64,000 nucleotides of DNA, taken from assembly GCA_902560445.1 (NCBI GenBank), contig CACELO010000002.1, positions 66,468 through 130,467 on the forward strand, read 5' to 3'. The DNA comes from an uncultured Candidatus Poseidoniales archaeon. Its GTDB lineage: Archaea > Thermoplasmatota > Poseidoniia > Poseidoniales > Thalassarchaeaceae. A program made the translations under genes and the position numbers. Every line of letters starts with the position of its first letter. Positions within the stretch are counted from its first letter, which is position 1. Below the pieces are notes generated by a model. The model was not told the origin of the DNA. It did no database searches and saw nothing but the letters and a program-made list of their open reading frames with translations. Positions 1 through 64,000 of the stretch are shown here, piece by piece.

Positions 1-956
1 CCAGTTTGGATGAGGCAATTTCCATTTCTGAAGAGTTGGTATCCGAAAATCAAGAATTTGACTGGGTTGCTGGGGGAACTGACTTGCTTCCAAATTACAA
101 ATGGCACCTCAACGTCAAACCTAACGTGATTTCTCTTGCAAAGATAAGTGAATTAACAGAACTCAATGAGACTCATATTGGAGCCATGGTCAGGCTTCAT
201 GACCTAGTTCAATCAAGCGCTACACACCCAGTTCTTGCCAAAGCGGCTGATACGATTGCCAGTGTTATGGTCAGACGTTCTGGAACGGTGGGGGGTAATA
301 TTTGCCTTGATACTCGATGTTATTGGTTCAATCAAACCGAACAATGGAGAGAATCCATCGATTGGTGTCACAAATGTGATTGTGGAACAGAAGCAGATTG
401 TAGAGTGATTCCAAATCAAAATACACTCTGTGTGGCTACCTATCAAGCAGATCTCGCCCCAGTTCTAATGTGTCTCGGAGCAGTAATACACCTCGCTGGA
501 TCAAACGGTATCCGCTCGATGCCGCTTAGCGAATTTTTCCAACTTGATGGAATGACTCGTAATGTACTCCAACCCGGAGAATTAGTCACACACCTCACAC
601 TTCCAGAAGATGTTTCTGAATGGCATGGAGATTACCAGAAATTACGGCAACGTGAATCTTGGGATTTCCCAGAGGCTGGAGTCGCCGCTGTTTGGAAGAA
701 AAATGGAACCACAAAACCAACCGAACTCAAGGTGGCAACAACTGGACTGGAATCTATTCCAATGCTTCATACAAAAGAGGTTGACTCCTGCCTAAATGGT
801 TGGTCCGGTGCAGAATCAATTAACGAGTTAGCCGAATCTATTAGAAAATCTGTGAAGCCCGTTCAAAACACATGGTTCTCACCTTCCTACAGAAGAAAAA
901 TGGTGAAGGTGTTAACACGGCGAGCTTGCGCCGGATTGGTGGAGGGAGACTCTTGA
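1..956 (+). CDS. FAD-binding medium subunit of a molybdopterin-dependent (xanthine/CO dehydrogenase family) oxidoreductase, CoxM/HcrB-like; 5' end cut by the window edge
   Basis: ORF track 6..956 is open to the window edge. It has the 'VAGGTDLLPN' and 'GTVGGNIC' motifs typical of PCMH-type FAD-binding subunits. A Cys-rich insertion follows GGNIC (see findings). Confidence 0.7.
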   Translation, partial: SLDEAISISEELVSENQEFDWVAGGTDLLPNYKWHLNVKPNVISLAKISELTELNETHIGAMVRLHDLVQSSATHPVLAKAADTIASVMVRRSGTVGGNICLDTRCYWFNQTEQWRESIDWCHKCDCGTEADCRVIPNQNTLCVATYQADLAPVLMCLGAVIHLAGSNGIRSMPLSEFFQLDGMTRNVLQPGELVTHLTLPEDVSEWHGDYQKLRQRESWDFPEAGVAAVWKKNGTTKPTELKVATTGLESIPMLHTKEVDSCLNGWSGAESINELAESIRKSVKPVQNTWFSPSYRRKMVKVLTRRACAGLVEGDS

Positions 957-1894
957 GGCGAGAGATTTTACCGATTTTCCTCATCACAGCAATGATAATT
1001 GCAATAATCCCAAACTCCATGGCTCAACCGGAACCATCTCTAGGAAATTGGGAATTGGGAATAGAATATCCAGATGAAGATGAAAGCAACCCATTCATAG
1101 TCTCTGAAGCAGGCATGGCTTCGATTACGATGTTTGTCGATAACCAAGGTCTTCTTTCGGTAAAAGTCGCTTTTGAGTATGATTTCCCATTTGAAGCGGA
1201 AGTTATGGGTGCACCTGAAGACGCAACCATAGAGCCAGGAAATAACGACTCATTCACGATTATGATTCGTGGTATCGATGTCTACCAAATAGATGCTGGA
1301 AAGAAGGAAAGCTTCTCAATTACAGCGAATTTAGAAGAGAGGAATGGAATGCCAGTATTTATTCCTGAAAGTCAAGAAAAGATTGGAGACATTGAAATCC
1401 CAGAAATTTTCATGCTAAATGTTGAGATTGCTGACCCGGTTGGGCCGATGAACTCGGGAACTGATACAATACTCAAAGTCACTGTAACAAACGATGGGAA
1501 TTCTAGAGACAAAGTTCGCGAGTTAGAAGTTACTGACGATTGTCCATTGATGACCACTGACTCCGGGCTTGATGCATTACTAACAAGAAACATAGAGAAA
1601 GGAGGAAGTACTACCGCAGACCTCAAAGTAACAGCATCGGACAGTCATCCACAAAGAAATTGTCGCGTTGAGGTGACGGTTGCATCCGATGGTGCAGATG
1701 GAAGCCAGCTCTCAACTGACTTTACACGAATAACCGTTGAACGACCACCAACAAATACCCAAGACCCCGATGATTCTGATGACCCAGAAGACCCTGTAGA
1801 AGTGGTCACATCAAATCTCCCAGCACCCGGAATAATGGTCATACTTAGTTCGTTAATTGGCGCCTTATTTTTGAACCCTGAAAGAAGACAATAA
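953..1894 (+). CDS. secreted, very acidic protein with a C-terminal PGF-CTERM-like membrane tail
   Basis: ORF track 872..1894. I place the start at TTG 953: GGAGGG lies about 8 nt upstream and TTGA overlaps the upstream stop. This gives the signal peptide MRREILPIFLITAMIIAIIPNSMA/QPE. The C-terminus is LPAPGIMVILSSLIGALFLNPERRQ. Confidence 0.6.
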   Translation: MRREILPIFLITAMIIAIIPNSMAQPEPSLGNWELGIEYPDEDESNPFIVSEAGMASITMFVDNQGLLSVKVAFEYDFPFEAEVMGAPEDATIEPGNNDSFTIMIRGIDVYQIDAGKKESFSITANLEERNGMPVFIPESQEKIGDIEIPEIFMLNVEIADPVGPMNSGTDTILKVTVTNDGNSRDKVRELEVTDDCPLMTTDSGLDALLTRNIEKGGSTTADLKVTASDSHPQRNCRVEVTVASDGADGSQLSTDFTRITVERPPTNTQDPDDSDDPEDPVEVVTSNLPAPGIMVILSSLIGALFLNPERRQ

Positions 1895-1899
1895 TCGGG

Positions 1900-1906
1900 T
1901 TTTTTT
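1900..1906 (+). terminator. oligo-T tract (T7) directly after the stop codon; candidate archaeal terminator
   Basis: The sequence 'gggtttttttatt' lies 6 nt after the stop at 1892-1894. Archaeal RNAP terminates at T-tracts. Confidence 0.3.
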
Positions 1907-2085
1907 ATTCTAATTATAATTCCTAAATCAATACACTGAGATAGTGCAATATGCACATCGGACCGTGGGTAATTCCCCCAATTGTGGTGCCCTGTAATCA
2001 ACAACATATATCTGTGAAATGAGGCTCGCGTGGAAGCGTAGGTGTCCCTAGCCTAGGCTAAATCTTTGAATGGAATGGAATTTAC

Positions 2086-3687
2086 ATGGCTGAAGATAAA
2101 TCAGAAGAGGAAAATTTCACCAGAATGGTGGTTGGCTCTTTAGCCATCACAATGGTACTTCTTTTGATCCTCCCCATGATTTTCGTTGCAGGAAAAGCAA
2201 CCTACTATTCTGCCTACACAGAAGGTGAAGGAGGAGAGATTAGTTCTCTCGCCCAAGTCACTGACATGAGAGAAACAATGGCTACTGATGAAGGCTATTT
2301 TATTGCAAACACAATGTCTACTCCAATGTTAGTAAATGATTGGAAAGATCCTCATCGAACGGCATTGATGATAATTGGACCAGAGAAGCCAATTGCTGAA
2401 ACTGAAGCTGATGCGATTTACGACTTTGTAACCAACAGAGGAGGTAAAGTAATCGTCGCCGCTGATGGAACAAATGCAAATCGATTGGCTGAGAAATTTG
2501 GTGTGACTTTCTTTGATTCTCCTCTAAATGATGAGAATCAGTTTTGGATGGAATATGAAGATGGGCAACCAACCGACGGATCCTGGTTAAACGTGTGGGG
2601 GCTTGCAGCTGTTTCAGAAGATGTCAACGATATGCCAAGTTCTTACCTACGGCAAGGATGCGTTGATACAGACGTCTTACAAGAAAATCGACTAAATTGT
2701 AGACTTCCGGTCATGTTCCGTTCCCCCACTGGAATGAAATTCGAGCCTCTACCAGAAGATGATCCAAGTCAAGCATCAGAGAATCAAAGGCAAGTGAAAA
2801 TACTCTCTACTGCTTCTCCATCTGCATTTATTGATGTACAGGGGAACGGTCTTGCAGACGACCAGAGAAATCCAGCACCTGGCGATCTAGCCCTAATCGT
2901 CAGAATCGACTATCCTGAAATTACTACCTTCGACAAGGTTAGCGCTGGTTCTGGAGGATTGGTGGGGGGAAATACCAGAGAACTGCAGGTTACAGGCAGC
3001 ATTGTATTTGTGTCCGATGAGGAGGCTTTCTCAAACCGATTGTGGAGTCTCGATGTGGCGATAGAAAACGACATGAGTTCTTCCTGCGAACAGCAAGCTA
3101 ACAACTGCTGGTTAAACACAGTTAGAGAAACATATTGGCAAGGTAACGAAGAATACTTTTCGCTTCTTATTGATGACATGATGGAACATGATAATAAGAA
3201 GATGGCTAAATCTATTCGTGACGATAAAAGTCAATTTCAGGTTGTCTTTGACGAAAGCCGACACGTTACCGGAATCATATCTGCTCCATTCGTAGAAACC
3301 ATGGGGACCGTTGTACTCCTGACTTCCAATACATTCCTCAAGTGGCTGGTGGTTCTGAATGTTGGATTACTATTGCTTGTTGCGATGATGGTAGTTCCTG
3401 AAAAAGAAAACTGGCGCCATATTTTCGATCTTACGCGATTCAAAGAAAGACCGAATAAATTGGATCCTACATCTTATCGAGAAAGGGTGCAAAAAGCACT
3501 GTTCACGAAAGTTAGAGTTCATTACGACCTAACTAGAGACCAGATGGCGATTAAACCGCCAGCTGAGGTTCAGACGATGATAGGAGATCCGAGACTCGTC
3601 GAACTGGCATATAGCCAAAGCAGAAAATATACTCCCCAAGAATTACGCCAACTAATGGTGGCCATAAGACGATGGGGTAAAAACTGA
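2086..3687 (+). CDS. DUF4350-like membrane protein (N-terminal TM, acidic extracytoplasmic domain, C-terminal TM plus basic tail)
   Basis: 533-aa ORF. The segment 'ALMIIGPEKPIAETEADAIYDFVTNRGGKVIVAADG' resembles the DUF4350 core. It sits immediately upstream of MoxR/DUF58, as in known MoxR clusters. Confidence 0.55.
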   Translation: MAEDKSEEENFTRMVVGSLAITMVLLLILPMIFVAGKATYYSAYTEGEGGEISSLAQVTDMRETMATDEGYFIANTMSTPMLVNDWKDPHRTALMIIGPEKPIAETEADAIYDFVTNRGGKVIVAADGTNANRLAEKFGVTFFDSPLNDENQFWMEYEDGQPTDGSWLNVWGLAAVSEDVNDMPSSYLRQGCVDTDVLQENRLNCRLPVMFRSPTGMKFEPLPEDDPSQASENQRQVKILSTASPSAFIDVQGNGLADDQRNPAPGDLALIVRIDYPEITTFDKVSAGSGGLVGGNTRELQVTGSIVFVSDEEAFSNRLWSLDVAIENDMSSSCEQQANNCWLNTVRETYWQGNEEYFSLLIDDMMEHDNKKMAKSIRDDKSQFQVVFDESRHVTGIISAPFVETMGTVVLLTSNTFLKWLVVLNVGLLLLVAMMVVPEKENWRHIFDLTRFKERPNKLDPTSYRERVQKALFTKVRVHYDLTRDQMAIKPPAEVQTMIGDPRLVELAYSQSRKYTPQELRQLMVAIRRWGKN

Positions 3688-3713
3688 AACAAACAGAAAG
3701 TGGAGAGAGAAAA

Positions 3714-4721
3714 ATGACTGAAGAAAAAGCTGCAACAAAAAAGAAGCCTAAGGGCGGCTCAAAAAAGATGAGTGACAAACTCGAAGCCGTCGGTGCAATC
3801 GGACAAGCGATTAGCACCGAGGTGCAGAAAGTAATCATCGGAAAGAGCCATGTTATCGACAATGTGTTGGTTAACATCCTGTCCAATGGTAACCTCTTAT
3901 TCGAGGATTACCCTGGACTTGCAAAGACCCTGATGACGAATACGTTCGCCGATGCACTCGGCTGTGATTTCAAGCGTGTACAATTTACACCTGATCTTCT
4001 ACCAGCCGACATCACAGGAACGAACATCTACGATGCAAAGAAAGGAGAGTTCTCTTTCAAGCCAGGACCGATTTTCTGCAATCTACTACTGTCTGACGAA
4101 ATTAACCGTGCGCCTCCAAAGACGCAAGCGGCACTTCTAGAAGCGATGCAAGAAAAGCAAGTTACTATCGGAACCGTAACTCACAAACTTCCAGCTCCAT
4201 TCCTGACAATGGCAACACAAAATCCAGTGGAACAGGAAGGAACTTACCCTTTACCAGAGGCTCAACTTGACCGATTTATGTTCAAGATGAGTGTTGGATA
4301 TCCAGATCGTGCAGATGAGGATGAAATTCTCGCACGACGTATTGCTCGAAAGAAGGACGATGTAGAAGTAGAGACAATTACCGATCCTGCTCGTGTGGTC
4401 GCTATGCAGACCGCGATTGAGGATGTCTTTGTCGACCCTGCAGTTCGAATGTATATGGTTGAGATTGTTTCTCGAACCCGTGAAGACCCAAGAGTTCTCG
4501 TCGGGTCATCACCACGTGGTTCACAGGCTCTTCTAAAGACAAGTCGGTCCGCTGCTGCTATGCGTGGACGTGACTTTGTTACACCTGATGATGTTAAGTC
4601 AGTTGCAACCCTAGCGGTAGCTCACCGATTAATCCTCAAACCTGAGCACCAGATTAAGGGTCTCGAGACTGATGAAGTAATCTCGGATATCCTACGTCAG
4701 GTACCAGTGCCAACAGTTTGA
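3714..4721 (+). CDS. moxR: MoxR-family AAA+ ATPase
   Basis: Walker A-like 'FEDYPGLAKT', Walker B/sensor 'LLLSDEINRAPPKTQAALLEAMQE', 'ATQNPVEQEGTYPLPEAQLDRF'. GGAGAG lies upstream of the ATG. Confidence 0.9.
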   Translation: MTEEKAATKKKPKGGSKKMSDKLEAVGAIGQAISTEVQKVIIGKSHVIDNVLVNILSNGNLLFEDYPGLAKTLMTNTFADALGCDFKRVQFTPDLLPADITGTNIYDAKKGEFSFKPGPIFCNLLLSDEINRAPPKTQAALLEAMQEKQVTIGTVTHKLPAPFLTMATQNPVEQEGTYPLPEAQLDRFMFKMSVGYPDRADEDEILARRIARKKDDVEVETITDPARVVAMQTAIEDVFVDPAVRMYMVEIVSRTREDPRVLVGSSPRGSQALLKTSRSAAAMRGRDFVTPDDVKSVATLAVAHRLILKPEHQIKGLETDEVISDILRQVPVPTV

Positions 4722-4760
4722 GGGCATTGATCAGATTTAGCAAAAGGAGGTATTAGCCCG

Positions 4761-6077
4761 ATGGCATGGAGCAGAAAATCAGCCATGTTTGCCGCCCTTG
4801 CGGTAGCCATGTATCTGCTCGGATTGGTGTTGAGAAATCAGCAACTGGTCACAGTCGCCGTTGTTCTACTATCTTTCCTTACCTATGCTGCATTCCGAAC
4901 AACCCATGCCGACGTTGCTTCTAGTGGACGTCGCTTGGAAGATGCAGACGCTGATTCAGGAGTTGCACTACAATCAATTGTTGCAATGCGAAAACTATCC
5001 TCTGCGAGAGTTTTCGAGGACGGTGAAATTGATGTTACCCTTAGGATTCAGAACCGATCATCTCTCCCCAAGGTTCTAGAGGTCCGAGACAGAGTCCCTG
5101 AAGTTATGCGAATAAAGAAAGGAGCAAATTATGTTCTGATGGAATTGGGTGGAAGGAAAGAAACTGAAATATCCTATACTATTGAGACTCCTCTAAGAGG
5201 ATTCTATACAATTGGTCCCGTTTGTGTCAGAGTACAAGATGCCTTCGGATTATTCCACAATGAAAGGGAAATTCAACTCTACGACGATTTCCTTGTATTC
5301 CCCAAGATGGAAGATATCAAGGATGCGTTGATCAAGAGTAGAGTTCCAAAAATCTTCACAGGTGCCGTGAATATTCGTAACCCTGGTGAAGGCACGAATT
5401 TCTACAACCTGCGCGAGTACATCCCAGGAGATCCAATGAAGAAGGTAAACTGGAAGGCTTGGGCTAGGTCTGGAAAGATGATGGTAAACGAGTTTGAACG
5501 TGACGCGGTTAGCGACATAATTCTAATCATCGATAGTCGATCTGTATCTGAAACTGGTCCAGTAAGTCGGAATTCCTTGGTTTATAGTACAAGAGCAGCT
5601 GCAAGTCTTGCACAGTATTTCTTGTCTCGGAGAGACTCAGTTGGTTTGGTGACTTATGGTGACGAAATCGTGTCAATTGACCGAGATACTGGGAAGAAAC
5701 AATTGTACGTTATTTTGACAAAGTTAGCCGGCGCCATGGCAAAGGGTAACACACCTCTGAAAGTGGTGACAAATCGTATTCTCCCTCACATCAATCGTGG
5801 AAGTCCAATTATTATTCTAAGTCCATTAGAAGATGACCCAACTGTGATTGACGCAGTAAGAGACCTTAGAGCTAGGAACTTCGACGTAACCATACTATCT
5901 CCATCTAGCCTCGAATTCGAGTTCGATGCCAGAAGACTTGATCGTACTGGGTATGAAGTTCTCAAGACTGAGCGAGATATCCTAATCAGTGAATTGCGTG
6001 GATTAGGAGCTAATGTTATGGATTGGGAACCAGACATGATGCTCGTAACTGCATTAGCCGGAGCAAGAGGATTCTAG
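4761..6077 (+). CDS. DUF58 (vWA-like) protein, the usual MoxR partner
   Basis: Hallmark 'NFYNLREYIPGDPMKKVNWKAWARSGKMMVNEFE'. Two N-terminal TM segments. AAGGAGG SD before the ATG. Confidence 0.85.
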   Translation: MAWSRKSAMFAALAVAMYLLGLVLRNQQLVTVAVVLLSFLTYAAFRTTHADVASSGRRLEDADADSGVALQSIVAMRKLSSARVFEDGEIDVTLRIQNRSSLPKVLEVRDRVPEVMRIKKGANYVLMELGGRKETEISYTIETPLRGFYTIGPVCVRVQDAFGLFHNEREIQLYDDFLVFPKMEDIKDALIKSRVPKIFTGAVNIRNPGEGTNFYNLREYIPGDPMKKVNWKAWARSGKMMVNEFERDAVSDIILIIDSRSVSETGPVSRNSLVYSTRAAASLAQYFLSRRDSVGLVTYGDEIVSIDRDTGKKQLYVILTKLAGAMAKGNTPLKVVTNRILPHINRGSPIIILSPLEDDPTVIDAVRDLRARNFDVTILSPSSLEFEFDARRLDRTGYEVLKTERDILISELRGLGANVMDWEPDMMLVTALAGARGF

Positions 6078-7027
6078 GAGGTGAAATCATCGCGGACGAA
6101 GTCAAAACAGAGGGATCTTCAGATACCTCCCACCTTTATGATGGAAAGACCGTTAGGTCATCCGCGCCAAGCAGAAAAAAGGCTGCAGGTCGACTAAAGT
6201 CGAGCACTGATATCCCTAAAGATGCAATTCCAGAAGTACATGTGCCATCTTGGATTGAGTCTTTCTTCGGAGGACCAATTGTATCTTCGATGAAGTTCCT
6301 CCCAGCTAATCGAACTGTGACTAATTTACAGGTGAGCTCAGCGGGATGTCTAGTACTTCTAACAGCGCTTACCCTACTATTCACTCCGGTATCTGGAACC
6401 GCTTGGTTTGCTATAGCAAATTTAATTGGAATTCCATTAGTTGGAGGGGTTATTCACATCCTCATCATGATTATTGGTGCTATTGGAGGAGCATATGGTA
6501 TCTTCCAGCGTGACCAGAGGGCTTTGTTAGTCTCTTACGTTGCAATGCTACTTGTAACCCTGAGATTCGCAGGAAGCAAAGTAGAATTCGGATTTAACCT
6601 ACTACCTGAGCAAGAGATTCTACAGAAGGTGCTGCTAATTGCCTACGCAGTTTTCCTAGTCATGTACTTCGAATTAACCAACGGAATTATTCGATTTTCA
6701 ATGTTGGATACTTCAATTAGAACTGGAGAAGTCTACGTTATGGGAGAAGGTAAAATCATCAGGCAATATTACCGAGCGATTGGAATTACTCCAGTTGTTG
6801 CAGGAATAGTAGCCTTGCTAACCCTTCTCATCAACCTAATTATTCCTGCGATGGTCGATATATTCGATAGCGTTCAGGCAAATAGATTGAGAGAGTCGGT
6901 GGAATTAACTTCGGTGTACGGTGTAGCGCTCGGAACAGCCATGGTGTTCACGGTTATCGCAGCCGCATTTGCAGTAAACCTACCTCTACGACTACAACAA
7001 ATACAAGAAGGCCGAGCAAACAAGTAG
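6023..7027 (+). CDS. polytopic membrane protein of unknown function, last gene of the MoxR cluster; start uncertain
   Basis: 334-aa ORF with at least 6 hydrophobic segments. The ORF-track start (TTG 6023) overlaps DUF58 by 55 nt. In-frame alternatives are GTG 6242 or a downstream ATG. No canonical start follows the GGAGGTG at 6078-6084. Confidence 0.5.
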   Translation: MGTRHDARNCISRSKRILGGEIIADEVKTEGSSDTSHLYDGKTVRSSAPSRKKAAGRLKSSTDIPKDAIPEVHVPSWIESFFGGPIVSSMKFLPANRTVTNLQVSSAGCLVLLTALTLLFTPVSGTAWFAIANLIGIPLVGGVIHILIMIIGAIGGAYGIFQRDQRALLVSYVAMLLVTLRFAGSKVEFGFNLLPEQEILQKVLLIAYAVFLVMYFELTNGIIRFSMLDTSIRTGEVYVMGEGKIIRQYYRAIGITPVVAGIVALLTLLINLIIPAMVDIFDSVQANRLRESVELTSVYGVALGTAMVFTVIAAAFAVNLPLRLQQIQEGRANK

Positions 7028-7036
7028 GCCCCTAAT

Positions 7037-8140
7037 CTACTCTGGATTTAGGAATCCACCAATCATCCCCAGGTCTGCTACAACCAATCTAGCGATAGCT
7101 CTGACAACTGGAACCGCCCGAGGTCCCAATACAGGGTCATGCCTTCCACCGACTCGTAGTGGGCGTTTTTCTCCACTAGGGAGGTGTAGAGTCGATTGTT
7201 CACGGGATATACTACTTGGTGGTTTGAAGTGGATGACGACTCGAATTGGAGCACCGGTTGACCTACCACCGAGTGCACCATCTGCTTGAGCTGATTCTGA
7301 ACCTTCTAACTCGGGTTTATCCCCATCAAAATGCCATGTATCATTATGCTCGGAGCCTCTCATCTTTGATGCTTTAACCCCTCTAGAGAATTCAACAGCA
7401 CGAGCACCAGGAATCGCCATCATACCTCGCGCTAGAGCCGGTTCTAGGCCATCAAACCAAGGCTCACCTACGCCTATTGGTAATCCTTCGATTATACACT
7501 CAACACTCGATCCGACCGAGTCTTGTTCCATCCTAACTTCTTCGATAAAGTTCGAGAATAATTCAGCTGCCTCTGAATCCAGGCAATTCAACCGGGCCAT
7601 TGTCGAACCTTCGGGAGGTTCTCTTTCTCTATCTAGTTGGAACAATGGTTTAGCATGTAAATCACCAACACTATGTAAATGAGTATCAACTCTCCAGCCA
7701 GCCTGATTCAATAACCCCCTTAATTGGCTTGCTGCAGTTACTAATCCGTAGGTCAATCTAGCTGATTGAGAGCCCCCTCCTCTCAAGTCTGCTGCGCCAT
7801 CTGTACGAACCATTTCTGGAAGGTCGGCATGTCCCGGACGTGGTTGATCAGGGAGGAAACTGTAATCCTTGGATTTAGCATCAGAATTCCAAGTAAGTAA
7901 TACAATTGGCCAACCTGTTGCCTTACCTTCATGAACTCCTGAAAGAATCTCACAATCGTCCGATTCAGTACGCCTACTGAGGCCTTTTCTCCCAGGCTTT
8001 CTCTTTGCAATGTCCTCGTTTAATGCCTGTAAATCGATTTCTGTTCCTGCAGGAATACCTTCGACCAATGCGCCTACGCATCTACCGTGACTTTCTCCGA
8101 AGAGAGTCACACGAACCGAATCTCCTAATCTCATTCCCAT
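7037..8140 (-). CDS. aroC: chorismate synthase
   Basis: The N-terminal 'RVTLFGESHGRCVGALVEGIPAG' and overall length match AroC. It overlaps the aroK stop by 10 nt. Confidence 0.9.
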   Translation of the reverse strand: MGMRLGDSVRVTLFGESHGRCVGALVEGIPAGTEIDLQALNEDIAKRKPGRKGLSRRTESDDCEILSGVHEGKATGWPIVLLTWNSDAKSKDYSFLPDQPRPGHADLPEMVRTDGAADLRGGGSQSARLTYGLVTAASQLRGLLNQAGWRVDTHLHSVGDLHAKPLFQLDREREPPEGSTMARLNCLDSEAAELFSNFIEEVRMEQDSVGSSVECIIEGLPIGVGEPWFDGLEPALARGMMAIPGARAVEFSRGVKASKMRGSEHNDTWHFDGDKPELEGSESAQADGALGGRSTGAPIRVVIHFKPPSSISREQSTLHLPSGEKRPLRVGGRHDPVLGPRAVPVVRAIARLVVADLGMIGGFLNPE

Positions 8141-8994
8141 TCATCTCTCTCCCAATGAAGGTCAACACCATGATGAGTTCGTGTGTGGATGAATTCAAAC
8201 CCTTTAGATTTGATATGTTCCTTCACCAACTCTGCCTGCTCTGCCTCACAAAGAACTGCGATTGCTGGTCCAGAACCCGAGATCGCAGCAGGGCAACCAA
8301 ATAGAATCTCGATATCTTCACAAATTTGTAATGCCTCCTGATCATTCAAGGCCTCAGCGACCGCTTGTCCATTCATCCTAAAGGCATTGATTGGAGAGCC
8401 ATTCGTTAATTGCAAAACAATTTGTTCAAACCTTGTACGAATGTTCTCAAATGATTGTATTTCGACTACTCCCTTTCGCATATCTCTTAGTACAATTATT
8501 ACTTCCTTTTCAGGAAATTCAATTTGTTGTAATAATCCAGTTCCACTTGCATTTGAGTCAACTATCCAGGTAGCAGGAAAGTTAGCAACTGCGATGTCGT
8601 CTTTACCCCCTGAGATACTACAACCAGCCTTTATTTGAATTGCTGAAATAAGATTAAATGTCACATTGTCGCTAAGAATTACAGAATTACCCGTAGATAA
8701 TGCATTAACCGCAGCCATCAATAATGCTGAACTAGATTTCAGTCCCATACCGTTTGGTATATCCGACTTAACAAGCCATCCAATTTGTCCTGAGGGAAGT
8801 GGTAAATCTCGTTCTTTCCAAGCCTCTAGGAGTAGTTGAAGTAATCTGTGTTCATCTCCCTCAGGGATTAATCTACCTTCCACTAAGCCAACATGCGTCC
8901 AAAGATCAATCGGCGTTGAACTACCATTTCCACATCCAAGAGCATGTAGGAGACTGATTCCACCATGAGCTCGACCAGAACCGTAGACTTTCAT
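8131..8994 (-). CDS. aroK: archaeal-type (GHMP-family) shikimate kinase
   Basis: GHMP motif 'PNGMGLKSSSALLMAAVNAL'. It lies within the shikimate operon and has a 4-nt ATGA overlap with the upstream gene. Confidence 0.8.
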   Translation of the reverse strand: MKVYGSGRAHGGISLLHALGCGNGSSTPIDLWTHVGLVEGRLIPEGDEHRLLQLLLEAWKERDLPLPSGQIGWLVKSDIPNGMGLKSSSALLMAAVNALSTGNSVILSDNVTFNLISAIQIKAGCSISGGKDDIAVANFPATWIVDSNASGTGLLQQIEFPEKEVIIVLRDMRKGVVEIQSFENIRTRFEQIVLQLTNGSPINAFRMNGQAVAEALNDQEALQICEDIEILFGCPAAISGSGPAIAVLCEAEQAELVKEHIKSKGFEFIHTRTHHGVDLHWERDEWE

Positions 8995-9926
8995 CTTTCA
9001 TTCATCTCCCCTGCGAGTTCTCGGCCAATGTGTCGCATACCCGAGGAAAGTCGTACAGCAATTTTGTCTCCATCCTGTATTGAGGTGACGCTGATGTTTC
9101 CTTCTTCATTGATGAATCGAACAGTTTCGGCCTGTTGTACTAACACTTGTGCCGATTGATTATCACAATCAAATCTGATTAAAAGAAACGGCCTTCTTTC
9201 GATTTTCAAGCGGCCGATAGTAGCGCTACGGGTTTCTCCTGAGAAGTTTGCGATTGCTACCTGATCTCCTGAGGTCAATTCGCTGAGATATTTAGTTGAG
9301 CCGTTAGCCATCAAGCAGTAGGCGTGAACTGCCCCCGCATTAATACGAAATGGCCTAGAAGGAACAAATTCGGAGGGAATGGTTTCTCCATGAATCAAAA
9401 CTAATGCATTTGCAGAAGACCCGATTAGCATACCTTCTCCATCGGTTAGCCTCTCTGTCAAATCAATACAGATTCGTTCCCCCACACCTCCCGATTCTAT
9501 GTTAGTAACATTCCCTAAAACAAATGATTCAGTTACATTTCCACTTTCAGGTTGAACTGAATTCCTTTGTCCAGATATCTCCTCTGCGGCATTCCACAAT
9601 TCTTCATCAGCATGAAGCAATAATGCATCCACTCCATGTTGCAGTGCGAATGCAGCTCCGCTAAGATCTACGGTTTGTGAAATTGCAGCTGCAATTCTAG
9701 TTCCACTTCCTGCAGCTGCGGCTACAATGTTCTCCAAAGGAATCATTGTCCAATCCGAACATCGAACCAAAATCCAATCAATCATACCAACAAGTGAGAC
9801 TGCCTCGTCTTGGCCATAGAAATCATCCAAGTGAACTTCGGCCACATCGTAGTCTGAAGATTTCCAAACCCTATCTGCCCTAAGAGAAAAATCCGAGGAT
9901 TCTTCACTTTCAAGCCACAACTGCAA
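8991..9926 (-). CDS. aroB: 3-dehydroquinate synthase II (archaeal type)
   Basis: 311-aa ORF between the ADH synthase and shikimate kinase genes. The 'DWTMIPLENIVAA' and 'IGRLKIERRPFLLI' regions resemble DHQS-II. Confidence 0.75.
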   Translation of the reverse strand: MQLWLESEESSDFSLRADRVWKSSDYDVAEVHLDDFYGQDEAVSLVGMIDWILVRCSDWTMIPLENIVAAAAGSGTRIAAAISQTVDLSGAAFALQHGVDALLLHADEELWNAAEEISGQRNSVQPESGNVTESFVLGNVTNIESGGVGERICIDLTERLTDGEGMLIGSSANALVLIHGETIPSEFVPSRPFRINAGAVHAYCLMANGSTKYLSELTSGDQVAIANFSGETRSATIGRLKIERRPFLLIRFDCDNQSAQVLVQQAETVRFINEEGNISVTSIQDGDKIAVRLSSGMRHIGRELAGEMNER

Positions 9927-9930
9927 GTAA

Positions 9931-10749
9931 TCACCCTAAATATTCTGTAGCCTCGACAGCAGTCTTTCCTTCGTGAATTACCGCTTTTAGAGCCTGAATA
10001 TGAGAGGCTGGATTATTTGCTCCAAATACCTGTCTTCCCATACATACTCCGGCGCCACCCACCGAAATTGACTGCTCGACAATATCAAGTAATTCTGTGA
10101 ATGAAGTTCCACGTGGACCGCCAGCAATTAGAATTGGAATAGGCACTGCCGCACATACTTCAGCAAAAGATTCTACATCACCTGTCCATGGAACTTTGAC
10201 AACATCACAACCTAGTTCCCAAGCAACTCTTGCGGCGTGAGCAATCCCTCCAGTATTGTCATCATCAGAGACAATTAGATTTGGCCCTCGAGGGTATACC
10301 ATACCTAGTACAGGCATTCCGAGGGAAATTGCTTCACCGGTTAAGGCCCCCATTTCAACAATCATTTCCGGTTCGTATTCATCACCGAGATTAATCTGAG
10401 CCGAACATCCCGTTGCTCCTCGAAATAGACATTCTTCTGCGGACGCTACTCGCACTTTGTCTCCTGCACGTTCACCAGCATGTTGGGTAGAAACAGAGAC
10501 GTGACAAACAAAGCGATTCCATCCGGTCCTCTCAAAGTGATGACTCAAGGAGCCTTTCTGGAGAATAATTGCATCGGCTCCCGCTTCGATACATGAATCG
10601 ACGACTTCGTCCATCCTTTCAAGACCCTTTTCTGGATAACCAGATATGCCATGATCCATAGGAATCCAAACACCCTTCCCATCTGGAAGTAAGCGAGCCA
10701 ACCTCTCGAATAGGGTCTCGGCCATGGAATTCCGTCTACACTCCCTCAC
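9931..10749 (-). CDS. 2-amino-3,7-dideoxy-D-threo-hept-6-ulosonate (ADH) synthase, DhnA-type class I aldolase
   Basis: 'GVWIPMDHGISGYP', 'AIILQKG', 'VKVPWTGD' class I aldolase pattern. Adjacency to DHQS-II argues for ADHS rather than FBP aldolase. An alternative start is ATG 10725. Confidence 0.75.
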   Translation of the reverse strand: MRECRRNSMAETLFERLARLLPDGKGVWIPMDHGISGYPEKGLERMDEVVDSCIEAGADAIILQKGSLSHHFERTGWNRFVCHVSVSTQHAGERAGDKVRVASAEECLFRGATGCSAQINLGDEYEPEMIVEMGALTGEAISLGMPVLGMVYPRGPNLIVSDDDNTGGIAHAARVAWELGCDVVKVPWTGDVESFAEVCAAVPIPILIAGGPRGTSFTELLDIVEQSISVGGAGVCMGRQVFGANNPASHIQALKAVIHEGKTAVEATEYLG

Positions 10750-10798
10750 TTGAAAGGATGCGTTTGGTATTATTGGAATAGTTACTAGATATTCTTAA

Positions 10799-12091
10799 TC
10801 ACTCCAAACTATCTATACCCATCATAAGCAGAGTTAACACTACAATTAACCCCAATGCAAATGTATGGAATATTAGATTAAAGATAATATGCACAGATTT
10901 GTCATCAGTATAATTGTATGGAAACAATTCCATCACCTTCTCACGGCCTCCTTTAATTCCAAAAAGAGGCCTTAGTAATGAAGCACGCTTGACCAACTCA
11001 AAACAAGCTAATACTCCAAAAATCAAAACCGGGGTTCCTATTATCATCGCGGGTAGAAATCCTATGCCAATAATTGCTAAAATCACTATCAAAATAATAG
11101 TAAGGTGCATGTGTAGGATATAGGTTGCATAAACTGATTCATTTAGATAAGAGACAAATTTACCGGGTTTGTTTAGTACTTTAGAGGCCCAAGTGAAAAT
11201 AAGTAGGCACCAGAACCAGGCATGAAAAGATTGTAGAATTGAAGCAATTATTACCTTCAACGAGAATGGAGAATAACCTTCGTTTACCCATCCACCTTCC
11301 ATAACATAAGGTACATCGATTAAGATAATGAAAAAGAACCAGAATATGGCTAACAAGGGTGTGATAATTGTGATAGGGATACGTATTTTTTCCAATGATT
11401 GGAAGTAGTCATTTTTCGCAGATATGAGAAGAAAACCAATTAAAAAATAAATCATATACCTAGGAAATTCCCACCACATACCAACCTCTCCAAATTCCCA
11501 TGGTTTCAATAAAATTCCATTTATTGAAAGTATGACAGGAGGTAAAATAAGAATTCCGAGGCCAGATTTCATTCGAAGAATTCGGCGCATAAAACGCATT
11601 ATTGAACCATTGGGATTAGTCTTTACATGATAGAAAATGGGAGTAAGTACAATTGAGTAAATCAGTAAGTTGTAAACAAACCAAAGGTGACCATACGGCA
11701 TATTTTCTGAAGCTGGAAAAATAGAGAACAAAAGTACGGTTTTTTCTGTAAAATCACGTATTCCGAAAAAAAGAATGTACACAGTGAAAAGAAGAGGCAA
11801 TCCGAGCCTAGTAAGTCTCTCCTTGATGTATTGTTTCCAAGTTCTTTTTCTTAGTGCAAAAGCGGTTCCCATACCTGAAATCACAAACAGAGCCGCTAAC
11901 CTCCACTGATGCATTACAGAAACTACGAAGAAATATGGTAGGCCAAAAATCCCCTCTGGTTGTTCAAAATAGAATACTGCAAAATGAAACCAAATCAGCA
12001 ATCCAAACAAAATTACTCTTAGCCAATCTATGTCATATCGGCGGATGGATTTGTTAGATTCAAGAATCACAACATTGGGAGACCCTTGCAT
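10799..12091 (-). CDS. membrane acyltransferase (acyltransferase-3/OpgC-like family)
   Basis: 430 aa, about 10 TM segments. The N-terminal 'RRYDIDWLRVILFGLLIWFHF' is typical of the family. Confidence 0.65.
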   Translation of the reverse strand: MQGSPNVVILESNKSIRRYDIDWLRVILFGLLIWFHFAVFYFEQPEGIFGLPYFFVVSVMHQWRLAALFVISGMGTAFALRKRTWKQYIKERLTRLGLPLLFTVYILFFGIRDFTEKTVLLFSIFPASENMPYGHLWFVYNLLIYSIVLTPIFYHVKTNPNGSIMRFMRRILRMKSGLGILILPPVILSINGILLKPWEFGEVGMWWEFPRYMIYFLIGFLLISAKNDYFQSLEKIRIPITIITPLLAIFWFFFIILIDVPYVMEGGWVNEGYSPFSLKVIIASILQSFHAWFWCLLIFTWASKVLNKPGKFVSYLNESVYATYILHMHLTIILIVILAIIGIGFLPAMIIGTPVLIFGVLACFELVKRASLLRPLFGIKGGREKVMELFPYNYTDDKSVHIIFNLIFHTFALGLIVVLTLLMMGIDSLE

Positions 12092-12110
12092 GCTAAATGC
12101 CTCATATTCA

Positions 12111-12890
12111 CTACAAACTGAAGTCTATTATTACTGGTGCATGATCCGAGCATTCCAAGCCCGCTAGTCGATTGACCTCTGCGTATTCAAAATTTGACAA
12201 AGCGGCATCATTAGCCAACACATAATCGATACGCCAGCCTCTGTCTAAAATCCTAGCTTGGCCTCTGTTAGACCACCAAGTATAGGGGCCTTTTCTTTCT
12301 CCAAAATAAATACGATGTAAGTCATGCCATCCACTAGCAAGAAAGCGACTGAACCACTCTCTTTCGTGATCTAGGAATCCAGAGGTTAGACGATTTCCGC
12401 TAGGGTTCCAAATATCATCTTCTGTGTGTGCTATATTCAAATCTCCAACCAAAACAACTGGATCTGAGGAATTCAGATATTGATTTGCCCAGATTAGCAA
12501 ATCTTCTAACCATTGATCTTTGTAAGTTTGCCTTGCTGAGCCTGAACCTCCATTTGGAAGGTAAATATTGATGCAAGTAAGAGAACCACACTTTGTAGTT
12601 AGCACCCTACCTTCTAAATCCTCAGGATCTAGTTCAGTTTCTATCCCTCTGGAAATTTCCTCAATACCGATTCTCGAAAAAGATGCCACTCCCGAATAAC
12701 CCTTTTTCTCCGCAGGATGCCAAACGACTTCATGACCCGAGGGTAATTCCCAGTCTTTAGGTAATTGTTCAGGCAACGCCCTTACTTCTTGTAAAAGCCA
12801 GACATCGGCATCGATTTTATCCATCCAAGTATCCATGCCTTTTCGGATAGCGGCCCGTATTCCATTAACGTTCCAAGTCACTACTCGCAT
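12111..12890 (-). CDS. xth: exodeoxyribonuclease III (AP endonuclease)
   Basis: 'MRVVTWNVNGIRA', 'LLQE', 'GDLNIAHTEDD', 'SDHAPV'. I use ATG 12890 rather than the ORF-track 12935; this removes the overlap with the upstream permease gene. Confidence 0.85.
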   Translation of the reverse strand: MRVVTWNVNGIRAAIRKGMDTWMDKIDADVWLLQEVRALPEQLPKDWELPSGHEVVWHPAEKKGYSGVASFSRIGIEEISRGIETELDPEDLEGRVLTTKCGSLTCINIYLPNGGSGSARQTYKDQWLEDLLIWANQYLNSSDPVVLVGDLNIAHTEDDIWNPSGNRLTSGFLDHEREWFSRFLASGWHDLHRIYFGERKGPYTWWSNRGQARILDRGWRIDYVLANDAALSNFEYAEVNRLAGLECSDHAPVIIDFSL

Positions 12891-12903
12891 CAAATCACCG
12901 ATA

Positions 12904-15351
12904 TCAATTTGAAAATTCTTTGACCTTTTCCACAAGGTTCATCCTATGTACTCTCCACATACCAACAGGAGTCAACGCAAGTGAAATGAGTAATACAATT
13001 CCAACTAAATATGAAGAAATCAAAGGATCAGCATTGACCTTGAAATAAAATGACCATTGAACTAAACTGCTAATCATCCACTGAGTTCCAAGAATTGAGA
13101 AAATAGCACCCAAAAATCCACCAATTAAACCAATAGCAAAGTGTTCTCCAAGCATCATTGTTCCAATTTTTCTGATTGGTGCACCTAGAACCCTTAGTGT
13201 TGCTAATTCCAAATCTCGTTCTGCTAGATTGATAATTAGAGTGTTGAACAATACAACAATGGCAATTACAACTCCTAAAACCTGAATCGCGATAAAAAAT
13301 GCTTGTTGCTGTTCCATAAGTGATTCCATTGCATCAATGGTTTCTTGTTTATCGATAACTCCAATTGATATATCCCCTAACTCATTAGCTCTATCGAATT
13401 CCTCTGGATAAGTCAAGAATACTGATGTCGCCGCTAGGTCTAGCTCAGAGGACAAATCTACTCGATTAAAGTAAACCGTTCTAGCGATTTCACCCTCTGT
13501 TATTCCAGTTATTTTGAACTCGACTAGTTGTGAGCCAAATCTGATTGCATGTACCTCTCCCACACTCCATCCAAGGAAATGTTGTATTCCTTCGTCAACC
13601 AATGCCTCAGGAGGTTGATTGCCTTGATTCGGTAATTCCCCTTCAATCAAACTTAATGTTTGCATAGCTTGATTTCCTGAAGTTGAAAATACATCTAGAC
13701 CCATGGCAGTTAATTGTCGAGAATCACCATCAGGATTTGCAGGTAGGGCAAGCAATAGTTCGTAATCAATCGAGTTTTCTTCTGCCCAATCAACAATTTC
13801 TACTTCCATTCCAGGAAATACAATTGCCTGCTGATCCCAGTTGGAACTTTCATCAGCATTACCGATGAAAACATCTTCCATGGAATTCATCATGAATAAC
13901 ATTGAACCTAGAATTAGCATCGATAAACCGACTGCAAAAAAGGTGAAAGCCAACCGAATTGGTTTGCGAGTACTTGACCTGATAGTAAGACCAATTGTGG
14001 TTGGGAGCTTAGAAGTAAATTGTTGAATTGCTTTGGATGATAGTTTAACTTCAGTCTGACCCCTGAGGACTTTCAATGGATCTAAATTGGCGGCTTGCCA
14101 AGCTGGCCTTACTCCTGAGAACATAACAAGCAGCATAGTGATTGTCGAAATTTCAAGAACTTGTGTAAATGAAAAACTTTCACCTATAACTGGGATACCC
14201 ATGATATTCTCATAAACTAATTCCATAGCAGGGGATCCTAAGAAAATCCCAAAAATAATTCCAAAAATTGTCCCAAAGAAACCTATTCCTATTGGCGCTA
14301 AAACATAAGAGGGCATTATTGCAGATCGAGGGATACCTAGAGTTCTGAGTATAGCGATTTCTCTTGCTTGAGATTGAATTAACCTTTGTAGACTCAAGAA
14401 TATTGTAATTCCAGCAACAAGTATCAACATTGCCGTGATTACAGGATATGTCACCATGGCACCCTCTGCATCAGCCCTCAGCAATTCTACTGATTCTACG
14501 CCTGAACGGTCGTATATTATTGCCGATTGGTCGATTTGAGATACTGTAATTTTCATAGAGTCAATTATTACTGCAAGGTCTTCACCCTCTTCCTCATCTG
14601 TCGATTGTAAATCATATTCTGGAGTTCCATATACGTCTATCAACAGCATATTTGCTGTTCCTGCAGAAACATTTGCCAATGCCTCTAGTCCAGATGAGGT
14701 TAGGTATCCTGTTGCAAAGGTCCCAGATTCAGCAGGAACTATAGAACCTGGTACTGCAAAATAGAGGTGCATTGGATGGTATCCGAATCCTACTATTGTG
14801 AAATTCAATGTTCCTTGACCTGCACCAATTGTAACAGTATCACCCAATTCGATACCTAATCCCTCAACTACATGGGCATCGAGTACTATTTCATCATGGG
14901 ACTCAGCTAGACGACCCTCGCAACATGAATCATCAGGCATCCAAACTCTATCGACATAGCCCTCATCAATACCGTGCCAAACACCTGGCACCAGCCTTTC
15001 AGAACCATCATCTTCGCTAGCAATCAAGAGTCCTTCGAGAATGAAACGGGGTTCACATTCTACCAAAGGCAATTCAGTATTTGTCCATTGAAATGAAATT
15101 TCTTCACATAGATTTTCAGATTCTTCTAAATCCCAAACATCCCTTGGATTTTCAACCCATATATCGGCTAAATTTACCCCATTTTCGGAATCTTCATAGA
15201 TTTCGGAATACATGTTTGTTGTCATGTGCGCGTAATGGCCGAATGCAATACCCGACATCACTCCAACCATTATGATAAGCACTACCGCAACCAGACGTAA
15301 TTTGCTACGCCATAGACTTCGAAAAAGCCTCTTTGTCAACAGTACTTTCAT
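12904..15351 (-). CDS. ABC transporter permease with two FtsX-type domains (MacB/YbbP-like)
   Basis: 815 aa. An N-terminal TM is followed by a large extracytoplasmic domain and a 3-TM FtsX block, and this pattern is repeated. 'REIAILRTLGIPRS' and 'LELATLRVLGAPIRK' are FtsX signature loops. Confidence 0.8.
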   Translation of the reverse strand: MKVLLTKRLFRSLWRSKLRLVAVVLIIMVGVMSGIAFGHYAHMTTNMYSEIYEDSENGVNLADIWVENPRDVWDLEESENLCEEISFQWTNTELPLVECEPRFILEGLLIASEDDGSERLVPGVWHGIDEGYVDRVWMPDDSCCEGRLAESHDEIVLDAHVVEGLGIELGDTVTIGAGQGTLNFTIVGFGYHPMHLYFAVPGSIVPAESGTFATGYLTSSGLEALANVSAGTANMLLIDVYGTPEYDLQSTDEEEGEDLAVIIDSMKITVSQIDQSAIIYDRSGVESVELLRADAEGAMVTYPVITAMLILVAGITIFLSLQRLIQSQAREIAILRTLGIPRSAIMPSYVLAPIGIGFFGTIFGIIFGIFLGSPAMELVYENIMGIPVIGESFSFTQVLEISTITMLLVMFSGVRPAWQAANLDPLKVLRGQTEVKLSSKAIQQFTSKLPTTIGLTIRSSTRKPIRLAFTFFAVGLSMLILGSMLFMMNSMEDVFIGNADESSNWDQQAIVFPGMEVEIVDWAEENSIDYELLLALPANPDGDSRQLTAMGLDVFSTSGNQAMQTLSLIEGELPNQGNQPPEALVDEGIQHFLGWSVGEVHAIRFGSQLVEFKITGITEGEIARTVYFNRVDLSSELDLAATSVFLTYPEEFDRANELGDISIGVIDKQETIDAMESLMEQQQAFFIAIQVLGVVIAIVVLFNTLIINLAERDLELATLRVLGAPIRKIGTMMLGEHFAIGLIGGFLGAIFSILGTQWMISSLVQWSFYFKVNADPLISSYLVGIVLLISLALTPVGMWRVHRMNLVEKVKEFSN

Positions 15352-15360
15352 GATATCACC

Positions 15361-16212
15361 TCAAACAACTTCGTCGGAAATAATTACTCCACTGTCGAGC
15401 CTGATTATTCTTGTTGCATATTTAGAAAGCGATTCATCATGAGTGACAAAAACAGTGGTGATATTCTCTGCTTCACAGGCTTTGACAAGCACTTCCATTA
15501 CCATCGATGAAGTCTTTGTGTCAAGATTACCAGTTAATTCGTCACCCAGTAATAATTTCGGCCTCTTTGCTAAACTTCTAGCAATAGCGACACGTTGTTG
15601 CTGCCCTCCACTAATCTCTGTAGGGAAACGATCTACCTCCTCTTCTAAACCAACAAGGGCTAGTAATTCTCTCGCACGCTTCTCATCTCTCCCTCCAGCC
15701 AATTCTTGAATTAACAGAATGTTCTCGAGTACGGTTAGGTCTTGTAATAGGTTAAAAAATTGGAATACGTATCCAATATTTTCTCTCCGGAAAGATGTAG
15801 CTTCTTCACTAGCCCTAGCTAGAGGCCTAGAGTAAGTGAAATAATGCAATGGATAGAGAAGTAAACGCAGAGGAATGTTGTTCAAATTGCGGAACATTTC
15901 TGCAATTCTGCTGAATCTACCGAAGCCTTTGAGAGGAGGAATAGGATTCCACCATCTTGGTATAATTTCTGGATATCTAGGTACATCTTCGCCTGCAAAT
16001 CTGTAGGTTCCAGCGGTCGGATTATCTAATGCAGCTATACAATTTAGTAAGGTTGTTTTTCCAGAACCTGAGGGCCCCAGAAGTATAATTCGTTCACCTT
16101 CATTGACTCGTAAATCAACGCCATCAAGCGCCTTTACGGTGCCTGAAACCATCTCATAATACCTTTTCATCCCTTCAATTTTTACTAGATTATTTGTCAT
16201 ATTCCTCACCAC
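15361..16212 (-). CDS. ABC transporter ATP-binding protein (MacB/LolD type) with an unusual insertion
   Basis: Walker A 'GPSGSGKTT', Q-loop 'GYVFQFFNLL', signature 'ISGGQQQRVAIARS', Walker B 'LLLGDELTGNLD'. About 95 aa separate Walker A from the Q-loop instead of about 40. Confidence 0.9.
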   Translation of the reverse strand: MVRNMTNNLVKIEGMKRYYEMVSGTVKALDGVDLRVNEGERIILLGPSGSGKTTLLNCIAALDNPTAGTYRFAGEDVPRYPEIIPRWWNPIPPLKGFGRFSRIAEMFRNLNNIPLRLLLYPLHYFTYSRPLARASEEATSFRRENIGYVFQFFNLLQDLTVLENILLIQELAGGRDEKRARELLALVGLEEEVDRFPTEISGGQQQRVAIARSLAKRPKLLLGDELTGNLDTKTSSMVMEVLVKACEAENITTVFVTHDESLSKYATRIIRLDSGVIISDEVV

Positions 16213-16235
16213 GTTTAATCTGTTATTTGGGTACC

Positions 16236-18359
16236 TTAAATTACTTCAGATGAGCCAGCGAAGAATTCCATAGACTCACGGAACAATTCTTCTCTACGCT
16301 TCTTTTTGTTGCGACGCAGATGCATCAATGTAAATCCAATTGCAAGTAAAATCACAAATGGAATGAATGCTTCTGCATGATATCTTTCCATGAATTCTAT
16401 GATCCCCTTGGCGGTATATGCCCAAGTTAGGGATGCTGCAGTACCTCCCATCAAACAAGCCGCCAATACCCTTTGGAAGCGCATTCTAGCAACAAGTCCT
16501 AACATAGCACCAACTAGAACTCCGCTTGCCATGAAGGGTATCCAAACGAAGACAATAAGGAACCAGAATCCATACTTCTCAATTCTATCCTGATTCTTAT
16601 TTGCAATATATTCTACATTAGATAGAATATCTCCCATGAATGGATTTTGTAGTAACGTTCCAGTTATTCCGCCCTGTCGTGCAACAAGTGCCTCACCAAT
16701 CAATTCTTCTTTACCATCATTTGGCACTACGGCTGCGGAAATAAGACCTCCAATTACTCCATCGGATAGTGAGCCCTTGCGTGCTATTCCATAGGCACCC
16801 AATGTTGCATCTTCTACTCTACCTGCCATCGCTCTATCCGAAAGTGTAGCCTTCTCATTTCGAGCGCTTACAATCAGCACCTTACCGTCAAGATACTTCA
16901 GTAAATCATTGCTTAAGTGAGCATGTAAATCCTCTTGCATATCCTGATATGTAGGCTTGAATAGGAAATAGGTAAACCGTGTAACTGGTTTGTAAATCAC
17001 TCTAACAAATACTGCGTCTTCATCAGACAGCACAGCAGTTCCATAATCTACCAAATCATGTTTCTTGAACCAGCGATTTAGGCTGTTGTTTGCGGCCACC
17101 TCTAACCAGCCATATGCACTCATATTGACGAAGAAATCAGAATAATCTTCCATTAAAACAGGTATTTCTCCTAAGGCCAATGAACGTCTATTTCCTTCGT
17201 GAGATTCATGAGTTCCTTCATCTAAACAGATAATTTTCATCTGAAGTGGCTTCATTTCTCCAAAGACCGCGAACTCCTCGAGCAGGCCCTTGGTTAACAC
17301 AGCGCGGATGTCAGATGGTTGTTCAATTGTAGTAGAGCGAGTAGTGTAGGGTACGATGAGATCTATCGAAATTGTTCTTAATTGCATCTTTAATTTATCA
17401 AAATCGATGTCAATATGCAACTTTTCTGTAGACCGCCGTAAAGTTCGACTAATCATTCTACTAAGTTGCTCGTCATTCAATATATCATTTGTATCACGAT
17501 GATACATCTTATGCATCAGAGGATATTGTACACAGAGGAAAAATAGCGACATTCCAAGAGATACCATTGCCATCCACCATGCCGGGATACCGGCACTTCC
17601 ACCCGTTAGCATAGCAGCCTCACGGCCACCTACCCATTCGGCGCCCATCATAATCCAGCCCCAATTACCCAACCCTTGAATCGTCCAACAGGAACGAGGG
17701 TCTTCATCGATAATTTCTACATGAGCGAAATTTTCTATTTTGAATGATTTGCTTTCTAAGTTAACTCCAGAAGAGTCCACCAATAACTGCAATTCTTCCT
17801 GACTCATATCTTCTAAACTGGATTCAGTAATAACTTGCCAAATTGATGCAGATGCATTGTAATGGCCATTTTCTAAATTATCTGGATCGTATTCCAGTTC
17901 TTGGTCGCCAAAACCGCCTTGCAGTAAAGTAATAGATTCAGCCTCCGAAATCACAATTACAATACCGATTACTGTTTCAATTTCAGAATCAACATTGTGA
18001 GATATTACCTTGATTACGTGTCCATCAACATCGTAGAAGACATTAAACCAAACTTCACCCCTCTTGTCAACACATTCATCGCCTGGGTCTAGAGGCGTAG
18101 CTGAAAGGGTCTTGTCAATTACAATTGAGTCAGATGCAACCCAACCTGATGACATGATGAATACCCCACCAAAGAATACAGCCCCGATAATTAAGCCAGT
18201 AAGTAGAGTATAGTCTTCAAAGGCTCCACGAAAGAATCTCTTGTCACCTTCACGCCGAGCACGAATCAGGTCTAACTCTTTGTCGAGACTGTCCTTGTCA
18301 GTCTCCTCGGGCGGCCCCGCCTCAGTCACGGTTTGAAAAGACAAGGGGCGGGTCATCAA
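16236..18359 (-). CDS. 707-aa multi-domain membrane protein of unknown function; the C-terminal 3-TM module resembles the COG2426 'small multidrug export'-like family
   Basis: Long ORF with one TM at about aa 52-72, an acidic outside domain, a TM at about 255-285, a roughly 300-aa soluble domain, and the C-terminal 'KYGFWFLIVFVWIPFMASGVLVGAMLGLVARM...'. Confidence 0.6.
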   Translation of the reverse strand: MMTRPLSFQTVTEAGPPEETDKDSLDKELDLIRARREGDKRFFRGAFEDYTLLTGLIIGAVFFGGVFIMSSGWVASDSIVIDKTLSATPLDPGDECVDKRGEVWFNVFYDVDGHVIKVISHNVDSEIETVIGIVIVISEAESITLLQGGFGDQELEYDPDNLENGHYNASASIWQVITESSLEDMSQEELQLLVDSSGVNLESKSFKIENFAHVEIIDEDPRSCWTIQGLGNWGWIMMGAEWVGGREAAMLTGGSAGIPAWWMAMVSLGMSLFFLCVQYPLMHKMYHRDTNDILNDEQLSRMISRTLRRSTEKLHIDIDFDKLKMQLRTISIDLIVPYTTRSTTIEQPSDIRAVLTKGLLEEFAVFGEMKPLQMKIICLDEGTHESHEGNRRSLALGEIPVLMEDYSDFFVNMSAYGWLEVAANNSLNRWFKKHDLVDYGTAVLSDEDAVFVRVIYKPVTRFTYFLFKPTYQDMQEDLHAHLSNDLLKYLDGKVLIVSARNEKATLSDRAMAGRVEDATLGAYGIARKGSLSDGVIGGLISAAVVPNDGKEELIGEALVARQGGITGTLLQNPFMGDILSNVEYIANKNQDRIEKYGFWFLIVFVWIPFMASGVLVGAMLGLVARMRFQRVLAACLMGGTAASLTWAYTAKGIIEFMERYHAEAFIPFVILLAIGFTLMHLRRNKKKRREELFRESMEFFAGSSEVI

Positions 18360-18418
18360 CCCGCCGGTCTTGCAATCTGAGTTCCTACGGAACTCATCAT
18401 AAGTGAGTAATTGTATAT

Positions 18419-20566
18419 TCAGTCTCTCCGACTAGCCATCGCTGCACCTAGAAGAGCCAGAGCACCAAGTATTGGACCAAATCCTGGCAATACAGGCGGA
18501 GTAGCTGATGATTCTGACGAATACAGGGAAGCCCAGGTATCGTAAAACTCCATCTTGTCAATCTCCTCACCATCATAGTCGCTCCATTCAACAGACACCT
18601 CATCTCCTGGCGAGACCAGTCCGTCCCCATCGTGATCAGTGTAAGTAATCGTAACACCTTCCGCTTCTCCACCGGTTAGTGGGATGCTGAATTCGTTTGT
18701 GCAAGTACTTAGATCCGGCTGAACCATTTGGTCTTGATCCTCGTCATAAAACTCCTCACAGTCGCTGAGGAAGTGAACTTCGAAGTCGGTGATCGGAGCG
18801 TTGAGTGTCTGATTCTCCGCGACAAATCCGGTAGCGTCATTTCGCTCCATACCATCACCATCATCATCACTGTCGTCGTCATCATGGTCATGGTGCCTGT
18901 CAGCATCATCGTGAGTATGATCGGCCCCATCATCATGGTCATGATGATAGTCTCCATCTCCATGGTGGTGGTGACCTGCATCTTCTTCTGTTTCATGATG
19001 GTCGCCATCATCACTGTCGTCGTCATCACTGTCGTCGTCATCAGATAACATGTCCACAATGCCATCGATGAAGCACTGCATCTCGTCGATGTCGATTAGG
19101 TCGCTTCCATCGTAGTCGCAATCTTCGAACAGGATTGAGACCTCGTCGTAATCCAGTTCGGGGTTTGTTGCATTGGAATCCCAGGAATCCTGGAACTCTT
19201 GGAAACTCATGTATCCATCGTCATTTGCATCTACAGATTCCATAGCCTCTTCTGGAGTAGTGGAGCCATCGCCATCATCCTCTGAACCTGACCACTCGTC
19301 TCCGTCCGCAGAGTGCTCGAATTCCTCGCTCTGTCCGAAGTCGTCAGTGCAGTGCCAGTCTGAGTCATGGTATTCACAGTAATACCACCAATTTTCCCAG
19401 TCCTCATCATCCTGAGATATCTTGCACCACCAACGAGAATCCTCTCCTGCATCAGTAGCATCAGAGTAACCCTCCCATTCGCAGTAGCCGTCATGATAAC
19501 TGTCCCAACTGATATGATTGCCATCATCATGGTGGCCGTCGTCATCGTACTCATCGGAACCGTCCTCGCAATTTTCATAGCCGTCATTCACCCAATCCCA
19601 AGGAATCCAAGTATTCCCACCATCGCATGGGAACATCTCTTCTGAGTCGTCATCACCGTGGTCATCGTGGTCGTTGACATCGTTGAATATCTCAGAATCA
19701 AACCAAACTGGAATCGAGGTTCTTGGAAGTGTGTCATCCACCTCGATGACTATTGCATCTCCCCACATCACCTCATACGTTAGTGATGAGGTCGCAGAGC
19801 CGTTGTCGCTTTCTATGCTCATGGACATAAGGTCTTGATTCTGATCTATGTGAATGGTCATAGTAATCTCTGCTCCACCCTCCGTATACTCCATTGTCAT
19901 TGTCTGGGTTTCCATATCATCACTCATAGTGATTGTAATGACTGCGTCTTCTGGTAAGTCACCATCATCATCATCATCATCCCCATCATCATCACCTCCA
20001 TCATTGAAGAGTCCGGCCTGTTCTGCGATTACCTCCAAAACATTGGGGGTTGCATCTCGAGTTTGATAGGAGCCGGTTGTTGCCTCTCCTTGAACCATCA
20101 TTCCGCCCACCAACAGGTGGACATTGACAACCTCGCCGACCTGCACATGAGTATATTCCATTTGCAATAACCCTGCAATTGAAATTGAGTTGTGAACATA
20201 GACTGAGTCATTGTCAAGATCCGCCATTACAATGTCCTCTATCTCGACATCCATCTGCATCCCCAAATCTTGGTTCCACTCGCTCGATGAAATCGACTGA
20301 GAGTATCCTGCCTTCGGACTCTCTTCTAGCATATCTTCGATACTTCCCATATCAGTCATGGCCTCGATGAAAGTCTCCGTGGTGGCTATGTAAATACAGT
20401 CTCCAACTAACTCGGCCGTGGCGTTTTCTTCGTAATTGGCTGCATTCTCGTCCATACATCCTAAGACATCGTCAACAAGTTCTTCCAAATCTTCACCAGA
20501 AAGGCAACCTGCCATTGGAGTAGCTATCAAAATTAGGCTAGCGAGTAAGGCATACGCGCGATTCAT
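18419..20566 (-). CDS. extremely acidic, His/Asp-rich surface protein with an N-terminal lipobox and a C-terminal PGF-CTERM
   Basis: Signal/lipobox 'LILIATPMAGCLSG'. EF-hand loop 'DANDDGYMSFQE'. His/Asp tract. C-terminus 'LPGFGPILGALALLGAAMASRRD'. Confidence 0.8.
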   Translation of the reverse strand: MNRAYALLASLILIATPMAGCLSGEDLEELVDDVLGCMDENAANYEENATAELVGDCIYIATTETFIEAMTDMGSIEDMLEESPKAGYSQSISSSEWNQDLGMQMDVEIEDIVMADLDNDSVYVHNSISIAGLLQMEYTHVQVGEVVNVHLLVGGMMVQGEATTGSYQTRDATPNVLEVIAEQAGLFNDGGDDDGDDDDDDGDLPEDAVITITMSDDMETQTMTMEYTEGGAEITMTIHIDQNQDLMSMSIESDNGSATSSLTYEVMWGDAIVIEVDDTLPRTSIPVWFDSEIFNDVNDHDDHGDDDSEEMFPCDGGNTWIPWDWVNDGYENCEDGSDEYDDDGHHDDGNHISWDSYHDGYCEWEGYSDATDAGEDSRWWCKISQDDEDWENWWYYCEYHDSDWHCTDDFGQSEEFEHSADGDEWSGSEDDGDGSTTPEEAMESVDANDDGYMSFQEFQDSWDSNATNPELDYDEVSILFEDCDYDGSDLIDIDEMQCFIDGIVDMLSDDDDSDDDDSDDGDHHETEEDAGHHHHGDGDYHHDHDDGADHTHDDADRHHDHDDDDSDDDGDGMERNDATGFVAENQTLNAPITDFEVHFLSDCEEFYDEDQDQMVQPDLSTCTNEFSIPLTGGEAEGVTITYTDHDGDGLVSPGDEVSVEWSDYDGEEIDKMEFYDTWASLYSSESSATPPVLPGFGPILGALALLGAAMASRRD
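18851..19045 (-). repeat. GAT/GAC/CAT-rich low-complexity coding tract (Asp/His run)
   Basis: Encodes 'SDDDDSDDDDSDDGDHHETEEDAGHHHHGDGDYHHDHDDGADHTHDDADRHHDHDDDDSDDDGDG'. It generates spurious ORFs in other frames and on the other strand. Confidence 0.8.
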
Positions 20567-20624
20567 TGAACGATTGCAGGAAAACCCCCCTTATCAACAC
20601 AATGTCGGCGTATTAGATGAAAAA

Positions 20625-20709
20625 TGGTGCAGGGGACAGGATTTGAACCTGCGAAGCACTACGCACTGGGACCTAAACCCAGCCCCTTTGACCGCTCGGG
20701 AACCCCTGC
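20625..20709 (-). tRNA. tRNA-Leu (anticodon UAG), class II with a long variable arm, CCA encoded
   Basis: The reverse complement reads GCAGGGG-TT-CCCG...GGG-CTGGG-TTTAGGT-CCCAG-(TGCGTAGTGCTTCGCA)-GGTTCAAATCC-..CCCCTGC-A-CCA. The acceptor, anticodon and T arms all pair. Confidence 0.85.
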
Positions 20710-20807
20710 TTAACATCCGGCCGTAAACTCAAGGTCAAGAATCCAACGGTAGCCAGTTCTTACCCCAAAGAGGTGATAACGGGAGCATTGGGCGATGCGA
20801 TTCAGGG

Positions 20808-21824
20808 GTGCACATGTCACGCATAGGTGTTCTTGGACTGGGCAATTGGGGTACTGCACTAGCAAAGGTCTGGTGTGAAGACGGGCACAATGTGATGGGT
20901 TGGACAATCGAAGCAGAAGTATACGAGTCCTTGATGACCAGCAATATCAACGAAAAGTACCTACCAGGACACGAGATTCAGAGTCTAGACTCCACCATGG
21001 AATTGTCCGATGTTACAGATACTTGCGAGATTCTTGTCTTAGCACTACCCAGTGGTGTAATTCTCTCAGTTGTTAATGAACTGATTCCTTTACTTCGCCC
21101 TTCTCATGTTTTGATTGATCTGGCGAAAGGATTAGCTCCAACATCGGAGAGTGAATCTGGTATGATTTCTCGTGAGATTGAAGACCGACTTTCCGCTGCA
21201 GGTAAATCCAATCCTGTGGTTGTACTAACTGGCCCTACAATCGCTCCCGAAGTAGCTCGAGGAGTAATGACGACTGCCCTAGTTGCCTGCCATGATAGAT
21301 CGGTTGCCGATAGAATCGCAGAGCGACTTTCGACTGAATCACTGGTTCTTACCGCAACGAATGATGTTGAAGGTGCAGAATTATGGGGCGCTTACAAGAA
21401 CACGGTTGCCCTTGCTTGTGGTTTAGTCGATGGTCTAAGAGACGGAATAGGCGGTGACAATCTCAAAGCAGCCCTGGTTCTCGCAGGATTCTCAGAAGGG
21501 ATTACTCTGCTAGACGCAATGGGTGCAAATTCCGGAACAGCATTTGGACCCGCTGGAATCGGAGACTTGTACGTGACTGCAACTAGTCCACGCTCAAGAA
21601 ACCGAACGCTAGGAGAAAAACTTGGTTCTGGAAAATCTCTCGAACAGGCTCTCGCAGAGATGCATATGGTGGCTGAAGGAGTTAGAGCGACTAGGATGTT
21701 CCTTAACCGAGCAGAGAGATTAGAAATTGAGGTACCTTTCCTTTCAGCCTTGGGTAACCTCCTTGATGGAGAGGAAGAAGTTTCAACTGCTGTTCGACGA
21801 ATGGTCGAAGCTTATGGTGTATAA
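20808..21824 (+). CDS. gpsA: NAD(P)H-dependent sn-glycerol-3-phosphate dehydrogenase
   Basis: 'IGVLGLGNWGTALA' Rossmann N-terminus, 'LTGPTIAPEVA', 'AYKNTVALACG', 'MVAEGVRAT', all GpsA-like. The likely start is ATG 20808 or 20814. Confidence 0.85.
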   Translation: MHMSRIGVLGLGNWGTALAKVWCEDGHNVMGWTIEAEVYESLMTSNINEKYLPGHEIQSLDSTMELSDVTDTCEILVLALPSGVILSVVNELIPLLRPSHVLIDLAKGLAPTSESESGMISREIEDRLSAAGKSNPVVVLTGPTIAPEVARGVMTTALVACHDRSVADRIAERLSTESLVLTATNDVEGAELWGAYKNTVALACGLVDGLRDGIGGDNLKAALVLAGFSEGITLLDAMGANSGTAFGPAGIGDLYVTATSPRSRNRTLGEKLGSGKSLEQALAEMHMVAEGVRATRMFLNRAERLEIEVPFLSALGNLLDGEEEVSTAVRRMVEAYGV

Positions 21825-21833
21825 TTTCCAAGT

Positions 21834-22721
21834 TCAATTTCGAGTCCAAGATGGAATGAATACATCTCTCCAATTCGGAGTTGCAAGATATTCTTCCTCG
21901 GTAAAGAATGACCTTGCATAAATCGAAATAAAGTCGATAATTAGAACAACAATGTAGATAATAATCAGGTATGCAAATACCTTGTCATATTGTAAAAATC
22001 TAAGATACAGATCGATGTAATATCCAATTCCTCCTGCACCGACAATGCCGATTACAGTACCAGAACGGAAATTATATTCAAACATGAATATCGAGTGAGA
22101 AATTAGATCATTTGCGGCTTCAGGAATAACTACGTTAACTGCTACTTCCCAACGACTCAAGCCTATTGCATTCGCCGCATCCAAAGGAGTTTTTGTCAGA
22201 CCCTCAATTGATTCATACTGTAATTTTCCAAGATATCCCACTGTGTAAATTGTCATTGCCAGAACGCCAGCTAATGGACCTAAGCCGACTAGAATAACCA
22301 AGAAAATAGCCCAAATCAATGCTGGAAGACTCCTACATGCTGAGATAAGAAAGCGGGTAGGGTAAGATATCCATCGCGGGCTTAAATTTCTTGAAGCCAT
22401 GATTGACAAAGGTAATGTTACAACCATACCAAATACAGTTGCAACAAACGCAATCTTTAGCGTCTCAATAACTCCCTTCCAAGCGGTTGAGCAAGTGAAA
22501 TCGAAAATTGGTTGGGCAGTACAAACAGGATATGTTTGAGGCTCTAGAACGCTCATATCTGGTGGCCAAAGAGACTGAAAGAAGAATCTGACAAGATTAT
22601 CTGGGCCACCTGCTAATCTACCCCAGTCGCCAACCATTCCGTTTAGAATTACAATTGCAAGCAAAAGGAGAATCCATAGCACCAGAGCCATCTTTTCGCC
22701 ATCTACTGCTATCTTCTTCAT
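21834..22721 (-). CDS. ABC importer permease, PhnE family
   Basis: 295 aa, 6 TM. It has the binding-protein-dependent transport motif region 'IEGLTKTPLDAANAIGLSRWEVAVNVVIPEA' and a 4-nt overlap with the ATPase gene. Confidence 0.8.
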   Translation of the reverse strand: MKKIAVDGEKMALVLWILLLLAIVILNGMVGDWGRLAGGPDNLVRFFFQSLWPPDMSVLEPQTYPVCTAQPIFDFTCSTAWKGVIETLKIAFVATVFGMVVTLPLSIMASRNLSPRWISYPTRFLISACRSLPALIWAIFLVILVGLGPLAGVLAMTIYTVGYLGKLQYESIEGLTKTPLDAANAIGLSRWEVAVNVVIPEAANDLISHSIFMFEYNFRSGTVIGIVGAGGIGYYIDLYLRFLQYDKVFAYLIIIYIVVLIIDFISIYARSFFTEEEYLATPNWRDVFIPSWTRN

Positions 22722-23428
22722 GAATTCAACACCACAGCTTTTGGTTTGGTAATGAATGGATTCACTCTTCCATCATCAATAACTAGGAGGCGATTTGCCA
22801 TTGACTTGGCTCTAGAAATATCATGCTCGACAACGATTAATGCTGAATTATTATCTTTCACGTAGCTTGTCACGCTTTCCAAAACCATAGCCAATGTTTC
22901 TTCGTCTAATTCACTCAAAAATTCATCTGCTAGAATTAATCTTGGTCGCTGAGCCAATGTTCTGGCCGTTGCGACTCTTCTCTGTTGGCCACCGGACAAC
23001 CTCCTAATTGGTTCTCTTGACTTTTCCTTAAGCCCCATTTGTTGAATTGCATTGGTAACTCGTTCCTTTCTTTCCTTCCTATCATTAGTTCCAGCTCGAG
23101 CACCCAACATTACATTGTGCCTAACACTTGCATGACGAACTAAACCCAATTTTTGTGGAATATACCCTAGTGCGCCACGGAGAGGTTTCGACGGAATTTC
23201 TGCACCACACACTGTGATCGAACCGGAAATTGGACGTATTAGTCCCGCAATTGTACCAAGTAAAGTTGACTTCCCGATACCAGAAGGGCCCGCTATGGCC
23301 ACTATTTCACCAGGGAATATTTCGAGATTGGGAATACTGACTAAGGGTGATTCAGTTTCATATCCGATTACTATATCTTCGAGGGAGACAATCGGATTTT
23401 CTGAACCCATACCCTCGGACAACTCCAA
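22718..23428 (-). CDS. ABC importer ATP-binding protein, PhnC family
   Basis: Walker A 'GPSGIGKST', signature 'LSGGQQRRVATART', Walker B 'ILADEFLSELD'. Confidence 0.85.
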   Translation of the reverse strand: MELSEGMGSENPIVSLEDIVIGYETESPLVSIPNLEIFPGEIVAIAGPSGIGKSTLLGTIAGLIRPISGSITVCGAEIPSKPLRGALGYIPQKLGLVRHASVRHNVMLGARAGTNDRKERKERVTNAIQQMGLKEKSREPIRRLSGGQQRRVATARTLAQRPRLILADEFLSELDEETLAMVLESVTSYVKDNNSALIVVEHDISRAKSMANRLLVIDDGRVNPFITKPKAVVLNS

Positions 23429-23441
23429 AGCCCCCTTGTAA

Positions 23442-23457
23442 TTTAGGCGGCCCTAAA
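23442..23457. promoter_or_regulatory. 16-bp palindrome TTTAGGCGGCCCTAAA (copy 1 of 4); candidate operator
   Basis: An inverted repeat 14 nt 5' of the phnC-like ATG. ATATAT (23461-23466) lies just upstream on the transcribed strand. Confidence 0.55.
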
Positions 23458-23514
23458 CCAATATATGGTATTGATGGGTTTAGTGATAACAAAATATCTT
23501 ACGAATCAGATAAC

Positions 23515-25611
23515 TTATATCGATTCTTGCAAGAATGAATAGGCTCCGGGTACAACACTTACCACCTCAGATAGCAAGCCAAGATGTTCTTGTGAATTTG
23601 TTCTAACAATCCCTGTACCATCGAGTATATTGTTTAGAATTTCATCACCACAGATTTCCCTATTATTATCTGAATTTACCTTGTGTGTAGAAATATCGTA
23701 ACAACCAGTATATGTTCCAAATCCGGGTCTAGAATAATTCTCTAGATACATCTGATAATTCAAAGTAACTAAGGCGTTGAGAATAGCGGCTCTACTTCTA
23801 GAATCAAGAGTCGAAGGGTTGTACATTACAGATTCACTTGGAGACACACCGACTTGACCCAAAGATAGGTACTGGTCAATTTCCATGCACCAATCTTGAT
23901 TTTCTTGTTCTTCTTGATTACAATTTTCTTCTAGTGCATCTTCTCCGACGAATGCTATTTCACTTACATTTTCGGATAGGCAGCTAATCGCACCTACCTC
24001 TCCCGCAGGGGTGCTTGAAGATGAAAGAAGAGATGATTGATTTCCAAAATAGCCGCGTATTGTTTCGATAATCTCGACATTTTCTTGATTAGGCGAATAA
24101 TACTCATTTTCAATTAGATAATGAATAGGAAGAATTGTGTGAATTGGAGATTGAGAACCGGTGAAGCAAGACACTCTTCCCTGCATCATTGCAAATGGAT
24201 CGGTGCTAGATTCATTGTCTGAACTTGCGGTAGCCAATTCTCCTAAATTTGAGACTAAGGCCATAGAATACCGCTGAGTCAATTGATCTTTGTTTTGTAT
24301 GGCTCCTAGAACTGATAGATTATGTAATTTCCATCCAATTAACGAAGAAGATGAAGGAAGAAATCCAATATGAGCCTCGCCTGTTTCAATTGATTCAATC
24401 ATTTCTGATTGAGAATTAACATAGTGAATTGAAACATTAATTCCTAATTCTATGGATAAAAATTCGGCTAAATGAATCGGGTCACTATTGGTTTCTAATT
24501 TTGATTCATCTAGTTCAAATGCAACAATTAATTCTTCTATTGTTATTGTTATTGATTGACTTCCATTGTCGGTATAATAAGCTGAAATCCCAGGGATATT
24601 CGAAACCAGAGGCGTGTATATACCAAGATGAGATTCAGAATCTGTAGAAACTACACCCTTTGTCCCTAGTGTGTTGTAGAGAATTTCGCTGTAATCCTCG
24701 TTTGAACTAAAGTCAATTAGAAAATCCGTAAGTTCACTGATTACTAAATCATCATCAAAATTAGAATGAGTCATGAAAACATCACTGGGGGTCTTAGCGA
24801 ATGGTTCGAGAGAAACATATCTCGAGGCATCCAAACACCATTCTTCGACATTATTTCCATTTTCTGTGGTGCAGTATTGAGAGGCCGTGTTATCCTTCGC
24901 AAATGCAACCTCACCGGAACCATCTGAAAGACATCTTAGAGCCCCTGAAAATCCATAGTACTGTGTGCCAGGTTCCGGAATTGATGAGTTTTCGTTAAAG
25001 AATTGAAAAATTGTATTTCTTAGAGATTCGATATCATTTGGATCGCCAATTACATTTGCATACCCCAATCCAAGGAAGAATCCCATTGGAACCATCATTC
25101 CTGTTGAGTGTAACCAACCCGTATGGCAGGAAGTTTTGCCTTGCATCAGTGAGAATGGATTTGTTAGCGGATCATCGTCAAAATATGCTTCTGCGATATC
25201 GCTATCGTCGAGAACCCAAGCGAGAGAATTGTAGTATGTCCTGCCGTCTGATTTTTGGTCCGCTGCAAAAGCCTGCAAACCGTATTGATTCCACCCAATC
25301 CAAGCAGCACCGCTATCCATTAGAGCGATGTCGGCATTTCCAAACCTTAGTGCCTCGAGTATCGCTGCTTCTGAATCAACGGCATATATTGTAAAATCAA
25401 ATCTACTGTTTTGGGTAAGAATTTCTGCCAGCATCTCAGGATTAGTTTCTGACTCAAGCATACCTTCGGACACTTCGAATGCCAGAACAATGGGAGTTCT
25501 TGTTTGATTATTTGATTCTTCAGAATCACTCAAGCAACCAGAGAGAGTGCTAGAAAGCAGGATAATGGTATAACAAATGACCAGTATTTTGTAATGTCTT
25601 TTTGTCGGCAT
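23515..25611 (-). CDS. bilobal transferrin-like/PhnD-superfamily substrate-binding lipoprotein (two tandem PBP-type lobes)
   Basis: Lipobox 'STLSGCLSD'. Lobe 1 (about aa 40-345) and lobe 2 (about aa 350-698) are paralogous to each other and to the 28476..29546 protein. Lobe 1 carries 'TSCHTGWLHSTGMMVPMG' and 'YYGFSGALRCLSDGSGEVAFAKD'. Confidence 0.8.
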   Translation of the reverse strand: MPTKRHYKILVICYTIILLSSTLSGCLSDSEESNNQTRTPIVLAFEVSEGMLESETNPEMLAEILTQNSRFDFTIYAVDSEAAILEALRFGNADIALMDSGAAWIGWNQYGLQAFAADQKSDGRTYYNSLAWVLDDSDIAEAYFDDDPLTNPFSLMQGKTSCHTGWLHSTGMMVPMGFFLGLGYANVIGDPNDIESLRNTIFQFFNENSSIPEPGTQYYGFSGALRCLSDGSGEVAFAKDNTASQYCTTENGNNVEEWCLDASRYVSLEPFAKTPSDVFMTHSNFDDDLVISELTDFLIDFSSNEDYSEILYNTLGTKGVVSTDSESHLGIYTPLVSNIPGISAYYTDNGSQSITITIEELIVAFELDESKLETNSDPIHLAEFLSIELGINVSIHYVNSQSEMIESIETGEAHIGFLPSSSSLIGWKLHNLSVLGAIQNKDQLTQRYSMALVSNLGELATASSDNESSTDPFAMMQGRVSCFTGSQSPIHTILPIHYLIENEYYSPNQENVEIIETIRGYFGNQSSLLSSSSTPAGEVGAISCLSENVSEIAFVGEDALEENCNQEEQENQDWCMEIDQYLSLGQVGVSPSESVMYNPSTLDSRSRAAILNALVTLNYQMYLENYSRPGFGTYTGCYDISTHKVNSDNNREICGDEILNNILDGTGIVRTNSQEHLGLLSEVVSVVPGAYSFLQESI

Positions 25612-25908
25612 TGATCAAAACCTCTGTCTACCCGACTCTTGCTCAGGATGCTGATTTTTCAATGTTAGTCCTGAAGGAAATAACATAATTTTCAGTTTAA
25701 TCCTGGTGTTGACAGGGGAACCTGTGATGTGTACAGATGCTCCTATGTGACGCTGTTAGAGTCCCCCGTGCCAACGGGTATTGCCAATGCTATTGGCTAA
25801 GGTTGTTGACAGGGGGCCTATTGCGTTCGAATACGAAATTCGAATGTAGGTGTCAGGCGCTGATACGCCCCCTGCCAACTGTTTTGTCTTATCGACTGGT
25901 TACGTACT

Positions 25909-27144
25909 TCATTGGAGAGTTCCAATGTCTTCGGCTGTGATGCCAAATGCATCCCAGACTGGCTGTAGATAGGAGCGGATATCCGCTTCGTAATCTGCTG
26001 TTGCATCTCCATCATTCTTCAGATCGAAGATTTCGAGAATCTTGTCATTGTAGTAATTAGCATACCACCCAAATGCCTCGCACTCCTCCTCTGACATACC
26101 CTCATGCTGAGCGTGTGTCACTGAATTATAGCATCCTGTGAATTCCTCTCCACTCGGATCGTTTGGAGAAGTGTAGTTCTCCAGATACATGTATGCCTCG
26201 CAGGATGCCTGTGAGCTATCCGATGAGACCGTGTGAGATACCATGTTGTAGCAGATCGAAGTGTACTCAGCGACATATGCCTCGATTACCCTGTAGAAGG
26301 CGTGACCCTCTGCCTGGTGCTTGTCGTAGTCTGCAGTATCTCCAGCAGCTAGGTCGTCCGTCATCTTTGATGCGTACCTCACAGAAGCCTGTGAGTAGAC
26401 GATTACAATATTCTTCAGAACCTCGTCGCGTGCGTCGACTACTCCTTGCATATCTTCATTCTGAAGTGCAGTCAAGCCAGCGTTCATTGCGGCTAGAGTA
26501 GCGATGTTTGTAGCATCACCAGTCCCAAAGTTGCCCCCTCTCTTGGCAGCGGTTGCATATGGCCCACATCCATCGTAATCATGGTTGGAATCGTCAGGAC
26601 CATGGTAGAAAGCCCATCCTTCGTCCCAAGCGTGTTGAGCGTCATCGGCCCCCCAGTTTCCTGCTTCCGCCTTGATGATTGCAGCGTTGAGTTCATGGAT
26701 TGCATAAGCAGTCATCACACCATTCTGGATTCCCTTTTCGACTGCTTGATCTCTGACTGTGTCAGATTCTCCCTCGAAAGGACCTGTGCCATCAATAGCC
26801 GCAGATACGAAGTCATTCCATGAGCCGTCTGCATCATAGTATGCGTCGTAGGCGTGGTTCTTGCCGGAAGCATCTGCGAAGCCCATGAGGGTCCTGTAGG
26901 AACCGTCGGACTTCTCCGCGTGCTTTCCATCATCATAGATATCCTTCACACCGTCCCAATCGTATGCACCAGAGAGGTCCTTAATATCGCAGACATCACC
27001 CATTAACATTCGGTGATTATCAACGTTGGAAGCATACGTGTATCCTCCATCTGCGTCATCAAGATCTACATCATCTCCTGCACAACCGGCAATCGCACTG
27101 CCGATTAATACTAAAGTCATCATTAAAGTCATTGTTCTATTCAT
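25909..27144 (-). CDS. acidic lipoprotein of unknown function (mostly helical, Cys-pair modules near the C-terminus)
   Basis: Signal/lipobox 'LIGSAIAGCAGDD'. 411 aa. Two operator-like palindromes lie directly 5' of the gene. Confidence 0.7.
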   Translation of the reverse strand: MNRTMTLMMTLVLIGSAIAGCAGDDVDLDDADGGYTYASNVDNHRMLMGDVCDIKDLSGAYDWDGVKDIYDDGKHAEKSDGSYRTLMGFADASGKNHAYDAYYDADGSWNDFVSAAIDGTGPFEGESDTVRDQAVEKGIQNGVMTAYAIHELNAAIIKAEAGNWGADDAQHAWDEGWAFYHGPDDSNHDYDGCGPYATAAKRGGNFGTGDATNIATLAAMNAGLTALQNEDMQGVVDARDEVLKNIVIVYSQASVRYASKMTDDLAAGDTADYDKHQAEGHAFYRVIEAYVAEYTSICYNMVSHTVSSDSSQASCEAYMYLENYTSPNDPSGEEFTGCYNSVTHAQHEGMSEEECEAFGWYANYYNDKILEIFDLKNDGDATADYEADIRSYLQPVWDAFGITAEDIGTLQ

Positions 27145-27146
27145 AG

Positions 27147-27162
27147 TTTAGGTCTCCCTAAA
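27147..27162. promoter_or_regulatory. 16-bp palindrome TTTAGGTCTCCCTAAA (copy 2 of 4); candidate operator
   Basis: Begins 2 nt 5' of the ATG (27144) of the 411-aa lipoprotein gene. Confidence 0.55.
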
Positions 27163-27190
27163 CCGGCCGGATAGCGAATCGTATATGAAA

Positions 27191-27206
27191 TTTAGGGCGC
27201 CCTAAA
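27191..27206. promoter_or_regulatory. 16-bp perfect palindrome TTTAGGGCGCCCTAAA (copy 3 of 4); candidate operator
   Basis: Lies in the divergent intergenic region 27145-27299 and abuts the A/T-rich 'GTATATGAAA' (27181-27190). Confidence 0.55.
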
Positions 27207-27299
27207 CTCTTGAATCGTGCGTGGAAAATTGTCATATAACTGATGAGCAGTCAATTGAATTGGAGACGAGGTTTTTTTACTCATTTCTATTCGTAAATA

Positions 27300-27905
27300 T
27301 TGGTTTTAGTTACAAGGAGAGGATTAGTCTTGAGGAATTTGGGGCATAGATTGGGGGCTTCTGGTACCAAAATGGAAAATACCATTGACGGGCTTATGAA
27401 TTCATTAGAACAGGTAAATAATAGAAAATTTAAGTATTGGGAATTTGATATTAGAGAATCTTTGGATGGAATAATTTTTGTCTTTCATGATGATCAAATA
27501 CTTGTAGATGGAGAATTAATCGAAACCGCCAAATTGAATTTCTCTGAAATAATGAAAGCGGGTGAGGATTTGGGGGTAAAGATACCTACATTTTCAGAAG
27601 TTGTTGAAATATTGGGTGACCGGAAAGAAGATGTCATGGTTGAAGTGAAAGAATTGAGAACTGATGCCGCTAGAAGAACCGTAATCACTGCGATTTCTAG
27701 TAAACCAAATTGGAAACTGATGGCTACTCCAACTAGATTCTTGGAATCTTTTCCTAGTGAATCCAGGGAGTATTGGGAGCGATTTACTCGAGATTTGGAC
27801 GTAGAATTCGTTAGAGTTGGCCGCCATAAATTGGACCTTTTCAGCGCTTCTAAATCCTATTTTAGGTGGAAATTTGCTCGATTTAAATGGTTTTTCGGGA
27901 TTTAA
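27300..27905 (+). CDS. glycerophosphodiester phosphodiesterase (GDPD)-like protein
   Basis: 'LGHRLGASGTKMENTIDG...YWEFDIRESLDGIIFVFHDD' matches the GDPD N-terminal HR..EN...E.D...DG..V..HD pattern. It is short (201 aa). Confidence 0.6.
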   Translation: MVLVTRRGLVLRNLGHRLGASGTKMENTIDGLMNSLEQVNNRKFKYWEFDIRESLDGIIFVFHDDQILVDGELIETAKLNFSEIMKAGEDLGVKIPTFSEVVEILGDRKEDVMVEVKELRTDAARRTVITAISSKPNWKLMATPTRFLESFPSESREYWERFTRDLDVEFVRVGRHKLDLFSASKSYFRWKFARFKWFFGI

Positions 27906-27968
27906 TAATGATGACTATTTTGAATTAATTTTTCCTACAATTGATTATGAACCCCATTACTCACCCTA

Positions 27969-28403
27969 ATGTTGAAGAAAATGGTCAGTACTGATGAGTT
28001 AATTGTGGCGCTAAATAATGCTCTCGCTTGGGAATTAAGGGCTATTGCAATGTATGCTCACTATTCCGCATACGTTTCAGGGATTCATAGATTACAACTT
28101 TCGGTATTCTTCAATAATGAAGTAACAGAATCAATTGCGCATGCTTCAACCGTAAGATCCGCTATAGTGAAATTACACGGTAAGGCCACTACGGAGAGGG
28201 CAGAAGACCCTATTTTACACTCAATGGACTTCCGAGATATGTTGGAAGAGGCACACAAAACTGAGTTGAAAGCTAGCGAGACATATGGAGAAATTTTACC
28301 AATGGTTGAGCAAATTGGGGATAGCGAACTTTTTGATGCCCTGGAAGTTATTTACTTTGATGAACTGAGATCTGTAGAAGAATTGAGAATGATGCTTGGT
28401 TGA
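27969..28403 (+). CDS. ferritin-like four-helix-bundle protein (bacterioferritin/Dps-like superfamily)
   Basis: 144 aa. 'ALNNALAWELRAIAMYAHYS', 'EVTESIAHASTVRSAIVKLHG', 'LEEAHKTELKA' and 'FDELRSVEE' resemble the E / E..H / E / E..H di-iron pattern. The spacing of the first E..H is one residue off. Confidence 0.55.
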   Translation: MLKKMVSTDELIVALNNALAWELRAIAMYAHYSAYVSGIHRLQLSVFFNNEVTESIAHASTVRSAIVKLHGKATTERAEDPILHSMDFRDMLEEAHKTELKASETYGEILPMVEQIGDSELFDALEVIYFDELRSVEELRMMLG

Positions 28404-28429
28404 GATTTAAACATACTATTTACCGTTAG

Positions 28430-28445
28430 TTTAGGGTGCCCTAAA
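28430..28445. promoter_or_regulatory. 16-bp palindrome TTTAGGGTGCCCTAAA (copy 4 of 4); candidate operator
   Basis: 31 nt 5' of the ATG at 28476. TTTAAA (28406-28411) lies upstream. Confidence 0.55.
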
Positions 28446-28475
28446 CATTATCAAACAAACCGATTTCGGAGATGT

Positions 28476-29546
28476 ATGGAAAAAACTAGTTGGGCTGGTT
28501 GGGCCAAAGCTAACAAAGCACTTTTGCTCGCTGGATTAGTGCTATCTGCGACCGTATTGTATCTCATTTTCGACATTAATTACGAACAATGTGATGATCA
28601 AGATAACTGTATTACAATCGCTTTTGAGGTACAAGATGACTATTTGTATTTTGGAAAAGAGAACCCTCAGCACTTGGCAGACAAAATGAGTGCTCTGACT
28701 GGTATGGATGTTGAAATAATGCCTGTATCGAATTCCGGCGCGATAATCGAGGCTATCAATAATGGCAATGCGGATATTGGATTTGTAGATGGAGCGGCCG
28801 CTTGGCTTGCATGGGAAGTTTACGATTTGGACGTGCTAGCGGCAGAGTGGAAATTTGATCAAAGGACGTACTATAATGCGGCAGCCTGGGTGAAAAAGGA
28901 CTCTGAAATTGCAGACGCGTATCTAGATGATGATCCAGATACAGACCCATTTGCTTTAATGAATGGAAAAACGTCTTGCCATACAGGATGGCTGAAAAGT
29001 GCTGGGATGTTGATTCCAATGGGTTACTTGATTGGAAATGGGTATGCCGAGGTGCGTGGAGATCCTGAAGAAATTACTTCACTACGAGATACAGTGACGC
29101 ATTTCTTCAACGAAGATTCAAGCATACCTGACGGAGGTACTCAATATTCCGGATATAAGGGGGCATTGAAGTGTATGATGACTGATCGCGGAGACGTTGC
29201 TTTAGTCAAGGATACAGCATATATGCTCTACTGTGACGAAAATGAGGACGGAATTGCAGATGGTCCTGATTGGTGTTTGGATAGAGATGAGCTCGTTATG
29301 CTCGAGTCATTTGGTCGAGCACCGAGTCACCCCGCTTTGTATAATCCCTCAGCTATGAATAACGAAACGGTCGAACTAATTCAAAATGCATTGGTGGATA
29401 TGAATAATGATGAAGAAGGTACAAAGATACTCTCCGATGTCTTAAACACTGAAGGAATGGTTGTTACGAATGCTACTGCTCACCTAGGCACATATGGTGC
29501 GGCTGTAGAGAACGTCCCTGGAATACAAGCATTTTTTGAGGATTGA
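28476..29546 (+). CDS. monolobal transferrin-like substrate-binding protein (PhnD superfamily) with N-terminal membrane anchor/signal
   Basis: Motifs 'NADIGFVDGAAAW', 'RTYYNAAAWVKKDS', 'GKTSCHTGWLKSAGMLIPMG', 'YSGYKGALKCMMTDRGDVALVKD' and 'APSHPAL' align with transferrin N-lobe ligand and anion-site motifs (recalled from the human serotransferrin sequence). Confidence 0.8.
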   Translation: MEKTSWAGWAKANKALLLAGLVLSATVLYLIFDINYEQCDDQDNCITIAFEVQDDYLYFGKENPQHLADKMSALTGMDVEIMPVSNSGAIIEAINNGNADIGFVDGAAAWLAWEVYDLDVLAAEWKFDQRTYYNAAAWVKKDSEIADAYLDDDPDTDPFALMNGKTSCHTGWLKSAGMLIPMGYLIGNGYAEVRGDPEEITSLRDTVTHFFNEDSSIPDGGTQYSGYKGALKCMMTDRGDVALVKDTAYMLYCDENEDGIADGPDWCLDRDELVMLESFGRAPSHPALYNPSAMNNETVELIQNALVDMNNDEEGTKILSDVLNTEGMVVTNATAHLGTYGAAVENVPGIQAFFED

Positions 29547-29592
29547 TCACACAATCCCAACTAGCGTACTGCCACAACGTTGAGGTTTCATA

Positions 29593-30798
29593 ATGAGAGT
29601 GACCATCACTATCCTAATTTTATTGATAATATCTCTATTTTCTGGATGTTTTTCAGACGATGGAGATGATTTTGATTGGACTGATCCCCAAACAACAGAG
29701 TGCAATTTAGGCAATAACCTAACTTGTACTAATTTGTTTCCGGGAGCTGGTACTCCTCATCACTCAGAAGTAAATCCTCAAACTAATGAATTATGGATAA
29801 TTTATCTCAGTGGAATGGTAAAAATTTGGCAAGATGATGAACTAATACAAGCTGGTGACTTAAGTGAAATTGTAAATAGATGCCATACAGAACAAGGATT
29901 GCTTGGATTTGCATTCGATGCCAACTATAATTCTTCCAAACAACTATTGTTATCATATGTGGAAAAAGGCAGCTGCGAAGGGGCGAATAATGCAGACCTC
30001 GTTCTTGCTTCAGTTGTTGTTACTGATGATGATATGATAAATTTGGACTCGTTAATCGTCTTGAAAACCGTAGAACAACCATACAGGAATCATAACGGGG
30101 GGCATTTACATGGTTTGGGTAATGGAGAATACCTCTGGGGAATTGGAGACGGAGGTGGAGCTAACGACCCAGAAAAGAATGGGCAGAATTCTGAAAATTT
30201 ATTGGGCACTATTGTTTACTTCCAATACTCAAATGGCGATGTTAATCCGATAATGGATTCAGAAAATGGAAACCCCTACATCTTGCACTATGGTTTGCGA
30301 AATCCATGGAAATTCGACGTGGGCCCTAATGAGGAACTATGGATTGCTGATGTCGGACAAAATTGTTGGGAAGAAATTAATTTGGTAAATTTGGTAAACA
30401 AATCAAACCTTGGGTGGTCAGAAAAAGAAGGATTCAGTGATTTTTCCGAAGGTGGAAGTTGTGAAGGAGGAGTTCTATCTGAAAATAATGAATTTACAGA
30501 CCCTGTCTTTGTCTATGGTCACAATAACGGAAATTGTTCCATAACCGGTGGCTTTTGGACTGAGAATACAATAATCTCAGACCAAGGTGGTTATCTGTTT
30601 GGAGACTTTTGTTCTGGTTCGCTATGGATTCTTTCCAATGGTGTAAATCACACATGGAAAGAGACCTATCTTGGTAACGTGGGGGGACTAATTGTAGGGT
30701 TTGGAGAAGGGGCTAATGGTGAGCTTCTGGTCTTTTTCTGGACTGGAGAAATCATACAAATCACTCAATCCGCTGCCGCCGATAGCAATATCGTGTGA
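29593..30798 (+). CDS. beta-propeller lipoprotein, PQQ-dependent glucose/sorbosone dehydrogenase-like
   Basis: Lipobox 'ISLFSGCFSDD'. 'EQGLLGFAFD', 'YRNHNGGHL', 'GDGGGANDP', 'YGLRNPWKFD' and 'ADVGQNCWEEIN' match the GSDH-family pattern. Confidence 0.7.
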   Translation: MRVTITILILLIISLFSGCFSDDGDDFDWTDPQTTECNLGNNLTCTNLFPGAGTPHHSEVNPQTNELWIIYLSGMVKIWQDDELIQAGDLSEIVNRCHTEQGLLGFAFDANYNSSKQLLLSYVEKGSCEGANNADLVLASVVVTDDDMINLDSLIVLKTVEQPYRNHNGGHLHGLGNGEYLWGIGDGGGANDPEKNGQNSENLLGTIVYFQYSNGDVNPIMDSENGNPYILHYGLRNPWKFDVGPNEELWIADVGQNCWEEINLVNLVNKSNLGWSEKEGFSDFSEGGSCEGGVLSENNEFTDPVFVYGHNNGNCSITGGFWTENTIISDQGGYLFGDFCSGSLWILSNGVNHTWKETYLGNVGGLIVGFGEGANGELLVFFWTGEIIQITQSAAADSNIV

Positions 30799-30817
30799 TA
30801 CCTGCTCCAGTATTGTG

Positions 30818-32815
30818 ATGAGACGCCAAGGCGCGCTTAGAATCGTGGTCATGATTACGATTATTGGAATGATGATTTCTTCGTTACAAATCGGCTACCA
30901 ACAAGGTGGTCTTGATGAATCTCAAGACAGAAGAGAACAGCTCGGCCCTGATGAGCCTACACTGGAGGAGCGATGTAGCGTCCTTACTTTCGAGGATATG
31001 TTTGAGTATACTAAAGCAGTATTCAATTTCACTATTGCCAATGATTGGAGTTCTGCCGAAATTGAAGCAGTTGCTTGGGTAAATGGGACTTTGGCAGATG
31101 ATGTAAGACAGAGTTTAGATGAATATATTGCACAAATCTACCCAAGTGGCGATGATGGCTGGATTTCTACCGATGAAAGGGAGGGAGTCAGAGCTATTGC
31201 TTCGGAGTGTGTTCAATACACGTTTACTAGAATGGGTATGCGTGATGGAAGTCCTCACAGAGGAGGTGACGGTACCGATTGGAAAAACACATCTTGGAAC
31301 GAAGACGAGGTCCTAGTAGAAGAATGGAATCTAGTCCCTCCTCGACATTCGGAATCGAGAGAATGTTCAGGGATTGGTAGTGGTAGCGATTGCTACGAGG
31401 TTCCGGTATATCCGGATAGTGAACGAGATTGCGACACCGAGGTAGATTCATCGAGCAGTCAAGATGAATGTAGAATGAAGTTATGGCTAAATGCTACCAT
31501 GATAATCTCCGAGATAAATGATCCAAGTGACTTCACAATAGCCTATAATGCCTCAAACATGAGTGGGGCTGAATATCATATCAAATTCCCCGTAACCGAA
31601 GGACTCCGACTAGATATGTGGGAGGAATGTGAAGGACGAGACGTGCAAGTGGATATGGGTGATTTTGCTGGTGTGGCTCCTCTGAGAGGTAGTTGTATTG
31701 GTGACGGTTCTAGCAGCTATGAACTTAATGAAAACGAAGATGGAAGTCTAACTTACTCCTTCTATCCCAACATGCCTCAGTGGCCTGTAGGAGAGGACCT
31801 GTTTGCCGACTTTACAACTGCACCAATCCCAGTGGACGACCCTCCTGTCTGGACTGATAGCGCACCGACAGATGGAGCCTGGTTCCCTCGTGCGAGTGGG
31901 GGGGCACAGATTATCGCGGACTGGAATGAAGTTCAAAATTGGTTCAATGATGAGGCTGGAGTATCGAACCTTGAGATGAATTGTAGAGGTGATGCAGGAT
32001 TAGTAATTACCTACTCACAACGAGAGTTGTCGATGGATGTACCAAGAGGTCAGGCAGGAGAGGTCACCTGTGAAGCAATCGACAGTTCTGGCCAATCCTC
32101 AGGAAATAGAACTTGGAATGTAGGAGTTCCATTCCAAATTTCAACTACAGATACTGAACTATCAGACCCACATCCGATTACTCTCTCTCCAACCGCTGGC
32201 TGGCCTGATCTATCTGTAGAACTCGGATTTTCCTCAAGCTTCGAAGAGGCAGGAACATATTACGGCCCATATTCAATCCAAGGCTCGGAAATAACTCAAG
32301 ATATTGCTGTGGTGGGACTTGTCCCCGGTCCAGTATATGTCGCTGTAATAGTAACCGGAGAAGGAGTTTATAGTTTGCAAGCGACTTATGATTTGGGGAT
32401 TCAAAAGGCCAGCAGTCCTCCAATAATGACAGTCACCACCGAAGGGTGGGATGGTAATTCATGGTCAATGAGTGGTCAATTCTCCGACCCCGATGGTGAA
32501 ACGATTAGTTTCAGCCTGATGATTGATGGGGCCTCAGTTGGAAGTATTACGGTCAGTGGCAATATGTGGTCTACACCTGCGATTGATTTCTCAGTATGGA
32601 CAGAAGGTTCACATATTGTTGAGGTTCAAGCCTGTGATGAGTCTGGCCTATGTTCAAGTCAGCAACGTAGCGTTGACAATACTCATTTGTTCGTTGATCC
32701 TGAACCTGAACCTGAACCACCGAAGGATAACTCTTCGGTTCTTCCCTCAATGGGATTGGCCGGTCTGATTCTTGCGGCATCTGCCGCACTCATATACTCG
32801 GGCCGACGCGACTGA
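30818..32815 (+). CDS. secreted acidic surface protein with Ig-like C-terminal domain and PGF-CTERM-like tail
   Basis: ORF track 30701..32815. I start at ATG 30818 (MRRQGALRIVVMITIIGMMISSLQ signal/anchor), which removes the overlap with the upstream gene. The C-terminus is 'LPSMGLAGLILAASAALIYSGRRD'. Confidence 0.7.
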   Translation: MRRQGALRIVVMITIIGMMISSLQIGYQQGGLDESQDRREQLGPDEPTLEERCSVLTFEDMFEYTKAVFNFTIANDWSSAEIEAVAWVNGTLADDVRQSLDEYIAQIYPSGDDGWISTDEREGVRAIASECVQYTFTRMGMRDGSPHRGGDGTDWKNTSWNEDEVLVEEWNLVPPRHSESRECSGIGSGSDCYEVPVYPDSERDCDTEVDSSSSQDECRMKLWLNATMIISEINDPSDFTIAYNASNMSGAEYHIKFPVTEGLRLDMWEECEGRDVQVDMGDFAGVAPLRGSCIGDGSSSYELNENEDGSLTYSFYPNMPQWPVGEDLFADFTTAPIPVDDPPVWTDSAPTDGAWFPRASGGAQIIADWNEVQNWFNDEAGVSNLEMNCRGDAGLVITYSQRELSMDVPRGQAGEVTCEAIDSSGQSSGNRTWNVGVPFQISTTDTELSDPHPITLSPTAGWPDLSVELGFSSSFEEAGTYYGPYSIQGSEITQDIAVVGLVPGPVYVAVIVTGEGVYSLQATYDLGIQKASSPPIMTVTTEGWDGNSWSMSGQFSDPDGETISFSLMIDGASVGSITVSGNMWSTPAIDFSVWTEGSHIVEVQACDESGLCSSQQRSVDNTHLFVDPEPEPEPPKDNSSVLPSMGLAGLILAASAALIYSGRRD

Positions 32816-32819
32816 GTTC

Positions 32820-33569
32820 GTGAGCTTCTCAGGCACCGTGGACAGAGAGTCGCATGAAGGGGGCCTCCTCGTTTCCTTTGAGGGACGTGCGCCGAGACTT
32901 GGGGCTACTTTACGAATAATCGGTGGAAAGCCGATTGGTAAGGTTAATTCAGTAATTGGAGCGATTGATGGGGCGTTTGTTCACATTCATCCAATTACAG
33001 ATCAAATAGAAGTCACAAGCACAATCGGCTCTCCGGTTGAAATCGCTCCAAGAGAGAAAAAAGAGTATCGTGGTCGTGGAAGAGATAGTTACTCGAAAAG
33101 AAATTCTCGCCGTGATAGGCGACATGGTGGGAATAATGACAGAAAAGGCGGAGATTGGACTTGTCCAAAGTGTAACAATTCTAATTTTGCCTTTCGAAAG
33201 AAGTGTAATCGCTGTGAAGCAGATAGGCCTCGAGATGGAGGAAGGAAATTCGAAAGAAAATTTGAACGAGGTGGTAACAATAAGCAAAAAGGAGGTGATT
33301 GGACTTGCCCTAAGTGCAACAACTCTAACTTCGCCTTCAGAGATAAATGCAATCGCTGTGATGCTAGTCGACCTAGCTCAGGTGGCAAGGCCCCCTCGAG
33401 AAGTAGATCCAACCAAAACCGAGGTCCTAGGCCTCAACGAGGCCCATCTGGACGAGGGCGAGGGCGAGCCCCGGGGAGCGCAAGTAAACCACGAAGATCT
33501 GGATTCAGAGGAACTGGCCGAGGTGGTCCTAGAGGTAATCGACCAGGAAGAGGTAGCGGTAGGCGCTGA
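32820..33569 (+). CDS. gar1: H/ACA RNP protein Gar1 fused to two RanBP2-type zinc fingers and an Arg/Gly-rich (RGG) tail
   Basis: The Gar1-like core 'GLLVSFEGRAPRLGATLRIIGGKPIGKVNSVIGAIDGAFVHIHP' has the same pattern as archaeal Gar1. Two copies of 'W-T-C-P-K-C-N-N-S-N-F-A-F-R-x-K-C-N-R-C' fit W-x-C-x2-C-x3-N-x6-C-x2-C exactly. The start is placed at GTG 32820, just after the upstream stop. Confidence 0.7.
   Translation: MSFSGTVDRESHEGGLLVSFEGRAPRLGATLRIIGGKPIGKVNSVIGAIDGAFVHIHPITDQIEVTSTIGSPVEIAPREKKEYRGRGRDSYSKRNSRRDRRHGGNNDRKGGDWTCPKCNNSNFAFRKKCNRCEADRPRDGGRKFERKFERGGNNKQKGGDWTCPKCNNSNFAFRDKCNRCDASRPSSGGKAPSRSRSNQNRGPRPQRGPSGRGRGRAPGSASKPRRSGFRGTGRGGPRGNRPGRGSGRR
33156..33359 (+). repeat. 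tandem duplication encoding the two RanBP2-type zinc fingers
   Basis: 33156-33215 and 33300-33359 encode near-identical 20-aa Cys4 units with flanking GGxxK(G)GDW context. Confidence 0.8.
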
Positions 33570-33616
33570 GTTTGGGTCACCCCAGCATTCATTTTGTCTA
33601 ATCCCGAGCAAGACCT

Positions 33617-34645
33617 ATGGCGAACAAGGCGGATATGCTCTGGGAAGATGTTCTCGATCTTGAAGAGGCTGGTGAGAGGCTGGAAGCCCTCGATCTATGT
33701 CGCCAAATCACCCGCATGGAGCCAGACCATGCCGCCGCTTGGAAAATGACCGCAAGGATGACTCTTCCAGCAGCAAGGAGAGGTGTGCAAGATATGCCTA
33801 CTCTACGACAAGCGGCTAGTGCTTATTCCGCATTACAAAATGTCGTGAGATTGGAACCAGAGGATACAGAATCATGGGCATTGGGAGGAATTCTTCTCGT
33901 TGACCACCTGGGTATGCTAGAAGAAGCACTTGAGTGGTGGCAGCAAAGAAGGCAAGTCAACCCCGAAGATGTGATGCCACTAATCGAACAAATTGCCATT
34001 CTTGTACGGCTTGGGATGTATTCTGAAGCTAGCGAGTTGTTGGAAATCATGTTCGACTCGGAAATGGAACAACCAGACCGTAAGCAACTAATCAATATGG
34101 ATCGAGTTAGACAGATGGTTGACAAGGCGGCCAAAATGGAGAAAGAGGAAATATTCAGACCACAAAATCCCAAACATCCTCGATGGGAGATAATCGGTCG
34201 AATGAAAACTCGTAAACCGCTCTCTGAAACCTTCTTCCTGTTCACTTTTGTTGCTCCAATTGTATTCATTATTGGCAGTATAGCTATGAGTGCACTTGGA
34301 GGTAGTCAATATGGCTTCATTTTAGTATTTTTGATTATTCTAGCGCTATTTATGGTGGTAAGTCGAGCCGGTGCTGGATTATTACAAAAACTCAATCGGC
34401 ACGCACTTGACTTAGAAAGAGCGATTGATATTGAAGCTACTTCAGGAAAGGTGTGTGTACCTGCCGAAATTCGCGGTAGTAAACTCTACAATTATATGAT
34501 TGGAAAACGAACTGAAGCCTTCCAAGACCGCCATAGTAAAATTATTGATTCAGACGAAATTATTGATAAAAAGTGGAAACCAGAAATACTCGGTTTTTCA
34601 AACATGGAAAGTAGGTGGGGAGAGGCTGAGGAATCCGAGGATTAA
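33617..34645 (+). CDS. TPR-like N-terminal domain protein with two central TM segments; unknown function
   Basis: 342-aa ORF with a helical-repeat N-terminus and the hydrophobic stretch 'FFLFTFVAPIVFIIGSIAMSALGGSQYGFILVFLIILALFMVV'. Confidence 0.55.
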   Translation: MANKADMLWEDVLDLEEAGERLEALDLCRQITRMEPDHAAAWKMTARMTLPAARRGVQDMPTLRQAASAYSALQNVVRLEPEDTESWALGGILLVDHLGMLEEALEWWQQRRQVNPEDVMPLIEQIAILVRLGMYSEASELLEIMFDSEMEQPDRKQLINMDRVRQMVDKAAKMEKEEIFRPQNPKHPRWEIIGRMKTRKPLSETFFLFTFVAPIVFIIGSIAMSALGGSQYGFILVFLIILALFMVVSRAGAGLLQKLNRHALDLERAIDIEATSGKVCVPAEIRGSKLYNYMIGKRTEAFQDRHSKIIDSDEIIDKKWKPEILGFSNMESRWGEAEESED

Positions 34646-34659
34646 CTCAGAATTATTTC

Positions 34660-35925
34660 TCATGTCCCTGCAGAATAATCTTCTAGATAGGCTAATTGCT
34701 CATCGGTCAAACTATCGATACTAATTCCTTCTGATGTGAGTTTTAGCCTTGCCAATTCACTATCTTGTTCGGCACTAATATCGTAGACGATATTGTCGTA
34801 TCCTTCACCCTCAGTCGCTAACCGACAAAGCGCTAGGAATTGATTGGCGAATGACATATCCATTACTTCGCTTGGATGGCCTTCTGCTGCGGCTAGATTC
34901 ACCAGTCTTCCACGAGCAAGCAAATGTATAGTACGGCCATCTTTGAGTTGGAAAGCTTCGTTATTCTCTCTGATAGTGTAAATTTTCTTGGCTCTATCTT
35001 CAAGATGTGAGAGATTGATTTCACAATCGTAATGCCCTGTATTACAAACGATTACTCCTTCTTTCATAATGTCGAAGTGACGTCCTGTGATTACATCCTT
35101 CATTCCAGTTGCTGTGCAGAATATTTCGCCAATCTTTGCAGCATCATCCATCTGCATCACACGGTATCCATCCATGACTGCTTTCAGAGCAGCGATTGGA
35201 TCGACTTCCGTGACGATTACATTGGCACCCATACCACGTGCACGATTGGCTAATCCCTTGCCACAATGTCCGTATCCAGCAACTACAAAGGTTTTCCCTG
35301 CTAGCAATACACTAGTCGCTTGGATGATTCCGTCAAGGGTTGATTGGCCTGTCCCATGTACATTGTCGAAGTCCCACTTGGTAGATGCGTCATTGACTGC
35401 AATTACTGGATAGAGGAGTTCTCCTGCCTCACCCATCGCTCTGAGTCTGTGAACTCCCGTGGTTGTTTCTTCGGTACCTCCGATTACGTCTTCTGCTAGC
35501 TCTGGAAATTTGCTATGGACACGATAAATTAGGTCTGCGCCATCGTCTAAAGTAAGTGTTGGATTTATTTCCAGAGTACGATCTATTGATTGGTAGAACT
35601 CGTCGGTGTTTTGACCATACCAAGCATGTATATCATAACCTTCAGATGCAAGCCAAGCCGCTACATCGTCTTGAGTAGATAGCGGATTACAACCGGACCA
35701 AGAGACCTTGCCGCCAGCGGCCTCAATGGTCTCAATTAGAACAGCGGTTTCTTTAGTAACATGTAAGCAACCAGCAATTCTTTGACCGGCTAAAGGCAGT
35801 TCTTTCTCAGCCTTTTCGCGCAATGCTGCTAGAGCCGGCATTCTGCTTCGGGCCCAGTTTACCTTTAGGCCACCTGCCTTTGATAGAGAGAGATCTGCCA
35901 CAGTGTATGTGTCACCCGTGTCCAT
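34660..35925 (-). CDS. ahcY: adenosylhomocysteinase
   Basis: 'DDGADL', 'GTEETTTGV', 'AVNDASTKWDFDNVHGTGQS', 'GYGHCGKG', 'CNTGHYDCEI': full-length AhcY pattern. Confidence 0.95.
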   Translation of the reverse strand: MDTGDTYTVADLSLSKAGGLKVNWARSRMPALAALREKAEKELPLAGQRIAGCLHVTKETAVLIETIEAAGGKVSWSGCNPLSTQDDVAAWLASEGYDIHAWYGQNTDEFYQSIDRTLEINPTLTLDDGADLIYRVHSKFPELAEDVIGGTEETTTGVHRLRAMGEAGELLYPVIAVNDASTKWDFDNVHGTGQSTLDGIIQATSVLLAGKTFVVAGYGHCGKGLANRARGMGANVIVTEVDPIAALKAVMDGYRVMQMDDAAKIGEIFCTATGMKDVITGRHFDIMKEGVIVCNTGHYDCEINLSHLEDRAKKIYTIRENNEAFQLKDGRTIHLLARGRLVNLAAAEGHPSEVMDMSFANQFLALCRLATEGEGYDNIVYDISAEQDSELARLKLTSEGISIDSLTDEQLAYLEDYSAGT

Positions 35926-35990
35926 GGCCTACGGCGGCCACCAACAGGCCTTCAAGGTGCGTTTTGAGCATCCCCCTTTCGAGGGTTTAC

Positions 35991-38900
35991 TCAATTGCCG
36001 TCCCCTTGGCCTTGCTGGGCGTAATATGCTGCGTAATATTGCTCGGCATATTGCCTCGCGGTAGCTTCGTCATAGCCTTGTCCGACCATCTGTTGTACGT
36101 ATGCTTCGACGGGGTCCATTTGCTCCACACCACCAAACTGTTCAACAGTGTCTTGGCCATCATCCGATTTACCTCTCGATCTAACAACGACTAGAGTTAC
36201 ACCAACAATTGCTAGAACCAAAATAACTCCGATAGCAGCGAACATGATGACGTCGGTGCTACCACTTTCTGACTCACAACCATCGCTTGATGGATTCAGA
36301 GCACAAGGGTCGCTTGGTCGAGGAAGTAAGTCAATTGTAAACTGGTCATCCAAGGTGTACCTGCTTCCATCTCCCTCAACAATTCTCCAGTATATTGTGA
36401 CCTGTTTCCCAGTAGTCTCCAAGTAAAGGTCTGCAATGTTGAGAGTGATTGTGAAGGAGTCACCATCTCCAAGTGGGGCTGGACCTGTAGAATTGTATTT
36501 TCCTAGTGCCTTCTGAGTAGCCTTTGGAGAGGGTGTCAAATCCAAATGGGCAGAATCTAAAGCCACCTCAATTATGACACCGTTTTCGGCACCTGATTCC
36601 ACAATACCATTGATTGTGACCAAATCTTGGCTCTGAGAATCAGTAGAACGTGGTGAAGTAATATCCACAACTGGCGGTTCGTCTCCGAAGTCCTCTCCAA
36701 CTACAATGAAGTAGATTCGTGCCTTTTCTGATTGCTTTCCAGCACGATCGTATACAATCAATTCTAGCCTAATCTGGTTCTCAAGCGTTCCATCGCTAGT
36801 CATGTTACGGAATACATAATTCCACGTGTCACCACCTGCTGCGTTAGGTACCTGGAAGGTATGGCCTTCTAGAGTTGGACTCGAGGAATCTACAGGATAA
36901 TCAAAGAATACACGATATTCAAACATCTCAATTCCTCTCTCACCCTCAGGTGCGTCGTCGTCAGAGCTTGCTGAAGAATCGAAGGAAAGACTGATATCAC
37001 CACTGTCGGTCAATCTAACTCGATATATTGGCCAATCTATGCCCCCAACGGTTTTGCTCCCTTCAAGACTTACGTACTCATCTGTAACGCTGTCCTCAAT
37101 CATTTGTAGATCTGCATTAGGTCGGAATTCATCCGCTAATGTATCATCTGTTACTAGATTGATGTAAGTGATTCTTGTGTGACCCTCATCATCATGTAAA
37201 TACAGAGTCAGATGCCATTCTGCACCGATTCTACATCCAGTTGTGGAACTCGAATCGCCAACGCAGAAGCTACCAAGAGCTGGTATGCTCGCACTGTTTT
37301 GACGAATGTGGCTAGTTTCACCGAAATCGATAATTTCTCCTTCCCACCCTGTAACCGACTCATTCATGTCTATAGATTGTAATGTCCAATCGGCAATAAT
37401 ACCGTCAGCCAAGGATGAATCCGACGTCAAGAAAGAGAAATCCAGTTCAGAGTTCGACTTGATGTACATGGTTGAGTAGGCGCCTGTTACCGTGTCAATC
37501 GAAGGGGCTTCTCCATTCACAGTCAAGTCAAATCCATCACCTGCAATTCCGAAGTTACTTGGGTATGGAGTTACTTGATAGCCAAGCATATTGGATAACA
37601 GTGGCATAGATGTTCCATTAAATGGTTGAGAGAAGCTTGGATTCTCAACGTCAAGGGTAGTAACAATCATTCCACCTGCTCCGCGATTACATATCGAAAG
37701 TAACGACTGTGAGTCAAACGATTCACTTCGCATTAGAGTATGGAAGGTTCCGGTTGGATCACTAATTCGACCACCACATACTTGTGGAATTTGGTCGAAT
37801 TGTACCTGTGCTGTATCGAGACCTGCTAATGCGACGTAGGACCCACCGTGAACGCCGGCAAAGGCTGCAGTATCGACGTTATTCATCAGTGGGTGGTATG
37901 CATCGACAATAACTAGGTCATCATTTGTGACTGTGTTATTCCATTGGTTTCGCATAGCGATATCCATTCCGAAAGGTAGCCTATTTGGCTGATATTCGTT
38001 ACGATATGGCCCAAGGTGAATCTGAACAGTTCCACCGTTAACCATGTATGCCTCAAGGACTTCTGTAACCGAGAGACCGTCTGATTCCCTAGTAGATGCT
38101 AGTGTCTCGTAATATTGTCCATACTCGACATTGTAATCGGTCTGCCATGGTAGCAAGATCTTGTCATAATGGGACATCCAGTTCTCAGTTGCGTATCGAT
38201 CCCAATCATTTACTGACAACTGAGTATATGTCATTCCCATCGACTCTAGGTCTTGCTTAACTCTCTGCAAACGATTCTGATCTGTAGGGTTGGATAGAAT
38301 TGCGACATCGACAGTTTCAAAGAATTCTATTTCAAAGAATCGATCGTTTCCTGATGGTTCTCCGTCTTCAGTCAATATAGCATAGAAGCTGATGTTGTAT
38401 TGATGACCATCATACCAGCCGTTGTAAGGTGCGGTCCAATTAGCGAAGTCTCGAGCATGAGCTTCAAGATCAAACGGCCCATTATCTGCCGGCTGTTCGT
38501 AAACAGTTTGGCCTGTTGTCATGTCTACAATCTTCATATTCACTTCATACTCGCCTGCGATTACACCATTCAGAAGAGGAACAGTGAATGAGTGCTGAGA
38601 GACTGAATCATATGTGTAGACGCACTTGTATGTGATATCAGAGACACAATCAAGTACATTTGGTTGCATCAAAGTTATGTCTGCGCTTGCGATACTGAAG
38701 ATAATTTGGGTGTGATTATTTGCGGTGGTAATCTCGGTTTTATTATACCATGATGTATCTTCAATTGTACTATTGAATAGAGTTGTTGCATCAATTCGGT
38801 AAATTCCCGATTTGAAGTCGTGCGTTGCCACCGTAACGTCTTCGCGCTCCGATGCATCAAGTCCATTGATGTCGTTGATGTAAGTTCCATCATCCTCGAA

Positions 38901-41900
38901 AGTGAATTCATCGATACGAATATTATCGACTGCAAATCCGGCAAGACCAGCATTTCCATTGACCCCATCATCATTTGATTGGAATCTCCATGTTAAAGTG
39001 ACTTCCGAGCCAGAAAGATCTGTGCACTCCGTCCTCCACTCGAAGGTATCGTTAGAGGTCTGGTTTAGCAGAGTTATGTGAGTCATATCAATGATTACTG
39101 ATTTAACTAGACTCTCGGAATCAAACCAAACTACAGACTCGTATCGGTCGGAATGGTCTCCCATGTATTCGACCTCATCATATCGACCATTGTTGTCGAA
39201 ATCTTCACAGGCACCTAGACCACTACCATCTTGGAAAGGTCTCAGTCCATTTTCGTTAAGATCAGTCCAGCTTCCCCAAACGGTTCCACTGAAGATTTCT
39301 CCACCCTTAGACCACTCAATTTCTAGGCCAGCAGCATCACGTATTGCCAGAATGTTCCCTTGCTGATCTGAGAGGAAATCACCTTCCGCAAAGTAGTCAA
39401 ATGTCAGGTAAGTGAAGTCGGTTCCACCGGAAGCAACCGGGAAAGGATCTAGGGTTAAAGTCTCATCCCAGTTGTCACCATAACCTGTATCTGGGTCTCC
39501 TAACCAATATGCAAAGGAATTGAACACGCCTCTGCTTTGTGGTAGCATTGGATGGTCACCATTGGTGTCATCTAATCGACTTCCATTCATATTTCCATCA
39601 TCTTCCCAAATTGGTTCGAATCCTGAGAAATCCTCTATTGCGATTAGATCAGGCAGAGCGTTCTTGACTTTAGTTTCCAATTGGAAGTCTGTTAGTGTGT
39701 TTCCAAAGTTTTGAACTCGAATTTCTATGTCGCGATCGCCAGATGCATATCTCAATCCATTCTCAAGACTAATCCATGGCTCCTCTGCAACACCTGGGTC
39801 GAATAGGTTCTTGACAGTAATCTGGAATTTGACTTCGTCATTTGTTGCATCAGCATTATCGAATCCACTAGGATTGGTTAATTCTGTCTTGATATAATAT
39901 GTTCGATTATCGACGAAATCAGCATTAAGAGTGACCTCCTCGGTAGCACCAGCTGCAAAATCTGTGAATGACAGAGTTTGACTTACGACTTCTTCGGTAC
40001 CGAATATAATGTCGGTTTTGCGAATAGAGATGTTGTCAAAGGCATACCCATCTAATCCAGTGTCCTGAGAGGAACCGTCTGGGCCAACACTTCCCATCAA
40101 TCCGCTGCGGAAGCGGAAGCGGATATCAACAACCTCCCCGGCGTAGGGCGTAAGATCGATTGCATCATCACCGGAAAAACTCGTCCAAGTGGTAACCGTA
40201 TTAGTGTTGAAGTTTCCATTGTAGGTGTTGTATTCGGGATCTTGGCCGAATCCATAGAGACGCAGATATCTTTCATTATCCCAGCCACCAGTAAAGAATA
40301 CCTGTTCCCATCCATTTCCATCGCTCCAAACCTCAATACCACAGGAGTCCTCATACAACCATCGCTCTACTACGGCGTATTGCTCAGCGAGATACAACTC
40401 ATAGAATGCGGCGCTGCAGAAAAGATCCAAATCCAGATATGCTGCATCTGCACCTGTTAAGTCAACATTCTCGATTATGAACGCCTCGTCCATGTTGTTG
40501 TAGTAACCTGAATCGTTATCCTGGTTATTGTGATCCATTCCGGCCCACATATATGTAGTTGGGTTTCTGTCAGCTTCCCACCAGTCATCGGTGGCTGAAC
40601 CATTAGAATCTGTAGAGGCATTCCATTCCTCGTGCCATGAGGATGAACCTTCGCTATATTCTCCTGTGTAAGATTTTAGGGTAATTGCACAAGCAGGACA
40701 ATTGGTATTATCGATATTACCCTCAAAGTCGTTGGAATAAACAAGAGTATCAATTCCGTCAAGAACTTCCTTGACTTCTAAATCGACATCTATTGAGCCA
40801 GAAATAGGGTTAAGACCTGTGTTTTTTACTGTTAAGTTAACAAAACGATTGCCCTCACCAATCATGGCTGCTCCAGTCGCCGGATCGTAGGCCGCCGGTG
40901 CAATACTTACCTCGGTAATTCCAACATCCTCATTATCGAGACTGAGGACTGAAAGGAAATCACCTGCTCCAGCCCAACCTTGAGTATCAAGCCACATAGC
41001 GCTGTTTGCGAATCTGTATGATCTGTCTCGCTGTCCGATGGCTATCTCGTATGCACTATTTTCTCCGCCAGCTAACTGACCCGGGACTGCCATAGTTGGT
41101 CGCCGACCAACGTCAAAGGAAAGCGATGAAAGATATCCATTTCCGTTTGGATTACCAAGAATGATTTCTACAGTATTGATTTCCCTCAGATTATCCACAA
41201 GCAAGTATGTCTGGTTCTGCGCAGTGGAGTCCTGCAAGCGAGTTAGAGTAACCTCCGTTGGAACAAAGAAATCCATGTGTCCATCTCGATTTACATCAGC
41301 AATGGTAAGCGAGGCACCTAGGTAATCGCCTAGGGGCACGTAATTTTGAGTATTCCATGTCGAACCAGATCGAGTTGCATAGGATATATATCCTGTAATT
41401 CCATCAACAGCGGCGATTAAGTCAACCTCACCGTCATCATTGGTATCGGAAATATCGATTCCGTACAAAGGATAGTTATGTTCTGCGTCAAGCTTGAAAT
41501 TGTGTACACCATTTGCTGTTGCATCCAATGGGTTTGGATAAGCTCCTAGAGTGCAGTCGTATTCAAGCACAGTCATATTGTCATAGTGACCATTCGAGTA
41601 TCCAACACCAGTGTTGTACGGAGGTGAACGCAGCAACCAAATATCCAGATCTTCACAATCTCCAACACCGCCACCAGGAAGGCCACCACCGCCAAGGACA
41701 TCTTCTCCCCAATGTCCTAGCATTAGGTTCGTGTGTAATCCATTAGTTAGTGGCACTGGAATGGTTTGTTGAGCCGTTAATTGAGTTGGGTCAGGACCCT
41801 TGTATATGTTGATGTAATTATTTGTGAAAGTAGGGTCAACCACACTCATCACAATATCTGCATCTCCGTCGCCATCAATATCCTCTACATCCATATCCTG

Positions 41901-42476
41901 AAGATACGGGTTGCTAACTGTGATTGCCTCAGAAGGATTCCAATTATTGATTCTCTCGCTACAATCTCCCCAAAGTACAGTTAGATTTCCGGGGACCATG
42001 GGCCCTCCTACGAATCGGATGTTTTGTTGGTAGTATACAACATCGTTAACGCCGTCGCCGTCTACATCGGCGACATAGACTCTGGTTCCGTCGGCTGTAT
42101 CCCTGAATCCAGCGCGGAAAGAATCGTTGTTTGATATGAATACGTCCTGCCTGTCTCCAAATCCTCCATTACCGTCATTGTAAAGTGCAGTGATGAAGTG
42201 ACCCATTGAACTGGCCGATACTATATCGTTATCGTCATCGCAGTCAATATCTCCTATAGAAATGAAAGAGGGATCTCTTTGTACTGCATAGTCGGTAATG
42301 TGGGACGCTGATACAGATGGAACCAATGATAACATTGGCGAACTTAACATCAGCATAACCAAGAAAATCGCTATTCGACCTCCTTTGGATTCGTTTCGGG
42401 TGTTCTTAGACAGGGACATCATGACTTCGCCGAATTTCATTTCATTATTATGCCTAATGGGGAGTTGTTTTTCCAA
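35991..42476 (-). CDS. giant (about 2150 aa) acidic surface protein: signal peptide, FG-GAP/VCBS-type beta-propeller repeats, multiple beta-sandwich domains, C-terminal TM anchor and short Q/Y-rich cytoplasmic tail
   Basis: A single uninterrupted ORF. The repeats 'DIDCDDDNDIV', 'DVDGDGVNDVV', 'DIDGDGDADIV', 'DTNDDGEVDLIA' and 'DVNRDGHMDFF' are FG-GAP Ca-binding-like loops. The TM is 'IMFAAIGVILVLAIVGVTLVVV'. The likely start is ATG 42422/42419, before the signal peptide. Confidence 0.85.
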   Translation of the reverse strand: MEKQLPIRHNNEMKFGEVMMSLSKNTRNESKGGRIAIFLVMLMLSSPMLSLVPSVSASHITDYAVQRDPSFISIGDIDCDDDNDIVSASSMGHFITALYNDGNGGFGDRQDVFISNNDSFRAGFRDTADGTRVYVADVDGDGVNDVVYYQQNIRFVGGPMVPGNLTVLWGDCSERINNWNPSEAITVSNPYLQDMDVEDIDGDGDADIVMSVVDPTFTNNYINIYKGPDPTQLTAQQTIPVPLTNGLHTNLMLGHWGEDVLGGGGLPGGGVGDCEDLDIWLLRSPPYNTGVGYSNGHYDNMTVLEYDCTLGAYPNPLDATANGVHNFKLDAEHNYPLYGIDISDTNDDGEVDLIAAVDGITGYISYATRSGSTWNTQNYVPLGDYLGASLTIADVNRDGHMDFFVPTEVTLTRLQDSTAQNQTYLLVDNLREINTVEIILGNPNGNGYLSSLSFDVGRRPTMAVPGQLAGGENSAYEIAIGQRDRSYRFANSAMWLDTQGWAGAGDFLSVLSLDNEDVGITEVSIAPAAYDPATGAAMIGEGNRFVNLTVKNTGLNPISGSIDVDLEVKEVLDGIDTLVYSNDFEGNIDNTNCPACAITLKSYTGEYSEGSSSWHEEWNASTDSNGSATDDWWEADRNPTTYMWAGMDHNNQDNDSGYYNNMDEAFIIENVDLTGADAAYLDLDLFCSAAFYELYLAEQYAVVERWLYEDSCGIEVWSDGNGWEQVFFTGGWDNERYLRLYGFGQDPEYNTYNGNFNTNTVTTWTSFSGDDAIDLTPYAGEVVDIRFRFRSGLMGSVGPDGSSQDTGLDGYAFDNISIRKTDIIFGTEEVVSQTLSFTDFAAGATEEVTLNADFVDNRTYYIKTELTNPSGFDNADATNDEVKFQITVKNLFDPGVAEEPWISLENGLRYASGDRDIEIRVQNFGNTLTDFQLETKVKNALPDLIAIEDFSGFEPIWEDDGNMNGSRLDDTNGDHPMLPQSRGVFNSFAYWLGDPDTGYGDNWDETLTLDPFPVASGGTDFTYLTFDYFAEGDFLSDQQGNILAIRDAAGLEIEWSKGGEIFSGTVWGSWTDLNENGLRPFQDGSGLGACEDFDNNGRYDEVEYMGDHSDRYESVVWFDSESLVKSVIIDMTHITLLNQTSNDTFEWRTECTDLSGSEVTLTWRFQSNDDGVNGNAGLAGFAVDNIRIDEFTFEDDGTYINDINGLDASEREDVTVATHDFKSGIYRIDATTLFNSTIEDTSWYNKTEITTANNHTQIIFSIASADITLMQPNVLDCVSDITYKCVYTYDSVSQHSFTVPLLNGVIAGEYEVNMKIVDMTTGQTVYEQPADNGPFDLEAHARDFANWTAPYNGWYDGHQYNISFYAILTEDGEPSGNDRFFEIEFFETVDVAILSNPTDQNRLQRVKQDLESMGMTYTQLSVNDWDRYATENWMSHYDKILLPWQTDYNVEYGQYYETLASTRESDGLSVTEVLEAYMVNGGTVQIHLGPYRNEYQPNRLPFGMDIAMRNQWNNTVTNDDLVIVDAYHPLMNNVDTAAFAGVHGGSYVALAGLDTAQVQFDQIPQVCGGRISDPTGTFHTLMRSESFDSQSLLSICNRGAGGMIVTTLDVENPSFSQPFNGTSMPLLSNMLGYQVTPYPSNFGIAGDGFDLTVNGEAPSIDTVTGAYSTMYIKSNSELDFSFLTSDSSLADGIIADWTLQSIDMNESVTGWEGEIIDFGETSHIRQNSASIPALGSFCVGDSSSTTGCRIGAEWHLTLYLHDDEGHTRITYINLVTDDTLADEFRPNADLQMIEDSVTDEYVSLEGSKTVGGIDWPIYRVRLTDSGDISLSFDSSASSDDDAPEGERGIEMFEYRVFFDYPVDSSSPTLEGHTFQVPNAAGGDTWNYVFRNMTSDGTLENQIRLELIVYDRAGKQSEKARIYFIVVGEDFGDEPPVVDITSPRSTDSQSQDLVTINGIVESGAENGVIIEVALDSAHLDLTPSPKATQKALGKYNSTGPAPLGDGDSFTITLNIADLYLETTGKQVTIYWRIVEGDGSRYTLDDQFTIDLLPRPSDPCALNPSSDGCESESGSTDVIMFAAIGVILVLAIVGVTLVVVRSRGKSDDGQDTVEQFGGVEQMDPVEAYVQQMVGQGYDEATARQYAEQYYAAYYAQQGQGDGN

Positions 42477-42509
42477 CCCCTATGGGGTTGATGGGTTTAA
42501 TCAGTGCAA

Positions 42510-43136
42510 TTAGTTCGCTTCGAGCCAACTAGGATTTGGAGCGTATTGAGTCTCGGAACCACCGTGTATACGCTCCAATTTACCCAGGAGCCAGAGCCTA
42601 TCTAGGAACATCTGTAACTCTAATCCTGAACGGTTAATTCGCTCCCCCAATAAACTCTCTATTGAGCCTACTGAAAGAGAGGTATGACCGTGTTCACGAA
42701 CCACTAAAGTCATGACTAACTGAATCCAAGATTCTGCCATTGGGTCGCCAGACATGTTGTCGGATAGAGGCTCGGGGTCTTCTTCCAATTCTTCCAAAAA
42801 TAAGCTAATTTCTGCGAGGTTCGGTTCGCTTCTCTGAGGGACGCCTAACTCTGCGACTCCGGCATCTATGTCAAGGTCTCCGACAACTCTGACAATGGAT
42901 GGTAATCGACTTGGATCGGGTGGAGGCCCTGGTAATTCTCTAGCCTCTTTAGCAAGTTTAGAGCCATCGGAGGTTCCTGAAGTCGAGGAAATAACCGATT
43001 GTGTGTATCCGATATCACCTTCGAGACCTATTCTTTCACGGTATAGGTTAACCCAAGACGGCGGGCCTTGGATTACAACTTCTACTTCATGCTCATTAGA
43101 GCGGAAGGAGAAGCGGATGTTTTCCTCGTCAGACAT
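42510..43136 (-). CDS. acidic cytoplasmic protein of unknown function, downstream of acnA
   Basis: ORF track 42510..43235. I use ATG 43136 (MSDEENIRF...), which avoids the overlap with the acnA 3' end. Confidence 0.5.
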   Translation of the reverse strand: MSDEENIRFSFRSNEHEVEVVIQGPPSWVNLYRERIGLEGDIGYTQSVISSTSGTSDGSKLAKEARELPGPPPDPSRLPSIVRVVGDLDIDAGVAELGVPQRSEPNLAEISLFLEELEEDPEPLSDNMSGDPMAESWIQLVMTLVVREHGHTSLSVGSIESLLGERINRSGLELQMFLDRLWLLGKLERIHGGSETQYAPNPSWLEAN

Positions 43137-43167
43137 ATAATCACCGGTTAAGTTATCAGATTTCAAT

Positions 43168-45852
43168 TCAAGTATCTGCCAAATTGCGCAAAACGGCCTG
43201 AAGGATTCCGCCATTTCGGTAATAGTCGACCTCAACAGGCGTATCTAGTCTCACGACTGCATCGAATTCGATAACCTCTCCACTTTCCTTCGTCGCTTTG
43301 ACAGTTATGGAGGATAGCGGAATTAGGTCAGCTGTAGCAGGAATATCAAAAGTCTCAGTTCCATCAAGGCCGATAGAATCTGCGTTATCTCCCTCTGGGA
43401 AGGTCAATGGAAGCACACCCATACCAACTAGATTGGAACGATGAATTCGCTCAAAGGAGGTCGCAATTACTGCCTTCACCCCAAGGAGATAGGTGCCTTT
43501 GGCAGCCCAGTCTCTGCTACTACCTGTGCCATACTGAGTACCCGCTAAGACTACCAGAGGCGTTCCTTCAGCTTGGTATCTCATGCTTGCATCGAATACC
43601 GAGACTACTTCATCGGTTGGGAAATGAGTAGTGAATCCACCTTCGGTCCCGTAAGCTATATCATTACGAATTCGAACATTAGCAAAAGTTCCTCTCATCA
43701 TCACTTCATGGTTACCTCGGCGGCTCCCAAAGGAATTGAAATCTCGAGGTTCTACACCCTTTGAAATGAGGTATTGACCAGCTGGCCCATGGTGAGGGAA
43801 AGCGCCGGCGGGACTAATGTGATCTGTGGTTACAGAATCTCCTAACTTGAGCAGAACTTTAGCTCCGTGAATAGGTTCTATTGGAGCAGGTTCAGGGAGA
43901 ATTCCTTCAAAGAAAGACGGGAGACGAACATAAGTTGATTCATTTGCCCAAGGATATAGAGCGGATTCAGAACTACTAATTGCGTCCCATCGAGGTTCCT
44001 TTAGAACATCTGAGTAGCGTCTTCGGAACATTTCAGGACCAATTGAATTAGCTATAGTTTGCTTTATCTCGTCATCACTCGGCCATATGTCGGATAGCAT
44101 AACTGGACCATTTGGGCCGTTACCAACCGGGTCTGTCTCAAAATCGACATCTAGTGTTCCAGCGATTGCATAAGCAACTACCAGAGGGGGGCTTGCGAGA
44201 TAATTTGCTTTGACCTTCTGGTGTATTCTTCCCTCGAAATTTCGATTTCCTGAAAGTACACTTCCAACAATCAAATCCGCCTCATCAATTGCTGCTTCAA
44301 TATCAGCGTCCAGGGGTCCAGAATTTCCAATACAGGTTGTGCAACCATATCCTACGACACTGAAACCAAGTGAATCTAGATCCTCAGTAAGTCCAGCCGC
44401 ATCAAAATACTCAGTGACTACTCGAGAACCAGGCGCTAGGCTCGGTTTTACACTTGGTGCAATTGTTAAGCCCGCTTGTCTGGCTTTTCTTGCCAGTAAA
44501 CCAGCAGCAATCATTACACTTGGATTACTGGTGTTGGTGCAACTCGTAATAGCGGCGATTACGATATCACCGTGTTTCAGGTCAACCCCTCTAGAGCCAA
44601 TTTTAGCAGAGGAATCATTCTTACTTTCATGAATGCCATGTCCGCTATGTCCAATAGGTGCATTTAGACTTGTTTTCCAATGGTTTTTCATATCTGAAAG
44701 ATCGACCCTATCCTGAGGCCTTTTGGGACCAGCCAATGCGGGTTCTACGGTCGATAAATCGAGCGATAGGTTGCTTGTAAAGGACGGTGTAGGAGTTTCG
44801 GATGTATGGAACATTCCTTGAGCTGAGAGATAGCGTTTAACATCCTCAATATGAGACTCTTCTCTGCCAGAAAGTCGCATGTAATCTAACGTGGTTTCAT
44901 CGACTGGAAAGAATCCACATGTTGCTCCATATTCAGGAGCCATGTTGGCAATTGTTGCCCTATCGGGAAGACTTAGATTTGCGAGCCCAGAACCATGGAA
45001 TTCTACAAACTTACCAACCACACCATGTGCCCTCAGCATCTCTACTATTCTTAGTGTCATATCGGTGGCTGTGACTCCAGGTCTGAGAGAGCCTGTTAAC
45101 TCAAAACCACAAACTTCGGGAAGAAGCATGTAAATTGGCTGACCTAGCATTACCGCCTCAGCCTCAATTCCACCGACTCCCCAACCTAAAACTCCGAGCC
45201 CGTTGATCATGGTTGTGTGACTATCAGTACCAACTAGAGTATCGGGTAACCAAACGCCATTTTCACCTCTAGCTACGCTAGCAATCCACTCCAGGTTTAC
45301 CTGATGAACAATCCCCCTTCCGGGAGGTACTGCACGAAAATTATCCAAACTTTCCTGACCCCATTTAAGGAATTCATAGCGCTCCATATTTCGTTGGTAT
45401 TCAATCTCCAAATTTCTCTCTCTTGCATCTAAGAATAATCCGGATACATCAACCTGAACAGAATGATCGATTACCAAATCGACTGGGACTTGTGGATTTA
45501 CTTTCTCAGGATCTCCACCCAACTCTACCATTGCGTCCCTTAGGGCAGCAATATCAACAACAGCAGGCACTCCTGTGAAGTCCTGTAAAATTACACGACT
45601 TGGTGAGAATGGAATTTCTTCAGGAGTCATTGTAGGCGACCAAGATGCGATGCGTTCAACATCTTCACGAGTAATGAGGAAACCATCGCACTTTCGCAAC
45701 GCGGCTTCCAACAATAATCGAATTGTAAAGGGAAGAGAATCAAGGTCACAGAGACCTAATTCTTGCAGATGATAAAGTGAGTGAAAGTCGGCTTCAGTAC
45801 CGTCAGATTTGGCAAATGATCTCACAGAATCAAAGCCTACTGAATCCATCAT
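43168..45852 (-). CDS. acnA: aconitate hydratase A (AcnA/IRP type)
   Basis: 894 aa. '[13 protein letters not shown]', '[13 protein letters not shown]', '[10 protein letters not shown]' and '[10 protein letters not shown]' are the Fe-S ligand Cys motifs. Confidence 0.95.
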
Positions 45853-45944
45853 CCCAATACCTCTTGATTTATTGGGTTAGGGAACCCTCCATCAATGTGA
45901 CTATTGGAAGCATATTCCATATGATAGCCAAGGTTATGGTAATA

Positions 45945-47000
45945 TTAATTTCTGTAGGCCTGAATTAATCGAACATCCTCAACCGGTTTATCGTTGCTAC
46001 CAGTTGATACTTCGCTAATCGCATCAACGTGGTTCATTCCCGAAGTCACCATTCCGAATACCGTGTGAACACCGTCAAGGTGACTTGGTGTACTATCAGA
46101 AGGGACAATGTAAAACTGGCTACCAGCTGTATTGGGGGCAGAAGTCTTTGCCATGGCAATTACGCTTGGTTCGTGCAAGAGACCATTGTCAGCCTCATCG
46201 GGTACAGTCCAATCATTTCTTGGACAATTTTCAGATGTGTAAATTTCTCCATCGCTTCCAGATATCTCTCCATTGCAGTACCCATACCAAATTCCAGCAT
46301 AACCCCCTGCGCCATTCATGTCATCAATGTCCCCGCCTTGTATCATAAAACCATCAATTATTCGATGGAAAATTGTTGAGTCGTACATTCCATTGTCGAC
46401 TAGATACAGGAAGTTCTCTACGTGCTTTGGTGCTTCTGAGGAATACAATTGAATGACGATTTCCCCCTCTAAGCGAGAATTAGGATTATCCGGGTCAATG
46501 TATGAGACTTGTAGGGTAACTTCGGTACTGTCCAATGGCTGTTCGAGCGATTCTCCTGCAAATTTGAAGGCAACTAAGAACACCATTATTCCTACAAATA
46601 CGGCAGCAAGTCCTGCTGGTGTAGGATTGCCGTCATCGAATAGCTGCAAACCTTTGCCCAATGAAATCGATTGCTCGTCCATCATCGATGCTAATTTATT
46701 CTGAGCTCGACGGATATCTTTGTTTGATGGTTCTAGTTTCAACGCGCGTTGGTAGCTATTGTGTGCATCTTGCCAATGCATTTTGCGATTGCCCATGTCA
46801 ATATCGCCTTTGGCAATCTTTGCCTCAGCTGCCAAGGATATTACCTGAACCTTCTGAGAGTTATTTTCTGTTGCAGCCCATGCTTCGGTTCTAAGTAGTT
46901 CTAGAGCATTATCTACATCTCCAGAATCAATCATTGATATGGCGCGGGACAGGGCGTCCTTCAGAGCGCTCGGTCCTGCAGGCATAGGTCCGCCGACCAC
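45945..47000 (-). CDS. membrane-anchored cyclophilin-type peptidyl-prolyl isomerase with N-terminal TPR-like region
   Basis: The C-terminal domain has 'FHRIIDGFMIQGGD' and 'GSQFYIV'. The central TM is 'AGLAAVFVGIMVFLVAF'. Confidence 0.85.
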   Translation of the reverse strand: MVGGPMPAGPSALKDALSRAISMIDSGDVDNALELLRTEAWAATENNSQKVQVISLAAEAKIAKGDIDMGNRKMHWQDAHNSYQRALKLEPSNKDIRRAQNKLASMMDEQSISLGKGLQLFDDGNPTPAGLAAVFVGIMVFLVAFKFAGESLEQPLDSTEVTLQVSYIDPDNPNSRLEGEIVIQLYSSEAPKHVENFLYLVDNGMYDSTIFHRIIDGFMIQGGDIDDMNGAGGYAGIWYGYCNGEISGSDGEIYTSENCPRNDWTVPDEADNGLLHEPSVIAMAKTSAPNTAGSQFYIVPSDSTPSHLDGVHTVFGMVTSGMNHVDAISEVSTGSNDKPVEDVRLIQAYRN

Positions 47001-47179
47001 CCACCCCTTGAAAACCGCAACGGATGGGAAATCAAACCTTAGAGCGTGATATTGACTGTATCATGACTTTGGGGTTGAGGAATTACGGAACGGGAACGGC
47101 TAAGACCGTAATTAACACGGCCCACGTTGCGCAAGCATACCGTATGTGCCCGCAGACCCCCCCCTGGAGACCTCAAACG

Positions 47180-48982
47180 ATGGCAGATATCGTCAACGAT
47201 TTCACAGTCAATATCGCAACTGCAAATGGAACAGGGTCGCAGTCTGCGAACCTGATTTTGCTTCATTCGATGTTCGAGATGGGAGTGCCTGTAAGTGGGA
47301 AGAATCTCTTCCCAAGTAACATATCTGGGCTACCAACTTGGTTTATAATCCGGGCTAGTGATGAAGGTTATCAAGCTCCGGGAGACGTCACCCACATTCA
47401 GGTAGTAATGAACAAGGATACTTGGCTGGCTGATGTGGAGAAGGCTGAGCCCGGGACTATTATCATCCACAATATGGATGTAAAACTACCAGTTGAAAGA
47501 GATGATTGCATAGTGCTCGGAATGCCAATGACAAAGATGGCTCGCTCAATTAATCCAAAACTTGCGAGAATGATTGCAAACATGTACTATGTCGGAGGAC
47601 TTGCTGAAACTCTCGGTATTGAAGAATCAGCAATCGCTTCTGCTGTGGCTCAGCAATTCAAGGGTAAGGAAAAGGCAATTCAATTGAATCTCCAGGCGAT
47701 TTCCGAGGGCAGGGATTTTGCTAGAGAAAACTGGAATTGTGATATCGGCTATTCTGTTGCTGCGCGAGACAAAGACCCAAACACATTCCTAATCGAAGGT
47801 AACGAAGCGGCAGCTTTGGGATGTATTTTCGGTGGAATCAACATGTTATCTTGGTATCCTATTACTCCTTCTTCATCACTTGCTGAATCAATTATATCTT
47901 GGTTGCCAAAATTGCGCGAAGCAGAAGATGGTGGAGCTACCTGTGCAGTTATTCAAGCCGAAGATGAATTAGCGGCTGTTGGAATGGTGGTTGGAGCTGG
48001 TTGGGCTGGTGGAAGAGGAATGACATGTACCAGCGGCCCTGGTATTTCCTTGATGTCTGAATTCATAGGATTGGCTTACTTTGCTGAGGTTCCTGGCGTG
48101 ATTTGGGATGTTAACCGAGTCGGGCCTTCAACCGGGCTGCCAACCAGAACTCAGCAAGGTGACCTTACTATGCTATACGAAGCCAGTCATGGAGATACTC
48201 AACATATTGTGTTGATTCCAGGAACTGTCGATGAATGCTTCGAATTTGGCTGGCGGTGTTTTGACGTAGCAGAAAAATTCCAGACTCTTGTCTTCGGATT
48301 CTCAGACTTAGATTTGGGAATGAACCGTTGGGTTACAGCAGGATTCGAATACCCTAATCAGAAATTGGACAGAGGTAAGGTAATCAGGACTCAAGAACAA
48401 CTTGATGCTATCGAGAATTTTGGCCGATATAGAGATGTAGACGGAGATGGAATTCCATACCGAACTCTCCCTGGTAGTGGATTAGAGCCGATTCTTTACA
48501 GAGGAACTGGTCACGATGAAGATGGAGTATATTCGGAAGACCCTGAAGTATACGCTGCAACAGTGGCACGCTTGAAGCGTAAAATCGAGGGCGCAAGGGA
48601 CAAACTTCCTGCTCCAGTTATGCGCGAGGAAAACGATAAGCAAGTGGGAATAATCTACTACGGGTCAGTCGAGAATACGATTACAGAAATCGACGATATT
48701 CTAGAATCAACTACCGGCATGAAGGTCAGTACTTGTAGAGTTAGAGCGCTACCATACCATTCAGAGGTAGAGCGCTTCATAGCAGAACATGACCAAGTGG
48801 TAGTCTTAGAAATCAACAGAGATGGACAGCTATTCGGAATTCTTCGGAAAGAATTACCTGTTGAACACCTGAGCAAATTGCATTCGGTCGCCTTTAGTGA
48901 TGGAATTCCTCCGCGAGCCCGGGTATATGCTGAGATGATATTGAAAACCTTGTCTGGCGATACAAAAGAGGTGATTGTATGA
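47180..48982 (+). CDS. korA: 2-oxoacid:ferredoxin oxidoreductase alpha subunit (fused gamma-alpha type)
   Basis: Starting at ATG 47180 gives 'MADIVNDFTVNIATANGTGSQSAN' (gamma-like), then 'GNEAAALG', 'WYPITPSS', 'AEDELAA'. The upstream 52 codons in the ORF track lack any recognisable motif. Confidence 0.85.
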   Translation: MADIVNDFTVNIATANGTGSQSANLILLHSMFEMGVPVSGKNLFPSNISGLPTWFIIRASDEGYQAPGDVTHIQVVMNKDTWLADVEKAEPGTIIIHNMDVKLPVERDDCIVLGMPMTKMARSINPKLARMIANMYYVGGLAETLGIEESAIASAVAQQFKGKEKAIQLNLQAISEGRDFARENWNCDIGYSVAARDKDPNTFLIEGNEAAALGCIFGGINMLSWYPITPSSSLAESIISWLPKLREAEDGGATCAVIQAEDELAAVGMVVGAGWAGGRGMTCTSGPGISLMSEFIGLAYFAEVPGVIWDVNRVGPSTGLPTRTQQGDLTMLYEASHGDTQHIVLIPGTVDECFEFGWRCFDVAEKFQTLVFGFSDLDLGMNRWVTAGFEYPNQKLDRGKVIRTQEQLDAIENFGRYRDVDGDGIPYRTLPGSGLEPILYRGTGHDEDGVYSEDPEVYAATVARLKRKIEGARDKLPAPVMREENDKQVGIIYYGSVENTITEIDDILESTTGMKVSTCRVRALPYHSEVERFIAEHDQVVVLEINRDGQLFGILRKELPVEHLSKLHSVAFSDGIPPRARVYAEMILKTLSGDTKEVIV

Positions 48983-50016
48983 GTATGAGGCCGATTCAAC
49001 TCAATGTTATCGACCTACCAAAGGCAGACTATACTGGAGGGCCTTCCTCTCTATGTCCTGGTTGTGGACACGATCAAATTTCCAACGTAATCATCCAAGC
49101 CGCTTGGGAAAATGGTATTGCACCAGAAAAAATTGCCAAGATGTCGGGTATCGGGTGTTCTTCCAAGACTCCTGCTTACTTCCTAGGCAAGTCTCACGGA
49201 TTCAACACAGTACACGGTAGAATGCCCTCGGTTACAACCGGTGCAAACATGGTCAACAAGGACCTCGCCTTCCTCGGTGTATCTGGTGACGGTGATACCG
49301 CTTCAATTGGAATTGGACAATTTATCCATGCGATTAGACGTAATCTAAACATGGTCTACATTATCGAAAATAACGGAGTTTATGGACTGACAAAGGGTCA
49401 GTACTCTGCAACAGTAGAAAAAGGTTCGAAAAAAAAGAAGGGGGCAACCAACGAAAATCCTCCAATCGATCTTTGTAAGATGGCAATTAACCTTGGATGT
49501 GGCTTCGTAGCAAGGTCATTTTCGGGTTCAAAAAAGCAGTTAACTGCACTATTACGGGCCGCCTTATCGCACAAGGGAATGGCGGTAATCGATGTGATTT
49601 CACCTTGTGTTACTTTCGCAAATAATGATGAATCATACCGTTCTTACAATTACGTTAAGGGGAATGAAGAGGAACTTCATACCGTTGATTACATCCCACA
49701 CTTTACTCCGATCGAAGAGGTAGAAGTTCCGGAAGGCCAATTCGAGGATATCAGCCTATTTGATGGTTCAACCCTGAGATTAGAAACACTTGGGGAAGAT
49801 CACGACCCAGGTAATCCGGTGGCTGCATTGGCAGCGATTCATGAGGCTGAAGAAAATGACAAGCACGTAACGGGACTTCTCTATTATGATTCAGAGATGA
49901 AGACTGCTGACGAGGCACTGGGCCTAACTGACACTCCTTTAGTAGATTTATCTGAGGATGAATTAAGGCCAAGTAAGGCAGCTCTGAAAGAACTCAACCA
50001 ATCTTTCCGGGCTTGA
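48979..50016 (+). CDS. korB: 2-oxoacid:ferredoxin oxidoreductase beta subunit (TPP-binding)
   Basis: 'CPGCGH' and the 'GDGDTASIGIGQFIHAIRRNLNMVYIIENNGVYGLTKGQ' TPP motif. It has a 4-nt overlap with korA. Confidence 0.9.
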   Translation: MSMRPIQLNVIDLPKADYTGGPSSLCPGCGHDQISNVIIQAAWENGIAPEKIAKMSGIGCSSKTPAYFLGKSHGFNTVHGRMPSVTTGANMVNKDLAFLGVSGDGDTASIGIGQFIHAIRRNLNMVYIIENNGVYGLTKGQYSATVEKGSKKKKGATNENPPIDLCKMAINLGCGFVARSFSGSKKQLTALLRAALSHKGMAVIDVISPCVTFANNDESYRSYNYVKGNEEELHTVDYIPHFTPIEEVEVPEGQFEDISLFDGSTLRLETLGEDHDPGNPVAALAAIHEAEENDKHVTGLLYYDSEMKTADEALGLTDTPLVDLSEDELRPSKAALKELNQSFRA

Positions 50017-50050
50017 GTAATTGAGTCAATAATCTATCGAGCGGTTTTGT

Positions 50051-50060
50051 TGAAATATAC
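50051..50060 (+). promoter_or_regulatory. TATA-like box (TGAAATATAC) about 26 nt upstream of tRNA-Gln
   Basis: The position relative to the mature 5' end (50082) fits the archaeal TATA at about -26. Confidence 0.3.
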
Positions 50061-50081
50061 GACCCGACTCGGCGAGTCGCT

Positions 50082-50157
50082 AGTCCCTTAGTGTAGCGGT
50101 CCATCATATGGCACTCTGGATGCCATGACCCTGGTTCAAATCCGGGAGGGACTACCA
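50082..50157 (+). tRNA. tRNA-Gln (anticodon CUG), CCA encoded
   Basis: AGTCCCT-TA-GTGT..-TGGCA-CTCTGGA-TGCCA-TGAC-CCTGG-TTCAAAT-CCGGG-AGGGACT-A-CCA. The A1-U72 pair is the known archaeal tRNA-Gln feature. Confidence 0.85.
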
Positions 50158-50163
50158 AACAAA

Positions 50164-50343
50164 TCACAGTGCACGGTTGAGTAATCTAGAAGCGAATGAA
50201 ATCATTAGGATAATCATAAACCAAGCCACGGCATATCTAGCCCAAGGAGTCTCCTTCTTTGGTTCAGGAAAAGGGTCAATTCCAGCTTCTATAGCTTCTG
50301 CGAACAAAGCTAATTCTTCCTCAATAGTCTCGGGGTCTCTCAT
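50164..50343 (-). CDS. possible 59-aa tail-anchored small membrane protein (below the ORF-track cut-off)
   Basis: My own translation: MRDPETIEEELALFAEAIEAGIDPFPEPKKETPWARYAVAWFMIILMISFASRLLNRAL*. The ATG lies 10 nt after the AKR stop, on the same strand. Confidence 0.35.
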   Translation of the reverse strand: MRDPETIEEELALFAEAIEAGIDPFPEPKKETPWARYAVAWFMIILMISFASRLLNRAL

Positions 50344-50352
50344 TTCTATTCC

Positions 50353-51216
50353 TCAAGGTTCAGCAGTTGGGTTCCAACCAGAAACATAGGCTTCTTCTAA
50401 TTGATTAAACGCAGATTCTGTGCCATTAATATCTACTTTCAAACTTGCAAGATTCTCGTATATTCTACCGGGATTACTAGATTTAGGGATGGTAATTGCA
50501 CCAGTATCGTAAACCCATTTAATTGCGGCTTGGGCTGGTGTACATCCTAGTGATTTTGCTATCTTTGTGAGATTACCACATTCCACTTTGTGACCTCTTG
50601 CCAACGGTGAGTAAGCCATTACATTGGCCCCGATGGCTTCTGTTGCTGCACGGAGCGCAGGTCGCTGATTCCAAGGATGCAATTCCACCTGATTGACGGC
50701 AGGTAAAATGGTGGCATAGGCTCGCATATCATCTAGATGATGAGCGCCATAATTACTCACTCCAATCGTTCTAGTCCATCCACGAGCGAGGCATTCTTCC
50801 ATTCCTCTCCAAACCTCTGCTCTAGCGTCGATATCTTCAGGTGGAGCATGAACGAGATATAGGTCAATAGAATCCAAGCCAAGCATATCTAGACTGATTC
50901 GACAGTGCTCTAAAGCTGCTTCATAACTCGTCGCATGTGGTCTTCGTAGTTTAGTTACGACAAATATCTCCTCTCTTGCAACCCCGCTCTCTCGAATAGC
51001 CGCTCCCGTCTCGGTTTCGTTTGCGTAAGATCTTGCAGTATCGATTAGTCGATATCCATGGTTGATTGCATGCTTAACAGCGCTACGGCATTCACCCCCT
51101 TCGGACATTTGCCAAACTCCTAGACCAAACCTAGGCATTTGCACTTCATGCTCGCGATGGCCTGTGGCTGTATTGGTATGTCCAATGGTAATGTAGTCAA
51201 AGTCGCCAGCGCTCAT
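50353..51216 (-). CDS. aldo/keto reductase
   Basis: 'MPRFGLGVWQM', 'GYRLIDTARSYANE', 'LYLVHAP', 'GVSNYG', 'NQVELHP': AKR pattern. Confidence 0.85.
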   Translation of the reverse strand: MSAGDFDYITIGHTNTATGHREHEVQMPRFGLGVWQMSEGGECRSAVKHAINHGYRLIDTARSYANETETGAAIRESGVAREEIFVVTKLRRPHATSYEAALEHCRISLDMLGLDSIDLYLVHAPPEDIDARAEVWRGMEECLARGWTRTIGVSNYGAHHLDDMRAYATILPAVNQVELHPWNQRPALRAATEAIGANVMAYSPLARGHKVECGNLTKIAKSLGCTPAQAAIKWVYDTGAITIPKSSNPGRIYENLASLKVDINGTESAFNQLEEAYVSGWNPTAEP

Positions 51217-51302
51217 GTTCTTTCCTGAGAGATGCTTGACTTGAGTTTGCCGAGAGGCTACGCTCAGGGCTGGATTGAAGCGGTAAACCCCCTCGTTGAG
51301 TC

Positions 51303-52814
51303 ATGGGTGAGTTGCCAGAGGGGGTTGAATTACCCTCGGTCGAGGTCGCAAAACCACGACCTTCGGCTGCAGCAGTAATCAGTAGGAATGCAGGAGAAAA
51401 CATGGAGATATTACTCTGTCATAGAGTATCTGAAGTCCCTAGTTTCCCCGATTTTTGGGCATTTCCCGGCGGTGGGATTAGTAGGGTTGATCGAAAGGTA
51501 GCGGAATCCAACCCCTCTTGGTTTTCTGAAAGAGAAGATCGTGAGTGGTTAATCGCACTATTGAGAGAAATGTTGGAAGAAGTAGGGGTTGTACCCGATG
51601 GTAATGGGGATTTTGTGAATGTTGAAATTGAAATTATCGATCGAGTCAATGAAAATAAATCAGAATGGTCGAAACTAGTTTTTGAAAATAAATTATCAAT
51701 CGATAATTTCAACCCTGCACAAATTACACAAAGAACTACTCCACCGGTTGCACCAATTCGCCATAGGAATCGATTCTATCATGTCGATACTGGAAATAAT
51801 CTAATTAAACCAAAATTACCTACAGGTCGTTCTGAATTTGATGAATTTCAATGGTGGAAGCCAGCCGAACTACTTCATGCCTGGCTTTCTCACAAAGTAA
51901 AGCTACCACCCCCTCAAGTCACACTTATTCGTGACATAGTTGAGTTAGGATTCTCTGAATTAGCCAAAAACCCTCCAAGCGGGTATCATAGAATCGAATA
52001 TGCAAATGGTGTGGAACTAGTACCAATACCGACTGACACACTTCCTCCAGCAACCCATACAGATTGCTATGTTTTAGGTCATCCTGGCGGAAGTAGAATC
52101 ATTGTCGACCCAGCTGCTAGGTCGATTGAGGCCTTGGAAATACTAAGCAAAAAGGTGGCTGAAATAGAGAAATCTGGAAGTAAAATAATTGCTACTGTAT
52201 TTACTCACAAACATCCCGACCACATAGGAGATTTATTAGAGATTTCCAAGATTTACCAAGCACCAATTTTTGCTAGTGAAGAAACTCTTTCCGTTTTACC
52301 AAAATGCGAAACCGATAGGACTGTTAGCGAGGGAGATATTATCGAGATTGATGATGAAACTTGGAGCGTTATCGAAACACATGGTCATTGTCCTGGACAC
52401 ATTTGCTTGGTTGGGGAAGCAGGTATTGTAAGTGGAGATAACGCTGTACTATTCGGCACAATTCTAGTTCCATCCTCAGATGGAGACATGAATGAGTATC
52501 TTGCAGGATTAGAACGCCTGAGAGACTTGGATCCACCTCTTCTATTCCCAGGTCATGGACCCATGGTTGCAAATCCGAAGAGATTATTGACACGTTATTT
52601 GAATCATCGTAAAGAACGTCATTTGAGAGTATTAAATGCTGTCAAATCAAGCGACGGAAGCCTTGATTCGATTACCAGTGAAGCATACGCAGATACTCCA
52701 GATGCTCATCCAAATCTTGCCATGGATCAAACCTATTCACACTTACTTGCACTTGAGGAAAGTGGAAACATTCGTCAAGAAGATGGAATATGGAATTTTG
52801 TTAAGGTGAAATGA
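51303..52814 (+). CDS. Nudix hydrolase domain fused to an MBL-fold (LACTB2-like) metallo-hydrolase
   Basis: Nudix box 'FPGGGISRV...LREMLEEVGV' with an insertion. MBL motifs are 'THKHPDHIGD', 'THGHCPGH' and 'PGHGP'. A C-terminal winged-helix-like 'HLLALEESGNI' follows. Confidence 0.75.
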   Translation: MGELPEGVELPSVEVAKPRPSAAAVISRNAGENMEILLCHRVSEVPSFPDFWAFPGGGISRVDRKVAESNPSWFSEREDREWLIALLREMLEEVGVVPDGNGDFVNVEIEIIDRVNENKSEWSKLVFENKLSIDNFNPAQITQRTTPPVAPIRHRNRFYHVDTGNNLIKPKLPTGRSEFDEFQWWKPAELLHAWLSHKVKLPPPQVTLIRDIVELGFSELAKNPPSGYHRIEYANGVELVPIPTDTLPPATHTDCYVLGHPGGSRIIVDPAARSIEALEILSKKVAEIEKSGSKIIATVFTHKHPDHIGDLLEISKIYQAPIFASEETLSVLPKCETDRTVSEGDIIEIDDETWSVIETHGHCPGHICLVGEAGIVSGDNAVLFGTILVPSSDGDMNEYLAGLERLRDLDPPLLFPGHGPMVANPKRLLTRYLNHRKERHLRVLNAVKSSDGSLDSITSEAYADTPDAHPNLAMDQTYSHLLALEESGNIRQEDGIWNFVKVK

Positions 52815-52815
52815 A

Positions 52816-53670
52816 ATGCAGTCGGAATTGTGGCAGGAAATTCCAGAATTTGACGGAGCAGATGTTGAACAGAAATGGATTGAGGGAAATACGGGATACA
52901 ATCTAAGAGTCCTACATTGGACCCCAAAAAATGAAGATTATAAACAAGCTAGAACACTTGTAATGATTCCTGGCTGGAACTCGGTTCCGGAGGGATGGTT
53001 TCCTATTCTTTCGGAGTGGGTGAAGCAGAGACCTGTAGTTTACATTGAAACTCGGGAAAAAGGAAGTTGTCGAATTGACATGAAAATTTCCAAAGAGTCG
53101 TTCCAAATCCAAAATATCGCATCCGATTTACCAATCATTTTGGCAAGGATAGGGCTTGAACCATCAGACTGTGACGCCATGGGTTCATCATTGGGCGCTA
53201 CACTATTACTCGAAGGACTTAGGGGTGAAACATTGGTTTTTCGAAGTATTGTTGTATTATCTCCAAACCTAGCATTCACTCCCCCTATTTGGGCTAGACC
53301 TCTAATTCCCGCACCATTATTTCTGTACGATGCTTTGGTTAAATTTGTAATTTGGTATCTGGATAAGCGTTTGAAAGAAGAGGGCCAAAGAATCCGTTAT
53401 AGAAGAACTCTATTAGCAGCGCCAATCGATAGACTAAGGCTTTGCTCGTTAGTCTTTAGAAAATACAAGATGAACCTTGATTTCTCCAATACTAACGCCC
53501 CGGTAGGGATTCTCAGAGCATCTTCTGACACTCTACATGACCACTCGGATGCCGGTAAACTTAGCAATCAAATCCCAAATTCCAGATTAATTGAAATCGA
53601 AAGTAATCAATTTGCACATGAGGCGCCCGCTATATCTGTAATCGAAGATTTCATGGAAACCGCTGCCTGA
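52816..53670 (+). CDS. alpha/beta-fold hydrolase
   Basis: 'LVMIPGWNS' and the nucleophile elbow 'AMGSSLGA' (G-x-S-x-G). Confidence 0.6.
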   Translation: MQSELWQEIPEFDGADVEQKWIEGNTGYNLRVLHWTPKNEDYKQARTLVMIPGWNSVPEGWFPILSEWVKQRPVVYIETREKGSCRIDMKISKESFQIQNIASDLPIILARIGLEPSDCDAMGSSLGATLLLEGLRGETLVFRSIVVLSPNLAFTPPIWARPLIPAPLFLYDALVKFVIWYLDKRLKEEGQRIRYRRTLLAAPIDRLRLCSLVFRKYKMNLDFSNTNAPVGILRASSDTLHDHSDAGKLSNQIPNSRLIEIESNQFAHEAPAISVIEDFMETAA

Positions 53671-53673
53671 TTT

Positions 53674-54732
53674 TCAAGCCATTGAAGAGAATGGGTCGTC
53701 CCCACTCCATGAGTCTACTGAACCGTCGTCGTATCGCCCCAATTTATCATATAGATTCTCAATAATTGCATATGGCCAATCTGGGTTTGTTGGGCCGTAT
53801 CTCTCTGCCATACGGTTCCCCTCACCACCATGAAAATGCATTGGAACCTCGAGACGGCGCAGCATACCATCAGGCACACCACCCATAGCAAACAGGTGCT
53901 CAGTTCCATTTCGCCCTAGAACACGATCTGGCACCGAGTCTTCATCTGCTGGTAAGTCACAGGCATCTACAATAGAATCAACAAGAGCGTTAAATGCAGC
54001 ATCTGTCCCACCTTCGTGTGTAATTGATTCAATTGCAGGAATTATGTTCATTGGGTCCAATTCTCCTGTCAAAATCTGTAACCAAGTATGGTGTGCTAAA
54101 CAATTGAACTTCCAAGGATCTGAGACCACAAATCGCCAAGCCGCATATGGCCCTCTGGAACTATCTCCGGGTTCGGGAAGTAAACCATATTCGATGAAGG
54201 CATCCTTCAATCCACCAAGTCTAGTTGGATCCATTGCAATATGTGCGTTAGCGAGAGTTTCTTCTGTCAATAACCACCATTCCGGTCCCTCTCTATGAGT
54301 AGAAATAGTATCATGTAATTGATCATAAACACCAAAATTAGTCGGTAATGAGCCGGTTTGAGCATGAGTTCGCATCACATGAGAACTCAGACCTGAATCG
54401 AAGCGGTGATGGAAGTATTCATGGTCAAATCCGAAAATAAATGCTAAGTCCAAGGCCAACATTTCAGCCTCTTCAATCCCATTCTCATTCATTCGGTTTG
54501 CCATTATTGCCGCCTGCTCGGCTAGTGCATCTGCATTGCAATGTATACCCCAATCAATATCCACTTCTACATCGATAGTATTCCGAAGTAGCATTGGCCG
54601 ATACCAAAAGGCTCTGAGACCTATGTCGACTTCTCCCATGGTTTCTGGACCATACACGTATGGCACCCCATCGCCCATGCGAAGCCCCCCCATACCAGTC
54701 ATTGTCAATGGGCCTAAGCCGTCAGATATCAA
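53674..54732 (-). CDS. hypothetical protein with an HExxH motif (possible zinc metallohydrolase)
   Basis: 352-aa ORF. 'FGFDHEYFHHRFD' contains H-E-Y-F-H. No other family recognised. Confidence 0.45.
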   Translation of the reverse strand: MISDGLGPLTMTGMGGLRMGDGVPYVYGPETMGEVDIGLRAFWYRPMLLRNTIDVEVDIDWGIHCNADALAEQAAIMANRMNENGIEEAEMLALDLAFIFGFDHEYFHHRFDSGLSSHVMRTHAQTGSLPTNFGVYDQLHDTISTHREGPEWWLLTEETLANAHIAMDPTRLGGLKDAFIEYGLLPEPGDSSRGPYAAWRFVVSDPWKFNCLAHHTWLQILTGELDPMNIIPAIESITHEGGTDAAFNALVDSIVDACDLPADEDSVPDRVLGRNGTEHLFAMGGVPDGMLRRLEVPMHFHGGEGNRMAERYGPTNPDWPYAIIENLYDKLGRYDDGSVDSWSGDDPFSSMA

Positions 54733-54776
54733 GCGATTGTCTGATGAAGGGCACGCTTGCCCTCATAATGATAGTC

Positions 54777-56918
54777 ATGCGTGCGCAGTCGTCTTCATTC
54801 GATGTCGCCCGCATGGTCAGGGAACTACGGGGAATGATTGGAACCCGCGCACGCAAAGCCTACCAGCCACATTACGAACAAGTTGTTTTGAGGTTAAATC
54901 CGAAGGGAAAACCTTCAGTTGATTTGGTCATTGTGCGCGGAAAAAGGTTGTATATGTCCAGAAGAGATAGGCCGATGCCAAACAATCCGTCTCCTTTTGC
55001 TATGATTTTGAGAAAACATCTAGGCAATTCACGCTTGGTTGAGGTAGAGCAAATAGGCTTCGACAGAGTAGTGGTTTTGACCTTCGAACACGGAGGAGGC
55101 CAATACAAACTAGTCATTGAATTATTTAGGGATGGAAACGTGTTGCTCCTAGATGATAATGACGTGATTATTCAGCCATTAACACACGCAAAATATGCAA
55201 GTCGTGCTCTAAAGAGAGGTGAACCGTACACACCTCCTCCAGAAACTTTGGACCCTAGAAAACTTGACAAGAGTGGCTTGAATAATTTATTGGATAATTC
55301 CGATCATTCTCTGATTCGGACGCTTGCGGCGCGTGCAAACCTTGGTCGAATCTACGGAAATGCGATTTGTAGTGCCGCAGAAATCGATTCAGATGATCCT
55401 GCTGATTCTCTTGAGGAATCTCAGAGAAAGGCTCTCAGTGAATCGATGAATAAATTACTTAATGAGTTATCAGAAGACCAAGGTGCATATATTTGGTTTG
55501 AAGAAAAAGAAGGATTAAAATCTTGGAATTCCGCAGAAGATAATCCTCAAGCCAGAGATTCTGCCAGTGGATTGATTAGCGAATTTTCGCCAATAAATCT
55601 TCCATTCATGGATTCAAAACTTAGAGCGAAAGTCGCAGATCTATCAGAAGCATATGATGTGATATTTGGAGCACATGATGCAATCGCTTACATCCGTCGA
55701 GAAGAAGAAAAACTAGCCGCGGCGGGTGAAGATGATGCGCAACAGAAAGCAAAGCTCGACCGAAGGGCTACTCAGCAACGCTCAGCAATCGAGCGGTTTG
55801 AATCTCAAGCCACTTTGACTCAGGAATTAGCAAAATCGATTCAGGATAATTGGACTCATGTAGACGATTTACTCGGTCAAGTAAATTTATTGATTACAAA
55901 TGAAGGATGGCAAACTCTAGATTCAAAGATTACAGATGTTGCGTGGATAGATAGAATTGATCCTGTAAAACGTACCATTTTGGCTAGGTTACCGGACGAG
56001 GATAACGAACCTGGAGCAAGTGTAACTCTATCTGTAGAAAATTCTGTCCACCAAAATGCTCAGACTTATTTCGAACAGGCTAGAACTCTGAAGGATAAAG
56101 CGAAAGGAGCTAGATTGGCCTTGGAAAAAACGGAAAATAAAGTCGCCAAGGATGCTGCCAAAAGAGAGAAAGAAGCGGCGGCTGGAAGAGTAAGAATAGG
56201 AAAGCGCAGCAAGAGATTCTGGTTCGAAAAACATCGCTGGGGTATTTTGTCGGATGGTAGAATGATTGTTGGCGGCCGTGACGCAAAGGGCAATGATACA
56301 GTGGTTAGGAAATATCTGCGTTCTACCGACCTCTATGTGCATGCCGATTTACATGGGGCCCCATCTTGCTCCCTCAGATTACACGACGGGTTAGAAACTG
56401 AACCTAACCCTATAGGATTCAGACCGGAAGGTGTTGTATCATTACAAATTTCACAGGACCTCGCTGGTTCAATAGAAGATGCCCAGAATCTACCTACTGA
56501 TATCATCAAAGAAGCTGCGCAATTGGCAATCTGTTGGTCTCGTGCATGGGGTAGTGGTAGCGCCGCAGCAACCGCATTCCATGCTCGCCCTGCGCAAGTT
56601 TCCAAACAAACTGAGAGTGGGGAATCGCTAGGTCGTGGTGCATTTGTTGTCAGAGGACAAAGAACTTGGTACAGAGATGTAGATATGGAAATAGCGATTG
56701 GTTTTGCAACCGTCAACAACATCCCAATCCCAATTTCTGGAACCGTAGAGGGTGTGTCTAAATTATGTCAAAGATGGGCTATTATTAGACCAGGATTAGA
56801 AAAGAAAGAAACCGTAGCCAATCGAATTGCAAAAGCTACTGGCCTAGCACAAGACGACGTTTTAGCAACCTTGCCTTCTGGTACTTGTGAAATGACTGAT
56901 AACGGGTTACTTGGGTAA
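54777..56918 (+). CDS. NFACT-family protein (archaeal Rqc2/RqcH/FbpA homologue, ribosome quality control)
   Basis: N-terminal 'FDVARMVRELRGMIGTRARKAYQP..VVLRL'. The DUF814/NFACT-R motif is 'RFWFEKHRWGILSDGRMIVGGRDAKGNDTVVRKYL...DLYVHADLHGAPSCSL'. The start is moved to ATG 54777. Confidence 0.8.
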   Translation: MRAQSSSFDVARMVRELRGMIGTRARKAYQPHYEQVVLRLNPKGKPSVDLVIVRGKRLYMSRRDRPMPNNPSPFAMILRKHLGNSRLVEVEQIGFDRVVVLTFEHGGGQYKLVIELFRDGNVLLLDDNDVIIQPLTHAKYASRALKRGEPYTPPPETLDPRKLDKSGLNNLLDNSDHSLIRTLAARANLGRIYGNAICSAAEIDSDDPADSLEESQRKALSESMNKLLNELSEDQGAYIWFEEKEGLKSWNSAEDNPQARDSASGLISEFSPINLPFMDSKLRAKVADLSEAYDVIFGAHDAIAYIRREEEKLAAAGEDDAQQKAKLDRRATQQRSAIERFESQATLTQELAKSIQDNWTHVDDLLGQVNLLITNEGWQTLDSKITDVAWIDRIDPVKRTILARLPDEDNEPGASVTLSVENSVHQNAQTYFEQARTLKDKAKGARLALEKTENKVAKDAAKREKEAAAGRVRIGKRSKRFWFEKHRWGILSDGRMIVGGRDAKGNDTVVRKYLRSTDLYVHADLHGAPSCSLRLHDGLETEPNPIGFRPEGVVSLQISQDLAGSIEDAQNLPTDIIKEAAQLAICWSRAWGSGSAAATAFHARPAQVSKQTESGESLGRGAFVVRGQRTWYRDVDMEIAIGFATVNNIPIPISGTVEGVSKLCQRWAIIRPGLEKKETVANRIAKATGLAQDDVLATLPSGTCEMTDNGLLG

Positions 56919-56919
56919 T

Positions 56920-57525
56920 TCAGGAAGCGCGTTTTTCATCCCATTCCGGCTTTGTGATTGCATATAATTTGGCATCGACATAGTGATCGTATAGCCACTC
57001 TCTATCTTTGGTGACTCCCTCTAATCTCATACCTATTCTGTCCGCAATCTCACAGCTCGGGATATTGTCTACAGCCGCTTCAAGAACAAATCTGTGTAGA
57101 CTTAGATCGTAGAAGCAATGTTCCATTAATCGAATACAAGATTTCGTTACATATCCTTTTCCAGTTTGGTCCTCAGAGAGCCAATATCCAACGCCTGTCG
57201 CCCTATTTCCCCAATCTATCCAATTTAGGCTAATCGTTCCTATGATACGGTTATTGAGTAGGATTGTGTAGAATGCTCCTTCTCGTTTTTCATATTCCTC
57301 AAGGCTATTAGAAATAAATACGGTTTCATCATCAATGCTATTCGTTGCATCAAGCCAAGGTAGCCATTGCCTGAGGTAATCTCTGTTAGAATCGACAACG
57401 GAGAATAATTCCGCTGCGTCGGCATTACCGACGAGATGTAAATCAAGACCTTCTTGGACATGAAGTTGACTTGCAGGTCGAAATAAGTCCGACTTTTCTT
57501 GTGGACCGCCGCATCTACCTGTCAT
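56920..57525 (-). CDS. GNAT-family N-acetyltransferase (RimJ/RimL-like)
   Basis: 'LRQWLPW', 'IGTISLNWIDWGNRATGVGYWL..QTGKGYVT', 'NIPSCEIADRIGMRLEG'. Confidence 0.8.
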   Translation of the reverse strand: MTGRCGGPQEKSDLFRPASQLHVQEGLDLHLVGNADAAELFSVVDSNRDYLRQWLPWLDATNSIDDETVFISNSLEEYEKREGAFYTILLNNRIIGTISLNWIDWGNRATGVGYWLSEDQTGKGYVTKSCIRLMEHCFYDLSLHRFVLEAAVDNIPSCEIADRIGMRLEGVTKDREWLYDHYVDAKLYAITKPEWDEKRAS

Positions 57526-57595
57526 AGATTGTCGACTAAATTCTACAATTTATACGGTTCCTATTCCGAACTGTGGCTAGGGTAACGATTCAAGC

Positions 57596-58699
57596 GTGAA
57601 GCGTCATCCGGACAGCATGGGCGGCTCAGGCAGCGAGGGCAATTGGACATACGGTGACTATCTACAATTGCCCGCTTTGTTAGAACTTCAAGGAGAAGAT
57701 AGAGGAGTAAGTCCGGATGAAATGCATTTCATAATCGTTCACCAAACCTTTGAACTTTGGTTCAAACAGGTGATACGTGAATTAACCGAAGTTCGAGATA
57801 TTCTCACACAAAATCATGTTCCTGAGGACGATATTCCAAGGGCAGTTGACCACCTCGGACGTACAACCGAAATTTTTCGATTAATGGCGAATCAGTGGAC
57901 TGTATTGGAAACCTTGACTCCTCAAGGATTCTTAGCATTTAGAGACGGGCTTGGAACTGCGTCTGGATTTGAATCCTACCAAATGCGCGAATTCGAAATT
58001 TTACTTGGTTTGGCCAATGAAGATAGATTGTATGGAATGGACCCTATCAGTACATTTCGTAAGTTAGCAAAGAATTCCGAAAGAGATGCTGCTATTCTCA
58101 CTCGCTTGGAAGATGTCGCTTCCAAACCATCCCTAAGTGAATCGTTGCTACAATGGGTGTCTAGGACTCCAATCATGGGTTCATTAGCAGGAAATGATGG
58201 CGACGAGCATACCGTTACAGAGTATATTGACGATCATCTGAGTTCACATGAAAACATAGGAAAGCAGGCCGCTGAGCGGATGTCGGGGTATGGTGCTTCT
58301 ACGTCCGAAAAAGTGGCAGAGCGCTTTGCCGCGTCTCATCAAGGAGCCATTGATTTCCTCAAGCCAGATGGAAAAATTAGCCGCGCTCGTGCTGGATTAT
58401 TATTCATTGAATCATACAGAGAATTGCCATTATTAACTTGGCCAAGAACTCTAATCGATGCAATTGTAGAACTTGAAGAGTCCATGGTCAAATGGCGACA
58501 TTCACACGCAAGAATGGTAGAGAGAATAATGGGTAGAAGAATTGGAACTGGTGGAACTAGTGGTGTCGATTATCTCGATGCAACCTCTCAATATCGTATC
58601 TTCAAGGATCTCTGGGCTGTTCGAACCATACTTGTAAAACCTGATTTCAGACCCAAATTGAAGAATACAGAATTTTACGGTTATTCATCCGAAAACTGA
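57596..58699 (+). CDS. kynA: tryptophan 2,3-dioxygenase
   Basis: 'YGDYLQLPALLELQ....DEMHFIIVHQTFELWFKQVIREL' and 'WRHSHARMVERIMGRRIGTGGTSGVDYL' match the TDO family. Confidence 0.85.
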   Translation: MKRHPDSMGGSGSEGNWTYGDYLQLPALLELQGEDRGVSPDEMHFIIVHQTFELWFKQVIRELTEVRDILTQNHVPEDDIPRAVDHLGRTTEIFRLMANQWTVLETLTPQGFLAFRDGLGTASGFESYQMREFEILLGLANEDRLYGMDPISTFRKLAKNSERDAAILTRLEDVASKPSLSESLLQWVSRTPIMGSLAGNDGDEHTVTEYIDDHLSSHENIGKQAAERMSGYGASTSEKVAERFAASHQGAIDFLKPDGKISRARAGLLFIESYRELPLLTWPRTLIDAIVELEESMVKWRHSHARMVERIMGRRIGTGGTSGVDYLDATSQYRIFKDLWAVRTILVKPDFRPKLKNTEFYGYSSEN

Positions 58700-58758
58700 G
58701 GGATAGCGGCGGTGCATCCATCGCACCTTTCAAGGGGAGTAACTCGCTCGCCTCGCCT

Positions 58759-59916
58759 GTGTCGACTCCGGTCATATGCGCATATGCGAGAACTCCCTTC
58801 GGCCGCTTTCGTGGAGCATTAGCCCATTACACCGCGGTAGAATTGGGTACATTGGCTGTAGAGGGAGTATTGGAACGCACTGGAATAGACCCTCATAGCG
58901 GAATTATCGATCAAGTCTACATGGGACAGGTGCTTCAAGCAGGGGCAGGACAAGCACCTGCTCGCCAAGTAGCGATAGCTGCTGGACTTCCGTACTCAAC
59001 CCCATGTACAACCATCAACAAAGTCTGCGGTTCAAGTCTCAAGGCCGTAATGGTTGCTGCAACAGAAATTATGGCTGGAAAATCCAATGTTGTAATTGCT
59101 GGTGGGATGGAGTCCATGAGTCAAGCACCACACTTTATACGCGGGGCAAAGCGTGGTGATGAAATTTCATTTGCAGAATTGACCGGAATTTTGAATCACG
59201 ATGGTCTAAAGGATGCCTATGATGGATCAATGATGGGAATTACCGGCGAGACAATTGCAAAGGAAGCGGATATTTCTCGTTCAGAATCTGACAGATATGC
59301 ACTCCGTTCGCACACACTTTCTGACTCAGCCTGGGAAAATGGATGGCTTGCAGAAGAGGTTGTTTCTATCGACGAGTTGGAGCGAGATGAAGGAATTAGA
59401 ATTGACACATCCATCGAAGGTCTTGCTGGACTTAGAACTGTATTCAGGGATGATGGACAAGTTACCGCAGGTAACGCAAGTCAGGTGTCTGATGGAGGTT
59501 CAGCCGTTCTAATCGCTTCTGAGGAAATCGCCAATGAAAATGGATGGCCAATACTTGCTAGAATCATTGATTACATCACATCTGGTGTAGAGCCAAATAG
59601 AGTTATGTCTGCGCCTATTCCAGCTATTCAAATGCTCTTAGTTCGGAACCAATTGGAAATTTCTGATATCGATATTTTAGAGCATAATGAGGCTTTTGCA
59701 GCGGCTTCTTGTGCCATTCAGAATGCATTTGAGTTCCCAGATGAGGGATTCAACCCACACGGAGGAGCGGTGGCGATTGGGCATCCACTTGGGGCAACTG
59801 GAACACGTTGCCTGATGACTCTCGTAAATGCCCTGAATCGAAATAATGGTGGTACTGGAATTGTAACAATTTGCCTCGGTGGTGGTAACGCTGTTGGGAT
59901 GCTCATTGAAGCCTGA
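58759..59916 (+). CDS. acetyl-CoA C-acetyltransferase (thiolase II)
   Basis: 'INKVCGSSLKAV' (active-site Cys), 'NEAFAA', 'GGAVAIGHPLGATG', 'CLGGGNAV'. Confidence 0.9.
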   Translation: MSTPVICAYARTPFGRFRGALAHYTAVELGTLAVEGVLERTGIDPHSGIIDQVYMGQVLQAGAGQAPARQVAIAAGLPYSTPCTTINKVCGSSLKAVMVAATEIMAGKSNVVIAGGMESMSQAPHFIRGAKRGDEISFAELTGILNHDGLKDAYDGSMMGITGETIAKEADISRSESDRYALRSHTLSDSAWENGWLAEEVVSIDELERDEGIRIDTSIEGLAGLRTVFRDDGQVTAGNASQVSDGGSAVLIASEEIANENGWPILARIIDYITSGVEPNRVMSAPIPAIQMLLVRNQLEISDIDILEHNEAFAAASCAIQNAFEFPDEGFNPHGGAVAIGHPLGATGTRCLMTLVNALNRNNGGTGIVTICLGGGNAVGMLIEA

Positions 59917-59995
59917 AGTATACTAGAAATCCGCCCCCATAGGGGGCGAAGGCTAGCCGGTGGGCTAATAGGGAGGTCTCGGGTCGGCGGCCTCA

Positions 59996-60256
59996 ATGGT
60001 TACTCCACTACGGCACCACACTCGCTTCGAGAAGGCTCGAATCATAGGTGCAAGAGCATTACAAATTAGTATGGGTGCACCGCTATATGTATCCGAAGAT
60101 GAACTCCGTGAAAATTTCATGGAAGAACTAGTCCAGCTTTTTGGAACAGAAGACGCTCAAGCAAGATTCGTACTTGACCCTCTTAAAATTGCAACGCTAG
60201 AGTACGAATCTCACCGTATTCCAATCGATGTGGACCCTCATATTGAGGAAGAGTGA
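59996..60256 (+). CDS. rpoK: DNA-directed RNA polymerase subunit K (Rpo6)
   Basis: '[21 protein letters not shown]' is the conserved Rpo6/RpoK core. Confidence 0.85.
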
Positions 60257-61356
60257 GGGCTCTTCCGCTTTTCGCCATTCAGAGGTGGCAAGCAATGCTT
60301 CAGAAAGTCGATACTAAGAGACTAACCGCTGGTTTAATCCTACTTACCTTTCTAGTGATTGCTGTTGGCGGATTGATCAGAGTTTCAGATGCTGGAGAAT
60401 CCTGCCCGGATTGGCCGACTTGTTTCGGCACATGGGGATTCGATATTAGCCCCGAGGAGCAAGAAAGATGGTGGGAAGAAAACCCCGATGAAATAGACTC
60501 CCGCGGTGAACATCATAGATACACAACTTTTGAAATTTTTACGGAATGGTTTCACAGACTATTGGCAGGAGCAATTCTTGGCCCTCTGGTAATTCTAAAC
60601 TGGCTAACCATACGTCGTAATGAAGATACGTCAAAACGCTCGACTTTCGCTTCTAACTTGGCATTGGGACTAATCATTTGGCAAGGGGCACTCGGTTGGT
60701 TAACCGTCAAAATTGACAATATTCATTGGAGTGTAGCAATGCATCTATCAAGCGCTCTTGCATTCATATTATGTCTCATATGGTTATGGATTTGCATTAA
60801 TCGAGATGAAGGAATTCAACCATCTTGGTTAGAATTTGACCCAATCCTCGCTTCTAAGTGGAAGAATAGAATTGCATGGTTAGGGCTTAGCACCTTTACC
60901 ACAGTTTTTGCTGGAGTGTTTGTCGCTACAACACCCGGTGCAGATCAGATATGTGGCGTTTCAGGCGATGTAAATTCATGGCCTCTTTGTAACGGAGATT
61001 ACCTTCCAGAAATAGTTGATTTAGAAAATCAATCCCAAATTATTCATCGATGGCTGGTTGCATTTGTTGGAGGCATGCTACTAATTGCTTCTTGGTATGT
61101 TAGAAATGAACAGTTACAGCACCAGCATGGAATAATCCTCAGAAATTGGATTTGGGCAGCAACTGCACTATATTGTTTGAATATTGCAATCGGAGCTCTG
61201 TACATCCTTTCTTGGTCGCCAGATAATGAAACATTCCGTGAAATACTTTCTCTGATTCATCTATTGGTAGGTAGCACATCATTCCTCACTCTTGCAACCT
61301 CTTGGCTGGCTATCTCTGCCTTCGCCCTACATGAGCCTGAACCTGAGGCCCTATGA
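60253..61356 (+). CDS. ctaA: heme A synthase (CtaA/COX15 family)
   Basis: '[21 protein letters not shown]' and multiple TM segments with conserved His (HRLLAG, MHLSSA, IHRWL, IHLLVG). The start is GTG 60253 (GTGA overlap with rpoK) or ATG 60295. Confidence 0.8.
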
Positions 61357-61394
61357 TGAGTCGAATTGAAGGGCATACACCCTAAGGACGCGCT

Positions 61395-62480
61395 ATGGGA
61401 GATACCGGGAGTACGGCTAAGGCTTGGCTGACTCTAACCAAGCCAGGGGTGGTTGTTCTTCTGCAGATTACGGCACTATGTGCGGTATTATCTCACGATT
61501 TGCTTGAAGCATCGGGATTCTCTGATATGGATTGGAATGAATCCATTCGTACCATGGCGATTGTTTTCGTTGGAGGCTATCTCACAGCAGGAGGTGCTAA
61601 TGCAATCAATATGTGGTACGATAGAGATATTGACCCAATTATGCAACGAACTTCAAAAAGACCGATACCAACTGGTACTGTGAGTGCAAATGGAGCACTG
61701 ATTTTTGGAATCCTCATTTCGCTAGCGGGAGTTATTTGGTTCCTTGAATTTGCTAACCAAGTAGCTGCCTTTTGGGCTGCATTTAGTATCCTATTCTATG
61801 TATTCATTTACACAATCTGGCTTAAGCGAACCTCAGTTCAAAACATTGTCATCGGAGGTTTAGCTGGTGCAACTCCACCAGTAATCGGTTGGGCTACTTC
61901 AGTAGGCGACTTAAGTATCAATCTAGATTCAGTAGAAGATTTTGTAATTTCAATTTTTGATTTGGGGAGCTTAATGCCTTGGTACCTCCTCTTGCTAATT
62001 TTCCTATGGACTCCACCTCATTTCTGGGCATTGGCACTATATCGTTCGGAGGAATACAACTCGGTTGGAATCCCAATGATGCCTGGAGTTAAAGGTGCAA
62101 GAAGAACTCTGATAGAGATGAAGGTATATTCTATTTTCTTGATTATTTTAGCAGTATTTGCACCCATAGCAATGGGCGGAATGAATAGGTATGATACAAT
62201 ATACCATGTATTTGGATGGACTACAATTATTGTCACTTTATGGTATGCCAGAACAGTATTCATCATTGACCCAAATGAGCCTCATACTGCTTCTGGACGA
62301 ATCCCTACCGCGGCTCGCTCTTTTTTTGTTTCAATGATATATCTCGCCCTGATGTTTGCAATTGTGGTTACTGCAAGTGCTGGTTTACAAGGGTCAATTC
62401 TGGGAGCAGTATTTGCGGCTACAATTATTGTTAGGGATGAATGGAATTCAAAAGCGCCTTCTTCGGAGATTTCAGCCTGA
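61395..62480 (+). CDS. ctaB: protoheme IX farnesyltransferase (heme O synthase, UbiA family) with C-terminal extension
   Basis: 'LTKPGVV', 'GGANAINMWYDRDIDPIMQRTSKRPIP', 'WTPPHFWALAL'. Confidence 0.85.
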   Translation: MGDTGSTAKAWLTLTKPGVVVLLQITALCAVLSHDLLEASGFSDMDWNESIRTMAIVFVGGYLTAGGANAINMWYDRDIDPIMQRTSKRPIPTGTVSANGALIFGILISLAGVIWFLEFANQVAAFWAAFSILFYVFIYTIWLKRTSVQNIVIGGLAGATPPVIGWATSVGDLSINLDSVEDFVISIFDLGSLMPWYLLLLIFLWTPPHFWALALYRSEEYNSVGIPMMPGVKGARRTLIEMKVYSIFLIILAVFAPIAMGGMNRYDTIYHVFGWTTIIVTLWYARTVFIIDPNEPHTASGRIPTAARSFFVSMIYLALMFAIVVTASAGLQGSILGAVFAATIIVRDEWNSKAPSSEISA

Positions 62481-62554
62481 ATTCAGGAAATCCTCAAACG
62501 CCTGCCCGTCTGTTCGACGACCGTGGTACGCGTCAAGTGGCCGGAGGGTCGAGA

Positions 62555-63814
62555 ATGAATGAGCGAGAACTCATCTATGATTGGAACATCATAGACTACG
62601 AAATACAACGCGATTCTGCTAACCACCCACATGGTGTTTGGTTCGATGATGAAACCCTGAGAGATGGGCTACAAAGCCCGAGTGCGCGTAATCCAACCAT
62701 AGAGCAGAAAATCGAATTAATTGATTATATGGAAAGGCTAGGAATTCAGAAAGTGGATCTTGGCCTTCCCGGAGCCGGCCCATTTCATGTTAGTCACATA
62801 GATGCAATGCTTACCCACATGGGCGAGAATGGTTACGATTTGAGACCGGGGTGTGCTGTTCGGACCGTTGTTGGAGATATCGAACCGCTAGTAGATTTGC
62901 AAGCCAAGCACGAGAGACAGATTCAAGCAAGTGCATTCCTAGGAACAAGCCCCATTAGACAATTTGCAGAAGGTTGGACCATGGAACGAATCCTAAGTAC
63001 GGCCGAGAAAGCAGTTACCTTTGCGGTTGACAACGATATCCCTGTGATGTTCGTTACTGAGGATACCACTCGCTCAAAGCCCGAAGAAATCAAGGCTGTT
63101 TATACTAGAGCAATAGAATTGGGCGCCGACAGAATTTGTATTTGCGACACCTGTGGTCATGTGACTCCTAACGGAGTGCGCAAATTACTTTCTTTTATTC
63201 AAGACGAAGTTATTCCTGACGCAGCAGTGAAACGTAGAGATATCGAAGTCAATTGGCATGGTCACCAAGACAGAGGTTTGGGTGTTGCAAACAACCTCGC
63301 GGCTGTTGAAGTTGGGGCGGATGTAATTCACGGAACTGCATTGGGTGTAGGAGAAAGAGCAGGGAATGCTCCACTGGATCAAACCCTAGTCAATCTCTCA
63401 CTGATGGGAGTTATCGAAAATGACCTAACTGCCCTAAATGAATACATGAGAAAGGCTCATGAGTATGTCGAAGTAGCTCTCCCTCGGAATTACCCTGTCT
63501 TTGGAGAAGATGCCTTTGAAACTGGCACTGGAGTACATGCTAGCGCGGTAATCAAGGCTATGAAAAAGGGAGATCATTGGTTAGCAGACCGTGTATACTC
63601 AGGAGTACCTGCTCAGGATTATGGCCTTCAGCAAGTTATTCGAATTGGACATATGAGTGGGCGTTCAAACATTATCTGGTGGTTGAAAGAAAATGGTTAT
63701 CAAGCAGATGACGATTTAGTCGCTCATATGTTTGAGGTAGCAAAAAATCAGCGCCGGTTGATGGATGATGAAGAAGTTCATCATGCTATATCAGAATACA
63801 ATCAAAACAACTGA
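62555..63814 (+). CDS. 2-isopropylmalate/homocitrate/citramalate synthase-family enzyme (DRE-TIM metallolyase)
   Basis: 'DDETLRDGLQS' and 'HGHQDRGLGVANNLAAVEVGADVIHGTALGVGERAGNAPL'. The start is moved to ATG 62555 (GGAGGG upstream). Substrate not assignable by eye. Confidence 0.75.
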   Translation: MNERELIYDWNIIDYEIQRDSANHPHGVWFDDETLRDGLQSPSARNPTIEQKIELIDYMERLGIQKVDLGLPGAGPFHVSHIDAMLTHMGENGYDLRPGCAVRTVVGDIEPLVDLQAKHERQIQASAFLGTSPIRQFAEGWTMERILSTAEKAVTFAVDNDIPVMFVTEDTTRSKPEEIKAVYTRAIELGADRICICDTCGHVTPNGVRKLLSFIQDEVIPDAAVKRRDIEVNWHGHQDRGLGVANNLAAVEVGADVIHGTALGVGERAGNAPLDQTLVNLSLMGVIENDLTALNEYMRKAHEYVEVALPRNYPVFGEDAFETGTGVHASAVIKAMKKGDHWLADRVYSGVPAQDYGLQQVIRIGHMSGRSNIIWWLKENGYQADDDLVAHMFEVAKNQRRLMDDEEVHHAISEYNQNN

Positions 63815-63849
63815 TTAATTAGTGATTTGAGGCGATGCGTTGACCACCC

Positions 63850-64000
63850 ATGCATCGGCAACGGCTAAAACCCCTACAACGTCGAATCCGACCCATGCGT
63901 ACGATAGCGATGCTCTTTGTTCTGATGCTTGTATCACCTGTCGGGGCAACTACTGGTGAAGGGCAAAATAACAATATTGACTTTGAAGTGAGTGGAGAGA
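63850..64000 (+). CDS. 5' part of a secreted protein (runs off the window)
   Basis: My own translation: MHRQRLKPLQRRIRPMRTIAMLFVLMLVSPVGATTGEGQNNNIDFEVSGE..., a basic n-region plus a hydrophobic core. The reading frame is open to the window end. Confidence 0.35.
   Translation, partial: MHRQRLKPLQRRIRPMRTIAMLFVLMLVSPVGATTGEGQNNNIDFEVSGE

Follow-up and report, generated by a model that had tools for sequence, protein, structure and literature searches.

Small disulfide-stabilised extracellular repeats such as the EGF-like, LDL-receptor class A (LDLa) and thrombospondin type 3 modules are shuffled among surface proteins. The repeat module described here resembles them in being about 35-40 residues long with conserved Cys, in occurring singly or in tandem with variable copy number, and in being inserted at termini, linkers and loops of unrelated secreted proteins; some of its hosts also contain LDLa-like and EF-hand motifs. 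It differs from them in having a single Cys pair, in being found in one archaeal order, and in a signature of its own, C-Y-N-x-x-[ST]-H with an aromatic strand. The choline/cell-wall-binding repeats (CW_binding_1) are bacterial units of about 20 aa that contain neither Cys nor a helix. With the module they share short, Tyr/Trp-rich tandem units of mainly beta structure (predicted) and a copy number that varies among orthologues, features that suggest binding by avidity. However, the two have no sequence or profile similarity, and the module is archaeal and has both Cys and a predicted helix. Metal-relay elements, such as the His-rich loop of ZnuA and the polyhistidine-triad (Pht) lipoproteins that feed AdcAII, likewise repeat a motif on surface lipoproteins whose genes are linked to that of a metal ABC binding protein, and in ZnuA-type proteins of the Poseidoniales the units lie in a His/Asp-rich insert. 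Unlike such elements, the module lacks an HxxHxH triad and conserves a single His per unit, and it is also carried by proteins with no link to a transporter.

The Poseidoniales, still uncultured, rank among the most abundant archaea in the surface waters of the ocean. In a stretch of Poseidoniales DNA of 64,000 nucleotides, hereafter the window, two lipoproteins encoded in one gene cluster share this module, one being related to FEA1 and the other a substrate-binding protein of the transferrin/PhnD family. Comparison across the order indicates that the module is an undescribed, lineage-specific, shuffled building block of variable copy number on mostly metal-binding surface proteins, and not a dedicated link between the FEA1-type and binding proteins.

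Module sites and host proteins

The original prediction was of a small Cys-pair module common to an unknown 411-aa lipoprotein and a bilobal binding protein. The two stretches that it quoted are both found on the minus strand, in ORFs of 411 and 698 aa, and its coordinates were right to within a few bases. The module sites, their hosts and the related genes are listed here with the evidence for each.

25909..27144, minus strand: host 1, 411-aa FEA1/phytotransferrin-family lipoprotein, lipobox IAGC (PF07692, NF038033)
26044..26271, minus strand: two-unit Cys-pair repeat array, aa 292-367 of the 411-aa FEA1-related lipoprotein (unit HMM, AlphaFold, NF038033 break)
26164-26271, minus strand: array unit 1, aa 292-327, Cys298-Cys315 (unit HMM, 58.9 bits)
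26044-26151, minus strand: array unit 2, aa 332-367, Cys338-Cys355 (unit HMM, 55.7 bits)
23515..25611, minus strand: host 2, 698-aa two-lobed transferrin/PhnD-family substrate-binding lipoprotein (Pfam, PDB sequences)
23644..23757, minus strand: single-unit insertion YQMYLENYSRPGFGTYTGCYDISTHKVNSDNNREICGD, aa 619-656 of the 698-aa binding protein, C-lobe (unit HMM, 42.7 bits; alignments; BLASTP)
22718-23428, minus strand: PhnC-like ATPase, downstream, without the module (annotation, synteny)
21834-22721, minus strand: PhnE-type permease, downstream, without the module (annotation, synteny)
21834..23428, minus strand: PhnC-like ATPase and PhnE-type permease together, as context (same orientation as the hosts)
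28476..29546, plus strand: single-lobe transferrin-like paralogue, 356 aa, without the module; sets the insertion boundaries (Pfam, alignment)

Translated in six frames, the 64-kb window matches the pattern CY[ND]..[ST]H.{6,12}C three times, all three at the module sites, and apart from the two hosts nothing in it is matched by the unit HMM. The units of the FEA1-type protein read C-Y-N-x-x-[ST]-H-x10-C. The insertion in the binding protein consists, in order, of an entrance strand (MYLENYS), a linker and CYDISTH...C (Cys637-Cys654), and a MYLENY(S/T)xP strand precedes this unit as it does in the FEA1-type protein. The Cys pattern first proposed is borne out, and the spacing given with it (8-10 residues after the His) can be made precise, the separation being exactly C-x16-C in all three units of the window.

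The 411-aa protein, previously taken as unknown, is identifiable as an FEA1-related lipoprotein, with matches above the cut-offs to Pfam PF07692 (Fea1; 3.2e-19, 69.7 bits, cut-off 25) and NCBIfam NF038033 (FEA1_rel_lipo; 358.2 bits, cut-off 250). Its N-terminal 290 residues match both profiles of the FEA1/ISIP2a (phytotransferrin) family; these profiles do not contain the module, whereas the 411-aa protein has the array. The NF038033 match halts at aa 295 and picks up again past the array, which argues that the array is a Poseidoniales addition to the FEA1 family; the two-unit cassette is inserted ahead of the C-terminal helices. By inspection, the N-terminus MNRTMTLMMTLVLIGSAIAG-C is a signal peptide with a lipobox Cys, and the A-G-C of the lipobox is invariant in 29 FEA1 orthologues. 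According to published work (PMC7676907), FEA1 and ISIP2a bind ferric iron or concentrate it on the cell surface. Our literature search found no paper tying the Poseidoniales to FEA1 or phytotransferrin.

The 698-aa protein matches PF12974 (85.9 bits) and PF00405 (73.9 bits), each in two stretches, one per lobe. It resembles transferrin/PhnD-type binding proteins in its two lobes and in having lactoferrins and transferrins as its nearest solved sequences (E 4e-21), lactoferrins being the closest; unlike transferrins, it belongs, as a lipoprotein, to an ABC importer. The iron ligands of transferrins are Asp, Tyr, Tyr and His, with a Thr/Arg anion site. In the HMMER alignment the N-lobe keeps SCHTG, has His at the position where Arg is expected, and reads G-F-S-G for the G-Y-S-G of lactoferrin. 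The C-lobe departs from transferrin/PhnD-type proteins in its degenerate anion-site motif (SCFTGSQSPIH) and in the inserted unit, a one-unit cassette that sits in a late loop. Neither the aligned N-lobe nor the 356-aa paralogue has an insertion.

Homology of the shared module

When the full 411-aa and 698-aa proteins were compared by BLASTP, the module was the single significant segment, with an E-value of 2e-4 under compositional adjustment; for the segments cut out and compared by themselves it was 3e-7. With 24 identities in 71 columns the match is short, and Asn, Ser and Thr abound in both acidic proteins, features that would be compatible with a resemblance by chance or composition between two acidic, Ser/Thr/Asn-rich exported proteins. 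That explanation is nevertheless extremely improbable: the E-value of 2e-4 is already composition-adjusted, the Cys spacing is the same in all units, and the motif is kept in hundreds of units across the Poseidoniales. An independent profile, which drew solely on the FEA1-type units found in other species and so excluded the window sequence and all binding-protein units, was run against the 651 ORFs of the window; besides the FEA1 gene, its sole match was the binding-protein unit (E 7e-4). In addition, an insertion site that aligns with that of the 698-aa protein holds three units in binding protein P0133, which so presents an intermediate architecture. The adjusted BLASTP and the independent profile rule out compositional bias as the cause of the similarity, and since P0133 points the same way we conclude, from these sequence comparisons, that the modules of the FEA1-type and binding proteins are homologous. 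The similarity originally noted between the two proteins thus survives the compositional test.

Unit structure, Cys pairing and glycosylation signals

Each unit spans about 34-40 residues with the consensus xFTG-C-Y-N/D-x-V-[ST]-H-x9-11-C-E-A-[YF]-x-[WY]-x-E-N-Y. The fold is predicted to start with a strand that ends in C-Y-N; past the His a short bridge leads into a one-turn helix, which ends at the second Cys and is followed by a long aromatic strand. The AlphaFold model of the two-unit array has a pLDDT of 92.6 and a pTM of 0.74; in a model of the full 411-aa protein the array region, between a helix at 270-294 and one at 364-372, has a pLDDT of 72-81. Tyr8, Asn/Asp9 and His13 are almost invariant, and Asp18 and Glu25 are frequent.

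The Cys and sequon counts were taken from related sequences. Among 379 distinct units both Cys are present in 369 and neither in 10, with no unit retaining a single Cys; the 10 double losses are of one orthologous unit, or approximately one evolutionary event. The number of Cys apart from the lipobox is even in each of the two hosts. Such strict pairing of residues 17 apart implies a disulfide tying strand 1 to the helix in each unit, and a small module with a conserved Cys pair is, as originally proposed, truly shared. N-x-S/T sequons number 124 in the arrays of FEA1 orthologues (97 +/- 9 in shuffles) and 12 outside the arrays (80 +/- 9 in shuffles). Much of the excess in the arrays is attributable to composition, and the robust part of this signal is the depletion outside them. 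The LENY(S/T) motif common to both hosts is itself a sequon. We infer the disulfide, glycosylation and surface exposure of the module.

Distribution and additional hosts

In 73 Poseidoniales loci the module recurs in tandem, about every 34 aa. FEA1 orthologues carry 2-9 units each and binding proteins 1-3, the bilobal forms in the 73 loci always having one. Additional hosts are ZnuA-type binding proteins, fasciclin-cupredoxin (+LDLa) surface proteins, and acidic EF-hand lipoproteins. One acidic protein (locus L025) has a colinear two-unit cassette that shares about 60% identity with FEA1 aa 298-360 across 63 aa, and the orthologue of that protein in the window (18419-20566) is without the cassette. 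These other hosts and the variable copy number indicate a shuffled block, not a private link between two proteins. The idea that the module is a specific link or hand-off device between the two lipoproteins is accordingly abandoned: ZnuA-type, fasciclin-cupredoxin and EF-hand hosts carry it as well, the copy number of orthologues ranges from 2 to 9, one fasciclin-cupredoxin host is encoded among housekeeping genes, and in seven loci (L016, L017, L018, L021, L024, L025 and L048) the FEA1 gene encodes units while the cluster's sole binding-protein gene lacks them.

Matches in the full-length FEA1 search were all 98-100% identical to the query, and the diversity of the module was drawn from a genome scan and an array profile. 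The module is rare: searching with the array profile returned 479 proteins among 5.8e9, and a representative library gave 46 matches among 1.84e9, of which about 37 carry the motif. The named cluster members with the module are all from Poseidoniales and, as far as could be traced, the repeat family appears specific to this order (marine group II archaea). Ubiquity in unrelated secreted proteins was named at the outset as grounds for refuting the original proposal; half of this holds, in that the hosts share no kinship, but ubiquitous the module is not by a wide margin. A single-sequence query of viral contigs gave no relative. Pfam has no domain for it (best E 0.014, far under gathering scores), NCBIfam has nothing relevant, a profile search of PDB sequences gave no match (E 1.4), and a PDB fold search with the two-unit model gave no structural match. 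The repeat is therefore an unannotated domain family that marks envelope proteins, nearly all of them metal-related, in the Poseidoniales, and naming it would improve the annotation of hundreds of 'hypothetical' metagenome proteins.

Possible functions of the module

The reading that we consider most likely, with a probability of about 55%, is that of an autonomous extracellular repeat family, shuffled as cassettes, that serves as an oxidation-stabilised, generic accessory arm on envelope proteins. Units would duplicate in tandem and travel between genes as cassettes, and the likeness of the FEA1-type and binding proteins would reflect common descent of a shuffled module. The arm, possibly N-glycosylated, would decorate envelope proteins, most of them metal-handling, and may act generically in surface retention, in avidity capture of a partner or ligand, or in protection; in such an arm copy number would be free to vary. 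The 124 sequons in arrays against 12 elsewhere, together with the LENY(S/T) sequon, are evidence for a glycan-bearing arm. Against this, the arrays are located in loops, at distal termini or in the ZnuA His-rich loop, and not in a stalk-like position between anchor and domain. The near-invariance of polar and aromatic residues at Tyr8, Asn/Asp9 and His13 likewise counts against a generic arm. Moreover, every recognised host family has a metal-binding domain (Fe in two families, then Zn/Mn, Cu and Ca), so that a metal-related role fits better than a purely generic one.

A weak metal-capture role is a live alternative, if on balance an unlikely one. The array would act as an antenna that gathers ions near the high-affinity site of its host and then hands them over, with a weak site in each unit or at the interface between units where Tyr8, Asn/Asp9, His13 and acidic loop residues bind Fe3+, Zn2+ or Cu2+. 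The recognised hosts (FEA1, transferrin-like, ZnuA, cupredoxin and EF-hand/LDLa proteins) fit this well, as does the iron-concentrating role described for FEA1 and ISIP2a at the cell surface, although the units of fasciclin-cupredoxin proteins are distant from the copper domain. ZnuA-type hosts hold units within an expanded His/Asp-rich insert, and a variant found there exchanges conserved residues for better ligands (C-H-D-x-S-x-H...C-E-A-A-G-H-x-W-M-E); these exchanges (Y to H, N to D) are, however, conservative and to be expected amid His/Asp-rich sequence. The unit abutting the transferrin-like host reads Y-D...H where others read Y-N...H, but this Asp9 represents one orthologous unit lineage and not repeated tuning. 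As evidence of ligand tuning Asp9 is weak, since it is confined to the sole orthologous helix-abutting unit, the upstream units of multi-unit binding proteins having Asn. Tyr and His are invariant in one unit alignment, with His replaced in about 20 of about 390 units of a wider set; yet there is only one conserved His per 34 residues, the first unit of one whole FEA1 clade has Met for His and is kept nonetheless, and Tyr8 and Asn9 are adjacent in the predicted strand and so would face opposite sides (from DSSP of the model). The fuller form of this proposal, a new antenna domain in which 1-9 disulfide-stapled units would collect scarce Fe3+, Zn2+ or Cu2+ on the surface of marine group II archaea and feed it to FEA1-, transferrin- and ZnuA-like sites, with ligands (Y-N-H, Y-D-H, H-D-H) tuned to the metal of the host, is slightly more doubtful still.

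Docking is a less probable explanation than metal capture. Units of different proteins would bind one another, for instance through a strand added to the ribbon's open edge, and would bring FEA1, the binding protein and other carriers into one surface complex or tether them to a common partner such as the S-layer. The module is common to adjacent genes of one conserved cluster, but some hosts are encoded outside any uptake operon, and the seven loci in which the cluster's only binding-protein gene lacks units are difficult to reconcile with pairing of the two proteins. In the predicted structure the binding-protein unit is without a terminal aromatic strand of its own and has the host helix GDEILNNIL instead, which may leave an unsatisfied edge. 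Avidity modules typically vary in copy number, as this one does; no co-variation is seen, however, with 2-9 units in FEA1 against a constant one in the bilobal form. The two-unit array, which is small (76 residues) and confidently modelled, offers a target for testing whether the Poseidoniales possess a modular device for metal capture or surface display. Even if the module is only structural decoration, it cleanly exemplifies the shuffling of cassettes between adjacent genes in archaea.

The gene cluster

The cluster (21834-27144) encodes a PhnCE-type ABC importer together with two lipoproteins, one of the FEA1/phytotransferrin type and the other a two-lobed binding protein that truly belongs to the transferrin family, and the three components together make it a candidate high-affinity iron system of a major heterotroph. 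Relatives of the two iron carriers of eukaryotes are here neighbours in a single prokaryotic operon. The intergenic hairpins at 25715-25880 have no Rfam family match. The co-directional order of FEA1-like protein, bilobal binding protein, ATPase and permease is kept in 30 of the 73 Poseidoniales loci, and the 411-aa protein of the window is 100% identical to a protein of a Candidatus Thalassarchaeum MAG.

A Cys-pair repeat common to two exported proteins

The two proteins that carry the module, and the genes on either side of them, are as follows.

25909-27144, minus strand: FEA1/phytotransferrin-family lipoprotein, 411 aa (Pfam PF07692, NCBIfam NF038033)
23515-25611, minus strand: bilobal binding protein, 698 aa, with PF12974 (phosphonate-binding) and PF00405 (transferrin) in each lobe
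Downstream of the 698-aa gene, same (minus) strand: PhnC-like ATPase and PhnE-type permease
Upstream of the FEA1 gene, divergent: GDPD-like gene, ferritin-like gene, single-lobe transferrin-like paralogue and GSDH-like lipoprotein

The original prediction that a Cys-pair module is common to the 411-aa and bilobal proteins is borne out. The peptides it quoted are found in both proteins where it had placed them, the Cys spacing is exactly C-x16-C in all three units, and its pattern occurs three times in a six-frame translation of the 64 kb, solely at these sites. BLASTP of the two full proteins returns one significant segment, the module (E 2e-4 with compositional adjustment; 3e-7 for the excised pieces). 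An independent profile made only from FEA1-type units of other species, searched against the 651 ORFs of the window, has the binding-protein unit as its sole additional match (E 7e-4). The adjusted E value and this profile match rule out a composition artefact. In P0133, a binding protein with one lobe encoded in a different Poseidoniales genome, three units occupy the same insertion site, two of them canonical (CYNMVSH, CYNSGTH) and the last of the binding-protein type; this intermediate settles that the resemblance is homology.

Unit architecture and predicted structure

A scan that took a single genome from each species gave 73 Poseidoniales loci, across which the module repeats in tandem about every 34 residues. 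The unit profile scores 2, 6, 8 or 9 units in FEA1 orthologues, and every bilobal binding protein has one. In an alignment of 143 units C, Y, H and C never vary and N hardly does, the binding-protein type having D in its place; [ST] stands ahead of the His and x-[AGS]-[YFW]-x-[WYF]-x-x-N-Y after the second Cys. The originally described MYLENY(S/T).P....(F/Y)TG spans the aromatic strand of one unit, a linker and the strand that opens the following unit. In the 698-aa protein the entrance strand is kept and the terminal strand of the unit is replaced by the host helix GDEILNNIL; alignment places no insertion at this site in its N-lobe or in the 356-aa paralogue.

The two Cys are kept or lost jointly and the number of non-lipobox Cys is even in each host, which makes a Cys(i)-Cys(i+17) disulfide likely. 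Both are present in 369 of 379 distinct units, neither in 10 and a single one in none, the 10 losses being one orthologous unit of one clade and so approximately one evolutionary event. The losses are seen in FEA1 orthologues of about 550 aa (loci L049, L050, L052, L054, L056, L057 and L058), in which one array unit reads GAYNSVTH...T against GCYNSVSH...C, with the Y, N, H and aromatic strand all kept. In the first unit of the same clade Met replaces the His.

The AlphaFold model of the 411-aa protein (m0bf0ebc57b98; 35-sequence alignment) is mainly helical, with pLDDT 80.6 and pTM 0.79, and places the module array (pLDDT 72-81) between helices 270-294 and 364-372. Modelled alone from an alignment of 40 unit pairs, the tandem reaches pLDDT 92.6 and pTM 0.74. 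In this model every unit opens with a strand whose last residues are C-Y-N; a bridge of two residues follows the His, and then come a four-residue helix that stops at the second Cys and an aromatic strand of eight residues. An 8-residue turn leads into the opening strand of the unit behind it. From this arrangement we infer that neighbouring units would zip into one ribbon. No fold analogue was found in the PDB for either model, the helical FEA1 domain (pLDDT ~90) had no Foldseek match there (best E 0.54), and the 411-aa protein has no sequence match to any PDB chain; a paper on FEA1 crystallisation exists (PMC8098128).

Distribution among hosts

Profile searches show the module to be rare. 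An array profile matched 479 of 5.8 billion proteins at E<=1e-3, and the unit profile matched 46 of 1.84 billion cluster representatives, of which 37 contain the canonical motif and nine are apparently spurious partial matches. All organism-named cluster members are Poseidoniales, a restriction that is based on these names and on a single genome from each species. The module has no Pfam or NCBIfam match at E up to 10 and no PDB sequence match by profile search. The repeat is therefore rare, lineage-restricted and undescribed, and it occurs in several exported proteins that are unrelated to one another. It resembles EGF-like, LDLa and TSP3 modules in being a small Cys-stapled extracellular repeat that shuffles among surface proteins, but lies outside all three families because profile and fold tests were negative; it is a new family of a known kind of object.

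By Pfam, the hosts include FEA1 and transferrin-like binding proteins, ZnuA-type proteins with units inside very long His/Asp-rich inserts, fasciclin plus cupredoxin (sometimes LDLa) surface proteins with units at the N-terminus or between FAS1 domains, and large acidic EF-hand lipoproteins. In the ZnuA-type P0257, P0258 and P0273, Poseidoniales proteins from outside the window, the ZnuA fold is broken by inserts of several hundred residues containing HDDH-type runs, EF-hand-like stretches, canonical units and a His/Asp variant, CHDxSxH...CEAAGHxWME.

Movement of a cassette between genes is seen at a further locus of the window.

18419-20566, minus strand: acidic surface protein, 715 aa, with EF-hand, LDLa-like and PGF-CTERM-like motifs and without the module

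Its orthologue in locus L025 (10657-13185) has a two-unit cassette inserted after an LDLa-like motif. The cassette is colinear over 63 residues, at ~60% identity, with the whole tandem (residues 298-360) of the window-type FEA1 protein, whereas FEA1 units 1 and 2 share only ~33%. Set against the unit-less window orthologue, it provides direct evidence that cassettes move between genes. Directly after its lipobox the 715-aa protein has another Cys-pair motif, GCMDENAANYEENATAELVGDC (C-x20-C), which is kept in three further proteins (P0269, P0272, P0241) and has no relation to the module.

Host proteins and gene cluster

The 411-aa lipoprotein, originally taken as unknown, belongs to the FEA1/phytotransferrin family: PF07692 matches residues 13-266 (3.2e-19), and NF038033 ('FEA1-related lipoprotein', the name that NCBI already gives this host) reaches 358 bits, well above its cut-off of 250. 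The best NCBIfam stretch stops at residue 295, two residues ahead of the first module Cys, which makes the module an insertion with respect to the family model. The gene is 100% identical to that of a Candidatus Thalassarchaeum MAG (MGIIb, Poseidoniales). FEA1 and ISIP2a are described as binding ferric iron or concentrating it at the algal cell surface, and as functional analogues of transferrin (PMC7676907; PMC7972479); in the literature searched, no paper links Poseidoniales to FEA1 or phytotransferrin.

The nearest solved relatives of the 698-aa protein by sequence are lactoferrins and transferrins (E 4e-21). Its N-lobe retains SCHTG, an anion-site motif like that of transferrin, with His instead of Arg, its C-lobe has a degenerate version (SCFTGSQSPIH), and G-F-S-G aligns with the G-Y-S-G of lactoferrin, changes that suggest an iron-ligand set other than that of canonical transferrin.

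Of the 73 loci, 30 share the gene order FEA1-like, bilobal binding protein, ATPase, permease, and another 3 have the binding protein upstream instead; both module hosts are therefore members of one gene cluster. The neighbourhood kept around the FEA1 gene (21834-30798 in the window, and other loci) runs from the GSDH-like lipoprotein through the single-lobe transferrin-like, ferritin-like, GDPD-like, FEA1, bilobal, ATPase and permease genes to a GpsA-like gene.

Function of the module

With modest confidence, we favour a reading in which the module would be a generic accessory arm on exported proteins, because of its varied hosts and positions, free copy number, cassette mobility and sequon pattern. 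Among FEA1 orthologues (loci L001-L071), the helical body is strongly depleted in N-x-S/T sequons (12 against 80 +/- 9 in shuffles), and the arrays keep them or are slightly enriched in them (124 against 97 +/- 9), counts from related sequences that overstate independence. The shared LENY(S/T) also forms a sequon, N323-Y-T in the FEA1-family host and N625-Y-S in the bilobal host; N323-Y-T, within the module, is the only one in the mature 411-aa window protein.

Ranked behind the accessory arm is the possibility that the module gathers metal for its host as an antenna. Every recognised host has a metal-binding domain, the ZnuA-type units and their His/Asp variant sit in a His/Asp-rich insert, and the Tyr and His of the unit are near-invariant. 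However, each unit has just one conserved His, Met takes its place in a retained unit of a whole FEA1 clade, Tyr8 and Asn9 are adjacent in one predicted strand, and Asp9 of the binding proteins is the mark of one unit lineage. Module-mediated docking, ranked third, starts from the occurrence of the module in both hosts, which the original prediction had read as a possible interaction or hand-off element. Several results argue against a dedicated device of this kind for the FEA1/bilobal pair: in seven loci (L016, L017, L018, L021, L024, L025 and L048) FEA1 has units and the sole binding-protein gene of the cluster is single-lobe and unit-less, FEA1 has 2 to 9 copies against always one in the bilobal protein, and the module also occurs in proteins unconnected to the FEA1 operon, one fasciclin-cupredoxin host gene lying between topoisomerase VI, aconitase and TFIIB genes. 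The module may still have a looser common role in both hosts.

Intergenic hairpins

The 297-bp gap between the FEA1-like and binding-protein genes contains a further feature.

25715-25880, minus strand: a pair of long hairpins that resemble each other, GTTGGCAGGGGG...CCCCCTGTCAAC and GTTGGCACGGGGG...TTCCCCTGTCAAC, with the palindrome TTCGAATTTCGTATTCGAA inside the first

The region has an RNA fold energy of -74 kcal/mol (z = -5.15 against shuffles) and no family in an Rfam search. In 11 loci, belonging to different species, its stem motif lies 30-60 nt past the stop codon of FEA1. The hairpins may set the FEA1:transporter ratio, either as a terminator/attenuator or by stabilising the mRNA.

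Follow-up and report, generated by a model that had tools for sequence, protein, structure and literature searches.

A single-lobed, transferrin-like substrate-binding protein with an iron-type operator in an MGIIb Poseidoniales archaeon

Gene neighbourhood and a shared palindromic operator

The window, that is, the whole stretch of 64,000 nucleotides analysed here, comes from an MGIIb Poseidoniales archaeon. The gene under study (hereafter, the target) is an ORF at 28476..29546 on the + strand, which starts with ATG and encodes 356 aa; the limits given in an earlier note made from the sequence are correct and all peptides quoted there are found in the translation. The protein opens with Lys-rich residues and an N-terminal signal-anchor helix (~residues 14–32), has a single lobe of ~315 aa, and contains two Cys pairs, C168/C233 and C253/C267. 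It is most likely an extracellular, membrane-anchored solute-binding protein (SBP) of a Thermoplasmatota branch of the transferrin family.

A ferritin-like protein of 144 aa (27969..28403, + strand; Pfam Ferritin, 58.3 bits) is encoded 73 bp upstream of the target. The two are neighbours in only 2 of 88 loci; for want of conservation, the link between the genes is weak and was rejected as evidence for a role in iron metabolism. On the other side, 46 bp after the target and co-directional with it, lies a gene for a GSDH-like beta-propeller protein (29593..30798, + strand; Pfam GSDH, 79.6 bits), which probably shares the target's transcript. This gene occupies the same position in loci L001–L006 and occurs within 6 kb in 26 of the 38 well-flanked loci. 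The next gene (30701..32815, + strand) encodes a surface protein of ~680 aa with an Ig-like domain (weak Big_9 match) and a C-terminal anchor. Its true start is probably near 30812; the orthologs measure 667–678 aa and have their own copy of the operator described below, which lies upstream in 11 loci.

The genes of the - strand include that of a 411-aa FEA1-related lipoprotein (25909..27144), with 69.7 bits to Pfam Fea1 and 358 bits to NCBIfam NF038033 (cut-off 250). The Fea1 family (PF07692), which holds algal FEA1, also takes in diatom ISIP2a/phytotransferrin. The lipoprotein gene is accompanied by one for a 698-aa, bilobal, lipobox-anchored paralog of the target (23515..25611), by that of an ABC transporter ATP-binding protein (22718..23428; Pfam ABC_tran, 110 bits) whose best family is PhnC (TIGR02315, 132.5 bits, cut-off 266), and by that of a PhnE-type ABC permease (21834..22721; Pfam BPD_transp_1), which scores 233.7 bits against the PhnE equivalog TIGR01097 (cut-off 216.7).

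The earlier note held that the target still works with an ABC importer, a claim for which the related loci give support. The target gene itself stands alone on the + strand, and within the window it is the bilobal paralog, with its degenerate sites, whose gene directly adjoins those of the ABC pair. On the other hand, the PhnC/PhnE-type pair lies just 5 kb away behind the same operator, and orthologs of the target are found closer to such genes. In loci L004–L006 the ortholog is divergent from the ABC genes across a 78-bp gap, while in L007 and L008 a canonical SBP member, ABC_tran and BPD_transp_1 form one tight operon. The neighbourhood of the target's own type was read through protein P0003, which is 96% identical to the target. 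Overall, an ABC ATPase is encoded within 6 kb in 25 of the 38 well-flanked loci and a permease in 24; about one third have no ABC genes within this distance. Loci L004–L006 also contain a FecCD/Peripla_BP_2 system and a HugZ-like gene, and the annotated neighbourhoods of L001–L008 showed neither C-P lyase nor phosphonatase genes nor any of pho type.

Four exact copies of the palindrome TTTAGG-N4-CCTAAA lie in the window, where chance would give 0.15. One copy, TTTAGGGTGCCCTAAA (28430..28445), is placed 30 bp upstream of the target ATG, and another, TTTAGGCGGCCCTAAA (23442..23457), 14 bp upstream of the start codon of the ABC ATPase. The remaining two (27147-27162 and 27191-27206, together 27147..27206) share one intergenic region, flanked by the FEA1-like gene (- strand) and a GDPD-like gene (+ strand). 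The element is present in 82 of the 88 related loci, across MGIIa, MGIIb and MGIII: it precedes the target ortholog in 78 loci (median distance to the start codon, 30 bp), FEA1-like genes in 31 and the ABC ATPase in 25. In related loci it is also found ahead of the genes for a flavodoxin, a ferrochelatase and a ZIP-M28 fusion, and ahead of one for a DtxR-family repressor with Fe_dep_repress, Fe_dep_repr_C and FeoA domains; this repressor gene was seen in one locus only, and no DtxR gene was detected in the window, either among the scanned ORFs or by tblastn. The operator-linked gene set has the make-up of an iron-type regulon. Its DtxR-type character gives the iron role proposed in the earlier note an independent support, and through its conserved operator the iron regulon can readily be traced in this uncultured order of archaea.

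Family membership and the transferrin-type site

In a phmmer search of the PDB, the best 60 matches of the target are all transferrin-family proteins (top E = 3.4e-20), covering transferrins, lactoferrins, ovotransferrins and melanotransferrin. Pfam Transferrin (PF00405) recognizes the target with 64.9 bits (cut-off 20.3, E = 9.6e-18) and has a match in all of the best 120 homologs. The top Pfam family is Phosphonate-bd (PF12974), with 82.4 bits (cut-off 27); at 82 vs 65 bits it does not score far better than Transferrin, the outcome that the earlier note had named as speaking against its proposal. The target falls far below the cut-offs of NCBIfam PhnD (TIGR03431; 30 bits, cut-off 261) and of TIGR01098 (46.6 bits, cut-off 112), and in Pfam score space the family lies between PhnD and transferrin. 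In fold searches, transferrins and PhnD-type anion binders are not told apart, the target being equally near AioX, PtxB, HtxB and a phosphate binder; by both sequence and fold it is not a member of the FbpA cluster.

The family profile matches just 598 of 1.84e9 cluster representatives (E <= 1e-3), and the Cys-bearing proteins among 20 matches looked up by name belong to Thermoplasmatota/Poseidoniales or are eukaryotic transferrin-like proteins. Members span MGIIa, MGIIb, MGIII and other Thermoplasmatota. An occurrence in bacteria was considered and rejected, since each of the four "bacterial" MAG contigs bears the MGII-specific operator; they are probably mis-binned. JGI labels members of the family as phosphate/phosphonate SBPs.

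The residues of the site were compared with those of the human serotransferrin N-lobe, using as reference residues 1–331 identical to PDB 3ve1_B. In the L-INS-i alignment, D105, Y133, Y227 and H285 of the target correspond to D63, Y95, Y188 and H249 of serotransferrin, T170 and K174 to T120 and R124, and C168/C233 to C118/C194; the HMMER alignment with ovotransferrin has the same register. The equivalents of D105, Y133, Y227, H285, T170 and K174 are each kept in 123–125 of 126 archaeal lobes (each of the four Fe3+ ligands in 123), Lys replacing Arg124 in 123 of them, and A176 and G177 at the N-terminus of helix 5 (Ala126-Gly127 of transferrin) are conserved as well. Both Cys equivalents, which in transferrin link the Tyr188 segment with the anion loop by a conserved disulfide, occur in all 126 lobes and are missing from the nearest PhnD-like relatives. 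A set of 84 single-lobe homologs shows no variation at D105, Y227 and H285, while Y133 is conserved in at least 90%. Thus, the transferrin-type site recognized in the earlier note, with its six residues and the partner Cys of the SCHTG cysteine, is present and nearly invariant. Some eukaryotic transferrin lobes, namely ichthyosporean, algal and amphioxus ones, likewise have Lys in place of Arg124.

At the four ligand positions, the solved anion binders have G/Y/H/G (E. coli PhnD) and G/Y/H/Q (PtxB). The anion loop of the target reads W-L-K-S-A-G, where PtxB, PhnD and the protein P0243 have an S/T-rich loop. The earlier note had equated the S-T-S-G of PhnD with C-H-T-G of the target. Both do lie in one and the same anion loop, at the start of the helix, but they are not equivalent in exact register: based on a by-eye, ungapped comparison with P0243 and on the hmmalign signature, S-T-S-G aligns with K174-S175-A176-G177 (R124-G127 of human transferrin), a few residues from C-H-T-G. 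Furthermore, the nearest archaeal relatives that lack the Cys pair, annotated as phosphate, phosphite or phosphonate binders, also retain the D, Y, T, Y and H, so that metal binding may not follow from these residues by themselves.

The target does not have the bilobal architecture, and the equivalents of C9-C48 and C19-C39 are missing in its alignment with serotransferrin. Bilobal forms do occur within the same archaeal family. In the bilobal paralog of the window the sites are non-canonical, with D/Y/F/D and a His at the Arg124 position in lobe 1 and P/R/E/E in lobe 2.

Phylogenetic position and probable function

A crude, distance-based NJ tree, built only from lobes whose origin is known, separates the Cys-less PhnD-like proteins from the archaeal and eukaryotic Cys-bearing lobes with 98% bootstrap. 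The eukaryotic lobes form a single clade (95%) that is nested inside the archaeal proteins, rather than being sister to them or outside; the eukaryotic lobes nearest to the family are those of marine protists. A BLOSUM-distance NJ tree, with 14–58% support, was set aside. The grouping with eukaryotic transferrins and the intermediate Pfam scores agree with the designation "proto-transferrin" of the earlier note. The target has the look of a surviving prokaryotic relative of transferrin; the nesting in this distance tree may indicate the direction of descent between archaea and eukaryotes.

For transferrin, a PhnD-like ancestry has been proposed from phylogeny. The archaeal family would be an intermediate, with the full iron/carbonate site and an ABC transporter still served, and it is easily testable since it consists of one soluble domain. 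Literature searches for an archaeal or prokaryotic transferrin, for MGII together with transferrin and for PF00405 retrieved no description of such proteins, and neither did they retrieve a prokaryotic protein combining a complete iron/carbonate site with an ABC-transporter role; the supplementary trees of McQuaid 2018 may include such sequences. An MGII transcriptome paper has nothing on a transferrin-like system.

We consider it probable that the target binds Fe(III) together with a synergistic anion and supplies an ABC importer. It would capture unchelated Fe(III) from seawater in its transferrin-type site, the metal being coordinated by the tyrosinates Y133 and Y227, the aspartate D105 and the histidine H285, while T170 and K174, with the N-terminus of the next helix, would hold a synergistic oxyanion (carbonate, possibly phosphate). 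The lobe would then close and dock on the PhnE/PhnC-type importer, through which the iron would enter the cell. By all sequence criteria the permease in question is a phosphonate-type PhnE, and no PhnE-type permease is known to carry iron. We infer that a DtxR-family metal-dependent repressor, presumably responding to iron, would bind TTTAGG-N4-CCTAAA where it overlaps the promoters, and that it would control the target together with the ABC genes and the FEA1-like lipoprotein and, in relatives, with the flavodoxin, ferrochelatase and ZIP permease genes.

Three other explanations have to be weighed against Fe(III) binding. The target could be a phosphate, phosphite or phosphonate (or other oxyanion) binder of a PhnCDE-type importer, in which the transferrin-like residues merely hydrogen-bond the anion. 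In favour of this are Phosphonate-bd as the top Pfam family, a permease above the PhnE equivalog cut-off next to an ATPase closest to PhnC, a fold as near to AioX, PtxB, HtxB and a phosphate binder as to transferrins, and Cys-less relatives that combine D/Y/Y/H with a PhnD-type loop; the JGI names and the MGII papers that give phosphonate transport as a core trait point the same way. The specific PhnD models are nevertheless missed by a wide margin, the transferrin-like K-S-A-G stands where phosph(on)ate binders have their S/T-rich loop, and two Tyr with Asp and His are not combined in the solved PhnD and PtxB. Moreover, the neighbourhoods of L001–L008 are free of C-P lyase, phosphonatase and pho-type genes, and the genes with which it shares the operator (flavodoxin, ferrochelatase, FEA1, ZIP and a DtxR-type repressor) do not make up a phosphorus regulon. 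We therefore regard oxyanion transport as unlikely.

The ligand might also be another hard metal (Mn, Zn, Ti(IV), Al, Ga or a lanthanide), under a regulon for Mn/Zn or for metals in general. Some DtxR-family regulators sense Mn or Zn rather than Fe, a ZIP-family permease belongs to the regulon, and transferrins take many tri- and tetravalent ions in vitro, with PDB entries containing Ti, Bi, Yb, Al and Cr. This appears quite unlikely, considering that the exact set of D/Y/Y/H, T and a basic residue is the Fe3+-carbonate site of transferrins, and that flavodoxin, ferrochelatase and the FEA1-like protein in the regulon, with FecCD and the HugZ-like gene nearby, are iron-specific hallmarks. Finally, the protein could be a transferrin acquired horizontally from a eukaryote, sequestering or concentrating iron at the surface rather than docking on an ABC permease. 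It has its own TM anchor, its gene is not co-operonic with the ABC genes of the window, about a third of the well-flanked loci are devoid of such genes within 6 kb, marine protists supply the closest eukaryotic lobes, and, according to a suggestion in PMC7676907, FEA1 would serve to concentrate iron on the outside of the cell. Against this stand the tight SBP-ATPase-permease operon with a canonical member in L007/L008, the operator common to target and ABC genes, the breadth of the family across MGIIa, MGIIb, MGIII and other Thermoplasmatota, the nesting of the eukaryotic clade (95%) in the archaeal proteins, and the presence of cysteines for a single transferrin disulfide, which fits an ancestral rather than a derived form. 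A horizontal origin is thus very unlikely in our opinion.

The link of an SBP bearing the transferrin residue set with an ABC importer, and its iron-type control, suggest that the MGII "phosphonate transporter" may import iron. MGII are described in the literature as the most abundant planktonic archaea in the surface ocean; "transport of phosphonates" is listed among their core traits (PMC6336850), and PF00405 was deliberately left out of prokaryotic binding-protein transcript counts (PMC11485210). If the system carries iron, both the listing and the exclusion misassign an iron-acquisition system of most sampled MGII genomes, whose reading would change from "phosphonate transport" to iron acquisition. 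A broader reading, which we offer only tentatively, is that eukaryotic transferrins derive from an ABC binding protein of MGII-like Thermoplasmatota and that the system is the main carbonate-dependent inorganic-iron uptake of MGII, so far wrongly counted as "phosphonate transport" and absent from the inventories of marine SBPs and iron genes. Were this true, archaeal iron uptake would be sensitive to ocean carbonate chemistry, as with diatom phytotransferrin.

Comparison with known systems

The closest known system is that of the eukaryotic transferrins (PF00405), especially the ichthyosporean, green-algal and amphioxus lobes. Unlike these, the target is prokaryotic, consists of a single lobe of ~315 aa with an N-terminal membrane anchor, and has the cysteines of only one of their disulfides plus a private C253/C267 pair. 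It is also without the dilysine trigger, K245 being present and the K296 equivalent being Thr. Receptor-mediated endocytosis is not possible for it, delivery presumably being to the ABC permease, and its gene is under a DtxR-type operator.

PhnD, PtxB, HtxB and AioX share with the target the fold, the clan and PhnC/PhnE-type transporter partners, and the Tyr95 equivalent is common to the target and PhnD (Tyr93). In comparison with them, the target gains Asp, a second Tyr, His and the Cys pair, has K-S-A-G in place of the S/T-rich loop, fails the NCBIfam PhnD models and belongs to an iron-type rather than a phosphorus-type regulon. The mechanism proposed here is that of the "bacterial transferrins" FbpA, FutA and HitA of FbpABC-type systems, in which naked Fe3+ is bound through tyrosinates and a synergistic anion and passed to an ABC importer.

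With ISIP2a and FEA1 the likeness would be one of ecological role, the carbonate-dependent capture of unchelated marine Fe(III). According to the account of McQuaid 2018 given in PMC7676907, phytotransferrin and transferrin have been proposed to share an origin among phosphonate-binding proteins. The target has no Fea1 match, and ISIP2a acts by endocytosis in eukaryotes; in the window, a FEA1-related lipoprotein is encoded close to the target and has its operator in common.

Placement of the target between two Pfam families

The open reading frame at 28476..29546 (+) encodes a protein of 356 aa, and its translation contains all the peptides which the earlier note had matched motif by motif to the serotransferrin N-lobe. 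Human serotransferrin served as the reference; its residues 1-331 are identical to those of PDB 3ve1_B, and each of its twelve known ligand and anion sites carries the expected residue. For site mapping, 126 archaeal lobes and both human lobes were aligned with MAFFT L-INS-i. Here D105, Y133, Y227 and H285 of the target correspond to human D63, Y95, Y188 and H249, T170 and K174 to T120 and R124, and C168/C233 to C118/C194. The register is identical in HMMER's independent alignment with ovotransferrin. Since the top 60 proteins in a PDB sequence search belong to the transferrin family throughout (best E = 3.4e-20) and Pfam Transferrin exceeds its cut-off (64.9 against 20.3 bits), the similarity to transferrins goes beyond chance.

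In the comparison of bit scores proposed in the earlier note, Phosphonate-bd also matches the target, with a higher score (82.4 bits). The target falls below the cut-offs of the NCBIfam PhnD equivalog (30 vs 261 bits) and of the phosphate/phosphite/phosphonate subfamily model (46.6 vs 112 bits). When relatives were scanned with Pfam, Phosphonate-bd and Transferrin bits formed a smooth gradient, from the Cys-less Nitrosopumilus protein P0243 (151 and no Transferrin match) through a Heimdallarchaeota protein (P0225; 95 and 36), the target (82 and 65) and proteins of other Thermoplasmatota (P0141, 86 and 80; P0139, 54 and 63) to those of the ichthyosporean Abeoforma (P0166; 47 and 113) and Ginkgo (P0269; 33 and 144). 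On this gradient the archaeal transferrin-like family lies midway between the two Pfam families. Database labels for the archaeal homologs range from 'hypothetical' and 'PhnD/SsuA/transferrin family substrate-binding protein' to 'ABC-type phosphate/phosphonate transport system substrate-binding protein' and even 'melanoma-associated antigen p97'.

Gene neighbourhood and a shared palindrome

The target is solitary on the + strand, about 5 kb from a four-gene row on the - strand. This row comprises a FEA1-related lipoprotein (25909..27144 (-); NCBIfam NF038033, 358 bits; Pfam Fea1), a lipobox-anchored bilobal transferrin-like lipoprotein of 698 aa (23515..25611 (-)) directly upstream of the ABC genes, an ABC ATPase with PhnC as best family match, below cut-off, and a permease which passes the PhnE equivalog (233.7 bits, cut-off 216.7). 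Pfam Fea1 is the family of the diatom phytotransferrin ISIP2a; both proposed lineages of carbonate-dependent iron binders, FEA1-related and transferrin-like, are thus represented in one archaeal locus. Unexpectedly, the sites of the bilobal paralog are non-canonical: at the Asp63/Tyr95/Tyr188/His249 positions lobe 1 reads D/Y/F/D and has His in place of Arg124, and lobe 2 reads P/R/E/E. Several more MGII bilobal proteins show similar decay and others have both sites intact, which parallels the lobe decay also found in melanotransferrin and insect transferrins.

In loci L004-6 of MGII relatives, a TM-anchored ortholog (68% identical) is divergent from the ATPase and permease genes across a 78 bp gap, with no intervening bilobal gene, while in loci L007/8 the SBP, ATPase and permease genes form one tight operon, the SBP being a canonical lipobox member. 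Flanks of 4 kb or more on both sides are available for 38 loci; 25 of these have an ATPase, and 24 a permease, no more than 6 kb away. Gene linkage in relatives thus supports the suggestion of a continuing partnership with an ABC importer.

Other neighbours were also recorded. Co-directional with the target and conserved in synteny are a GSDH-like beta-propeller (29593..30798 (+)) and then a ~680-aa Ig-domain surface protein (30701..32815 (+)). We discounted as evidence for iron a ferritin-like (Dps-like) gene (27969..28403 (+)) that ends 73 bp before the target, because just 2 of 88 related loci share this adjacency, which suggests a lineage-specific insertion. In L004-L006 (positions 1..6571) the island also carries a flavodoxin, a Peripla_BP_2/FecCD/ABC system and a HugZ-like (PNPOx/DUF2470) gene, which suggests a larger island for the acquisition of iron and perhaps also heme. 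Farther off, the product of 32772..33569 (+) combines two zinc ribbons of the RanBP2 type (68.5 bits in Pfam), a domain known mostly from eukaryotes, with an Arg/Gly-rich tail. That of 18419..20566 (-), 715 aa long, weakly matches LDL-receptor class A, EF-hand and PGF-CTERM and is probably a surface protein that binds calcium.

Reading of the intergenic DNA revealed the palindrome TTTAGG-N4-CCTAAA at four places in the window: one copy 30 bp upstream of the target ATG (28430-28445), two that separate the FEA1-like gene from the GDPD-like gene (27147-27162 and 27191-27206), and one 14 bp ahead of the start codon of the ABC ATPase (23442-23457). Only 0.15 exact matches are expected in 64 kb, and none of 100 shuffles reached four. 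The palindrome recurs in 82 of the 88 related loci, down to ~51% protein identity and including MGIII. When the genes reading away from each of 144 instances were classified, the motif was found upstream of transferrin-like genes of the target type in 78 loci and of the bilobal type in 5, of FEA1-like genes in 31, of the ABC ATPase in 25, of the ~680-aa surface protein in 11, of ferrochelatase in 4, of a gene joining a ZIP permease to an M28 peptidase domain in 3, and of a flavodoxin and, in MGIII, a DtxR-family repressor in one each. This repressor (domains Fe_dep_repress, Fe_dep_repr_C and FeoA) is divergent from a transferrin-like gene, with two palindromes between them. The half-sites TTAGG/CCTAA resemble those of the DtxR/IdeR iron box, with a different spacing. 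The palindrome thus marks out an iron-type regulon that takes in these transferrin-like, FEA1-like, ABC, flavodoxin, ferrochelatase, ZIP-M28 and repressor genes, and we propose it as a candidate iron box of Poseidoniales.

Proposed role and alternatives

Taken as a whole, the target is probably an Fe(III)/synergistic-anion-binding lobe feeding a PhnE/PhnC-type importer under DtxR-type control. A type-II-anchored extracellular lobe would use two tyrosinates, an Asp and a His as Fe(III) ligands, with the synergistic oxyanion held by Thr170, Lys174 and a helix N-terminus; lobe closure would then be followed by iron delivery to the importer, and transcription would be set by a DtxR-type repressor at an operator overlapping the promoter. 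What the sequences show directly is the homology, the conservation, the linkage and the cis-element; which metal and anion are bound, the docking on the importer and the specificity of the regulator are inferred.

Phosphonate transport is counted as a core trait in a survey of MGII genomes (PMC6336850), the Phosphonate-bd score of the target is the higher one, and D/Y/Y/H alone may be insufficient as proof of metal binding; nonetheless, that the target is a true oxyanion or phosphonate binder seems unlikely to us. Flavodoxin, ferrochelatase and FEA1, together with the FecCD and HugZ-like neighbours, point to iron rather than phosphorus. We give slightly less credence still to the binding of another metal, set against the same genes. 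Least probable is a horizontally acquired transferrin serving sequestration and not transport, to be read beside the ABC linkage and the lobe tree described below.

Distribution, origin and comparison with PhnD and transferrins

The target gene is 98% identical to its counterpart in a Candidatus Thalassarchaeum (MGIIb) MAG, and as archaeal markers the window has a type II 3-dehydroquinate synthase and a PGF-CTERM match, weak and below threshold. When one genome from each GTDB species was scanned from motif seeds, 392 stretches were confirmed; the 80 best loci come from MGIIa and MGIIb Poseidoniales and, in addition, from one MGIII MAG. Apparent bacterial occurrences, on contigs labelled Rhodobacteraceae, Pedosphaera, Yoonia and Deltaproteobacteria (L035, L059, L074, L076), were rejected: all four MAG or SAG contigs bear the MGII transferrin-like gene with the MGII operator, and probably reflect binning or sorting contamination. 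Of 1.84 billion cluster representatives searched with a profile, only 598 matched at E <= 1e-3, among them single-lobe lipoproteins (one of which is labelled Thermoplasmatota), mono- and bilobal MGII forms and eukaryotic transferrins. The top-scoring eukaryotic proteins were from Ichthyosporea and a green alga, not vertebrates, and the eukaryotic lobes closest to the archaeal profile are ichthyosporean. Some eukaryotic proteins are giants whose transferrin lobes number from 4 to at least 7; in most of these lobes the ligand signature is intact and Lys takes the place of Arg124. We resolved 5 lobes in Chromosphaera P0124 (1894 aa), 7 in Bryopsis P0137 (2619 aa) and 4 in Branchiostoma P0148 (2661 aa).

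In a neighbour-joining tree of 33 lobes of assigned origin (Kimura distances, 268 profile columns), the Cys-less PhnD-like proteins split from all other lobes with 98% bootstrap, the lobes of Ichthyosporea, amphioxus, Ginkgo and human come together in a single eukaryotic clade (95%), and a single archaeal transferrin-like clade appears in just 2% of replicates; earlier versions had weak support. Rooted on the PhnD-like proteins, this crude tree, a distance method applied to divergent sequences, nests eukaryotic transferrins somewhere inside a paraphyletic archaeal grade. Such nesting is opposite to the expected effect of long-branch attraction between eukaryotes and outgroup, and we treat an archaeal origin of transferrin as a favoured hypothesis. 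Full-text literature searches returned no description of an archaeal or prokaryotic transferrin, although the trees of McQuaid et al. (2018) may include such sequences, and a recent marine study left PF00405 out of its prokaryotic SBP counts (PMC11485210). The new aspect would be a transferrin-type site in the binding protein of a prokaryotic ABC transporter.

All of the 126 archaeal lobes have both cysteines, and 125 have the carbonate Thr; the Asp, each Tyr, the His and the Lys that replaces Arg124 are conserved in 123 apiece. D105, T170, K174, Y227, H285, C168 and C233 are invariant in 84 single-lobe homologs. Solved PhnD and PtxB structures, linked via the Nitrosopumilus relative, differ: with S/T-rich anion loops, E. 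coli PhnD has G/Y/H/G at the four ligand positions (its Asp205 being the next residue along) and P. stutzeri PtxB G/Y/H/Q. By this comparison the Tyr95 equivalent is the only ancestral ligand, and the transferrin-type site is not a general PhnD feature. D/Y/Y/H is nevertheless older than the cysteine pair and the Lys/Arg, because the four closest Cys-less archaeal PhnD-type binders (P0243, P0225, P0234 and P0260) retain D, Y, T, Y and H but have a T-G-S-S-G anion loop and lack both the basic residue and the cysteines; they could be an earlier stage, or proteins that bind a metal together with phosph(on)ate. As for the Lys, it also occupies the Arg124 position in lobes from Ichthyosporea, Bryopsis and Branchiostoma, and is thus a natural variant among undoubted transferrins.

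Follow-up and report, generated by a model that had tools for sequence, protein, structure and literature searches.

A Gar1-like protein of marine Poseidoniales archaea with two RanBP2-type zinc fingers and an RG-rich tail

In eukaryotes, Gar1 is flanked on either side by GAR domains and lacks zinc fingers. Both RanBP2-type RNA-binding fingers and long RGG domains are regarded as innovations of eukaryotes, belonging to the nucleolus, splicing and condensates. For the archaeal protein we take the reference to be Pyrococcus furiosus PF1791 (PDB 2HVY/2EY4; Pfam PF04410, COG3277). Reviews describe archaeal Gar1 as devoid of the GAR domains found in eukaryotes (PMC1865073), and the canonical relatives recovered here, 75-97 aa long and without a zinc finger or R/G-rich domain, agree with the expectation that archaeal Gar1 is normally short and GAR-free. 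The RGG domains of eukaryotic Gar1 aid catalysis once substrate is bound and delay the release of product (PMC8096250), effects that are consistent with Gar1 RGG domains contacting substrate RNA. We found no prior description of a Gar1-zinc finger architecture in the literature searched.

The protein described here comes from a 64-kb window, the whole stretch of DNA analysed, of a member of the Poseidoniales, a globally abundant marine archaeal order. The host had been taken for an archaeon, and it is one: it belongs to Marine Group II, with Ca. Thalassarchaeum MGIIb-O1 as nearest relative. The gene that had been predicted at 32820-33569, with a barrel, two fingers and a tail, is borne out there, all three parts lying in a single uninterrupted reading frame. 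The protein has 249 aa, well beyond the canonical archaeal length, and fingers, linkers and tail together make up 169 of them. The features are as follows.

30701..32815, + strand: upstream neighbour, 704 aa (weak Pfam match to Big_9; hydrophobic N- and C-terminal segments)
32820..33569, + strand: complete gene, Gar1-(RanBP2 ZnF)x2-RG tail, 249 aa (ORF list and translation)
32820, + strand: start codon GTG; 33567-33569, + strand: stop codon TGA
32820..33059, + strand: Gar1 six-stranded beta-barrel, aa 1-80 (AF2, Foldseek, hhalign)
33060..33146, + strand: basic disordered linker 1, aa 81-109, net charge +8 (pLDDT <50; composition)
33147..33236, + strand: RanBP2-type zinc finger 1, aa 110-139, core W113...C132 at 33156-33215
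33237..33290, + strand: basic disordered linker 2, aa 140-157 (pLDDT <50)
33291..33380, + strand: RanBP2-type zinc finger 2, aa 158-187, core W161...C180 at 33300-33359
33381..33566, + strand: disordered Arg/Gly/Pro/Ser-rich tail, aa 188-249, 62 aa (pLDDT <50; composition)
33617..34645, + strand: downstream neighbour, TPR protein with predicted membrane segments (Pfam TPR_14)

The start is GTG 32820, not the in-frame TTG 32772 further upstream: the homologues all begin MSF[SE]G.V..SHEGGLL at this point and close relatives have ATG there. A TATA-like CATATAC lies 23-28 nt before it, within the conserved C-terminal codons of the upstream gene (...LIYSGRRD), and its conservation is uninformative for that reason.

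The N-terminal Gar1 barrel

The original prediction saw a Gar1-like barrel at 32820-33056 and proposed Pfam scans for both Gar1 and zf-RanBP as a check. The scans split: the fingers, at 68.8 bits, clear their cut-off of 27, while the barrel, as a single sequence, reaches 13.5 bits against the Pfam Gar1 gathering score of 29.3 (16.7 as an isolated domain) and 19.7 against 107 for NCBIfam Gar1 NF009632, below threshold each time. It is nevertheless Gar1 by profile, hhalign and Foldseek. Pfam Gar1 is the best match in 12 of 15 family members, and the top five PDB matches to the barrel family profile are all Gar1 chains. AF2 models residues 1-80 at pLDDT ~90 with strands at 4-10, 16-21, 30-33, 38-46, 53-59 and 72-75, and Foldseek places only Gar1 at ranks 1-14 of the PDB, with RimM and aIF5B appearing from rank 15 and Naf1 from rank 17. 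The best match is P. furiosus Gar1 (2hvy_B; TM 0.84, rmsd 2.3 Å, 77 columns), compared with TM 0.62-0.68 for yeast, human and insect Gar1 chains, so that the barrel is nearer the archaeal than the eukaryotic form.

An exhaustive HMMER profile search of 1.84 billion representatives reached proteins of 75-97 aa that both Pfam (26-41 bits) and NCBIfam recognize as Gar1, among them the named Gar1 proteins Methanothermobacter MTH_886 and Promethearchaeota GAR1; this canonical set was chosen from matches to the family profile, though validated independently. When aligned with canonical short archaeal Gar1 by hhalign, the family profile matches over 78 columns from residue 1 (probability 99.1%, E 6e-19). 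The two share a barrel that begins at residue 1 and a G-x-V...G-x-L...P-x-L...IG-x-V...G pattern, and canonical archaeal Gar1 likewise ends in a short basic tail (...RKGRRRG, ...KRRRRK); the barrel described here differs from it in a family-specific SHEGGLL motif and in falling below the curated thresholds. Profile and fold both identify the N-terminal domain as a Gar1 barrel of archaeal type. JGI automated annotation calls these proteins Gar1, and NCBI calls them 'zinc finger protein' or 'hypothetical'. With these NCBI labels, and with a barrel too divergent to reach the cut-offs of Pfam and NCBIfam, genomes of Marine Group II may seem to lack Gar1.

A barrel of this fold could also belong to a Gar1 paralogue outside the H/ACA RNP, with a canonical Gar1 encoded elsewhere in the genome to serve the RNP. 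The protein would then act on its own, as a highly basic RNA binder or RNA chaperone or in ribosome assembly, and its barrel would not be meant for Cbf5. We consider this unlikely, although the barrel is divergent enough to fall under both Pfam and NCBIfam thresholds, residues S11, H12, E13, G14, G15 and H55 are invariant in the family and not conserved in canonical Gar1, and the neighbourhood contains no RNA-modification gene. Against these points, the domain aligns with canonical Gar1 end to end, starting at residue 1, and its fold comes nearer to archaeal Gar1 than to Naf1, RimM or aIF5B. At least 179 species genomes carry the family, and no genome recurs among the best 80 loci, the pattern expected of the universal orthologue. 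The named canonical Gar1 proteins that emerged from the exhaustive search are those of Methanothermobacter and Promethearchaeota, most of the remaining clusters consulted being without an organism name, and the JGI name for the present proteins also speaks for Gar1 itself.

RNA-binding features of the fingers and the tail

The basic linker that had been predicted ahead of the fingers is present (aa 81-109, net charge +8), and the two predicted W-x-C-x2-C-x3-N-x6-C-x2-C fingers were recovered exactly, at 33156-33215 and 33300-33359, by motif scan. No further finger motif occurs in the six frames of the 64-kb window, and no other finger-bearing gene in the window or in 736 kb of flanking Poseidoniales DNA. 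Pfam Zn_ribbon_RanBP (PF00641) matches two stretches at E 2.3e-19, with a score that far above the cut-off excluding a chance match, and AF2 models both fingers at pLDDT 81-90. Finger 1, supported by PF00641, the motif scan and the model, aligns to the fingers of FUS, ZRANB2, RBM5 and RBM10; finger 2, also found by PF00641 and motif scan, has the FUS ZnF as its best PDB match (6g99_B, E 2.6e-7).

The RanBP2-type class also includes protein-binding subclasses, such as ubiquitin-binding NZF fingers (Npl4, TRABID), defined by a Thr-Phe dipeptide after the second Cys, and Ran-binding fingers (Nup153). The fingers might recruit a partner protein, and not RNA, to the H/ACA RNP, and Nup153 and TRABID/ZRANB1 are indeed among the weaker PDB profile matches (E 1e-3 to 6e-3). 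The strongest matches, however, are to RNA-binding fingers, FUS at 2.6e-7 and ZRANB2 at 8e-5, with RBM10 and RBM5 also represented. The sequence C-N-N-S-N lacks the Thr-Phe after the second Cys, and the linkers around the fingers are strongly basic. The stacking aromatic, like the Arg and the Asn that contact RNA, hardly varies either, and on all this evidence we regard a protein-binding role as very unlikely.

These contacts can be followed residue by residue. In ZRANB2, W79, R82 and N86 contact RNA (PMC11789483), and the aromatic position is a criterion for putative RNA-binding fingers (PMC6384913). Their equivalents here are F123/F171, R126/R174 and N130/N178. Among 384 fingers from 257 family members the contact positions are 95-100% conserved: the aromatic in 100%, Arg in 100% of type A or Lys in 99% of type B, and Asn in 95-100%. 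A second finger subtype, ending in C-x4-C, accounts for 158 of the 384. The equivalent of ZRANB2 R81 is Phe, not Arg, and is Trp in FUS, which makes the exact RNA specificity of the fingers uncertain. As judged from their sequence, the fingers are RanBP2-type and bear the residue signature of the ssRNA (GGU/GGN)-binding subclass, nearest to FUS and ZRANB2.

The likeness to the FUS/EWS/TAF15 family that had been pointed out is real for a zinc finger set in basic or RG-rich disorder and does not extend to the SYGQ domain, the RRM or family membership. The finger follows GDWxCPxCxNxNFx[FW]RxxCNxC as in FUS and ZRANB2, with 46% identity to the FUS ZnF in the Foldseek alignment; as in FET proteins and ZRANB2 the fingers sit in Arg/Gly-rich disorder, and as in ZRANB2 they are in tandem. 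Unlike those proteins, this one has no RRM (none by Pfam), no SYGQ prion-like domain and no SR domain, and here, in an archaeon, the fingers belong to a subunit of an RNA-modification RNP. The protein shares a module with the FET family without belonging to it.

The cores of the two fingers are identical at 19 of 20 amino acids, whereas the 90-nt segments that encode them (aa 110-139 vs 158-187) agree at 65 of 90 positions (72%). Near-identity in protein with many synonymous changes in DNA points to purifying selection on an old duplication. A recent tandem duplication was considered and rejected: Tandem Repeats Finder reports no 144-nt repeat, and the finger DNA is 72% identical. Linker 2 is where a precise 48-aa unit is inserted in close relatives, giving three fingers.

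The tail had been described as an RGG tail. The quoted residues are present and Arg/Gly-rich, but they are not RGG-rich: the tail has 17 R and 17 G (55% R+G), eight RG and one RGG, a net charge of +19 and a pI of 12. It is predicted to be disordered throughout (residues 188-249, AF2 pLDDT <50), and it is the sole R/G-rich stretch in the 64-kb window. Even relatives with diverged linkers retain the C-terminal motif ...PGSASKPRRSGFRGTGRGGPRGNRPGRGSGRR. GAR domains have been defined as ~50 aa or more of Gly/Arg with roughly 10 or more RGG (PMC9957100); the window tail falls short of this and relatives L062 (36 RGG) and L070 (20 RGG) attain it. The window protein's tail is thus RG-rich or tri-RG, not a classical RGG box. 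Eukaryotic Gar1/GAR1 (NOLA1) likewise joins a Gar1 core to a C-terminal Gly/Arg-rich disordered domain, and in Poseidoniales L062 and L066 this carries 27-37 RGG-type triplets, comparable with the long GAR domains of PMC9957100; the window protein departs from the eukaryotic form in that its tail is RG-rich with a single RGG.

Distribution and genomic setting

The homologue search returned 417 homologues or protein clusters at E<=1e-3, and relatives are encoded in 179 species-representative genomes. Locus counts refer to the best 80 of these 179 matching genomes. All 80 are Marine Group II/Poseidoniales, two of them in bins labelled bacterial; the gene occupies one shared syntenic position, and no genome is represented by two of these loci. 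Variants of the design thus extend through the order as a whole. The basic Arg/Gly-rich extension is always present in these loci. The fingers vary, from 0 to 4 in the examined genomes and to 5 in one metagenomic homologue, as do the RGG triplets, from none to 36 across the family. In 21 of the 80 loci no finger was detected (five of those 21 genes run off a contig end), so that the core function can do without them.

This recurrence also bears on whether assembly or gene calling could have joined a short gar1 to an unrelated zinc-finger gene, for which one might cite database entries P0051, P0073 and P0104, truncated or frameshifted in the finger region. The reading frame in the window is uninterrupted, the architecture recurs in hundreds of independent assemblies, SAGs and MAGs, and the finger codons are under purifying selection, so we attach practically no credence to such a joining. 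The original prediction had named orthologues split into separate genes as a sign of a fusion artefact; the same locus in all 80 of the best 80 of 179 speaks otherwise. With 417 protein clusters and those 80 loci at one syntenic position, a fusion or assembly artefact was rejected.

The 704-aa neighbour, likely surface-anchored on the basis of its sequence, lies directly 5' of gar1 in 76 of the 80 Poseidoniales loci. Its stop falls 4 nt before the gar1 start, and the spacing is tight in most loci. The gar1 gene may be expressed by co-transcription with it, or as a leaderless transcript. The TPR protein lies 3' of gar1 in 60 of the 80. The neighbours of gar1 (the likely surface protein, the TPR membrane protein and an SAH hydrolase) lend no functional support. 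Pfam finds no Cbf5, Nop10 or L7Ae gene among the 47 ORFs of the window, and no H/ACA guide RNA was found in its 64 kb, where Rfam gives only two tRNAs.

Proposed function and evolutionary meaning

Our preferred reading, which we think probably correct, is that the protein is the Gar1 subunit of the Marine Group II (Poseidoniales, Thalassarchaeaceae) H/ACA pseudouridylation RNP (Cbf5-Nop10-L7Ae-Gar1), with multivalent RNA-binding modules added. By analogy with the Pyrococcus structures, the barrel would dock on the Cbf5 catalytic domain and thumb loop. The C-terminal extension would serve as a multivalent, low-specificity RNA tether, in which the fingers might hold on to short single-stranded stretches rich in G, with the RG tail binding RNA electrostatically. 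Such a tether could concentrate substrate rRNA or pre-rRNA locally at the guide pocket, chaperone RNA folding, or both, and the variable finger copy number may tune avidity. The extension would in this respect resemble the GAR domains of Gar1 in eukaryotes, whose suggested role, an accessory contact to RNA (PMC8096250), may apply to it too.

The acquisition of these modules had been called convergent or ancestral. An acquisition ancestral to eukaryotes is unlikely, since the architecture was found only in Poseidoniales and the recovered Promethearchaeota (Asgard) Gar1 is plain, at 91 aa; convergence stands as the alternative to horizontal transfer of RGG-ZnF modules, and the two are directly testable against each other with these data. 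To our knowledge, archaeal cells of this kind have no nucleolus, no known comparable splicing and no described arginine-methylation system. It is tempting to speculate, although we hold it to be quite improbable, that Poseidoniales built a GAR/RGG and FUS-like finger module, either independently or by transfer from eukaryotic plankton, and that it drives a nucleolus-like condensate of H/ACA RNPs and nascent rRNA in a nucleus-free cell. If that were so, evolution would have tuned the module through the number of its fingers (0-5) and of its RGG triplets (0-36).

The architecture itself contradicts the textbook view that GAR-type and finger add-ons are eukaryote-specific (PMC1865073 for GAR). 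It also provides a natural experiment, in which one locus varies from 0 to 5 fingers and from 0 to 36 RGG triplets, through which the role of accessory RNA-binding modules in an H/ACA RNP may be read in a simple cell.

Identity of the N-terminal barrel

The gar1 reading frame lies on the plus strand from GTG 32820, four bases beyond the upstream gene's stop codon, to TGA 33567-33569, a single open frame of 249 codons. An in-frame TTG at 32772 would lengthen the protein by 16 codons, but we place the start at 32820 because all homologues show an M-S-F-[SE]-G-x-V-x-x-x-S-H-E-G-G-L-L N-terminus at this position, where close relatives have ATG instead of GTG.

Single-sequence evidence for a Gar1 identity is not convincing, with Pfam Gar1 scoring 13.5 bits (gathering score 29.3) and NCBIfam Gar1 19.7 bits (cut-off 107). 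The five best PDB matches of a barrel profile from 15 diverse homologues (A1) are all Gar1 chains (top 2hvy_B, E 0.0027), and Pfam Gar1 is the best match in 12 of the profile's 15 members. Run by HMMER against 1.84 billion representative proteins, A1 found 133 clusters at E<=1e-3, the strong matches being the fused Gar1-finger family itself and the weak ones (E 9e-8 to 1e-3) mostly proteins of 75-97 aa, nine of ten scanned carrying a Pfam Gar1 match of 26.6-41.4 bits. Named Gar1 proteins of Methanothermobacter (MTH_886) and Promethearchaeota are among the short matches, and NCBIfam Gar1 equivalog models are the best match for all five canonical proteins scanned, each below its cut-off. Aligned by hhalign to 13 canonical short archaeal proteins (A3), a set taken from the family profile's own hits and confirmed independently through Pfam, NCBIfam and the names of the sources, A1 gave a probability of 99.1% (E 6e-19) over 78 columns from residue 1.

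The AlphaFold2 model, built on 54 homologues, has a six-stranded barrel at residues 1-80 with pLDDT about 90. Foldseek ranks 1-14 in the PDB are all Gar1 chains, led by P. furiosus Gar1 (TM 0.84 normalised to target, rmsd 2.3 A, 77 columns), with yeast, human and insect chains at TM 0.62-0.68; RimM and aIF5B domains appear from rank 15 and Naf1 from rank 17. From the PDB profile matches, exhaustive search, hhalign and fold, we therefore conclude that the barrel is a divergent Gar1 of archaeal type by homology and fold, despite its sub-threshold scores. The original prediction of a Gar1-like barrel thus stands on profile, alignment and structure, although not by the Pfam and NCBIfam single-sequence thresholds.

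Two metagenomic proteins of 160-191 aa, P0221 and P0228, have a THEGGLL barrel related to Poseidoniales Gar1 and lack fingers, P0221 having a basic tail. They may be a sister lineage marking the phylogenetic boundary of the finger and tail feature.

Zinc fingers and basic tail

Two W-x-C-x2-C-x3-N-x6-C-x2-C motifs were predicted at 33156-33215 and 33300-33359, and their coordinates proved exact. Pfam Zn_ribbon_RanBP matches twice (E 2.3e-19, 68.8 bits; cut-off 27), and a six-frame scan of the 64-kb window found no third such motif and, gar1 apart, no further R/G-rich 40-mers. The closest PDB relatives of the two-finger segment are RNA-binding fingers, FUS being best (E 2.6e-7), then ZRANB2 finger 1 (8e-5), ZRANB2 finger 2, RBM10 and RBM5. 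That the window fingers bind protein instead is very unlikely in our view, the Nup153 and TRABID fingers, which bind protein, scoring lower than these. In the ZRANB2-RNA structure, the guanines of GGU stack on either side of W79, R81 and R82 recognise G1 and G2, and N86 makes contact with both G2 and U3 (PMC11789483).

Equivalents of ZRANB2 RNA-contacting residues in the window protein
W79: F123 (finger 1), F171 (finger 2); Phe also in ZRANB2 finger 1 and FUS
R81: F125 (finger 1), F173 (finger 2); Trp in FUS
R82: R126 (finger 1), R174 (finger 2)
N86: N130 (finger 1), N178 (finger 2)

The 257 unique family members yielded 384 fingers, in which the equivalents of D68, W69, N76, N78, W79, R82 and N86 are 95-100% conserved. 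Type A fingers, with a C-x2-C end, number 226 and include both window fingers; the other 158, type B, have a C-x4-C end and Lys at the R82-equivalent position. By sequence, the window fingers are PF00641 members with the RNA-binding signature.

The two finger cores share 19 of 20 residues, while only 65 of 90 nt agree between the stretches that code for aa 110-139 and 158-187, many identical residues using synonymously different codons, and Tandem Repeats Finder did not find a 144-nt repeat. Near-identical protein with diverged codons and no DNA repeat points to an old duplication maintained by purifying selection and so speaks for a function of both fingers.

Of the final 62 residues, 17 are Arg and 17 are Gly, and the net charge of this tail is +19 (entire protein: pI 11.4, net charge +36). 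The predicted RGG tail is thus Arg/Gly-rich, but since it has eight RG dipeptides and only one RGG, it is RG-rich and not a classical RGG box. By the long GAR criterion of PMC9957100 this tail falls outside the definition, whereas orthologues at loci such as L062, L066 and L070 fall within it: there a single finger precedes 20-36 RGG triplets, arranged in repeats of the GGNRGGDRGG type, which make up a true long GAR domain. In the AlphaFold2 model pLDDT is below 50 at residues 83-109, 140-157 and 188-249, so that the basic linkers and tail are predicted to be disordered.

The last ~36 residues, aa 214-249 (33459-33566; PGSASKPRRSGFRGTGRGGPRGNRPGRGSGRR), stay conserved even where the linkers of homologues differ, and other clades have their own conserved C-terminal motifs (...KFNSRR, ...PGHAHN... 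and ...NPF[KR][KR][KR]). Such conservation suggests short linear motifs, not mere composition.

One locus across the Poseidoniales

A protein search at E<=1e-3 found 417 homologues, all of them from marine metagenomes or MAGs under the labels Euryarchaeota or Poseidoniaceae. Many bear the JGI name 'nucleic-acid-binding Zn-ribbon protein/rRNA processing protein Gar1', and the Gar1 and finger halves had previously been noticed only by such automated annotation. Some database homologues (P0051, P0073, P0104) are truncated, have a frameshift among the fingers or are joined to the product of the upstream gene, probably through assembly or gene-calling errors in repeated, biased sequence.

With one genome taken per GTDB species, 179 encode a relative. 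The best 80 of these loci are all Marine Group II/Poseidoniales except two contigs in bacterial bins. These two, PBUF01000091.1 (L036) in a Gammaproteobacteria bacterium MAG and PARX01000028.1 (L046) in a Rhodobacteraceae bacterium MAG, carry the Poseidoniales gar1 locus with its syntenic neighbours and are probably mis-binned. The window barrel is 97-98% identical to those of MED-G37, UBA126 and Ca. Thalassarchaeum MGIIb-O1.

Genes in the window
20808-21824, plus strand: GpsA, a bacterial-type NAD-dependent glycerol-3-phosphate dehydrogenase in an archaeal genome (Pfam NAD_Gly3P_dh_N, NAD_Gly3P_dh_C, GPD_NAD_C_bact)
21834-23428: ABC transporter genes, adjoining the next cluster
23515-29546: two transferrin/phosphonate-binding-type substrate-binding proteins, a Fea1-like low-iron-inducible protein and a ferritin-like protein; by sequence, looks like iron acquisition/storage
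30701-32815, plus strand: upstream neighbour of gar1, 704 aa, hydrophobic ends, weak Big_9 domain, likely surface-anchored
33617-34645, plus strand: downstream neighbour, predicted TPR membrane protein
35991-42476, minus strand: giant ORF, 2161 aa, one FG-GAP repeat as sole Pfam match
54660-56918, plus strand: NFACT-family protein (NFACT_N, NFACT-R_1), homologue of ribosome-quality-control RqcH/Rqc2; no other gene noted besides gar1 has a clear link to RNA or ribosomes

The locus runs from the ~700-aa likely surface-anchored protein through gar1 to the TPR membrane protein, followed in the opposite orientation by SAH hydrolase and the giant FG-GAP protein. The upstream neighbour is kept in 76 and the downstream neighbour in 60 of the 80 loci, down to ~30% identity, which indicates one orthologous locus whose C-terminal extension was remodelled in place. 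A fusion artefact, which the original prediction named as refuting, is ruled out by this shared syntenic position and by the recurrence of the architecture across the order. The two neighbours have no obvious tie to RNA modification. The giant ORF adjoins SAH hydrolase in 53 of the 80 loci, and a GGAGG-like Shine-Dalgarno motif precedes gar1 in a zero-finger clade.

Among the same best 80 of 179 loci, 21 genes have no finger, 22 one, 23 two, 13 three and one four, counts that include 18 genes truncated at contig ends (five in the zero-finger set); one metagenomic family member has five. Zero-finger forms consist of the barrel and a basic R/G/K tail of 66-131 aa. Finger number and type track barrel phylogeny, zero-finger clades lying at two places in the tree. 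Finger copy number also varies among close relatives, since genomes with a near-identical barrel (L001, L002, L012) have one exact extra 48-aa finger-plus-linker unit, at the site that corresponds to 33237-33290, and hence three fingers against two in the window.

A candidate RNA-tethering subunit

The window protein thus joins a Gar1 barrel to RNA-type fingers under selection and to predicted disordered, basic linkers and tail, conserved order-wide. The statement that archaeal Gar1 normally lacks GAR domains is borne out by PMC1865073. FET proteins have an RRM and a SYGQ domain; the window protein lacks both and so is not a FET member. The fingers may have come by transfer from eukaryotes or independently.

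We favour, with reasonable though not high confidence, a Gar1 that acts in the H/ACA RNP with an RNA-tethering extension, and its sequence suggests that it works like Gar1. In 2EY4/2HVY, Gar1 makes no RNA contact and tunes substrate loading and release via the Cbf5 thumb loop (PMC1865073); the window barrel would bind Cbf5 likewise. The C-terminal extension would add multivalent, low-specificity RNA affinity, its fingers binding short G-rich single strands and its RG tail binding RNA electrostatically, and may keep substrate or pre-rRNA close to the RNP or act as a chaperone for it. By analogy, the yeast precedent fits RNA tethering, as the Gar1 RGG domains there promote catalysis once substrate is bound and make the exchange of product slower, read as substrate-RNA contact (PMC8096250). 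With finger number ranging from zero to five, an avidity module seems likelier than a fixed structural contact. Condensate formation is a speculative possibility.

The main rival, a Gar1-fold paralogue working outside the RNP, we consider improbable. Within the 64-kb window there is no second Gar1, nor are there Cbf5, Nop10, L7Ae or guide RNAs.

In the literature searchable here, no Gar1 with RanBP2 fingers is described from archaea or Marine Group II. The finding does not alone demonstrate a new mechanism; it is relevant to RNP evolution, to RNA recognition by RGG and zinc-finger modules and to the origin of nucleolus-like organisation.
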